Origin: Pavona decussata
Lineage: Eukaryota
Assembly: GCA_977016875.1 (NCBI GenBank)
Contig: CDRNST010000008.1
Coordinates: forward strand, 3,162,001-3,226,000
Length of the DNA stretch: 64,000 nucleotides
Direction of reading: 5' to 3'
Below the pieces are notes generated by a model. The model worked only from the letters and a program-made list of their open reading frames with translations, had not been told where the DNA came from and searched no databases. A program made the position numbers and the translations under genes. Numbering within the stretch: position 1 is the first letter of the stretch; every line of letters begins with the position of its first letter. Below are positions 1 through 64,000 of the stretch, in pieces.

Positions 1-406
1 GGGGTATGTACAGAGTGACAGAGTGAAAATTAAAGAAACTGAAAACCATCCCCCCCTCCACTCGACCCCACTCCATATCTCCAATTGTCTTCCCTTCTTA
101 ATCCAATCTTAGACCAGGAAATACCATGCAACGTTAAAACTGGAACAACAAACTAAGTAATGCTGAGACACAGCATATACGAACTTGTGTAGAGAAAAAG
201 AAAAGTGTTCCTTGGTTAGCTTAAAACTGTTGTGCTTGGAAAAAATGTAATGTTTTTATTGTCGTTGACCATGGGAAGCTATGTGTTGAACAAATGATAT
301 TTCGTACAAATCATGATCCTTTGTTTATCCATACATACTCTCCTTGTTTGCCTGTTGGTTGTATCGTGCTTATTGATGCTTATCGCTATACCGTTTACTT
401 TCACAG

Positions 407-3400
407 GAACTGGCTTTTATTAGAGGTCTGAAAAGATCTGCAACTGTGGTTTGCTTAGAAAGAACTGAGTTACTATCAGTGGAGAAAGAGGATTTCTTCT
501 CCGCCAAGATTGACCTGTGTTTTAACGCGGACATGCAAAGACGGGTGGACTTTCTTCAGTAAGAAAACATTCAGTGATTTTTTTAATTCATCAATAAGAA
601 TAGACACAAGGGATTTGAATATTAATTAAAAGATTTCCGGTCAGCTTCTCACATGTGAAGGGAACATGTAGGTAATAGATCAATTGCTACGAAGGACAGA
701 CCAGTGTTTTCGGATAGCCTAGACCCACAACCTAAAAATTACTTGTTTTCAGTTGACATATATGGTCCATCGATATTGAAACTTGAGGTCAAGGGAAAGT
801 GATGTCATTTGACGTCTTTTTTGAGTGCTTAGTGACCTGGCCTCAGATTGGAAGCGAGGCTGGGGTGACCTTGTTTTGATACAAACCTCACTGCTTTTCA
901 TATGTAGATGCAACTAGTTAGCATAAGAACAACATGATCTACATACGGAAACCAATGAGATTTGTATCAAAACAAGGTCAGCCTGAGCCTTGCTTACAAT
1001 CCAAGGCTAGGTCACTTAGCACACAACTGTAAAATGGTCTATTCGGGATGCTCTTGTGCCCAGGTGGGTTACTCGGGTATAAACGTGACGGGGGGTCCGA
1101 CGTAATTTTTTGGGTCTACAATTTTAACCTCCTGTATTTTTTTTGGGTCTGCAAAATCTGCGCGTATTTTTTTGGGTTCAAATTTCCGCCAGGCTAATAG
1201 TTCTTACGCAATTCAAGCCAATCGTGTAATTTTGGGGTCTAAAATGTCCAGTCTTGTATTTTTTGGTGTGCACAATATAAGGTACATGTATTTTTTTGGG
1301 TGCAAAATATTAGGCTCCGTCGGACCCCCCCGTCACGTTTATACCTGAGTAACCCACCTGGGCTCTTGTGTCCCACTGGTGATGTTTGTTTGTTGTTGTT
1401 TTTTGTTTTGTTTGTTTTTGCTTTTCACCCTAGAAATAAATTGAAGTAACAATGCCTTCAGTTACGCGTACAACCCCAACCTATCTGCTAAACTCCGATA
1501 AATCCACAATATAAACCTTTTTCGCTCCTTAGTATAATAATCTAGGCTTATTTCCTTGTATCAGAAAACATGACCTGTTTAGCACATGGCCTGAAAATGT
1601 GGTTAAGAAAATTGCCGAGGAAAGCAGATTGCAGGACTATAACAGCGATGAAGTTATTGTACGCGATTCCTCTAACCTGCATTGGATCATATTTATTACC
1701 AAGGTAAATATAGCCTGCCTAGCAGGCGTAATCGGAGAGGGAGAGGAGCGAGCGAGAAAAAGTGAGGGACCCAAGGGAGAACTAGGGAGAGGGGAGAGGT
1801 TCCCTATCTCCTCTCCCCAGTCCCCCCTTTCTTCTCTTACCTTTTCTCGCTCCCATCCCCCTCCCCGATTACGCCTTCTACGCTGGCTGAGGCAAATGCT
1901 CTGTGCTAGGAACTAAACACATGTGTCAGTTGAGCCTATTACAAAAGGGCGGGCCATTGATCTCTTGGCACTATAAAATATCCTGTGGGTACTTATTGTT
2001 ATTTTAAAAATCTGAACCTGTGATCTTACAATTATTAACTGAGCATTATGATTTCGTACTCCAAGAGAGGATTCTCGAGATATGCGATGCAAATTTAACT
2101 TTAGTCTTAGAACTGATGATCGATGATCGTTGATAACCGATAATTTTCTGCTGCTGGAAATCGGACCATTAATCTTGAGTGGAAAGTAGTGGTACGCCTT
2201 TTGGTTGCATTGTCTATTCAAACAAATTGTGTTTTGTTTTGTTTTGTTTGCGTTCGCTGAAAAATGTGTCTGCAATGCGAATTGTGCGAGTTCAGCATGC
2301 TATAGTCCTTCTAGCCTATAGAAGTGTTTTGGAATTGATTTGTTAAAAGATAATGTCAACCATTGGTAAACCACTTTACGGTAAATCAGCTAAACTAGTA
2401 AAGGCGAAATCAAAACTCTGGATCACTCACACACAAAATATTTCAATAATATTTTGACTATTTCATACCAGATAGTAGGATATTATGATATCAAAGTCCT
2501 TCTTCTATAATCTTCGTCAATCTATCCATGTGCTGTATTCTGACTTCGAACGGTAACTCTTCAACAATGTTTTTGGGAAAAAAGTAGGATGAGATGAACA
2601 ACCTGTTCTAGATTGGGTCCGAATTTTTATTTCAGCCCTTCTTCGTGAAGTGTTATTACCCGCAAATGTAGCATCGTTTATAACATTTAATATTTATTTT
2701 TAACGTGAAATTGCTTATTGTTTGTTTATTTATTTATGTTTGGTTTTTGCTTTGTTGCGAAGGGTCAATGCGACGTCCTGAGACTTTTAGACCTGAGTAA
2801 CTGCAAAAACTACGTAGAACACGCGGCAAGATACAGAATGGACAGAATACAGGACGATACAACACCCACTTATCGTCTAAATACCGGAGAGATCCCTTTA
2901 AGCTCAATCGTGTTAAGAGGATTTCCATCGGCAGTAATGGAGAGCTCCACCGCTGAACAGACAACAAATTCGGAAAAAACGTTAGTCACTCAAAAAAAGA
3001 AAAACTCCGCACCAGCCGTGCTTCAGCACGCTTCAGCTAAAGGAATCTTACATTCAGAAAATACCAAGGTAAAGACAAAAGGCCACGTGAGTTTCCGCTT
3101 TGAAGAAGAAAATAACTCGTGTCCCGAGCGAGAGCATCGCTCTCTTTCAGAACCATTACGGTCTTACAATATTGTTGACAAAGACGCGGAGACGCACGGT
3201 GATGAGGGATTGATTGAGGAACGAGTGAGTGGCGATGTTGGTGTTGGCGTGTTCATGATGGTGGATAGGCTGAGACCAGGGCAGTGCTTTGTAAGTATTA
3301 ATCACCTAATAAGGTACCTACATGTCTTCTATATTTCTTCTTCGTTTTTGCGCACGCAACATTCGTTGTGAAAACAAAATGATTCTGAAAAAATTTACGT

Positions 3401-6400
3401 ATGATTTTCTTTCCCCCACAGCGTCTCCTCCCCCATAGATTACCTCAGTTAGAAAGCAACCGAACGCCCAAACTCAAAACATAACGGGAAATAAAACATT
3501 CCAATGCAATATCGGTCTCTTAATTACGCTAAAAGATAGGAAAGGCATATTCACTTCTGGTTCTTAAATAATCAGTAGAAATTTCCATCTTGCAAACTTG
3601 TTGTTGACTTACCTATCATCAACTTGGAAAATACCATTGGTTGTATATGCCCAATTAAGTTGATGATAAACTAAGTGAATACAAGTTTCCCTTAAGAAAA
3701 TTCCTTAGTTGTGAACCGGGCCACTAAGGCATCTGCGCAATAAGCTAGAGTTGAGGGCCGGCTGGTTGAGTGTCCTTCCATTTCCACGAAGATTGCAAGC
3801 ACAGTTTTCAATACTAAACATATCACCTACATAGTTTGGATAGCGTTAAGTGTGAGAGCTTGCACACAACGCCTTTGCTTAAAAGAAACTAAATTATACT
3901 GTGACAGGATATGTTCATAACTGATAGAATTAGGTAGATTAAAAAGAGTTCTGAATACATAGTAAGTGGCGTTTCCTAACTTATCGAATAAGGCATTATT
4001 AAGCCACATTAAAAGAGGGCTGTGTGAGGGCTATGTAGTTTCAGCGCAGTGTCACTGTCAGTAATTAAGTTCGTGATTCTGTGCAGGGCGGCTAACTTTG
4101 CATGAATTTTACCGAGAATTAGTTTAATGTAGGGGGGGAGGGAGGAATGGATAGATAGATAGATAGATAGATAGATAGTTTATTAAAAATGCATCGCAGC
4201 CAAAGGCTGAATTGCGCAATTATTTACAAATGTTTTGTGATACTTTAAAAAAATTACAGATGAATCCTTGATAATAAATAAAAAACTGATTACAGTGTTA
4301 AAAATTCTATATAAAGTATTTATATTAAAATATGTTAACTTATAAGGTATATGGGGTAAAACTACAGCCTCGACATCGCATATATAAAAGTGTTTTTGGT
4401 TCTGTTTGTAAAAAGCTTCGGTATATTAAAATGGCGCTGTCGTCTTAGGTTATAGCGTGAATTGTCATAACCTGGAGGAAGGAGCGCTTTCAATTTATGG
4501 TTTGGATCACTAACAATGTTATCAAAAAGTTTCCTGCATAGACCGTAATGATGATCCAAAATGGGTGTTACCCCCACCTCTATTGCCGAGTGGATCATTG
4601 TATAATGGATCATTGTATAATGTAATTCCAGGGATTTGATTAATGTTAGGTTATTGTCAATGTTAACTCCGTATATTACTTGACCCTGATGTGAGCTCGT
4701 AGTTATGTGATGGTTTGCTATCAGTCATAGCCTGAGTCTTAGTGGCATTAAAATGGATCATTGTATAATGTAATTCCAGGGATTTGATTAGCTAAGCGGC
4801 CATGATCCATTATACCATGCCAGAGAAATAGCGATCATTACATTGTCTTCTGGTTGTTTTTGCAAAGTGAAATCAGCGCGATCTAGCAATATTTCTTAAA
4901 CAATTATTCCACTCGTGCTTGTTGGATATGAGATGATTATAGCTAACTTGGCCCTACGCGCCTCGTTGGCTGGAATAATTGTTAACTATCTTTTGCGTAC
5001 AACCTCATTTCTGCAGTTTTGGTAGTACGGGTAATGTCGTTAATATATATGTACTAAACAAGAGCGATCCCGAAAGAGAACCTTGGGGAACACCGCACTG
5101 GACTGTACGCCAGATTGAGAAGACGTCTATTTTTACTCGTTGGTTGCGATAGATAAGGTACGAGTGGATTATATCCAGGGAATATCCCGAGACCCTATAT
5201 GCCTTCAACTTCCCTAATCAGAGACGGTGACATGGCGCGTCGAACGCTTTACTCAGGTCTATGGACACTGCAGAGACTGTTTCTCTGTCATCTAGTGCTT
5301 GTCTCCAGTCCTCAGTAATCTTTAACAGGATCGTACAACACGAATGTCCTCTAAACAATCCATAATCCCCGTACGTGAATCCTTTTTACTGGCGCATGTG
5401 AATCGAGCACTTCTGCCCAGATGGAGAGAACCACTTATGGTATAATGGTTAGGATGGCTGGAGAGCATATGGTCAGATTATGTAGTTGTAGACCTGGTAA
5501 CTCTGGTAGGGTTTTTAATCGAGTTTGTCATCTGGAACTGGAAACACACTTCCTTAAATTTTCCGACGTCGTTGTTATCCGTCTTCAGGTAGAATTTAAA
5601 TCACCAATCACAACTACCTTCTGTCTTGGGGGATTGTACATCAGCTCAAGAGCAGTAGCCAGTGAGTTTAGAAAATTTACACGCTTACATTTACCAGGTC
5701 AACTGTAACATGCACAGACCATAAAAAAGCACCATTATTTCCCTTGACATCAAAACACAGTGATTCTGCATTAACTGGTTCAAACTTGCGTCTTCTTATC
5801 ACTGTTACGTTAGATCTCACATATGCCGTAATTCCTCCCCCATCTTGGTATTATCCGGTTGCCAGGGTGATTTAGGAGAGTATTTTTGATAGCGCAGTTT
5901 CAGCGAGAAATGAGATATCAATTGCATGAGCAATCGTCTAAGGTGGATTTAAACTTCGTCAGCTTTGTGTACGATCGCGTACACGTTAAAATGGGCTCTT
6001 ACGTTAATACATTAAACTTTCTAAAATTCCTGACGTCGCTGTCTTCACCTTGATATCCTCCGCTCTAAGAAGCTCAATGTTAAATGATGCAGAGGAGTTT
6101 GGATAGTAGGATACTCTTCCTCTGAAATATTCATTATGTATTATCATTTTTATGTATTGTAATCTAGGATATTCTAGCATATCTTTTAGCACTATCCTTG
6201 CAGCTTCCCTTTTCCTTTTTATTTTTTCACTCAAGTCAGCTTATAACTAATTTTCTTCGCGCTTTTGGAACTTTTTATACTGAGCACGGGTTTATACCAG
6301 TTAATCTTTTTAAGTTACGGTATGCTGATTGGCCTTTCAGTTTAAATAAAGTATTACATATTATCCTGTGAAACTGATCACTAACTGACTTTATTTTGTA

Positions 6401-7808
6401 TTGCCACCGATAATATTTGGTATCTTACCAGTCCATATCTATGTTTTTAAGCAAAAATTAAATAGAAAAAACGTGTGGAAGTTTTCATTGCCAAGTTTAG
6501 TTATTACGTTTTTTCTCTCTCTTTCTAACAGGGTGCGTGGTCCTTATTGGAGCAGGAAGATAGTTCCCTGCCACGTGCAGACAAAGCGGAAAGTAAAATA
6601 AACATCACTAACAGGCGGCCCAAGAAAAACAAAAAACCCAGAGAAAGACAATTCACTTTGGTCAGCGGAGGTTGCGAGGTGATCAAAGTGGCAAAAGAAG
6701 TTTTCTTCAAATATTCTGATGATGCAACTCTTGAAAAACTCCGAAAATTGACTGGTACATATCCACGAGACAGCATTCTCTGTCAAACATACCTTCAGCA
6801 GAGTGATTGGCGGACTTACAGGGAGAAGATTGTTGACAATGTCGTTGCTAGGCACATCGTGCGCTCAGAAGCAGCAAAAGGATCCGTGCGTTTGCATAGC
6901 GTTAGATCATCACCAGTCCCCTCGCCAATGTGTTCGATGAAGATGTGGCCACCATCTAACTCCAAGTGGGAGTATTTTCCAGACGCGGGGTGGGTGTCGG
7001 GACAACTAACGCGACCAGCTATTGAAGGTAAGTACACTTTTAAATTCAAAAGATCTGTTACAGTGTAAAATTACCGAATCAGCCTTAATACATTTCGACC
7101 ATTATGAGTTACCTTGACCATTATGAGTTACCTTGATCGTAATTTTGGGCACGATGAACACACTGAACACCGGCCATTATAACCAACCCGTGTTAAATCA
7201 ATTAAACCCTTGGATCGTTAGTCTAGAAATATTATTGTTCTTATGGTATTTGGGGCATACTGCAGCTTTGTACGAGGCTACATTGATTCTTTCCGATTTG
7301 ATGAGAGAAAGTTTTTCCTTGTGCTGGTGATACAGGTGATATGCCAACGACAAACATGATCAAAGAACGACTATGGACTGCTTGTGTTTTGTTAATATGA
7401 GTGAATTGTTTTTTAGCTGGAAATTCACGAGGAAATTTCGCTAAGGATAGCAATACAAGGACGACATCCAACCAAAGTAGCTTTTCGCAAAGGAAACATT
7501 CCTCTCTACCACTCAGGACGCCTCGTGGGTCTTCCGGAACGCCTCGTGGTCCTTCCGGGACGCCTCGTGTATCTTCCGGGGCTCCTCGTGGGTCTCCCAT
7601 CCCACATCCCACGTCTGCCACGAGATCTGCTGAGAAGCTTTTACCTCTGGTGACAAACGACCTTGTACTGGCACAAGGTAGCCAGAGAGCTTTGGTACTG
7701 ACCCAGGGAGGGGACAGGTGCAATGATTATCAACTACAGATAGAAAGGAGAATTATAAATAAGCACGACTTGAAGAAAACTAATCCGCATCTTGCCAAAG
7801 TGCTTTGA
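407..7808 (+). CDS. Cyclic nucleotide-binding domain protein (CNBD1/CNBD2-like), 3' part; exons 407-558, 1565-1703, 2763-3290, 6532-7027, 7417-7808 (5' exons lie before the window)
   Basis: Exon 407-558 reads ELAFIRGLKRSATVVCLERTELLSV, a cNMP phosphate-binding cassette. It continues in phase into HDLFSTWPENVVKKIAEESRLQDYNSDEVIVRD..WIIFITK|GQCDVLR...RLRPGQCF|GAWSLL (second CNBD). All junctions are GT-AG with matching phases (2,0,0,1); stop at 7806-7808. Confidence 0.85.
825..1042. mobile_element. Palindromic MITE-like fold-back repeat (left end truncated)
   Basis: Inverted arms gtgcttagtgacctggcct...accttgttttgatacaaa and tttgtatcaaaacaaggtc...aggctaggtcacttagcac. Confidence 0.7.
1059..1362. 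mobile_element. Non-autonomous DNA transposon (MITE), about 43-bp TIRs, 8-bp TSD CTCTTGTG
   Basis: TIR cccaggtgggttactcgggtataaacgtgacggggggtccgacg with a near-perfect reverse complement ending at 1362; identical ctcttgtg at 1051-1058 and 1363-1370. Confidence 0.9.
1711..1889. mobile_element. Short MITE with tagcctgc.tagcaggcgtaatcgg termini
   Basis: 5' tagcctgcctagcaggcgtaatcgg pairs with 3' ccgattacgccttctacgctggct; purine-rich then pyrimidine-rich internal halves. It explains the non-coding tail of ORF 1599..1916. Confidence 0.7.
3700..6235 (-). mobile_element. Decayed CR1/L2-like LINE fragments (endonuclease plus RT) inside a CNBD intron
   Basis: Minus-strand remnants: YYPNSSASFNIELLRAEDI (pre-endonuclease), AY..SGYSLDIIHSYL..RNQRVKI...CGVPQGSLSGSLLF (RT), and an RT C-terminal remnant at 3827-4009; many frameshifts. 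Confidence 0.75.
4150..4620 (-). mobile_element. 5'-truncated LINE 3' end with (TATC)n tail, nested in the older LINE
   Basis: ORF 4362..4613 (LCRKLFDNIVSDPNHKLKALLP..RYNLRR...TNRTKNTFI) is a typical ORF2 C-terminus, followed on the minus strand by AATAAA and a (CTAT)n microsatellite at 4150-4178. Confidence 0.8.
7518..7598 (+). repeat. Coding 21-bp minisatellite (about 4 copies) in the CNBD last exon
   Basis: acgcctcgtgggtcttccgga-like units encoding TPRGSSG-TPRGPSG-TPRVSSG-APRGSP. Confidence 0.85.
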
Positions 7809-10516
7809 TTTTAAGACTGAGCGTAATATTTTTAAATTTATTTATTATTTAATATAATATCTAGTAATAATAAAGAACCAATTTCCTTTTGTGGAAAGAT
7901 CAAGATCTATAGGCATATGTTTTTTGACATCTCATCCATTTTACGTCGTGATGTTCATTATTTCTTTGACTTTTTACTCTCTCGAAAGGGCAAATGCCAA
8001 CGCATTTTGTGACTGGCTATCCAGAGCGTACCAAGACTGTTTAAAAGTATTTGTGATTTGAAAATAACACTGTACATGCTCATATAAGTGAGCCTTGATT
8101 CTTTGAATTCGGCCCACCAGCATATTTCTTGACTGTCTGAGTTCCTTCCTCTGTGCAGGATTGCATTTACTGTGGTCGGATTAAAAGTCAATTGATCAAA
8201 TCCACCAGTATCAATTTGCAAATCATGCTGTTAAATTGAGTAATAAAAAGGATTTTGAGTTAGGGGTGATTTCTAAAGCCTATTGCTATTTTCCCTCCTT
8301 TCCTCGAAATGTCAAACCAGGGAATAGCAATCCTTCTGGAAATTTTTAATTGTAATAAACAAAAACACTGTTAGGCATTTGAGAGTTCAGACAAACGACC
8401 GATAAATAAGCCGCCCCAATATGGTTACAACGGCAGAAACGCTGCTTCTTGTAAGAGTTGAATTTTAATCAACTTAATTACAAAGAAAATCCCACGATGA
8501 TAAGTGATAGAGTGTGCATGGGGTGACTTCTTGAGAGAACAGAATTATTTTATTCAATCAATAAACTGAAGTTTCTCATTTACTGACTTGGACTCCACGG
8601 CTGCTGTCTTGGGTTGTTGTCAAGCTCACTCGCTTGCTAACGCCATGTAGTGCATCCTCTAGGGGAGGAGAGTTTCACAACTGTGTCGAGGAAAAGAAAT
8701 GGTTTCTTCTAAAAGTGCATTTGTTGGATGGATATCTGTTCATTGAATACTTCTTTTAAGGGTCTTTAAGGTTGTTTTGTGAAGTATTTGAATAGCCTCT
8801 CTTGGCAGATTACTGTCGAGGTAAATCTGTTCATAAGCTGATGTCGCAGAAAATGTAAAATACAAAATCTCTTTGGCACGTGAGCGCCCGGGGACGATCG
8901 CGAGCACCAGTCATCGAGACCAAAAAACAGTACTAATCAATATCGGTTGAGTATGCTGTCTGAATCAACTTGCCGTACCAAAGCGGTCAAACCTAATTGT
9001 ATAGGTACGACGCATGAAAGGTGCAACGTCTAAGCGGGGCCTCGATCAGGTGAGCGCACACAAGAATGTTTGGTTGTATCAACTGCTCTGAGCTTATCAA
9101 TGTCTGAATGTAAAAAGAAGACGTAACAGAGAAATATTAACTGTGAATCTACAACCTTCAGATCAGTCAATTTAAATCCATCAGTAATATGTAGACGCCT
9201 TGGAAGATAACTAAGACCCAGAGGACCCACGATCCTGGAAAACTATTTGTCCGTCATGAAACGTTTCATGTAATGTGTCTGTTCATCTTCGTTGTTGCTT
9301 TTAATCGCCATATGAAGCGTCACTGTTTTTTTGTTTTTATATTTTTTTTACCTCTGGGACCAATGAAATTGGCTTACCGCTGTTGTGGTTCCCTGCCTAA
9401 TTTAGCATTTGTATACATATTCTTTATATTTCTGTATCATGTAATAGGCGAAGCTAATAAAATAAAATAAAATAAGATAAAATAAAAAACGATAAAATAA
9501 ACTCAGAAACAAAAATCAACCAAATTAAATACCAAGAGTTGTTCAGTTGCTCCACATAGAGTTTAGAATTAAAACACACAAGGCTTGGCAAAAGAAATAA
9601 CCTTGTTGGACTTAACAACGAACTAAAATTAACTTTATGGTAGTTCAAAACACTTTCTGGTTGGACCTGGCCGCTTAATGTATAAACATTTATTTCATCT
9701 TCCATTGCTTTGTTGCCTTCTCATATTGTAACGTTTTTTGTTTTCCTTTCAGTCTTCGTTATAAAGTTAGCTATTTTGCTATGACTATTTGCAAGTTACA
9801 TTTTCAAATTTCAAATTGTGACGTTTTTGTTTTTTGTTAAGCCTATGTTAAGCCTTATCGTTAACTCAGCCTTGCTTTTTTGAATTATCAATTAAAAGAT
9901 GCCAGAGTAAATGAAAAGGTGTTCACGAGCTGCTTTTTTGCAAACAAAGGAGAAATAGCCAGAACCCAGGGCAAAATACCACTGCATGCAGTGCGGATGC
10001 TTGGAGAAAGCTTCTTCTAACTGAAGCAATCGTTTCAGTTTGGTTTGTATTCCTATCTGCCAGTAGGCTTTTCGATTTTGAACCACAGGTTGGCTTTCTG
10101 GAAGTGTTGAAGTCCACTTCCATCTCTTCACTCCTACGGGTATATTACAAATTCACAAAATGACCAGCCATCAGTTAGCTTTATTGGTTTGAATCCCATT
10201 TCAATCCCTTTCTTGCAGTTAAATTGTGTACATAACTGCGATTGTCGTGTTATGAAAAGAAGGGAAAATATTCGAAATACTTTTAGAAAATGTTCCGACA
10301 ATAAACTTCGGAGAAAACACTTTCGGCAAATTTTGGGCGTTTTTTCGGCTTGAAATTTCCTTTAGATGGTCCAGTTTTTGCGCAACAAAACTAAGCGACA
10401 TAGACTTTAACTTAAGCAAAACTAAAAAGACAAAGCGAAAAGGGCACATGAACACTAGAGACAACTTTAGCGAGCGTTGATATGAAAATTGCGTTACCGA
10501 GACCAAGTTGAACCTG

Positions 10517-10755
10517 GGCCCAGTTGTTCAAAGCCCGGCTAAGCTGATCCCCGGATTAACGTGAACTTTGATGCGAGTTCAATTAATAATTCATAAAGAT
10601 TCTCCGTCAGTCAGTTCTCCGTCAGTTTTGCCTTAGACTTTTCTTAACCTTTAGCTTGAAATTAGCCTTTTAAACCATTTTAAACGAGTGAGCTGAAAAC
10701 CTTGATTAACTTTTAATCGTGGATTAGCGTTAATCGGCTTTCGAGCAACTGGGCC
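10517..10755. mobile_element. MITE with 3-bp CTG TSD (PIF/Harbinger-like)
   Basis: Termini ggcccagttgttc and gagcaactgggcc, flanked by CTG on both sides. Confidence 0.75.
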
Positions 10756-12741
10756 CTGGTTATTAATTCATAATGATTATGAAAATCCTCATTTCACCTT
10801 CTTCTTTGTATAGATTTGTTTAAATCGATTGACTACGGTCAAAATTTATTGAAACTTGCCTCCTATGATTCATTTTTTCAGTAACTGTTTTTAGAGAACC
10901 AACGACGGCCAGGATCGGAATTTAAAAGTAAACAATAGTTAAACATTCGTGTCACTCTGAATAGAGTTGTGCTATCACTATGTCTTCATATATCTTTGAG
11001 TTTCCTTTATTTATAACTGTGAGAATATCAGAAATAAGCTTCTGCGCTTGTAAACCACAAAACTGGATTCAAATAAATACGCGCAATTTTATTTTGCCTC
11101 GTCTCGTCTGGGGTAGGTGAGTCACACTGTTTTTATATGAGTGTTTATGTGAGGAAAAGTTATCCCGCCTGCGAGGGTTACCCTACCTTCCGAGGCGAGA
11201 CAACTCCCCAAACGAAACGAGTTCAGATCCTCTTGTAAACGGTTGGTAGAACTGTTTGAAGAAACGAGTAAAAGGTTAGCCATATAAACAGGGCCTAACG
11301 TTGTTCCGGATAGGGCTATAAACTTAATCTTCGATGTTGCAGTTGTCGTTGTTGCTCCAACAAATTTCAATAAAATTTGGCAATGAAGGATCAAGATCGC
11401 TTAATGGACCACACTTGAATTGTCTTTCTAGCGTTTTGTTGAATCTTGCTTTTTGTAAAATGCTTTAAATCACATAAATTTGTACAGTGCCTAAATAAGT
11501 GTTCGGGCAGTAAATGAAGAGTGTTTGAGTTTTCGCTTGGACGGAAAAATTATCAGGTATTTTTTTGGTTGAAAGTTTATTGTGCCGAAAATTGTTGAGA
11601 TTAAAAGTAAATGAAAACTGACAGTTTTGGCAAGTTTTTCTTGACAATTCTATTTGTTGAAAACTGCCGTGCCAGCTGTCAGTTTTCAGCAAGGAGGTTG
11701 TCAACGAAAGCCTGCTCGTGTGTAAAAACAGTAGGGAAACGTATTAAGGAAGCTTGTTGGTCGTTTAGGTACCATTTATTTATTACAGGGGAGGGAAGGG
11801 AGCTTATGTAATTTTTATCCATCTAACTCATTACTATCCTCCCCACCCCAAGAAAAAAAGCGTTTATTTTCTGGCGCCAGGAGATTTACAGTTTGTGCCC
11901 GATTGTCTTAAATAAAAAAAGAATTCTGCTTGAAAATTGATTTAGTTTTTCATACGACTAGAAGAACAAGCCCTATTCGTGCGTTAAATACGGTTTTATT
12001 ATTAAACAAATCCTATGCAAAACAATTGGACTGTTTTTTTTCTGCCTGTTATTTGTTCAGATGTGAAATATTTGCGAGAGCCATATTTTGATTTAATATT
12101 TGTCTCGCGTGTGTTTAAGTAATTTTAAAAAGTTAGAAATTTGTCTAGTTTATAAAATACGAAATTCTTATACCTGTAATCTAAAGATACTAAGTATTAC
12201 GGTTTTCAAGGATGAGAATAATTTCAGAAAATCTAAAGAAATGTTGTTGTTCATGCGAATACTCTTCCTATCACCCATTTCGACTCATTGTTATGCTAAT
12301 GTCAAAAACGTAGCAACAGAAGTAGCCTAGAAAAATTTCTGTGGTCATTGGCGGTGAGAAAACTAATTACATGCGCCTGAAAAATATGATTTTCGTTCTT
12401 TTTACACCTGGACGATTTAGTTTTAGCACGGGGCAAGATCTTTCAAATTCCCGAAATTACATTTAAATTTTAGTTCTCATGAAGACTGGGAGAATCTGTG
12501 GCACTGGTCAGCGCTGGTTATTGTGAGGTCTAAAGCCTTCATTGGTGTGATTCGTACCCGGCAAAGCACTAAACGATAACGCCGTGGAATTAGAATAATC
12601 GAATGGGGGCTTTCTAAAAATATTCAAGTCATAGTGAAAAGCTTCAAACAAGAAGATGCGAACGTTTTGGGTCACAAGAAAACTTAGAACGAAAAAATAT
12701 TTCACGCTGCTGTTATTATTTTTCTCTTAAATACTTTCAAG

Positions 12742-14616
12742 ATGGGAAAAATCCTAAAAGGTGGATACTGGAAGGTAAACAAGGAACAGCTTAAAACATG
12801 GCTGCCGACCTCATACTATTACGTTTTTTACGGCGCGTTGGGTTCTCTTTTTCCCTTCCTAAACTTGTATTATCGAGCGGTTGGAATGGATCCGTGGCAA
12901 ATCGGCATTCTCGGAGGAATTCGCCCTCTAATTGCACTGCTTTGCGCTCCAGTGTGGAGTTTTGTGGCCAATAAATATAAAATAAGAAAAATCATACTTG
13001 TTGCATCGCTAATGAGCTGGATTGCTTTCACTATTCCACTTGCGTATGTGACGCATTCGACTGCAAGCAAACAGTGCTCAACAAAGGAAAATTCTACAGA
13101 ACTTGGCCTTGGGACAAGTGAAGACTCTGTGAGCGAACTTGAACAGACTGATTTTCGTCCCCCTGAGAATATTTCACTTAAGGAAGATCTTTTGAATTCG
13201 TTTTCCCCTAGCGAATCCCGAGGGCAGAAAGGAATAGTGGGTGTAAAAAGAAATGCTCAGTCATACACGACAAAAACAGCCCATTCGAGCCCAAATGGAT
13301 TCGCGTCTTTGAAAAAGCCGTTCATGAATAGTTTTGACATGACTTCAGGAATTAAATTAAAGGACTCGACTGACAACGAAGATGAGCCTGGGCAACGACA
13401 ACCGTTTGACTTTAAATCCCGTGGTGCTCCATACTATAACAGAAGGAAAAACCCGTATTCTGATGTAATATTTACTGAACTGTTTTTTATTGTTTTCGCT
13501 GGAGAAGTGTTTCAGTCGCCTACAGATGATATAAACACTCATTTTGATGGAACATTCCTGGAACATTTAGGAGTTTTGTATCAAAACGTGGTCAACAACA
13601 ACATTTACAGCTCTATTGGTATTGGATTTGTAGCATTCGCCACTGGTCTAATTCTCCGTTTTGCACCTAAAATAACAATCTGTGACGAAGAATATGCAAA
13701 TTACAAAATCGCCTTCCTAATTTTCTCATTGCTTATGGTTGTTGCCGTGGCAATCTCCACAAAATTTGATTTCAGTTACAGAAGACGTCGTCGCAGCTTC
13801 GAAATTAAAGAATCGTTGCAGAGGCTGATATCTTTAGGAAACCTAACTTTCTTGTTCATCGTGCTCATCATGGGTATTCTACGAGGGGTCTTGTTCAACT
13901 TTGTTTACTGGAACATCGTGGACATTGGAGGCTCGAATCTAGTTGTGGGGATTACTTTGGTGAGCCAGTATCTTTCAGACACAATCATGTCCTTCTCGGC
14001 TCCAATCCTGATGACGTACATGGGATATATCGGCATGGTATATCTTGGCCTCGCCTCTTATGCTCTTCGATTCCTTATTTACTCGTGGCTTAGCACCCCA
14101 GATTCTGCGTGGGTCACCCCACCCGTTGAGCTTCTGCAAGGTATCTCACACTCTACGGCTTGGTCAGCATTCCTGTTGTACATCTCCAGCTACACTCCGA
14201 CCTTTTCCTTCCCCACGGGAATATTTCTACTCCAGGGGCTATATTTAGGGGTCGGTGGTAGCATAGGAGGGATAGTCGGTGGCATTTTAATCCAGGGCTT
14301 CTCTACTAACGTTGCGTTTCGTCTTTTTGGTCTTGTCAGTGTCTTGACGTGTTTGTTGTTTGTGATGATCCAACCATCAGGAGGCGAAGAAACCCTCCCG
14401 TCAGAGGCAGACACTATTTTGTTCCTCACAGATGAAGATGATTATTCCAGTTACAGTGAAGATGAAATTTTTGATTACAACCAACGAGGAGTTGTATATA
14501 TCCCCTCTAAAAACAAAGCTGAAGGAATGCTACAAGTAAAGAAAGTGGTTTTGCCTGCGTATAGTTCTCCTTTAGTGCCCATCTGTATGTCTCTTGGGAA
14601 GGAAGAAGTTAAATGA
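12742..14616 (+). CDS. Major facilitator superfamily domain-containing protein 6-like (MFS_1_like), 624 aa, intronless
   Basis: N-terminal YYYVFYGALGSLFPFLNLYYRAVGMDPWQIGILGGIRPLIALLCAPVWSFVANKYKIRK; long hydrophilic loop after TM3; about 12 hydrophobic segments; late motifs YALRFLIYSWL..WVTPPVELLQG and QGLYLGVGGSIGGIVGG typical of MFSD6. Confidence 0.9.
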   Translation: MGKILKGGYWKVNKEQLKTWLPTSYYYVFYGALGSLFPFLNLYYRAVGMDPWQIGILGGIRPLIALLCAPVWSFVANKYKIRKIILVASLMSWIAFTIPLAYVTHSTASKQCSTKENSTELGLGTSEDSVSELEQTDFRPPENISLKEDLLNSFSPSESRGQKGIVGVKRNAQSYTTKTAHSSPNGFASLKKPFMNSFDMTSGIKLKDSTDNEDEPGQRQPFDFKSRGAPYYNRRKNPYSDVIFTELFFIVFAGEVFQSPTDDINTHFDGTFLEHLGVLYQNVVNNNIYSSIGIGFVAFATGLILRFAPKITICDEEYANYKIAFLIFSLLMVVAVAISTKFDFSYRRRRRSFEIKESLQRLISLGNLTFLFIVLIMGILRGVLFNFVYWNIVDIGGSNLVVGITLVSQYLSDTIMSFSAPILMTYMGYIGMVYLGLASYALRFLIYSWLSTPDSAWVTPPVELLQGISHSTAWSAFLLYISSYTPTFSFPTGIFLLQGLYLGVGGSIGGIVGGILIQGFSTNVAFRLFGLVSVLTCLLFVMIQPSGGEETLPSEADTILFLTDEDDYSSYSEDEIFDYNQRGVVYIPSKNKAEGMLQVKKVVLPAYSSPLVPICMSLGKEEVK

Positions 14617-15175
14617 TGGCGTCATTTTGGAAATGGAGCATCCTGTTACTGATCAGGAAATGATTGTGTTTCTTTTAAAAGGACTAATAACTATAAAATA
14701 ATCTCAAGCGATACAAAAAAAGTCAGGACAAGGAAACAAGAATATTCAACTGGTTGGAATTTCGAGAAAGCGGCGCGAGAGTGAGGCATAGAGCCACGTC
14801 TGGTTTGGCTTTCGATTTATTGGTTGAAGCCAGGCGCAACATTAAAATTGTAAAAATGATTGGCAGAGCCAAAGTAAAACTAACAACAGTAAGGTGCCAT
14901 TAATTCATGCTATGCAGGCAGAGATGTATTGATGACACCTTTAAAAACTGTTAAGGCTCCTTTGGAACCTTTTGATCAAAAAGGCAAAATCATGTCCTCA
15001 GTTGAAAAACTCTTGTCAACTCCCAGAAAACGAGGATATGCACGCGGGAATTCCGTTGGACCAAAAGCTGATAAATCGGATTCAAATTGTCCACCCCGAT
15101 CAAATTCCTCAACCCCAGGGCACGGTACGTGGTCAAATGCCCGGCGTATGCCCAGTCCGGGGGTTGTTAAAGGTT

Positions 15176-16268
15176 GTTATTATATGGCCGTGTCTCAAAA
15201 GGACTGGAAACGATCAAATTCAAGAACTTGATTGGCTAAAATCGATATTGACCGCGGTCTAGATTTTCCCATCTAGACCGATCTTTTGTCCTCAAAATGA
15301 TACAAACAAAAAAAGAAAAAAGAAAGAAAAATTGGCTTGTTCCTGTTAATAATACTACATTGAAGAACCAGTAACGCTAAACGTGGAAGCAGGTAAAGCG
15401 AATGAGAGCAAACGTTGGCAAATTTGAGTCCAGCCGAGCAAGCTACGAGCAAAGATGAAGTCGAAATTGAGAAGTTTTTGCAAGCGCAGCAATCCAAAAA
15501 CACTCAATACAAGACTGAGAGCGACTTAAACGCATGGAAGAAACTTTGTGAGTCACCGAAAGAGTCTAGAGCAATTGAAAAAGTCCTTATACCTACCCGA
15601 ATGAGCTCGACCTTCTTCCAAATTTTTTATCTCCGTTCGTAAACAAGATGGCACCGAGTACGAACCGTGTACATTGAGCGGCTTCCAGCGAAGTTTTCAA
15701 CGTCACCTGTATGAAAAAGGAAGCCTGATCAACATTCTTAAGGATAACGAGTTCTCCAAGTCCAGAGAGGTTCTTGTTACTAAACAAAAGAACCTGCTTC
15801 GCCAAGGAAAAGATAACCGTCCAAATTCAACAAGAGAGCTAACTGAAGCTGAAGAAGATGCACTGTTTGGAAATGGCCAGTTCGGTGTTCAGGATCGTAA
15901 ATCATTACAAAGGTCGCTTTTTAGAAAATTTTCATTGAGCCTGTAGGAAAAAAACGGTTATTTTGTCTTCATTCATTGACGAAGTTTGTACAAAGCTGTA
16001 CTTTGAACAGTTATTTTTGTCTCATTTGAACTGGAGACTAGTGACAGAAGTAAGCCAGCTAACTGCTTGAGCCCTCGCAGGGGAACAAGTATTTTTTTCC
16101 TTTTGATTTCCTGTTTGGCCATATAATAAACATCTTATTAACCGAGCTAGGTCGGTCTGTATGGGAGAATCTTGACCTCGGTCGCTGGTACAGACCTCAC
16201 TGCGTTCGGTCTGTACTGGTGACCTCGGTCAAGATTCTCCCATACAGACCTCCCGCTCGGTTAATAAG
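15176..16268 (+). mobile_element. Crypton-type (DUF3504/ZMYM-like tyrosine recombinase) element, internally deleted and frameshifted
   Basis: Peptides SKNTQYKTESDLNAWKK...VRKQDGTEYEP.TLSGFQRSFQRHL..KG..INILKDNEFSKSREVL..K.K.L.RQGK.NRPN..RELTEAEEDALF; ends gttattatatggcc and ggccatataataaac, then a terminal hairpin at about 16135-16268. Confidence 0.8.
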
Positions 16269-17548
16269 AACTAAGAATTGATCGGTTCAAAACAGCCAAT
16301 ACGAGAATGTTCGAGTTTCTGTGCGGCTTTCAAGCTCAGTAATCACAGAGGTATTTGGTGTACAGCGTTAATTGAACTTATAAAAGAAAGTGGGTGTAGT
16401 TTGCACTAAAAATTGTTTGATCAGTCGTCCCCTGCTCTCAATAAGCATTTTTAAGGTACAGCGAAACCCCGCCTGATTTAATAAATATGCAGTCATTTTC
16501 CTATGTAAGGTCAATTACCTTTAATCTTCCAGATGGTGTCCTTGTCATCACATTTCCACTGTAATTTGTGATTGGATAGGCTGGAGAGTTTTCCACACAA
16601 AAAGCAAGGTGTTTGAGTCCACGTTCGGTGCTGCAAGAAGCTGTCATCCCTTTCACAAAGCGTTGAGAAATGAAATACGGATCACAGTTAAGGAATTCAT
16701 TACTGTGAATGAGTTTGAATAGTACTGAAAAAATGAAGTACAAATTTCAAAAGGGATTTGCCATATATAGCGCTATATGTTTTAATAACTTCCAATTTTA
16801 TTTGACATTTGCTTGTTTGAACTGGGCCTATAAGAATGTATTCGGATTCCTATTTAGTTTAAGGGCGTCTTAGCCCCTACAAGACTGAAAAAATCACGTC
16901 AAAGACGTTTGTCTTTAAATTTTGTGAATATAAATAGCTTTTCCCGTTTACATTATCACGGAATACAATCAGGAGTAGATAAAATGTATTAATGACTTCA
17001 AGACTTCAACTTTATGAGTGTTTGTATAAATTTACATGTACAATTTCTTGGCGCCGCAGGTAGCAAAGTTAATATAGGCGGGCCAAGGATGACAAAAAGA
17101 AAGAATGACTTTAACTGCTAATTAAGAAGGCAGACTGAGCTATAATATCAAAGACACAAGAATAAGGAAAGGTTTATGGGAGGACTAAAATAATGAAGAA
17201 CTTTTTTGAGCTTCTTTAAAGGCAACACCGGAGAAAAGACAAGGAAATCATGTAATAGGGTAGGAAGGAAAGGAATGACAAAACGGTAACATACAACTAT
17301 GCCAGTTGTGATTTGACTTTTGTTACTAGAGATTCAAAATCGTCATACAAGTCTTCAGATTCTAGGACGTTAACATTCAGTGATAGTGACATTCAGTTCG
17401 GTAACTTTACATTGGACAACCACCACATCTGGTGTGTAGATTTTCAACACGTTACTTTGGTAACTGAAAGAGTCGAGTTCTGTATAGTTCTGTATAGTTC
17501 GATCCATTGTTTCCTTTAACGCGTACGTGGATTTCTTTAACCAGTTAA

Positions 17549-17910
17549 GGGCGGTGCGTACTTTTGCTACTGCGCATCTCGCGATGGTCTGAGAAAGTCG
17601 GGTTTCTTAAAGGTGGTGCCTGCTAGAAAAGAGATATTTTTGCGCAGTTTATAACTACATGGACAAAGCAGATCTTGGTAAGGGTTATTGGAATCCGAAA
17701 AGAATATTAGGGGTAACCATGCATTTTTCAGAGATCATTGTTTTGTATTTTGGCCCTTTGTAGAATTATTGTTGGTTAAGTATCTCTTAAAAATGCGAGG
17801 CTACCCCCAATCTTCTTTTTGGATTCCAATAGTCCTTGCTCAGATCTACTTTTCCCGCGCATGCAGTCATAAACTGCGTAAAAATCTTTCGGTATTAGTA
17901 GGCACCGTTC
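17549..17910. mobile_element. TTAA-flanked non-autonomous DNA transposon (Kolobok/piggyBac-type target), copy 1
   Basis: TTAA|gggcggtgcgtact ... agtaggcaccgttc|TTAA; shares sequence (aaagcagatctt..ggaatccgaaaagaatattagggg.taaccatgcatttt) with 52442-52836. Confidence 0.7.
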
Positions 17911-18467
17911 TTAAAAACCTGAATAAATAACCACCATCTCGGCTTATACACCAAATCACATTATTCTTCATTTACTTGTTACTTATGTCTTCAGTTAACT
18001 GTTTACTATACAGGTTCACAGCATTTTTTTTGTTGTGGGGGGGGGGGGGGGGGTTAACCAGTGTGGGTGGTTTATTGGCCAATATAAGATACGAAGATTT
18101 ATTATTTTTATTAATATTGTAATACAGTTCATCAAAATAACTTACACGATTTACTACGCACACCGGCAATACTTACACTTAGTAAACACTTCTTGTAATA
18201 CTTACAATACGTGCTGCACTTGCAATTGATAATATATTTACGACAAATAATTATGTAGCACCAACAAGTACACGAAAACACACATACACCCACAACACAT
18301 CACAAAACACAAGGACATCACACGATGTGTGTCAGCTTGCATAGTTGTTAACATAACGGTACGAATATTATACAGAGTTGGTGTAGAGGTTACAAATCGG
18401 TCGTTTTAGGGTGGCATCGGTCTATCGGTGAAGTCCTTAAGCTAGTACCGTTTTCACACATTTTCCG

Positions 18468-19140
18468 ATGGCAGCTAAAGCATGTTATCGCACCAACAGA
18501 GCCAGTTACCTCAGGTTTTCTGCACATGTGTGCTATCCTCCCTTCCCAGCTCAATCATCTCACCTTTTTCAGTATGCAGCCCTTTTGGCTCGAAGTTTCA
18601 AACCCAACTCTATCACAAATTACCTCAATATTATTGGCATTTTACACAAAGAATTTACCCTGCCTAATCCCTTCATTGACAATTGGCCATTACAGTCTCT
18701 TTTAGCCGGGATTAAACAGGTTAAAGGTACTCCACCCGCCCAAAAATTACCCATTACCCCTAGTATTTTGGAAGACATTTATTCACACCTTAATTTGCGG
18801 TCAAACCTTGATGCCTCCTTCTGGGCTATTTGCTTTGTGACATCATTTTTTGGTATGCTACGGAAAAACCATCTCCTTGTTAAATCCTCACGACCCTTTA
18901 ATGCCTCCCAACAACTCCTGCGTTCAGACTTTATATTTTACCCCTGGGACGCTTTGGTTACTATACAATACTATACAATTCGTTGAGCAGGTAGTTCATC
19001 TCCCACTCCCTTTATTCCAGACTCCCCCTTTGCCCTATCACAGAGACAAAAGGAGCAATGCACTTGACACGCCATGCATTACCTGACTCCCAGGCCTTCT
19101 TCTTTCTCAGCTCACCTGATTTGGAACTAAGGCATTTTTC
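18468..19140 (+). mobile_element. DIRS/Ngaro-type tyrosine recombinase, truncated and degenerate
   Basis: SITNYLNIIGILHKEFTLPNP...LQSLLAGIKQVKG.PPAQKLPITPSIL...DASFWAICF.TSFFGMLRKNHLL matches the N-terminal part of the DIRS YR, including the catalytic Arg in FFGMLR; the frame breaks afterwards. Confidence 0.8.
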
Positions 19141-19419
19141 TTACCCCAAACCGACCTAGTCAACACAACTCAACAAAATAATGACAAAACAAACAGGACG
19201 CACCTACTCAACACAAATCAACAAAACACAACAACAGAAAATACAATACAATCCAAAACAAGACAACACAGCACGATACGATGCGAAGCCATACTCAATT
19301 TTAAATTCGGCTACTGTTCCTCAAAATGTTTTGGATATGAAATGTTTCTGAAAAATCTGGAAACAATGTTTGTTTCCCCGCAACAAAATTGTTTCAAAGT
19401 TCAAAGAGAAATATTTCCT

Positions 19420-20365
19420 TTCACGAGAGAGAGCAGGAAGGAATGCACTTGTTGCTTAATTTTTAGCTATTTTCGCGAATAGCCTTTTCACGGTTGATTT
19501 TCTCATTGGCATTACAATGTTATCCAACGTGTATGCGCGGCAATTTCGGGCTAAAACTACAAAACAGCCCGAAATTGCCTCAAATACATGCTAGATTTCA
19601 TTGTAATGCAAATGAGCAGAGTTAACCGTGAAAAGGGCTATTTGACACCAGAAAGGAATGAATTTATTGCTAGATTTTTGCCCATTTTCACGGATTCTTG
19701 ACGCAAAAGGAGTGAACTTGTTGGTCGATTTTTGGCTATTTCAATGAATTCGAGACCAGAAATGGATGAACGCATTTCTCGAATTTAAAAAAAAAAAAAT
19801 GAAGAAAAAATGAAGAAAAAAAAATGAACTTATTGGTTGATTTTTCCCTATTGTCGCGAAATTGAGAGCAGATCAAGAAAGGAATGAACCTATTGCTCTA
19901 ATTTTAGCTTTCTTCAGGAATTTGAGAACACAAACGAATAAACTTATTCCTCGATATTTGGCCGTTTTCACGAATTTGAGACCTGAAAAAAAGTGAAATA
20001 ATTGCTCGATTTTTGGCTATTTTCACTAATTTGACACCAGAAAGGTACGAACTTGTTTCTCGATTTTTACCATATTCATGGATCTTAGACCAGAAAGGAA
20101 TGAACTTCTTTCTCGAGTTTTGCCTATTTCACGAAATTTGAAACCAGAAATGTATGACGTTATTGCTCGATTTTTGGCTATTTTCACGAATTTAACCAGA
20201 AAGGAGTCACCTCATTGCTTTATGTTTTTGCCATTCTCGAGAATTTGAGGCCAGAAAAAAAATGAACGTGTTGGTCGATTTTTGGCTTTTAACCCGTATT
20301 TAAACTAAGAAGGGAGTGAACTCATTGCCCGACGGTTGCCTATGGCCACGAATTTGAGACCAGAA
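19420..20365. repeat. Diverged tandem repeat, about 54-bp unit, roughly 13-15 copies
   Basis: Consensus gaatttgagaccagaaaggaatgaacttattgctcgatttttggctattttcac; units start near 19972, 20027, 20080, 20133, 20188, 20241, 20296 and 20350. Confidence 0.85.
19478..19642. mobile_element. Palindromic MITE inserted into the 54-bp array
   Basis: aatagccttttcacggttga..ctcatt.gcattacaatg ... cattgtaatgcaaatgag..ttaaccgtgaaaagggctatt. Confidence 0.75.
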
Positions 20366-21327
20366 ATTGTCGCGCGCAAGCTAGCAGCAATAAATTTGTA
20401 TACATTTACGGAAATCATCAGCATACGATCCTTTAAGCTTCGTGCGGGAATCGAACACAAAAGTTTATGTTTTTGAATGCTGGCATTCAGGAGCTGTGCT
20501 ACTTACGGTTCCACTTTCCATTAGATTACAATCAGTTAAAATGATTGCAAATTCCATTCTCACTACCAATTTATTTTCTCCACATACTCCACAGTCTAGG
20601 TTTGGAGTGTAACTATTTTTATTATCGGTTCCATTGTTATGTTGTTATCTATTTTATTATTTACATTTGTTGTAATAAAGGCCGCCAGTCCCAACCTTAT
20701 TTAGTGTCTTGTTTGGTATTTAGGGGTGGTATCGGTCTATCTGTGACTGAGCCCTTCTGAATTACAAACATAGGGTACTGGAACTAGGTCAGCCTTTTTA
20801 TCTACTCAGTGTCCTAGATGCAACATACTTAGCTTGTGCAATCTATTGCGCAACTGCTTAGTTACATCACTCCACGAGCTAAATCACATTGTCTTACTTA
20901 TTTAGATCTTTGCTACAAGAAAAAGAAAGTACATTCACGTACATATATAATTTAGTTCCTGTAGCTTCTCTCTTGCATGATCGCTAGCTAGCAAGCAATA
21001 GCAGCTGTTACTTTTGCAGTTTCCCACCCTATCCTGCCAGGATGGTGCTGGGTTCATTGACAGTCTTATTCTTGTTTATGTTTTTTGCGGTAGTATTTGA
21101 GTGTAACTAGTTTTATTATCGGTTCCATGGTTATGTTGTAATTTATTTTATTATTTACATTTGTTGTAATAAAGGCTGTCGTACTCCCAACCTTGTTTAG
21201 TGTCTTGTTTGGTATTTAGAACGATTGTTTATGAAGAGAATAACAATTATTTCAAGGAACCCCCAAAACGGTAAGTCACAAATTTTGCAATCATGAATTT
21301 CAAACTGTAAATTGTTAACTGGGCATA

Positions 21328-21765
21328 TCAATTCCTTATGAAGTGAAAGCTTAGGAGTACAGGGCGGGAGCTATCCAAGTCTGGAGGAGCGGCGGTAATC
21401 CGTCCTATGTGCGCCACTCCGTGGGGCTTGCTTTGTTGGTCGATCGACTGACTTGCGTTGTTGGGCATCTCGATATCCCTCGAGGGAAGAGCTCTCTCGG
21501 CAGCTGAACAAAAGCTACAACACAACATTTCCTTTATCTTCTTCCTGAATCTTTCGCTTACTTTCTTAGAGCATATGCAAACGGATTCACAGCGGCACTG
21601 AACATGAGCATTGTGTGGCCAATGGGAATTGCATAAGGACCAGGCTTGAAAGAGCCAGAGCGCTCTATAGTGTGGAGTATGAAGTCAGTGTTGTAGCAGA
21701 TCGCAAAGATGGCATTGACGGTTAAAAACCATCAAAGTAAATCGCTTCCGTACCTTCAACACCCC
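21328..21765 (-). pseudogene. Last exon (ICL3-TM6-TM7-C-tail) of a rhodopsin-class peptide-type GPCR, with two frameshifts
   Basis: Acceptor ttctttacacag, then GVLKVRKRFTLMV/(frameshift)TVNAIFAICYNTDFILH...AIPIGHTMLMFSAAVNPFAYAL/(frameshift)ERFRKKIKEMLCCS; contains NPxxY, helix 8 FR and a CC palmitoylation-type motif. Confidence 0.8.
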
Positions 21766-23162
21766 CTGTGTAAAGAAAGACGTCATTCAGTATGGCCATA
21801 TTTGTGCAATATTAATTCTTTTATCAGATTTACATTCAGACATAAAAGATAAGATGTATTTCTTATGTAAATCAAAGGGAGCTATACATCTTTAACTCAT
21901 CCACACGTTAAAGAATTGGAATTACAGTGCAGTTTTTTGGAGGTGAATTCCGAGTAGCATATGGTGGACAACAACTAAAAGTTAATGCCATTTGGGCGAT
22001 CAGTGCATGTTGAAACATGTTTCAATTGAAAGTCCGATCTAAACAACGATCTTATAAAAACTTTAAAAAACTAAATTTTCGGCCATCTTCTATTGCCTTT
22101 GTCAGAGTTTGTTTTAGATCAGATTCAAAATAGTTGTTAATTGAAACAACTAAACGTAAGCTCTTGAACAGAATGTGGTGGAATATTAAGTTAACCTTTG
22201 GGAAAAACACATCCTTGACTTGGAACACAAGGCCACGTTTATTTTTACCTTGAAAATAAACCCACTGTTTGCCAAACATTTTCTTTCGAGATTATTTTCT
22301 CGAGGATAGGGAACACGACAGGAGATCACAGGAAACGACTTGAGAAAACTCCCACTTATCTCAAGATGCTTATGCAACCGGGCTCAGGTGAATAATGATA
22401 TAGAACACTTGTGCCAAACGTTAGTCGGACTGTTTAGTTTAGACCTGCTGAAAAATCTGTTACAGAGTAATATTATGGTAAAAGCCAGCAAACAGCCAAG
22501 CACGGAAGTAACTAGGTTTTAAAAAAGGCATTTAAAGAAAAAAAAAGTAAATTACACGTAGGCAATAACACTTTTCAATAACAGTAATTATTCCACCAAG
22601 GAGCAATGAGCTTTTCGTGATATTAATTTTAACTTTAAAACGTATCCATGGTTTTGCCAGTCATGCAGCGCACGCGCGTTCCACGCGCGAATTAAAAGCA
22701 TGGTACCCATTAATCCTAAAACTACCCCGGTATTTGGTAGTTCTGGCTAAGGGCGGTCGCAATAGATCTCGTTTTCTGGAAGAGTCTTTTGGAAGATTTG
22801 ATCCAGGCCCTGGCTGAGTGATGTATTCGCTGTGGTAATTTGTCACTGTGGATCTGATCAGCAGTATTGTTTAGTTTAGGTATTCACATGTGCTTGTACC
22901 TCATTTCCCGATTTCTCTCTATGATGGCACAGACCAGACAGTTCCCAATGATACATGTTATGATGAGTGTGGACGTCACTGTTCATGCAATATCGGACAT
23001 AATTGATGGGTGTCCGCTTCAGTCACACTTTCAGGGTTAGTAACTTAATTATACAAGACACATTACCACATTTTCCAAAACAGCACCGTGCATTATATTC
23101 ATGCGTACATTTGCTCTGCAGTGCCTTAGTTATAAATAATTTTGTTTTTAGTTCATTCCAAT

Positions 23163-23690
23163 CTAATGACGCGTTCTATGCTCTTCTACCCTCAGTAAAA
23201 GCCCAAATTTGCTGTTTGGCTTGGTTATTCGCTCTGGCTTCTGTTCAAATAATCTTTTTCCCATCGTTGGAATCATCCAGAAGATTATTCCAAAGTCAGA
23301 CTTATCGGCCAAAAGAATGTGTCTCTTTCTTTCTGACAAACGTTTCTCACCTTTCTCGATTGAAGCGTGGACCTTGTCAAACTGATGGCACGAACATGCT
23401 TCTTTAGCTTGTAGATCTTCAATGGCGTCACCAACTTTATGATTAAACCTGTACTGATCCTCGTTTCCTTTTTTATTGAAAGTGATGCGGTTCATCGAAT
23501 TTGAGCAAGCGCTTCTTTATCGTTAAGATGAGAACCGGCAATGTCCGCACGGGATCGCTTGAGCGACTTATTAAAGTCCAAAAAGCGCACATGCAAGTAT
23601 CTTCCAAAATGCCAAAAGTTGCCAACGTGCTTTCGAGGCATGCGAACTGCTAGGAATCAATCTCGAGCTGCACGTCGGCGAGGATAGTAC
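23163..23690 (-). mobile_element. DIRS/Ngaro gag-like ORF remnant
   Basis: ITFNKKGNEDQYRFNHKVGDAIE...IEKGEKRLSERKRHILLADKSDFG resembles the first ORF of invertebrate YR retrotransposons; frameshifted. Confidence 0.6.
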
Positions 23691-23749
23691 CAGATAATAT
23701 TGCCGCTCTCATCCACAAAGCTCATCAATGTATTGTTATTGGCATTGTT

Positions 23750-26700
23750 ATTTCATCGACGCGTTCAAAAAGAAGGAGAAACCGTGGAAGCTTTCGTCCG
23801 AAATCTCTACGAGTTGGCAGAACATTGTGAATTTGGAACACAGAGAGATGAGCAAATCAGAGACAGGATTGTTATTGGAATTCTTGACAAATCACTCTCG
23901 CAAAAGCTTCAAATGAAATCGGATCTCAATCTCGACACGGCGATACAAATGGCGCGTCAGTCCGAACTAGTAAAAGTTCAGGTTGCGGGCCAGTCCGATG
24001 GTAAGCATTTGGGAGAAGTACACCAAAAGAAAGGCAAACCGAATCCAGTAAGAAGACCAGCCCGTAATGACCGTAAAGTGCGTGACAAGAATCCTAAGAA
24101 CGTTCCGATGGTTCACCCTTGCTCTCGATGTAATTGCATACACAAACAAGATGAAACTTGCCTAGCGACTGGGAAGCGATGCCCTAGATGTCACAAAAAG
24201 GGCCATTTTGCTGCTGTGTGCCGCTCAGTGAGAGAGGTAATGTTCAATTCGGGTGGAATTGATCAGCAATTTTTCCTTGGCGCCGTTAGTTCATGCGATA
24301 AGTTCGAAGAGCCGTGGAGTGTTGTGTTACACATCAACCGGAAACCTGTACAGTTTAAGATTGATACAGGAGCCGACATCTCTGTAATCTCAGTCTCGAC
24401 CTATCAATCCCTAACTCCGCGTCCAAAGCTGAAGCCTTCAAATGCCATGCTGTCCAGTCCAGGTGGGATGCTGAATTGGAAAGGCCAATTTAAAGCGGAA
24501 ATCTCCCTTAAGGGCAAACAGTACTTTGTTGATATTTATGTTATTGAAGGATCATGTGTAAACAACCTACTCAGTCGTCAAGCAGCATGCCAGATGGGTC
24601 TAGTCCAGCGCATCGAAGAAACTACTGCTAATGTGTTTGGTGACATGGGTCTAATGAACTGTGAGCCAGTTAAGATTGAGCTCACCGACAATGCAAAGCC
24701 GCATTGTGTTAATTCTGCGAGAAAGATTCCATTTCCTTTACTTCCCTAAGTGAAAGAGGAGCTCGAGCGCATGTTGCAAGAAGGAATCATCGAGGAAGTT
24801 AACGAACCGACCGACTGGTGTGCTCCTATGGTTCCTGTTGCTAAAACCAACGGTAAAGTCAGAATTTGCGTCGACCTACGGAGATTAAATGAAGCTGTTA
24901 AAAGAGAAAGATACATTCTCCCGACCTTAGAAGATGTTGCTCCAAAGCTGGCTGGAGCCGAAGTATTTTCAAAACTGGATGCATCTAGTGGTTATTGGCA
25001 AATACCTTTACACCCAGAAAGCTGAAGGTTAACCACCTTCATCACTCCCAGTGGCCGTTTCTGTTTCCGCCGTTTGCCATTCGGGATAACCTCCGCACCA
25101 GAAATTTTCCAGAAAAGAATGACCAACCTTCTAAATGACCAAGAAGGTGTGGCAGCTATCCAGGACGACATTATTGTCTATGGTAGAACTGTCGAAGAGC
25201 ATGATGCAAGACTTCAGAAAGTGTTTGTAACCATCACAAAGTCTGGACTTAAGCTGAATGAGAAGAAGTGCGAAATCCGCAAGCCAAAGATATGCTACTT
25301 CAGAAATGTCATTAGTAAAGAGGGAGTCAGCCCAGATCCAGACAAAGTTAGAGCCATTCAGGAACTTCCAGCACCAAAGAATGTACCTGAATTGCGTCAG
25401 GTGCTCGGAATGATTAACTATCTGGGAAAATTCCTGCCAAACCTGTCAGATGTGATTAGCCCAATGAGTGTGTTGCTTAAAGCCGATAGTACCTGGAATT
25501 GGTCCCATCGCCAGAAGGAAGCTTTCGACAAGGTCAAAGCCATGATAACCACAGCGCCTGTACTAGCATTCTATGATGTAAAGAAACCGACAGTGGTCTC
25601 TGCAGACGCCAGCAGCTATGGGTTAGGTGGTGTCCTCCTACAGAAGCATGGTGAACAACTACGTCCTGTTGCATTCGCCTCCCGTACCCTTACTAATGCA
25701 GAGAAGAAGTATGCTCAGATCGAGAAAGAGTGCTTAGCGTCAGTATGGACATGCGAGAAGTTTTCCCGCTACCTATGTGGTCTTGAGTCGTTCCAACTGA
25801 TGACAGACCACAAGCCGCTAGTACCACTGTTTAATCATCAAGACCTTGATCGAGTACCCTTAAGGTGTCAGCGTCTTCTTATGCGCATGATGAGATTCAG
25901 GGCAAAGGCTCAACATGTGCCAGGAAAGCAACTAGTGGTGGCTGATACGCTTTCAAGAAATCCCTTCTCTGTCCCATCCGAGACATCTGACACAGAAGCA
26001 GAAGTCAGAGCCTATGTGGATGCAGCAGAAATGGTACGACCAGCATCACCTGAGAAGATGGAAAGGATCAAAGAAGCTACTTCTTCTGATCCTCAGCTGA
26101 GTCGTGTTCTGAATTATACTGCCAATGGTTGGCCAAAGTATGCTTCAGATGTACCAGAAGAAATCCGTCCTTATCATGCGGTCCGTGGTGATCTTTCAGT
26201 AACAGACGGCAAGGTCATCTATCGAAACCGCCTTGTTATACCTCCTGTCCTACAGTGTGAGGTATTGGAGCGTATCCATGATGGTCATCAGGGCATAACC
26301 AAGTGTCTTGAAAGAGCTAATTTGTCAGTTTGGTGGCCTGGCATTGGTCGCGACATCCAGAACAAAGTTTCAATGTGTGACTTTTGTCAAGAGAACTTAC
26401 CTACTCAGAGAAAGGAACCACTTATCACTACACCACTCCCAGAAAGAGCGTGGAAGAAGATTGGCACAGACTTATGCGAACACGAAGGGAAGCAGTTCCT
26501 AGTGGTTATTGATTATTATTCGAGATTTCCTGAGATAGCTTTCATGTCCAGCACCACCAGCGATGCCGTGATCAATAAGCTTAAGGACTTATTTGCCCGA
26601 TGGGGAGTACCAGACGAAATTGTCAGTGACAATGGTCCACAATTCTCTTCTGATCAGTTCCGCAAGTTTAGCCAAGAATATGACTTCAAGCATACTACCA

Positions 26701-27748
26701 CTAGTCCATATCATCCACAAGTAAATGGTCAATCGGAAAGTGGAGTTCGCATTGCCAAGAAGATATTAAGACAGCGTGATCCCTTTCCTGCACTTATGTC
26801 ATATAGAGCTACACCTCATACAGCCACTGGTGTAAGTCCTTGCCAGCTTATGATGGGAAGAGAAATTCGCACACTTCTACCTACTTTAGAATCCAACCTA
26901 AGGCCAGTTTTACAAAGCCAGGAAGCAGTTACCAGGAAGGATGAGGAAACGAAAGCTGCCTACCGTCAGTACTTTGATCAGAGACATGGAGTGCGAACCC
27001 TTCCTGACCTACAGCCAGGCGACTCAGTGCGTGTGAAGTTGGATCAGCAGAAAGGATGGAAGACGCCTGGGAAAGTCATTGCGAGAAGCCTTACCCCCAG
27101 GTCGTACGTCGTCCAGACACCTTTCAGCATGGTGCGTAGAAACCGTAGACACCTACGCCCAGCAACCAGTCCCAGGAGATTGGAAATACCTGATGAGCAA
27201 GATTTGGATCAAGATCCAGAGACACAAGCAGAAGGCCCAGGCTTGGAATCCTCACATGCTGAAGCAGAGCAATTACCGCAGATTGTGAAACCTTGTAAAG
27301 TGATCCCAACTGTACCCTCCTCTGCAGAAACACAGTCCAGTCTACCACAACCAGAAGTTAGGACCTCAAGTGGTCGTGTCGTTAGGAAACCTGTCCGCTT
27401 TAAAGACTCTGTTTAATCAGTGTTTACTTTTCTTTGAACTGTTATTGAGACATTGACTGATTAATATGCAAGGCACTAAGCCAGTTGCTATGTATATTTT
27501 CATGTTCACGTTTCGTATTCGCTAAGTCTTTAAGAGCTCAAAGGAGGGAGATGTCATGAGAGACTAGTTTTTGATGATGTTTGTTTATTCATGTATTGCG
27601 CATGTGCGTGAGTAGTTTCCCGGACCTCGTGGTGAGTTCAACCAAAAGTCGGAATGAAACGCGAAGATTGATGTACACTTAGGACCGGTCTAATTAAATA
27701 ATATTGTTCCTGTTTAAATGAGTGTTCACGTGTAGCATCAACTTGACA
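23750..27748 (+). mobile_element. Ty3/Gypsy LTR retrotransposon (Mag/K02A2.6-like), 5'-truncated; gag-pol with two premature stops (24747-49, 25023-25)
   Basis: Gag zinc knuckle CPRCHKKGHFAAVC, protease IDTGADISV, RT LDASSGYWQ...PFGITSAPEIFQ...IQDDIIVYG, RNase H ADASSYGLGG/YAQIEKE/TDHKPL, integrase HDGHQG..CDFC, DLC..SDNGPQF..SE; PPT and 3' LTR present. Confidence 0.95.
27552..27748 (+). repeat. 3' LTR (197 bp) of the Gypsy element
   Basis: Begins TGTCA directly after the polypurine tract aaaggagggaga (27540-27551) and ends TGACA; contains ATTAAA. Confidence 0.8.
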
Positions 27749-28600
27749 AGTGGTATGCACGTTGTGTATCCAGGATCAGTTGTTTGATAGAAGACGTAAT
27801 CCATGGTTTGTCTGTGTGGTGAATTCTCACGGACTTGGTCGGGAAGAACATGTTAATGACTGTCGTGAGGTCTGTTGTGAACGATTCAGCCATTGTATTC
27901 ACTGTCTCTATGTCTTGAGCGTAGTCAAACCATTGGTGCTAGAACACCAAAAACGGTGCAGACAATATGCGAGCGACTGAGGCAGCACTATTTGGGTCTT
28001 GAGCAACTGCAAGCGGGTTTTATCCAAAAGACCCTAAAGGAGCATTGGATACCGGACTACAATATAGATGACTAAGATTAGTTTCTATCCGAGTGAGTCA
28101 AGTATGGAGCGCTTCCTAGTAGTAACGTGAGTGACTTTCTTAAGAACTTGATGCGAGATAAGGTCGGCTTTACCGAGATTGTTAAAGTCACCTAAGATAA
28201 CTAAGGCAAAGCAACGAAAGGAAGTGCGAACTGAGCCAATAGCGTCCAGTAAGGTCTTTCTGTTCTTGAGCAGATTTGCCTGGAGGATTGTAAACAATAC
28301 AAACCGCAATACCCGACAGTGGGCGGGTAAACGATAGGGTCGAAGCCAGAGCCACGTACATTCATGGTGAGGGCTCTCCAAGTCAGATCTGCGTTTGCAG
28401 CCTCCACGGCTGTGTGATCTGTCTCTCCGATGTACCCGTTATGTTCAGTGAGTTATTATCGTGTCCATCATGCAGCCACATTGTAGGTCTCAGTTGTTGT
28501 TGAAACGTCAGTGGACATGACATGCATAGTAGCTGTCAATTCATCTATTTTGGATGGAAGGGAGCCAACATTAGATAATAGATAGCAAGGTGAGCCAGTA
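27749..28600 (-). mobile_element. Decayed L2/CR1-like LINE endonuclease region, abutting the Gypsy LTR
   Basis: LLSNVGSLPSKIDEL...DVSTTTET, HECTWLWLRPYRLP, VILGDFN...VTTRKRSILD are APE endonuclease motifs. Confidence 0.75.
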
Positions 28601-29440
28601 TTTCTCCTGGTTAAGGGGGAGGGTCTCCGGGGATAAATGGATGTTTGTGAGTTTGAAAGATCGAAGTCTAGCAAAAAGATTATGACCACCACCTTTGTAC
28701 TGATGAGACGACGATTTAAGGCACAAAGCTTTTCTCACAGAGATGCTCTGGATAAATCTATACGTTTTAAGCCCAGTTGGATTGTTGTCGGTTCCCTGGT
28801 ATCCCTGATTAGCATAATCATCAATAAATTTATGAATCCGTACACAGTTCGATAAATTCGATCCAGGGGTAAAACAATCCTCATTGCGGATAGCTAAGTA
28901 GGAGGTCTGTTGGCAAATGTCGCACGAACAGCAATTAGGTGACGTTTGTTGTTGATCAACGGTCGACCGACCTTAGCGTTATTTTTAAGAACAATATTAG
29001 TGATATATTAAATTTCAACGATGTAGGAAGTCTGCACCAATTGTACTTTTAAATTTGAATTAGCCTCAATTTTTAAGTGCAATCCAATTATGACTTTCTT
29101 AACTTGAGAACTAAATTGCAAAGTTTGCTACTTCTTTTATTTATTAATAAAACGGGAGTGCTAAATTGAATATTACCAAAATTTACTGAGGAAATAGGAT
29201 TTTGCTTCACGCCTTGCAGTAAAGACGAGGATTGTTTCTCTTAAAAAACCGTACAGTCCTACATTATGTTGCCCTCTTCCACTGAAGTAATGATACAATT
29301 TAATGGCCGTTAAACTAAACAGCGAGACAATGAAAATTGTGCGTGGTTTCCACATCCGAAATTTGAAAAATACAAAGTAAGATCAGAATTTCCTTTGTGC
29401 AAATCCGTACAAAAAAAGTAAATTCGTTTACCTGCATGAT

Positions 29441-30130
29441 AGGCCTGGTTCACATTAGAAACAGAAGCGGCGGAATCGGAATCGGAATCGGAATCGGGGT
29501 CGGAATCGCAAGATATTCTGACCAAGTGTGAATCAATACTAGGGAAGCAGAAACGGAAGCATCACTTTGGTTCAAAATGGCGGAAGGCCGCCATGTTTTC
29601 TGTTCTAAATCTCACGTAAAGGGATTAGGAATGAGCTATTTGATTAGTTAATTCTTAATTCTGCTTGCGATTCCGATGAACCAGTTCACACTTGATCGAA
29701 AGCGACGGAATCAGGGGTGAAATAAGAAAAAAGGAAAAGTTCTGATCCTTGCTTTTCCGATTCCTTGGAGCTCACGATTCCGTCTCCGTTTTTTATTCAT
29801 ACTGGAAAGACAGGTTTCTAACGCTTAAAAGCAGACAACGGTCTAAGCGGAGTTCGTAGAATCAGAAGGTTTCCATTTTGTTATGATCGCGCTTTGGATT
29901 CTATTACTTACGATCTATTGAAATAAACATTTTGTCGGAGTCGCAAGTGGAAGCGGAACAATAAACCAATCACAATAATCCTGCTCAGCCCTCTCAATAC
30001 TGGTTCGGACAGCGAAAAGCATGGCGCGCCTGAGAACGAGCATTGTCATCGGTTCATCCTTGTGCTTCTGCTTGCGTGTCTGCTGTTTGATTTTGATACT
30101 TCTGATTACGACTCTCACTCCGAATCCGGT
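29441..30130. repeat. Decayed MITE-like repeats with a (GGAATC)n tract
   Basis: aggcctggttcacattag terminus, (cggaat)n at 29470-29507, partial inverted matches (aaccagttcacact, attccgatg). Confidence 0.45.
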
Positions 30131-31485
30131 CGGTCAGTATGACTTGGGATAAAGCTGGGTTTTGCTACGGAGCTGTTTTTAATAGAAACCGTCAGGGCAA
30201 CCTCCCCTCAGTTGTGTCTTCGGCTTCGCTATGGGGTCCAGTCCACCTGTGTTCAACCCTTTGGACTCTGCTGAAACTCTCCTCGTACGCAGCGCAACAA
30301 AACATTCAGATTGGTTTAGCATTGATAAGTTATAATAAAGCAAAAATATTCTTATTATTATGGCTGACGGTTCATTAGTTTCACACCTAACTTTTTCCGT
30401 TGGCACAACATAAACATTGCAGGGATAATTTGAATGCTTGCGCCGTCCTTATTGGCGCTGTAAAGGATCCGTTCACCTAAGAAACAACTCAGATAAGGCC
30501 ATGTGTGCTACAAACCATCACAGACCAGATTTACTTTTTTTTAGATTTTATTTAAATACTTAAGTTCAAACTCATGGTTTCAAATAAAAAAGTCACATTT
30601 TCAAGCATTTGGAACGATTCATATGGCTTGTCGTTGATGATTAAGCGTACGTTTGCTTAATCAGTGATTTATGAATTGGATTAAGTCTGATCATGCGTTA
30701 AACAGAGAGCTTTGTTTTCGCTTTAAAGACTATAATTTGCCAGTCTTTCTGTTGAGCTATGTCAAAATAATGGCTTCATCCGTTAAAAAACTGTATCTTG
30801 ATGTATTTAAGGTTCCATATAAGTTTGATCGGCCTGTTTTTCTTTAACATTTGAAAAATGGAGAACAGTATTTGAGTTTAGTCAATGCTCAGCTCTAAAT
30901 CGTCTTCGTGTGTTTGGAATGATGCTTCTTGACCAGCTTACCCTGAAGACAAGCAAACAAGATTTAAATTAGACAAATTATTAAATTATGACGTCTTTCG
31001 GCATCACTAAAAAGTTATCAATAATATTATAAGGTATTTGGGTTCATGTTCGCTGTTATTCAAGAAATGTTTGTCATGTACAGGTGACATTAAAATGACG
31101 AGCACATGGTTTACCTTGTTCTATGCTTTGTGACCGTCCGAATATTACAATTTCTGGTGGCTAGGATGGCTTTTGTAATTTGTTGGTCAAATGGGGCATA
31201 ATGTGAATGGTAAAGTAGGTATTGCAGTAACATGAAGCGAGTGTTCCGGCGTTCCGGCTTTGATCAGGGTTGACGCTTACGGAGATCTTCGCAGTACGGC
31301 TGGCTTCTCGATGACCGAAATAAAACTTTTTCGATGAGTCAGAGAGACACAGTTCTCCCACATAGCATAACCTCTAAAATCAAATTGAGGGCAAATCAAT
31401 TGCTCAGCTGTTACTGAAGGGATTGTAAATCAACATGGAAGTTCACACGTTCGTGTCCACTGTTTCTGAAACGGAGTGCAACAAC

Positions 31486-32644
31486 TTATGCGTGGTTCAA
31501 TTCTACCTGTTACCATCCCCTCCGGGCACAACCCTGGGAAAACCCGGCCCGTCTGGCCCGAGGGTCGGGAATTTCCTCAAGTGGTCTTGCCCAGGGGTAG
31601 GGGGGCGGGGCAAATCGAAATAACTACTCGCGCAAGGACTTATGGGGTGACACAATGGGGGCTAACCACGCGAAAAAGGCCACGTTTTTCGCTGGTAAGT
31701 CCATTGAGTACGTTAGCGAATGGCTGGACCAGAATAATCTGTCGAAGCTGAAAGCTGTGTTTGAAGTTAAGTGTTATTGGTAATTTGTTGCTGTTTTATA
31801 AAATGAAAATACATTTTATTTTATCGATCTGATGGAGGCGATGTGATTTATATTTTCATTCATAGCTTTAAAAGCATCTCCCAGAACTTGCTTTGACGTA
31901 AGTCTCCGAATTTTAGTAGCTTTATTTCGTATATTCAAGGCTGTTTCATTTTTATACTTTTATCTTAAAGGTATAGGCTTTGGGTAAATGTTTCGGTTCC
32001 CAGATTTGTTCTCAAATTTTACAGTTGGATTTCTGCATGCAATGCGTACGCGTCGCTTCGAATTCAACTCGAATCTGCGGCAATCAAGTAATTAAGTTCA
32101 AAACATAAAAGAGGAAAGGATTTCCTCCAGAAGAAAAATTAATAATGGTTTTCTTTCGCTTCAGCTTGTTTCAGGCGCAGTTTTAATGTTGTAAATATGC
32201 TGAGTTAAACATTTTGACCTTCTTGTAGAAAAGCAATTTATTTGTACTGAAAATACAAAAGACGTTGTTCCACATCGTTTTCTAGCTAGGAATTTAAGAG
32301 TTGTTTTGTAGAGATACATTTCAATTTTCGAGGCAGTTTGGTTGAAACGCCCTCCTGGTGTATAAGTGTGTCTGTCGAGTTTTATAATATTCGCTTTTAT
32401 ACTTCGGAAAGGAGTTAATTGTTCTAAAAGTTTAGGATTTTTCAGGTTCCTGGTTTTGTTTGAATAAAGAAATAAATCATCAAAACGAAGCTGTATATTT
32501 TTAGTCCATGTCATGAGTCCCGGGGATGAAGAATTGTCTCTTTTCTGTGTGCCCGGGGAGGGGAATAGGACGTCAAGTACAAGATGCCCGGGGGTGTGCC
32601 CGGGGGGGAGGTTGGAAACAGGTAGAATTTAGAACCACGCATTA
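31486..32644. mobile_element. About 1.15-kb non-autonomous DNA transposon with roughly 50-bp TIRs
   Basis: ttatgcgtggttcaattctacctgttaccatcccctccgggcaca pairs with tgtgcccggggggaggttggaaacaggtagaatttagaaccacgcatta; AT-rich non-coding interior. Confidence 0.8.
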
Positions 32645-32867
32645 TAATTCGAACATCTTCAGTTGAAACCAAGCATCTACTCTGGTAACAGTTACCATGA
32701 TTGGCCTGTCCCAGTGTTGTTCTAGAAGAAAGACGTTTCCTTACAAGTTTGTGGCGACTACAATCCTACAGCAAACAATAAGCCAGTGTTCAGATGTTGA
32801 TCAGTATCCAAGATTTGTTTGCAAAATAGTCGCGGGAGCGTGCAGAGCGACATGCTGGCGAAGTCTC

Positions 32868-33280
32868 CAGATGTTTGAACACTTGGAAACGGACAGGGCC
32901 TCACACATCTTCAAACATCTGGAGACTTCGCCAGCATGTCGCTCTGCATGCTCCCGCGACAATTTTGCCATTATCGATCAGGCATCCACGCGGTTTGCCC
33001 TTAAAATCAAAGAGGCGTTGCACATAGTTTGGGAAAAACCTACTCTCAACGCACAAGTCAAACACGTTAATTTAAAACTTTCTGTCTAATTTTGTATTAC
33101 TATTGTTATGGTCTTAATTATTCTATTGTTATTGTAATTTTTTTAGCATTTATATTTCACTGTAATTTGTTACAAGTTCATTTTCACACTGAAGCTGTGG
33201 CAGAGGCAACTGCCTAAACATGTCTGTTATAAAACTCAGAAGTGTCGTGTTTTTCATAAAATTAATTTATTCATTACACA
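32868..33280 (+). mobile_element. Penelope-like element 3' fragment (GIY-YIG C-terminus plus pseudo-LTR)
   Basis: EHLETDRASHIFKHLETSPACRSACSRDNFAIIDQASTRFALKIKEALHIVWEKPTLNAQVKHVNLKLSV*, then an AT-rich tail with a decayed hammerhead-like motif. Confidence 0.85.
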
Positions 33281-34035
33281 TTGCCTCACATGACCCATCT
33301 CAATTGTTGGATAGGAATATATATATGGGTCCAGGAACCATTGTATTTTGGGGTTGGACTTTAAATTGGTGAAAAAATAATTGGCCCTGTTCAGGGTTTT
33401 AAAAGCCTTCACCGGGCATATCCTGTTTCCTTCACACGTGGTATGAAGAAGACACGAGATAACTACGCATAGGTTTATTTTTCTCTAAAGATGTAACGTG
33501 TAAATTTAAAAATACTTAAGATTATACTAGCCTTTTTATCTGATGCCTTTTTTTCTTCTGGCGGATGCTTATCAGGGAAAACACTCTTTCTGCTAGTAGA
33601 TTTGTTGTCTTGTGTTGTTTTCTTATGCTTAACATTGGTTTCATCCTTCTGGTGCGTCTTGGAACGCTGAGAAATTCGTAAGGAATATAATGAATTGGTC
33701 AGTGCATATAAATAATACTACGGCTCGTAATACTTACTAACATAGTTGTTAAGAAGTACAAAAAGCCCAGGCAATGTGGAATTAAAAAACATTTTCTAAC
33801 CATTGACGTTTTGGAGAATTATGTTAGTCATAATGAATGGGAGGTGATCTCGACAACTAGACTAGTTGTTGCGATATGGTAACGGATTCTACCAAATTTC
33901 ATATATGAAGATGTAGATGCTAATGTGAAAGACGAGGACTATTTAACAATTATTCCGCGAGGGCGCGTTTGATATGAGATAATAGTGAAAGTGCAATAAT
34001 TCTTTCACTAAAATCAAGCAAGAAATATTGCTGAT

Positions 34036-34650
34036 TTTATTTATTTATTTATTTATTTATTTATTCACCACGACATACAAACATAGAAAGTTACAATGAA
34101 TAATAGACTAGGATTACAAGTACAAAAGTTTAGAGTAAATAATAATAGTAAAAGAAGTAAGAAGTGGCGAGGAGACCTCAAGAAACCCCCGGGCTTATAC
34201 TGAGAGGTCTCCTCGGAGATATGTTGGGACTTTAAGACCAGTAAAGACATTGTATTGAGATTTTTTAACATACGGTGGTGGTAAGACTATAAAGACATAA
34301 CAGAGTCGGACGTTTCATGCAATTAACTGAGGAAATCAAGAAGCTTTCTTTTGAAGGTGGATAGACTAGGGGAAGACGTAATTGATAATGGCAAAGCATT
34401 CCATATTTTTGGCCCTCTATAGAGTATAGTAAATTGTTTGATATTAGTTCGGCAGGTGTGAGGTCGAAAATGAGCTGAGGTTCTAGTATCATAATTATGA
34501 ATTTGACCACCAGTCGGAAATAAATTTAGAAAGGGCGAAGGCAGCAAACGTTGGTGATAGGAAAACATAAATTTTGCAATATAAAAGGAATTCACCTTAA
34601 AAATATCTAGGATATTCAATTGTGCAAATAAAGGTGCAGAAGGTGCAAGG
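34036..34650 (-). mobile_element. 5'-truncated LINE (CR1/L2-like ORF2 C-terminus) with (TAAA)n tail
   Basis: APLFAQLNILDIFKVNSFYIAKFMFSYHQRLLP..F...HNYDTR...CRTNIKQFTILYRGPKIWNALP..I....SLSTFKRKL; (ttta)n at 34036-34065. Confidence 0.85.
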
Positions 34651-34995
34651 TGATTATCTCGTAAGAAAGTCCAGAAAGAGATTTAATGACTGCCATTTCT
34701 CGGGCATGATACAATGGCTGATATCCCATGGTCGCTAAGCCTATTATTCAACTACCCAGTTTTTAATAATAAACGATATTACAGTGTTTAATTTGTTTAC
34801 TGAGCCTGAACCTCTAAGAAAGAATTACATTATGGACTCGAGATTTTTATTGCGTGACAGTTAATGAGCCTGAAACGAGAATCAACTATCACGTATAGAA
34901 ATCGAATAATTTAATTTCACTTCATTTCATGGTTTTTTTGAAAGGTTAAAAGTCGCAGAGCGTTCTCGCCCCTCGCTATCGCAGAAGAGGGAATA

Positions 34996-35496
34996 CCGCA
35001 TTTACTCGAATAAGCGCCGCCCTCGATTAAGCGCCGCACATGGAGCGGAATGGTTAATAGGCGCCACCCTCGAAAAAGCGCCGCAGCTCCGGTGCAGCGC
35101 TTATTTGAGTATTTCCATAAGATGATAAAAATACACTGTAATCGCTGCAATGCATCTCTAAGCTAGCAATGGGAATTTAATTTCATCAATACTGATGTTT
35201 TTCAGTTTGAAATGAGTATATCTTGATGCTCTTTCATTCAGTTCTCTCTTCAAAATGTTCGCGTTCTTCAGTTCTTGCGTGAAGGCTGTAAACTTCGCCG
35301 GTGCGACAAGCCCAACCTCCCTCTTTCTCTTCCCTGTAACTGTTGCAGTAAGGTGATTGTCAGTGTTTGCTTGTACAATCAAAATGTTTTGGCTTTGTGG
35401 TATGAGCATTTTAATAAGCGCCGCCCTCGAATAAGCGCCGCACAGGAGACACGAAAAATTAAATAAGCGCCGCGGTGCTTATTCGAGTAAACACGG
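34996..35496. mobile_element. Tc1/mariner-pogo-type MITE with TA TSD
   Basis: TA|ccgcatttactcgaataagcgccg ... cggtgcttattcgagtaaacacgg|TA, with repeated subterminal aataagcgccgc motifs. Confidence 0.85.
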
Positions 35497-35950
35497 TAAG
35501 TACCATTACCGAAACGATAAGGGCCTGATTCAGTGTTGGTAGATATACAAAGTAAAACGTGAGGCTTAAATAGGCCATTCACGGATGTAGACTGGGTACA
35601 TGACAATGTCCGCACAGCAGAGGCTTAAACCAATATCTAAAGAAAAACTCTTTCAGTTAGTTGTGTTCGTCATTTTATCAGTAAGAAGTGTTAAGTTAAG
35701 GAGTTGTCAACAGGATAAAGTCATTACCTGACAGTCACTTGGTCTTGCTATTGTTGACTGTTTGAGGATAAAAGTAAGTCGCATGTCAGTCGGTACATGG
35801 TTTATTTTGTTTTTTGTAGGTTTTATGGTTTTATATTAGCAAGAAGCGTGTTGCGTTATATAAAGGATGAGTAGGTTAAATTATTTCAGTTTCAAGTGCC
35901 TGAGAAAAGACTGCTGGTGCAAATGTAAACAAATGGAATGCAACGCACTC

Positions 35951-38900
35951 TTATTTGTTAATACAAATGCAGCCATTGACTGAGTTTTTCTCATGCATCG
36001 GTGGTTCAAGTTTGTCAACGAACAGGTCTGATAGTATATACGACCGTCGTTTTAACCAGTAGAAACTTATAAGTAAATAATCATCTCTCTTGCTGTGCGG
36101 ACACTGACCTATTACTGAACCTCCGAGCTAAATGTGTAATTTTAAAGCCAAGGTATAAACTGATTGTGTGCTTGGCCTGGAACACTATTATTGCACCTTT
36201 TTCCTCTTAGCAACGAACGCTATCAATTACAAAACCCTCTGGGTAAATAATTTGGCAAGAGTAGCAGTATTAAAAAGGCTTTTAATTATGAACATCTTGA
36301 AATTGAGAGCAGCAAAAGTGAGTTGCAATTTCAAAATGGAAACTTCAAAGCCGCTGACCTTTTTAAACGCCATTTGTTGCTGTCCAAGATCGCCTCCGCC
36401 ACCCATGGCTTGGAGCCCCGTAAGTCCTCCACCTCCTCCTAGCATGCTTTGTAGGCCTCCTTGAAGACTTGCTCTCATTAAACCTTGCCCTTGCAGAGCG
36501 CTCATACCTCCACCATCGGAAAACATCCCAACTTGGCCTTGCCCTCCTGCTAGGGCTGATGGCATGCTTTGCATTCGTTGTATATCTTGGATACTTTGCA
36601 TTCCTTGAATTCCTTGAATTCCTTGAAGAGATTCTTCAGCTCCACCTCCGAGTCCCTCAGTCATGCGGCTAACTGGAGATTGACTCACTCCAGCGTCACC
36701 GCCCAAACCTGCTTGTCCCAAGGCCTCCTGACCCACTGCTCCTGCCTCCAAGGCTCCAAATCTCTCTGATCCTCCCACGGGGGCCTGTTCCATGGATGCC
36801 CCTTGACTTTGTTCACTTAGCTGTTGTCCCCCTTCTAAACCCCCAAAGACTCCGGCACCGCCACTTAATCCTTGGGTTCCCCGTGCTCCAAGACTTCCTA
36901 TGCCTATGTTGCTCTGTTGAGTGGCTCCCCTCATCTCGCCGGGCGATATTTTATCTGCTTGGTGTATGAGACTGGAGATCTCTGTAGGACAGTTTGGAAG
37001 GGAAAACATAGAAATGAGTTGCGATATTTTCACACACGTGGACTGCACAGATTCTCTTCGAAAACTAGGAGGCAGGATCCATAGGAGATCATATGAGACA
37101 CTTCGGCTCTTGCTAGGTTTTACCTGTACATACCGCAGGCAAAATGACTGTGAGATCAGAACGTCGAGTAAAGAGGACTATTTAAATATCGTGGAAACCG
37201 CGTCAGGAGAACCGTACGATCGTCATAACCACGAAGGATATTGAAACAGAAAACAGTTAGGGATCATAAGGGACCATGAAAATTTTTATTGTACAAACCA
37301 AAATGATATGTAGTCGCCAACGAGAGGCAAACAAACATAACAGTCGATCTTATACACAATGCAATGGAACTCCTCTAGAACCTGTGGCTCCGCCATGTTT
37401 AAGGTACAGTCAGCAAACGGTAGCCACGGGCAAAATATCCGATTTACAGAGGGTGACGAATTTTCGAGGGACAAAGTGTTCTTTACTGCAAGACGATCTT
37501 CACAAACTTGCGAGTTCACAGCCATTTGGCCCGCGGTATGTAGAAGTGAAAACATCCAAGACAGCGGCCATGGCGGCGTTCAAAGGGCTTCGTGGTTACT
37601 GAAGATGAGGCATTTAAAGAGAACAGTTTCTCATAGGTCAAATAGAACTCCCCTGGACCCTGGGAGCCTTAAAAAACACTTTAAACAAAGCGATTAAAGC
37701 GGGTAAACTATAACTGAAAAAAGTCCTCAGTGAAATAATCTTCCTCACGTTTGTTATATAAATAGATTGACGCTGGGAAGCAGGAATAATAGTGAGAGTC
37801 AGAAGCAGAGTATTAGCGTGTGAAACCAACCTGCATGGTCAACAGATGATTGATCAGATAAGTAAGGTGATGTAACGTCTTGAAATTCTTCTGCGTGGCC
37901 GGGGATTCAACATGCAGCCATGCAAAGAGAGTTAGAAGTTAGTTGAACGCGGAGGTATTCCAATTCAACATTAACTGAAGGATGAAAGGAATTAGTTTTG
38001 AATTGCTTTAGCAAGACCTAAAAAATAACAGCGGAGCTGATTTTGTGTCATTTAGGTAAAACTAGCCCTCAATTGGCCTAATGGTATTTTATGAAACTGG
38101 CCCTTAATTGGCCTAATAGTATATAATGAAAAGTGCTTAAAAAACTAAAGCTGTTCATAAAAAGAAGTTTCAGTGATAACCCTTTGATCAAAGTTAAAAT
38201 CAACAATTAGTCAACGGTGGTGAAAACCCTGAACATCTGCTTAGTAATGGCAAACTAATTTAATCCTCCGAAGCAGTCATCTAATATGATTTCCAGGCTT
38301 GAAATTGTTCTAGGCACCTTGCCTTTTCATTTTAATAGGCCTAGTAGTTGTTGGCTGTATATAATAGCTTACAAAGAAGAAATGTAGGGACACATTGGAA
38401 AGACGGCTCTCGATGCTTTGTCTTCTTGATTAATCTGATCAGCCTGAATATTCCTTTTCCTGAAGGATAGTTTGCCTTATATAAATGATGAGCAATTTGC
38501 TAATGAATTTTAAAATTTTGCTATGTAGCGATACTAATGACCATTTCTCCACAAACCTTGGTTCTCGGATGGACTGATGCTCTTCTGTTGTGCTCCAATG
38601 AATGCCATTGTTTGGCTCTCTCTCGCTCCTCCTTCAGGATTTGTGATTCTGGGTTGCATGGCCCCTTGCTCTTGAACCTATGCGTTATGGCAAGAAAGAA
38701 GTAGTCAAGTTAACATAATGAATAAACTCAAGTTGGAGTAGTGCCACGCAAAGGAAATCAAACCTTGCTTGCTTCGTTTCATAGCCGGACAACATCATTA
38801 GCTCTTAATTGCGGGTCGTCTTACAGTTTTTGTTCTCGATTGATTTTTCACTTAACACAAAACCACTGGAGATGCAGATATATACCTGTCCTCCATATGT

Positions 38901-41900
38901 TGGGCCAGTTGACTTTGTTTCTTTTTCAATTACAATTTGTTTTTGGAACAAAAGAGGTCACTCTTGCTTGCCGAGTAGACATAACAACACCTCTTAGTTA
39001 CTATAACCAAATACCAAAGACAACGACAAAGTAACTAAACAAAAGTAATGACCTGTACCGGTGATGCGGCTCCACCGACCACAGAAGCGCCTCCATTGCC
39101 AATGGAAGCGGTGCCACGAGACGATTGGGATTCAGCCGCGATGGCACGCTGGATCTCATCCAATTCGTGAGCACTTTCAGAAGCAACCTGGGCCTGGATG
39201 CTCTGTTTCTGAAAATGACACAATATCAAAACACTCTCTGAAGTGTACATGTATACTTGAATAATTAATTTTGAAGCTGGAATTATTCATTTGCTTTGAT
39301 TATAGGTCACGGTGACATCAGTTTCATGAGTTGAAATGGAATTTTTGCAATTATTCATAACTCATGAGATATTAAGCTAATTACTATATAGTAAAGGTTA
39401 TAGCGTGATGACCTAAAATAGTTTCTTAACTTGAAAAGGTTTAAACTTGAATATCTTCCAATACCTTCGGATGAAAAGTAAATTTTCTTTTACGGTTTGA
39501 ATACTTCCTTGTTAAAGCCTTCTCACGAAGCTTGTTTTTATTTTTCCTTCTAACAGTAAGTGAGGAAGCCTGACTTGTCATAAGCTTCGTGGTTTCTTTC
39601 AGGTTTTTTCGCCATTTATTTTCTTACATCAATTTTCTTTATTTTTTTCCATCTGTAAATGTTGTATATGGCAAAATAAATATTGTATTGTATTGTATTG
39701 TATAGTCACTAACTTTACTTTTGTAATGCTAGTAGTTCCTATCTAGCTGGATCCGTCATCCCCTTAGAAAGCTTATGATTCTGTTGAAAGCACGCAATCC
39801 AATTCAGACTTAATATAAACCAAATACATTCGTTGTCACCTTGACGCCCTGTCATCAGAAAAGAATAAGAAAGCCTGTAAGTGTATTTTCGTGTGATGTC
39901 TGACACCCACTGGCACAATATCTGGCTGGATGGCTAGCTGCTGTTGTAAGTCAACTTTCGTTCAATTTTTTTTGTGTGGTTGACGTCTTTGTTCCTTATT
40001 GGGTGACAACTATATGCAGCATCAATGCTGATGGATTAGATCAGATCTTAGTGGCACTCAGATAAGTATGTTCTCCGTTCCTATTTTTCAACCTATCATT
40101 GTTACCTCTGCAGCATCCTGCCTCTGTATGTTTGTGGCCCAGTTGACCCCCTTTACTCCATCATCCCACCCCGCTCCTCCTCCTCCTCCACCACCACCAG
40201 TGCCGTACCCCTCTCCTGTTTCGTATTTTTTCTCCTCCTCTGCCTGCAAGGCCAGGCGATCCTCTAATCTTGTGTCCTCCTTGTACTCATTGTTGCTTCC
40301 TCCGATATCACCCATTTCACCCAAGCTGAGCATCTTTCCACCAGGCTTTCGGTTCACTTTATGTTCCTTTACTCGCTTCATGTGACTCTCTTCGTCGTCA
40401 TCATTAACTGAAAAAAAAAATTATAAAGAAAATAAATAAACAGTACCCCGTGTCAAAGTTACGATCGTGATCAATTTTACCATACTTTCATCCAAGCTCT
40501 TTAAGATACAAGAGACAATATAATGATTTTGCTAAGCAAAACGTAGCATGCCACGAAAAGCTAAGAGTTAAAAAGTTAAAAAGGAAAGAAAAAATGAAAG
40601 CTTAAGAGATTCAACGTTACTCTGGTTAAAAAAGGTTTTACATGGCAAGCGTTTTCAAGCGAAGTTCTATCTCAGACATATTAAACAGAACTTTGCTAGA
40701 ATTTCAATAAGACAATTGAAACTATCAAGCGTGCCTAAAGGCGCATGCGTCCTGACGTGCAGGGTAAGCTTGTCATCCCCAGTCACGTGATCTGTGCTCC
40801 CTTCAGTGTGTTCAGATGACCCCTTGTTGCCCGTAACTCTTGCTTCAGCTTTATGTCCATGCCGCACTGCATCTTCAGCAGCAAGACTGGCGTCTAATTC
40901 AGCTCTTTGCACAGCTTCTTTTACTAAAAATACAAAAGCAAGCAGTCCTTTGGCATTTAGAATTGAGGGAACCATGCGATTGCGCTCTGAAGATTTTTTT
41001 CACTGTAATCTTTTGATCATCCGCCTGAGCATGACGTTAAATTTGGCCTATGCACTGAAAGGCTCCAGAGAAAACATGTTCGGGGCATAGAACAAAGAAT
41101 ATTCTCATGTTTTGTGAAATGGAAACGTTCTTTATTTTATCCATTATTTCTATGATGTTAAGAGTGAAACATGCAAGAATACCATTCAGATGAATCTATT
41201 TCTGACCTGTGTTTGTTTTCATAAAGCATGCAGATCTTACACAAAGCTGGACAAAATTAAACTTACCTTTATCTTCCAGATTTATTGACTTTGAATTCGC
41301 TCGGTACGCTATGAACAAATAAAGTGAAAATATTTTCACTTTGCTGGTATGTTTAAGAAAGATTGTACAGAGGGATTCTGTCGTTGTGGTTGTGTGAATA
41401 GAAATCAGTCCTTGTTAAAGCAACATATAAAGTCTTTTCATCGCATATTAATTTCCGTATGTTTATTGAGCAGAATTCAATAAATCTGGAAGTCCAACGT
41501 TATCTTTAAATCCCCTTCCCACCTTTCCCAAGCTCTAGCGGAATAATACCATTCTGAAGTACCCACCTTGTTCCTCTCCAGGCTTCTCAGACGAGTCAAG
41601 TGGAGCCGAGAACACTAAAGGGAACAAATATTAATGACAGTTTTAGGCTGTGTCCACACTATGCGGAATGGACTATTGTGCAGGCACAGAAATCTGTTTA
41701 GTGTATAAAAGAGTTCATACCATACCGGATTACCTTGGTACCACAGGAAATCCATGACGATTTGGTGTGGTCGGGCAGTCGGTTACTTGCTTACATTAAA
41801 CAAAAACTTAGAAAAGCTAAGCCATACAAAATGTTTCACCTTCTAGGCCAAAGCGATACTGAGGTGCTTCGGCACAGATATCGTGCCAGGTAATCAGCGT

Positions 41901-43275
41901 CAGGCTATGTGTGGCCAAAAGGTCTATCCGTTTTAGTTTCCTTTCCAGAAAAGAGGTGTCTCGAGTATGTAGCCTTAGCAAGAACGTAACAGACTAATAT
42001 AACACTTAACAAAAGGAGGCAGAGGAAAGAGACATGTCTCTGTATAAACACAGACCGCACAGACAGCAATATTGGATTTAATTGCTAACTTGTCGTTCCT
42101 TGTAGAGAACTATCAGTCTTAAAAATCAAATATCATTTCCAATGCTTTAACAAGAGACGAGATCCAGTCCAAAAAGGACCGTAATCCTGCCTTCGACCAA
42201 TTTTCTCCAGTAAAATTTCTAATCTGATTAGGGAATCTGGAACAACGTTATTTTCCGATCTGATTCCCAAATCCCAGGCGAAGAATTGTATTTCAGCTTG
42301 AGAAGTTTTCAGCCAGAATCGTCACTGAGTCTGCATTCGAAAATCTGTACATTTCAATTATCAAGCTATCGGGTATCTCATTTTGAAGAATCTTAATGGA
42401 TTTTGGTTATGGAAAGTGGGATGTCCGTCAATTTTCAAAGTGTATCCGTCCATCCTTGCTTCTTGTTCAAAACACAACGCTCAGTAAGTACTATAGCATA
42501 CGAGATAGAGTAAATTAACGAACACATTTTGACATTTGTCCAGGATTTAGCATATTTTGTTTCTACTAGCTGCACATTAAACGAACATCCAATTGAATGC
42601 TATTGTTTCACTCATAGCATTTATTACTGAATCAGACATACACTGTATTGCTTCTACTCATTTGAATTTAATTTTATCTCAGATTTTACTGTATCCGTTC
42701 TTTCATTGCTTGTTGCTCAAAATACAACGCTCTGTAAGCTTTTCCGCATACGAGATAGAGTAAATTAACGAACACATTTTGACATTTGTCCAGTTTTATT
42801 TCTCCATGCAAAACGCACAATAAGGACAACGATTGAGTTTAATCATGTAAATTTATGACCTCACTGGAAATCAATCAAGACATTGCTACTAAAAACCCGG
42901 GAAAGATAATTCTTTTGTTAAACACCAACACCAACCTAATCCTTTTGGGAATCAAAAGTGCAACCAAAAACAAGGGATTTTAGGAATATGTTTTAAGTCA
43001 AGTTCGAGTTTATCATAAATCATCAGCAGTTATCATATGCTTTTTTCCAATAAACAGCCAAAACATTATACTAGACACCACCCGATCAAAATAGACAGCT
43101 GAATTTCATCTGTTGTGACCTTGCCTGAAGCACAGCATGGTCGTAAGATAAATATACCACGCTTTGGCCAGTAAGGCTTGTATCAGTCTTACTCTACAGC
43201 CATTTGTTGTATCCATATCTCACCTGGGTGCGACAAACATAATGCCAAGCACGTTAGAAGAAGTCTACTGTTCAT
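35951..43275 (-). CDS. Gene A: secreted Gly/Gln/Glu-rich low-complexity protein, about 530 aa; coding exons 43275-43224, 41614-41567, 41308-41267, 40923-40735(?), 40407-40106, 39208-39059 (or 39053), 38677-38557, 36954-36359, 36127-36109, 36027-35951
   Basis: Signal peptide MNSRLLLTCLALCLSHP|VFS-APLD. Splice phases chain 1,1,1,1,0,0,1,0,1 with pyrimidine-rich acceptors and an open frame to ...NGCICINK*. AATAAA at 35806-35801; probable 5'UTR donor near 43655. One donor (40735) must be GC. Confidence 0.75.
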
Positions 43276-44530
43276 CCCACGGCGTTTCCTTGTTCGCTAT
43301 TGTTTATTTATCACGAATTTGTACCTGTTAAGAAAACGAGAGAAATTTACCACCAAGATTTATAGTTGTTTAGGAAAGCAACGGCTGTTTCTTTGCCAAA
43401 GATACACATAAATAACAAGAGATAGCTTCTAAGTTCAAGGCAACTTCTTGGTGACTGTTAAGGAAAGACGAATGGAAGAATGTTGCCGTCTTTATGAAGT
43501 CTTCCACACTAGGTAGATTAACAACGGCAGGTCTTTTTTTTACTTTGTTTGTAATAACGATCCATTGTTTATAAATTTAAGCTTGTTTTGCCCGACAAAA
43601 CATTAATTTCGTCCACATAAATCTGTGAATGAAGAAAATTTCAAAAGGACTTACCGTTCAAAACATGAAAATTACGGATAGAGAGGACTCGGAAAACGTT
43701 TCCTACTTGGTCATTTCCAATGAATGACGTCATAAGGTTGAAGAAGTCTTTTAAACTAAGACAAGATTAAATATTTACCACTGCCTTCAAAGCCCATGGA
43801 GCCCAGAGATGATCAGTTCTGATTCACAACTGGAAAAGGGAGAAGGCCAAAAAAGATTGAGTTATTTTACCTAGCAAACTTAAAATGTTAATTGACGTAA
43901 TTACTTTTATTGTGCCATATATTTCCCGTTTATATGCTTCAGGTACGTTTAACTCTGCTCAGTGTATCGTGGTTTCTCACCTGCTAACTTTAAAGACTTG
44001 ACTATTCTTGTAGATAAACTTATGTACTGCTTTATCACGTTGGGACAAAGACTGCAGGAAAGTGAAGCGAGTGAGCGAGTGACCGGTTATGAATCATGTA
44101 ATGCAAACTTTGTCATTTAGGGCGAACTTCTGTATTTTGTTTGTTTGTTTGTTCGTTCGTTCGTTTAGAGAAACTGGTTATAGAAAATTAGCGCTACTAC
44201 TAAAGGTATCTAAAATTACCGTGAACTGTTGAAAACCTAGTTTGAAATAAAAACTACGACGTCATTCGCTTCGTTGTTTTGTTGTCCCATTACTGATCAT
44301 GTGACGGTACTTTAGGGAGTAGTCCCTTTTAGAATTGGTCATATACAGGCTGGCATACATTCTTTACTTCCAAAAAGACAAAGGTTCAATTCTCCTGAGA
44401 ATATCACATTGTTGTAATGGTCAATTAGCATATAGAGCGAATAAGGTCTAGTAAGTTGGATTTTTGAGTTTTTCTTTGATTTAATGGAGCGCTATCTTCC
44501 TATTTAAACTGAATAGAGTGAATCACAAGG

Positions 44531-45270
44531 CATATTTAAGAATTGGTTCATGCTAGCGTGCGTATATCGAGTTGTGGATGCACGCTAGAAGTCTGGAGAG
44601 CACGAGAGAAGCGTAAGAGTTGCTCAAGGCGTAGCCGAGAGCATCTCAAGCTTCTTGAGTGCTCTCCAAACTTCTCGCGTGCATCCATAACTCCATATAT
44701 CACACTGCATATTAAAGAATTGGTTCATGCTTAGCGTGCGTATATCGAGTTGTGGATGCACGCTAGAAGTCTGGAGAGCACGAGAGAAGCGTAAGAGTTG
44801 CTCAAGGCGTAGCCGAGAGCATCTCAAGCTTCTTGAGTGCTCTCCAAACTTCTCGCGTGCATCCATAACTCCATATATCACACTGCATATTAAAGAATTG
44901 GTTCATGCTTAGCGTGCGTATATCGAGTTGTGGATGCACGCTAGAAGTCTGGAGAGCACGAGAGAAGCGTAAGAGTTGCTCAAGGCGTAGCCGATAGCAT
45001 CTCAAGCTCCTTGAGTGTTCTCCAAACTTCTCGCGTGCATCCATAACTCCATATATCACACTGCATATTTAAGAATTGGTTCATGCTTAGCGTGCGTAGA
45101 TCGAGTTGTGGATGCACGCTAGAAGTCTGGAGAGCACGAGAGAAGCGTAAGAGTTGCTCAAGGCGTAACTGAGAGCATCTCAAGCTTCTTGAGTGTTCTC
45201 CAAACTTCTCGCGTGCATCCATAACTCCATACACGCACAGCTAAAAGCATGAACCAATTCTTTTATAACA
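44531..45270. repeat. Tandem array of four near-identical 178-bp palindromic units
   Basis: Unit aagaattggttcatgc...gagttgtggatgcacgctagaagtctggagagcac...gtgctctccaaacttctcgcgtgcatccataactc; ORF echoes at 44624, 44802 and 44980 give period 178; the last unit ends with the full inverted arm gcatgaaccaattctt. Confidence 0.95.
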
Positions 45271-45840
45271 TAGTGACAACAAATTAGAGCGCAGAAAACA
45301 GGTTTTATTTGTGATTGATTAAAAAATTCTCTCAAGGAGCTGTGCATATAAACAAAGGTTATTATTGGCTGGTTACAAACACGCCACAATGGTATGGTCT
45401 GAACGAGAATGTTTCATCTGAAATTGTAAATAAAAAGTCAATGAAAATGTAGACAAACGAGTTTCCAAGCCCACAGAATGTATTTAAAGTACTCATTTGC
45501 TCATTTGTTTAATCAAAGTTAAAGGCTTGAACTAGGCTTTCGAGTCATCACGGTGTTTACGTACAGTTGGAGAAGACTCAATTCCAAAAGAAAAGTCCGG
45601 TAGTTTTCCACTACTTTCGTTCATTTCTGGGGAAACTTTGTAAAAACTAAGCGACGGAAACCCAGGTTTGTCTGATTTGCACACGTCATCTTATGGACGC
45701 ACGGCCGTGCGTATGTTCAGAAATGTACCATGCTGACGCCAATATGAATTAGATAGGGAAGCACGGTCGCTATGTTATAATGTTCAAGGTATGGTTTTCT
45801 CACCTGTCCTTACATCGAAAATGGCAAAACATCGTAAATA

Positions 45841-46096
45841 AATGAATCAATCAATAACCTTATTTACCTCGGGGCCGAGCATTAAACTTCACAATCCAAT
45901 AACTTCAATTAAAAATTGATAACATTGTTAAACATCCCACTGCAGGAGGCACACCAGCTCGTTATTTACAAGCGCAGGCGAGAAGTTGCACTCGGGGTTA
46001 CCGAGAAACAACCCCAGCTAGCAGTCAGAGCGGGACTTGAATCTGGGACCTCCGGATTTCAAGTCCGGTGCCTTAACCAGTCGACCACGCTGCCTC
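45841..46096 (-). mobile_element. tRNA-derived SINE
   Basis: Minus strand starts aggcagcgtggtcgactggttaagg (A box) ... ggacttgaaatcc ... cagattcaagtcc (B box-like), then a core and a short (ATTG)n tail. Confidence 0.75.
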
Positions 46097-46140
46097 GTAC
46101 ACTTGCAGTCCCACATAAGAGAAGCCTGAAATTGAACACC

Positions 46141-46450
46141 ACATGTCTTGTAATTCTACCAATTTAACTGATATGATTGACTGCAAAAAATGTAACAGTG
46201 TATATGAGAAACAAAACGCACACTTCGCGAACTGTTGCAATTCACCGAACATAAGCAAGCCATCAACAATCCACGTCACGCCCACTGCGGTACCTTCTCA
46301 TCTCAGTACACCAGGACACTCCACAATAGATAAAGAGACTGAAATTGTTACCTCCCGACTGAAAGCAAGAGAAGCACACCTTAAATTTTTAGAGCCGTCA
46401 TATTTTTGTCGCTCCTTCTCTGTACCAGTCGAAATATCGACCTATCTGTT
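46141..46450 (+). mobile_element. Decayed GIY-YIG (Penelope-like) fragment
   Basis: SCNSTNL..MIDCKKCNSVY..ETKRTLRE (frameshifted) ... SRLKAREAHL. Confidence 0.55.
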
Positions 46451-48336
46451 GTACTAGCCTTGCAGTTTTGTGTTTCGTAACACCTGTACTCTTAGGGGGC
46501 CCAAAAACAGCTCCTTCGAGAAGCAACGAACTGATAAAAATATTGAAGTCACTGAGGCGTGTACATCTGTTTCCTTCTTATCACAAACTCTCTATAAATT
46601 ATCTCAAGGTGCAGAGATGAAACTAACGGCCTGAACTAAGCATAATGTGTGTTATCAGTATGTGTGCGTTGAAATTTATGAAGTTGAGTTTAATATCAGT
46701 TAAATAATCCCATGACCATTCTTTACAGATAATTTTAAGGAGATTGACAAAGTTAACGAAAACCCAAATAAACTTTCAATGTTTTGTTTAGAGGTAATTA
46801 AATTAACACCATCGGATCGGAACTGAATTGAATGCGAGTTTACATGGTATTCCTCCACTCAAATGACTTCCACTAAATAAGAAAATAGATCGTTGTAAAG
46901 TGATACACATTTCGTTTCATCGTCCCTGTTGTGTCAGTGAGGATTCACCAGAAGCCGGTATACGTGCTAAGGGCTTCCGACCGTAAAACAAATCATTTCT
47001 ACGATGATGTATGGCCATGGAGAGAGGGCGAGGTTTAATGTGAAAGTAATTTTCATTGGTTCTTCAGGAGAGCAAAATATTTGTCGAATTAGCCAAGGAT
47101 TAGGCGACCCGTGGAAAATCATTTGTCGAGTGCCGATCGAGCATGCATTTCCAGTTCGTAAGAATAATTATAGGCAAGATCCATCTATCTTAAGTCAATC
47201 AATTACTTAGAATTAACCAGCTTAAAATCATAAAAATTACTCCTGGTTAGGATTTGGTAATGGTGAAAAGTTCTTGGTTAGAGAGAAAAGCGGGTTTTAA
47301 AGTTCGAATCTGATTTTGGTACCTATTCGGTTGATGACAAGTACAATTTACCTGCCGATCTTTAGCTTGGAACGCTGTCCTACAAGACAAGCTCGTTATG
47401 ACACTCCCCCAATTCATAGCGCATCAAATGGGAAAACGTGCAGCTGAAAGTTTTTTAAAGTTCAGTTTAATAAGGAAAACACAACCCAGTGTATTTAAAC
47501 TACAATGGGAATAAGGCCGGGACAGGAGAAACCTGCAGTGTGGAACTAAACCAACAAGTGGCTCGTGTTGGTGGCAAAACATTACGTCATGAATGCAACG
47601 AGGATTCAATGTTGCCGGTATGTCGCGAAATATAAGAGAGAAAAGCACAGTTTACGTTAGAAAGATTTCTGTAAGATAACGACTTCTTCTTTGGACCAAG
47701 TAAAGGTAAGTTAAGGTATTTAATTTCTTGTATAATTGAGACCACTGCTCTCCTTTACAGGTGCCCTAAAGTGTTGGATTCCATTTCCTCTTTATCGTTC
47801 AGTGTTTTAAGTACGGATCATGGAGTTGAAAATCTTTTACTTTAATTATTTACCCGCTGGGTTTCACTTTTAGAAGTTACAAACCTCTCAATGTTAGTTT
47901 GTTTAGATTTTTGCGTTTTGACTAATACTCGTAATCTATAGTTATCTTAACATAAAAAAAAATCACTTCAGTTTTTGGTTGCAGTCTGAAGGCGGTATCT
48001 CTTTTCAGTTTAGGGAAGGATATAAGCTGCACACAATGATTTCCTGATAATGAAGTGGATGTTAATAACGGCTGTAATTGTTTGTGTAGAAGCGGTCACC
48101 GCGGGTAAGCTAAAATTAACTTTCTACGCCTCATTGATCTTCTGTATTTAAACCCCTTCGTTTGTCACAGTATTTGAGATAACAGTGTTTAGTTTTAACA
48201 GGTAGTAAATTGATTGAATTTGGGTCAGTAAAACGTTTTCTATCTGCTATTTTTCGTTCACTAAACTCGTTCGCCAAAACTACTCTTAAGAGTTATTTCC
48301 CACCTCTATATTTTCTCCATAGCGGGTCAAAAATGG

Positions 48337-60800: not shown

Positions 60801-60936
60801 TTGTAGTTTTCATGTCATCGAAAACCATGTGCGTACGCTTCATTAAGTTTATTGCCAAAATAGCCGGTACCAGCTTATTACCTGTCAACAAACCCACTGC
60901 TAAAAGCAGAGAAAGGACAACTGGACGATTTCGCAT
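54880..60936 (-). CDS. Gene B: secreted Gly/Met-rich low-complexity protein, isoform 1, about 591 aa; exons 60936-60882, 59653-59627, 59460-58744, 56623-56594, 55826-54880
   Basis: Signal peptide MRNRPVVLSLLLAVGLLT|DVSDG-RPPK. All introns are phase-1 GT-AG; total 1776 nt in frame. The last exon has (GGM)n, an acidic EEDFKDDEMEVDNDNDDDDNDDE block and a Lys-rich tail; AATAAA at 54795-54790 and 54587-54582; upstream UTR donor near 61040. Confidence 0.8.
55990..56520. mobile_element. About 530-bp fold-back MITE in a gene B intron
   Basis: Long inverted arms: atcccaacggcggaggtgacga...ggctagaataactgaaatatatttgtt...tttcggtttgcaatacaaacctt versus aaggtttgtattgcaaaccgaaa...aacaaatatatttcagttattctagcc...tcgtcacctccgccgttgggat. 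Confidence 0.85.
56739..57872. mobile_element. Non-autonomous Crypton-like repeat with internal inverted duplication
   Basis: Starts taattactcaggtgattata...aaaatggccgc, ends gagcctgaggcgagtaattgttaaata; inverted duplication catgctggaaataaagaaact...ttttgctcgaaagtaatttgttg (56970-57030) versus 57138-57182. Family assignment is from recall. Confidence 0.5.
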
Positions 60937-63454
60937 CTTCTTCAATTCCTCGCTGATAAACGAAAGAGGAAAAAAAAATACAGCCATGTAACTTTTACAA
61001 AAAGGCACAACATCTATAAACTAATAAAACTGGTCTTACCAATAACGTCAACCACGTTATGCAGACCACGGTTTCTAAACTGCTACTAAAGGAAAATAGC
61101 ACAATAGCATCTGTGTGACAAGCCAATACATCCTTGGCCTTAATGAATGACTGCATAAAGAACACAGACTTAAAAGTACAGGGGATGGAACTAATCTGTT
61201 ATTGTTTCTAGAAAATGTGAATACGCAACTGATTATACGTGCATTCGGTTCCCGTTAATGTTTGTATTTTATCAAATACCAGGTATCTCCCCTCACAAGT
61301 TTTATGCTATTGACTAGTTGATAGTGAACCTCCTATTTACTGTAACGTTCATATGATCTTCGATATTTGCAGTGTCTCGGGCGTTGGTTTGTTTTTCCTT
61401 TTTAAAAGAAACTTCTGATAAATCTTGGCAGGTATTAACAATATTATCACCATAGACGCTCAAAATATAACCGTAGCTAAAACAATTATCTAATCTTAAT
61501 TAAGAACAGTCAATGTAAATTACGAGAGTAGAAATGAAAGAAAATCCTACCTGAGACTGAATACATGGCGCTAGTAACTTACCTTTAGGATGGAGAACTG
61601 TTAATGATATTGGTCAAATACATTTGCGCCAAGCCACAAGACCGTAAATTTAGCCTGTTGATGTAAGAATAAGATATTTTGCTAACCCAGATGATGAATT
61701 TCAAGTTTTTTGCCATTAAATATTTAAAACTTTAGCAAAAAATATTTCTCTCTCTGTTGCTAGGACACAATAGCAAAGATGTCTACTTTCTCAGATTAAA
61801 TGAGCCAAATATGACTTCTATGTCTATGAGCCATTCATGACTGGGAACTTCTTTTCTTGAAAAAAGGTTTTTAAGCGTAAAGGGATCAAAGGTCTTAATA
61901 CTCCGCTTTGTTGACTGATTAACTAACAAATCGAATCTTTAAGTTGTGCCAAGGACTCGTATTATAAGGTTATTGAACACAGACATGGCCCTTTTGGCAG
62001 CGCAGTGGCCATATGAGCTAATTCAATGCAACAGACATTCAAACCGGAATAGAATGTTTATGATCTAATGTGACCTTTCAAGCTTGTGAAAGGTTACGAA
62101 GACGCAGTTGGTTCTTAATCACGGAGGTGTAAAATAGGTTGCCACTCCCAGTTTGTTTTATTTTCATCAAAATTGTAAATAATTGTGTTTAACCAAGTGT
62201 GTGATACCTAAGCGGATCAGGAAGATCTTCGCCGGTTTGCCCATTGGTTTTCTTTTCTTTTTTTTTTTTCTTTTTCTTTTTGAATCGCTCGAAAGAAGTT
62301 TTGCCATTTCATCTGAACCTTCTGTTATTAAAATTTTATTTAATACAGTGAACTTTACACAATTATTCATGTGTTAATATAATATATTTTTTAAGTTTTA
62401 GATCTATTTATTTATTGTTTTCATTTTACACACTTAAACCTCTTAGGAACCAATCATTATTTATCCCGCCTAGGGAGGTTTGGAGGATTTTGGTATGAAA
62501 CCAGGTTAAAATATTTGATCCCTTCTCAAACAGCTTTGTTATTTTCATGCACCCCAAATGGACACTATAATTCCCTGAACACCACCCTCTCACCACTTCG
62601 TTCCTGAACACACTAATCATTACTACCCGTTTGATTTTCCACGGTTCAGTAAATCCTTTCCGTGTTTCCAGTTTATAATTCACAAATATTGTATAATTTA
62701 CAGTTGAGAGAACCTATTTGACACTGGAGTCAACAAACACTGTTTTTCGAGCTCGGGTCATGTTAATTTGTAAATAATTTACTGAGTTAAAATAAACTAT
62801 ATGTCTACGTCCATGCCTGTGTAAGACGCAGAAAAACTCTGGAACGAGCCTACGCAAGCTAGGGTTCATGAGAAGGACAAAGACAAATGCATGATTTCAA
62901 ACCGTGCTAGGAGGACCGGGAGGTGCTCCAGTTAAATGGTTGGTATAAGAAACCTGCATGGCAAGTCCTCTTAAATTTATTAACCTACGGAAATGGTTAA
63001 AAATTCGGCGTGAACCTTATCATCATACTCAGTACACGATGAAAACAAATGAGCTCAAATGGGCTTTTTTTTTGGGGGGGGGGGGGGTGTCGCTTTATTT
63101 TGAGATGAGAGGGTTTAGCTAAGACTACCCCTTTCTAGTCTCAGCTAAACTCCCTACGCTCCACTCTGGGATAGAAATAATGAATGGTCCCTTAACGAGC
63201 TTTTATTAAGGTCCTCGGTGCTGCGTGTATAAATAAAAAAACAACAACAGAGCAAGGGCATTTTATCCTTATTTAAATTTACATATGGTGCAGGGATTGG
63301 TTCTTTGTGTGCTGCAATTGTAGAATTCAATGGCATACGGTAAGTACGCATTCTCAGGCCCTTACGCGCACTTGTTAATTTCCAGCGAGAGGAAAGATCG
63401 CCTTACGACATACCCAGCCCAGCCCAGCTAGTTCCCAGTTGGCTTGATAGCTCA

Positions 63455-63790
63455 GTTTATAACGCCCTAGTCCAGACCCATCTCGACTACTGTAGCCCCG
63501 TTTGGGATGGCTTAAGTAACTATTTAGGTGAAAACCTCCAAACACTACAAAACCGTGTAGCTAGGGTGATTTTGAAGGCAATTGCGAAACAAGCTCCAGC
63601 ATGCTACTCGAAACACTAAATTGTCAGTGAGACGAAAGAAAATAAAACGCATTGATGACGTTTAAGTCCCTTAAGAAACTAGCCCCAGTGTACTTGTAGG
63701 ACCTATTCAACAAACGAAGAACAGACTACGATTTACAAAATTCTTTTGGTAAATTGACATTGCATGCCCAAGCCGCGCACTAACTATTTC
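63455..63790 (+). mobile_element. Decayed LINE ORF2 C-terminal fragment
   Basis: YNALVQTHLDYCSPVWDGLSNYLGENLQTLQNRVARVILKA...FKSLKKLAPVYL*, broken by frameshifts and stops. Confidence 0.8.
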
Positions 63791-64000
63791 AGAGGTCATG
63801 GGTTCGCATCCTGTTCAAGCCTGTTTAAGTTATGATGATTTTTTCTCCTTATCCGCAGACCAGTTCGTTTATTCCAATTTGAATATTGAATATGAGGTTC
63901 TTAGGGAGAGACGCTCTTAACATCGCATTCTTGGGGGAAGTCGTTTCTTTCAAAGGGCTACCTTAAGAAATTTGAACGAAGCATGAAATGTTGTCGCTAC

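Follow-up and report, generated by a model that had tools for sequence, protein, structure and literature searches.

A conserved block of predicted secreted-protein genes shared by stony corals and a sea anemone

Our analysis identified three neighbouring protein-coding genes of a stony coral, here called A, B and C, which are expressed or selectively constrained and each of which is present in single copy in the 602-Mb genome. They lie within the window, by which we mean the whole 64,000-nucleotide stretch of DNA that was analysed. Judged from sequence comparison, the block to which they belong is older than the split between stony corals and sea anemones. The explanation that we favour overall, with a probability of roughly 0.55, is that A, B and C are part of an ancient hexacorallian block, transcribed as D>, B>, <C, A> and including a fourth gene, D, which would encode secreted, self-associating proteins.

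Gene B, on the minus strand, is the gene for which RNA joints from the species of the window were obtained. Its splicing had been proposed by a sequence-only reading of the interval, and contigs of four studies bear this proposal out: after setting their ends on GT..AG, there are five exons of 55, 27, 717, 30 and 944 nt, with introns all in phase 1, encoding a protein of 591 aa. Logan contigs from four runs, one per study, provided the joints 60882>59653, 59627>59460, 58744>56623 and 56594>55826. The RNA nature of these runs was guessed, though the spliced joints show it, and the two joints around the 27-nt exon were derived from 25 intervening letters of the X1 contig and from loose ends of X10. 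Exon 1 (60882..60936) carries the ATG and the putative signal peptide MRNRPVVLSLLLAVGLLT (signal peptides were assessed by eye for all genes) and ends in phase 1 at a GTAATA donor; the X1 and X10 RNA contigs end or join at 60882, and the exon is conserved in L003. Exon 2 (59627..59653) is a micro-exon of 27 nt, phase 1 to 1, with AG/GT flanks, whose letters were found in the X1 contig between 60882 and 59462, where the loose ends of X10 also lie. Exon 3 (58744..59460, 717 nt) encodes an acidic, Ser/Asn-rich stretch with a conserved helix, KIRSLQTSIHKNLLRLFHKLK, and the motif DPYAAIAAGPDHPKLPPDLK; it was covered by RNA contigs of all four runs, was aligned with 28 homologues and gave a dN/dS of 0.17-0.19. 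Exon 4 (56594..56623), a second micro-exon (30 nt, phase 1 to 1), is held by the joints 58744>56623 (four runs) and 56594>55826 (three runs), both of which read CT..AC on the plus strand.

The last exon of isoform 1 of gene B (54880..55826, minus strand) runs to the stop codon and is covered by RNA contigs, the assembly of which breaks within its repeat; its dN/dS is 0.14-0.17. It encodes, in order, a Gln/Met helix-like lead, a (GGM)n core with 42% G and 29% M, in which the repeat extends over approximately 100 residues, a Tyr/Arg/Pro segment with DEPAVGRDKVPLGY, a poly-Asp block, DDGYDAPYDRKTKIAKV and a Lys-rich tail. The Nematostella protein P0080 has the same architecture as this exon, including the poly-Asp block. 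Downstream, at 53553..54340 on the same strand, we predicted an alternative last exon, a tandem duplicate that would be read in frame from its phase-1 acceptor and would provide MNDMPGG repeats (G 28%, M 17%) and a basic tail. This duplicate is present in L001, L002, L003 and Stylophora (L006) and absent from Nematostella and L009. The gene B protein is mostly disordered and built in blocks, with one conserved basic amphipathic helix in its acidic N-terminal part: in the AlphaFold model of exon 3 this is the one confident helix, the remainder being low-confidence coil (pTM 0.18). The protein has 91 acidic and 78 basic residues, two Cys in 587 residues, and no propeptide KR near the N-terminus.

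Gene C, on the plus strand, has, as had been proposed, four exons; they measure 55, 63, 39 and 293 nt, with introns all in phase 1. Its product of 150 aa fits the 148-152 aa of the annotated proteins of Montipora, Orbicella, Desmophyllum and Stylophora. The first exon had been placed at 48337, but the orthologues put it at 48050..48104, where the predicted signal peptide MKWMLITAVIVCVEAVTA ends in phase 1 at a GTAAGC donor and shows 53-67% identity to orthologue N-termini by tblastn. The earlier candidate (48337..48382, MMYLAVVIYIIFSLT) has a weak donor, GTTTTC, and a weak likeness to the same N-termini (42% identity, E = 16). From these comparisons the gene most likely starts at 48050, and 48337..48382 is probably a degenerate duplicate of exon 1. 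Exon 2 (49333..49395, 63 nt), with MLKREIKIDRRSPWEY, encodes a KR site right behind the signal peptide. It is followed by exon 3 (50495..50533, 39 nt, AMLKYLLGNPKGN, donor GTAAGT) and by exon 4 (50939..51234), which encodes a conserved, two-Cys core some 95 aa long and ends in LQIKG and the stop codon. Exon 4 occurs once in the genome and shows 69% identity to L002 and approximately 55% to Nematostella, with a dN/dS of 0.09 and 39 invariant columns in the alignment. The product is small and basic, with two Cys and a short, KR-ended pro-piece. In all species examined it ends in Gly or in Gly plus Lys/Arg (PREGR in Nematostella), and on the evidence of this ending it is probably C-terminally amidated. 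The AlphaFold model of the protein is of low confidence (pLDDT 46.7).

The models of A and C are supported by other corals, through their spliced transcripts or annotated proteins, and by dN/dS, and the exons in our tables have canonical splice sites. For gene A (minus strand) full-length spliced orthologues are available as P0038, P0087, P0092 and P0035, and its 5′ part agrees with P0038, P0087 and P0035. The sequence-only reading was right about the signal-peptide exon, both micro-exons (48 and 42 nt) and the large Gly/Gln exon, and wrong about the 3′ end. Exon 1 (43224..43275, 52 nt) encodes the putative signal peptide MNSRLLLTCLALCLSHP and ends in phase 1; it matches P0038 at 81%, and both the exon and the promoter are conserved in L004. 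The micro-exons are exon 2 (41567..41614, 48 nt, VFSAPLDSSEKPGEEQ) and exon 3 (41267..41308, 42 nt). An optional cassette of 201 nt (40723..40923, beginning with KEAVQRAELDASLAAEDAVRHGHKAE) is included in P0087 and P0092, is missing from P0038 and is 82% conserved in L004. Exon 4 (40106..40407), present once in the genome and 64% identical to Nematostella, encodes an acidic stretch, KRVKEHKVNRKPG, YKEDTRLEDRLALQAEEEKKYE, a Gly run and NWATNIQRQDAAE. Exon 5 (39059..39208, beginning with KQSIQAQVASESAHELDEIQRAIAAESQSSRG) is the most conserved stretch of the gene, with identities of 82% to Nematostella, 83% to L009 and 94% to Orbicella. Exon 6 (38557..38677) was placed against the orthologues, and a possible optional exon with approximate ends 37844..37891 (EEFQDVTSPYLSDQSS) is matched by P0035 only and is conserved in L004. 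Exon 7 (36359..36981), which has 22 homologues and a dN/dS of 0.16, encodes the Gly/Gln/Ser/Met-rich core (G 26%, Q 14%, no Cys).

Since the orthologues run on into Lys-rich tail exons, gene A extends past 35951, the start of the interval first described, to about 30.9 kb; the CxC ending reached through a 19-nt micro-exon, which had been proposed instead, was found unsupported. This 3′ part includes a 30-nt cassette (35728..35757, STIARPSDCQ) that is present in P0035 and lies in a 61-nt stretch with 95% identity to L004. The Lys-rich tail exon follows (33532..33666, beginning with RSKTHQKDETNVKHKK), with a GC donor and a 3′ end that we infer; it matches the tails of P0038 and P0035 (tblastn, E = 3e-6 and 7e-4, respectively) and is conserved in L004. 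The probable last exon (30895..30942, GKLVKKHHSKHTKTI and the stop codon) matches the C-terminus of P0035 and has 83% nucleotide identity to L004. Exon by exon, the intron phases of gene A are 1, 1, 1, 0, 0, 1, 0, 0 and 0, so that they are mixed, while all introns of B and C are in phase 1. The protein of about 500 aa is mostly disordered and consists of an acidic lead, with a conserved KR at its end before VKEHKVNRKP, highly conserved short motifs, the Gly/Gln/Met core and the Lys-rich tail. It has 59 acidic and 48 basic residues, and the mature form has no Cys. Over the three genes dN/dS was 0.09-0.19, low-complexity exons included.

Pfam searches reported no family at E up to 1 for exon pieces and P0038, or up to 0.1 for the full-length P0080 and P0087, the spliced models having been searched exon by exon. 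In PDB sequences no hit with E below 0.07 was obtained for the B and C profiles or for P0087, the orthologue of gene A. The earlier statements that these are signal-peptide proteins without a described family and without a recognised globular domain are in line with these results and with the low AlphaFold confidence, and by the searches used A, B and C belong to no described family. The sources name members only as 'uncharacterized', 'hypothetical', 'predicted', 'unnamed protein product' or 'MLP1 homolog'; this survey was a word search, and the full-length A and B orthologues are outside its length range. Full-text literature searches gave no match for XP_032241488, XP_001635863, EDO43800, A7RXM2, LOC111328405 or LOC110051140, nor for XP_022788565/6, PFX26895/6/7 or accessions guessed for neighbouring genes. 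The Nematostella matrisome paper and its supplement likewise yielded neither an accession nor a peptide match, and three small files that accompany the Stylophora cell atlas had no match.

The sequence-only reading had called the three genes orphans. This term, and coral-specific likewise, fails, since the block is older than the divergence of stony corals from sea anemones, hundreds of millions of years ago; orthologues of all three genes were found across stony corals and in the sea anemone. Conserved linkage had been set beforehand as a refutation test, and the order B>, <C, A> was found kept in Nematostella, Stylophora and further coral assemblies. The conserved arrangement extends to D, a secreted-protein gene that in the coral's own genome starts 272 nt beyond the end of the window: Nematostella vectensis and L009 have all four genes, with order and orientation unchanged. 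In Nematostella (L005) D lies at 7108-9154 (+), B at 10001-13007 (+), C at 13605-15773 (-) and A from 19515 (+); these genes correspond to OW051986.1:17,151,500-17,167,400, and B is XP_032241488.2. A, C and B are present in Stylophora (L006), where the genes lie around XP_022788565.1 on LSMT01000116.1, A and C in Orbicella (L007), and B and C in L002; in Desmophyllum B and C have the locus tags 006790 and 006792. The window contains no N.

Adjacency might also be a passive relic, in which case the genes would be real and functionally unrelated, and would have stayed together since hexacoral genomes rearrange slowly. A and B may indeed be functionally unrelated, as they have no significant sequence similarity (E = 0.39, by which their paralogy, also considered, is unsupported), and a word search of eight promoters (A, B, C and D, from the window species and Nematostella) found only the A-rich AAACAAA in common. 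We treated AAACAAA as low-complexity noise and rejected it as a joint promoter word. Against a relic, the order and orientation of four genes are kept between lineages in which the identity of gene B exon 3 is only about 31-51%, and A-D all begin alike, with a signal-peptide exon that a phase-1 intron follows. We regard a relic as somewhat unlikely.

The same distribution bears on the skeleton. As proteins of the skeletal organic matrix, the genes would form a calcification toolkit cluster, for which the acidic Asp-rich blocks would speak, since such blocks and low-complexity secreted proteins are what biomineral matrices typically contain; Met- and Gly-rich proteins are reported from mollusc shell proteomes. 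However, Nematostella, which does not calcify, has the whole block, down to the poly-Asp block of B, and a skeleton-specific matrix is for this reason disfavoured. Nor does any source name a member as a skeletal matrix protein, within the word search and length range given above. A calcification cluster thus appears very improbable, the primary role in the skeletal organic matrix suggested earlier is unlikely, and the skeleton would be an unlikely site of action.

Under the favoured explanation, a secreted self-associating block, the products of A, B and C would enter the secretory pathway and be trimmed at basic sites. A and B would be self-associating polyampholytes, whose oppositely charged blocks and flexible Gly/Met cores may condense them within secretory vesicles and which, upon release, could form a hydrated elastic or adhesive matrix. 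The proteins would most likely act in something that the soft tissues of corals and anemones alike secrete, for example a cnida, the granule of a gland cell or mucus. We infer both where they act and how they would condense from features of the sequences.

The conservation of order, orientation and protein architecture between coral and anemone points to a common, still unnamed hexacoral secretory product, and the genes can be taken off the list of coral-specific calcification candidates. The combination of a Gly/Met-rich core, which is rare, with charged blocks makes the design relevant to research on secretory granules and on elastic or adhesive biomaterials, and the presence of the block in Nematostella makes the question open to direct test in a laboratory model.

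Comparison with known systems bears on two further explanations. Granins (chromogranins, secretogranins), secretory proteins that condense in granules, are acidic and disordered and carry dibasic sites, and A and B appear to have such traits in their excess of acidic residues, their disorder-favouring composition and their dibasic sites; here, in addition, a small neighbour protein has an amidation-type C-terminus. The block might accordingly be read as a regulated-secretion module, in which C would be a peptide-hormone-like amidated signal and A and B would be a granin-like granule matrix of neural or gland cells. The C-terminal Gly of C, with or without Lys/Arg, is kept from corals to Nematostella, its KR lies directly behind the signal peptide, and the conserved basic amphipathic helix of B would also suit this role. 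We also counted for it the Tyr residues of gene B in acidic surroundings (DDGYDAPYD), which we take to resemble sulfation sites. On the other side, the granin family PF01271 was not matched in the Pfam searches at the thresholds above, and (GGM)n cores and Lys-rich tails are foreign to granins. Dibasic sites were found in all three genes, as had been noted, but mostly within the Lys-rich tails and not between peptide units. Small secreted proteins of vertebrates and hormone precursors were among the look-alikes of gene C in the ESM Atlas, all with scores no better than chance (0.75-0.83); gene A had no usable match there. We consider such a module quite unlikely.

Cnidoin, the nematocyst elastomer of Hydra, is Gly/Gln-rich with 17% Met and has a signal peptide, a long propeptide ending in KR and repeats of the type QMQGCGQQXP / GXGQQ that carry Cys (PMC4321713). 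The proteins described here are similarly secreted and disordered by prediction, with a Gly/Gln-rich repetitive core and high Met, and the putative KR-ended pieces of A (its acidic lead) and C (its short pro-piece) may be compared with the cnidoin propeptide; B has none at its N-terminus. On this similarity of composition (PMC4321713), A, B and perhaps C and D might belong to the structure or matrix of a capsule used for stinging or adhesion, the hexacoral-specific spirocyst being one possibility, and their Gly/Met/Gln cores might act as an elastomer or adhesive in the manner of cnidoin in Hydra. One profile search of B returned 12 cluster representatives among 1.84 billion; the named ones are all hexacoral and none is from a named medusozoan, several representatives having no taxon name. 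Unlike cnidoin, whose Cys-bearing repeats are flanked by minicollagen Cys-rich domains, the repeats here are (GGM)n and MNDMPGG in B or irregular G/Q/S/M in A, with no Cys, and minicollagen-type Cys-rich domains are lacking, so that the membership in a cnidoin-type capsule suggested earlier does not hold. With no Cys in mature A and two in B, disulphide linkage into a capsule wall is impossible. Literature searches with spirocyst and Met-rich terms found nothing on cnidarians. A capsule role is in our estimate unlikely, and decidedly doubtful is its narrower form, in which D-B-C-A would be a co-regulated unit for the material of a hexacoral-specific secretory organelle, for example the adhesive tubule threads of spirocysts, with the Gly/Met cores serving as a Cys-free elastomer or adhesive, unlike the disulphide-linked minicollagen/cnidoin wall.

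Two other systems resemble the proposed secreted block in part. The vertebrate SCPP cluster, which encodes proteins of enamel, dentin, milk and saliva, is likewise a tandem array, whose genes have small 5′ exons and encode disordered, low-complexity proteins for secretion. SCPP genes go back to a single duplicated ancestor and their introns are in phase 0, whereas here the introns are all in phase 1 (B, C) or mixed (A), A, B, C and D have no mutual similarity, and the presence of the block in Nematostella leaves no link to mineral. The GGM string itself was found in the literature only in GroEL papers and in one unrelated Schistosoma proteome paper. The C-terminal (GGM)n tail of GroEL has the same tripeptide repeat, a likeness of composition only: it is a cytosolic tail of about 13 residues on a folded chaperonin, whereas the repeat of gene B extends over some 100 residues of a predicted secreted protein.

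Reading frames in this AT-rich eukaryotic DNA, which is without N, reveal large Gly/Met/Gln-rich open stretches on the minus strand at 36.2-37.2, 53.6-54.4 and 54.9-55.9 kb, and a less repetitive one on the same strand at 58.6-59.6 kb. Using 53.5-61.0 kb as the query of a word search, we found 14 public sequencing runs that contain 19-31% of its words, approximately the amount expected from exons alone. Contigs from four of these runs (four studies) were placed on 54950-60949, where they showed three direct joints: 59627>59460, plus 58744>56623 and 56594>55826, which recur in 3-4 of the four runs. On the plus strand each joint reads CT..AC, corresponding to GT..AG for a minus-strand gene, and one contig of run X1 has the 27-nt exon 2 between 60882 and 59462. 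Combined with canonical splice sites, the joints define five minus-strand exons of gene B (60936-60882, 59653-59627, 59460-58744, 56623-56594 and 55826-54883, followed by the stop codon), with phase 1 at every intron and a product of 591 aa; the gene B model of the sequence-only reading is therefore right in detail. Short high-depth contigs with many loose ends were also seen in all four runs within the B introns (55900-56950 and 58150-58620), and these are probably repeats transcribed from other genome sites, outside B's own transcript. Upstream of B, a block at 61389-61724 is kept in two other corals (nucleotide identity 66% at locus L003 and 78% at locus L002) and is a candidate regulatory element.

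The last exon of B has a tandem duplicate at 54340-53553 on the minus strand, beyond the stretch 54950-60949 covered by the run contigs. It reads in frame when entered in the same phase and may serve as an alternative last exon. The duplicated unit (53553-54340 versus 54880-55826) extends into the preceding intron and includes its 3′ end (CHYNLI versus CHYIID). All corals examined, including Stylophora, have the duplication, but Nematostella and a second distant lineage (L009) lack it, which dates it to after the divergence of those lineages.

Genes A and C were modeled from their relatives. The big exon of A has 22 homologues, of which RNA contigs or annotation supply some as full-length spliced products, and we placed the exons by mapping orthologues back to the window. 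These included the spliced orthologues P0038 (474 aa), P0092 (520 aa) and P0087 (540 aa, Porites lobata CAH3176242.1), and the N-terminally truncated P0035 (334 aa), whose Lys-rich tail helped to place the 3′ exons. On the minus strand, exon 1 (43275-43224) encodes the signal peptide and ends in phase 1; it is accompanied by two micro-exons (48 and 42 nt), an optional exon of 201 nt (40923-40723) and four more exons, at 40407-40106, 39208-39059, 38677-38557 and 36981-36359. The orthologues then pass from the big exon into a 30-nt cassette exon (35757-35728), part of a 61-nt stretch with 95% identity to a related coral, and from there into a Lys-rich tail (33666-33532 and 30942-30895), in which region one donor appears to be GC. 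A CxC ending at 35954 was rejected, as the orthologues go from the big exon to 35757-35728 instead. Because they continue to 30942-30895, gene A, which spans ~12.4 kb, leaves the interval first proposed for the cluster (35951-60936). It has phase-1 introns solely at the 5′ end and following exon 6.

For gene C, the last exon shows 69% protein identity to an ORF of a coral whose B exon 3 is ~44-51% identical. A word search found 23 relatives, including proteins of 148-152 aa annotated as "uncharacterized" or "hypothetical" in Montipora capricornis, Orbicella faveolata (LOC110051140), Desmophyllum pertusum (OS493_006792) and Stylophora pistillata (LOC111328405, XP_022788565.1). Mapped back to the window, the relatives give four exons of 55, 63, 39 and 293 nt, with all introns in phase 1 and a product of 150 aa. 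The N-termini of the orthologues match the exon at 48050 (MKWMLITAVIVCVEAVTA), and the exon initially chosen at 48337 looks like a decayed copy of it. A, B and C are real genes, and the early claim of three spliced secreted-protein genes was largely right, but it misplaced the 3′ end of A and most likely the first exon of C.

Several other elements lie in the window. Between A and C, a 178-bp tandem repeat (four copies, 97% matches, 44522-45231) accounts for the repeated 85-aa minus-strand ORFs. Intron 2 of C holds a palindrome-like element (49446-49850) with near-identical peptides (..SGKSQT[IV]GDFT..) from ORFs on both strands; it had no match in Pfam and is probably a small transposon. At 52429-52840, a ~410-bp element has matches in both orientations, with identities of 79-81% and about 70%, at the related-coral loci L003 and L004 and looks like a MITE-type inverted-repeat element common to more than one species. 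An LTR retrotransposon of the Ty3/gypsy type, which encodes aspartyl protease, reverse transcriptase, RNase H and integrase domains, occupies 23700-27416 (+), and a single-exon ORF of 624 aa at 12742-14616 (+) is an MFSD6-like transporter gene (MFS_1_like family, E = 5e-56).

A search of 1.84 billion cluster representatives with a B exon 3 profile reported 12 proteins at E <= 0.001, including Nematostella vectensis XP_032241488.2/EDO43800.1. XP_032241488.2 shows the entire architecture of B isoform 1: signal peptide, KIKDLQSSIHRNLVKLFHHL, DPYAEIAASPDHPKLPP, Gly/Met core, DEPAVGRDVVPLGY, poly-Asp block and DDGYGAEYDRKTKIAKV. At the Nematostella locus, B (+) is preceded by a gene termed D (+, 595 aa) and followed by a C-like gene on the opposite strand (158 aa, ~55% identity to C) and an A-like gene (+) with exons 64-82% identical to A, the same arrangement as in the window. 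In the window's own genome, the D homologue begins 272 nt past the window end (G000:C8:3226272-3228663; 272-2663 of the adjoining stretch L008, minus strand), upstream of B on the same strand. Ahead of its Lys/Gln/Asn-rich open frame of 718 aa, which has no match in Pfam, lies a signal-peptide exon (MRKLSLILIFFLPIIPAFHS) that ends at a phase-1 intron (donor GTAAGA), a design shared by Nematostella D. The gene is homologous to the one immediately before B in Nematostella (41% identity, E = 1e-26), which brings the conserved block to four genes.

All four are also found in L009, a lineage at roughly the same distance as Nematostella. Parts of the block occur elsewhere: A, C and B (with both B last exons) in Stylophora, A plus two C copies in Orbicella, and B and C in Desmophyllum, where their locus tags are two apart; three ENA assemblies have two or three of the genes each, on contigs of the same length. 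The block is ancient, and the conserved linkage anticipated for these genes holds. Instead of "orphan", the term originally applied, "hexacoral-wide, uncharacterised" fits, with relatives across stony corals and in Nematostella. Searches with the spliced models, exon by exon, and with their orthologues found no Pfam family or PDB relative, and no source consulted for annotations gave a descriptive name to any member. A, B and C are present in one copy each in the 602-Mb assembly. Measured against related corals, dN/dS was 0.09 in C exon 4 and 0.16 in the Gly/Gln exon of A, while B gave 0.17-0.19 in exon 3 and 0.14-0.17 in its (GGM)n exon; all are rough values because synonymous sites are near saturation.

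A and B are disordered for the most part. B contains 12.6% Gly, 9.5% Asp, 8.7% Lys and 7.7% Met, two Cys and no Trp, with a core of 42% Gly and 29% Met followed by a 25% Asp block and a 35% Lys tail. AlphaFold on its exon 3 (14 sequences) gave a pTM of 0.18, with a sole confident helix over a conserved basic amphipathic motif and low-confidence coil for the remainder. A (17% Gly, 10% Ser, 10% Gln) has no Cys past the signal peptide and ends in a Lys-rich tail. C is basic (33 basic versus 15 acidic residues) and is predicted at low confidence to be all-helical (AlphaFold); two Cys are among the 39 invariant columns of its alignment. So is the C-terminus, whose last residues are Gly, Gly-Lys, Gly-Arg or Gly-Gly in the coral proteins and ..EGR in the Nematostella one. 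Such an ending is the usual signal for C-terminal amidation.

The products bear signal-peptide-like N-termini, in line with the secretory nature suggested at the outset. They would be exported and trimmed at basic sites, and A and B may condense, through blocks of opposite charge together with flexible Gly/Met(/Gln) cores, into a granule or an extracellular matrix. The skeletal matrix role that had been considered was not borne out: the skeleton is unlikely as the primary site of action, since the block is present in Nematostella, which does not calcify. A search for promoter words common to the block genes was empty, and the block accession numbers had no match in the cell-atlas or proteome tables that could be reached. 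The block may encode a cnida, gland-cell or mucus product, or a granin-plus-hormone arrangement. As for cnidoin, a nematocyst structural protein named at the outset for comparison, its defining Cys-containing repeat and minicollagen domains are absent from A and B; membership does not stand, and the likeness is limited to composition.
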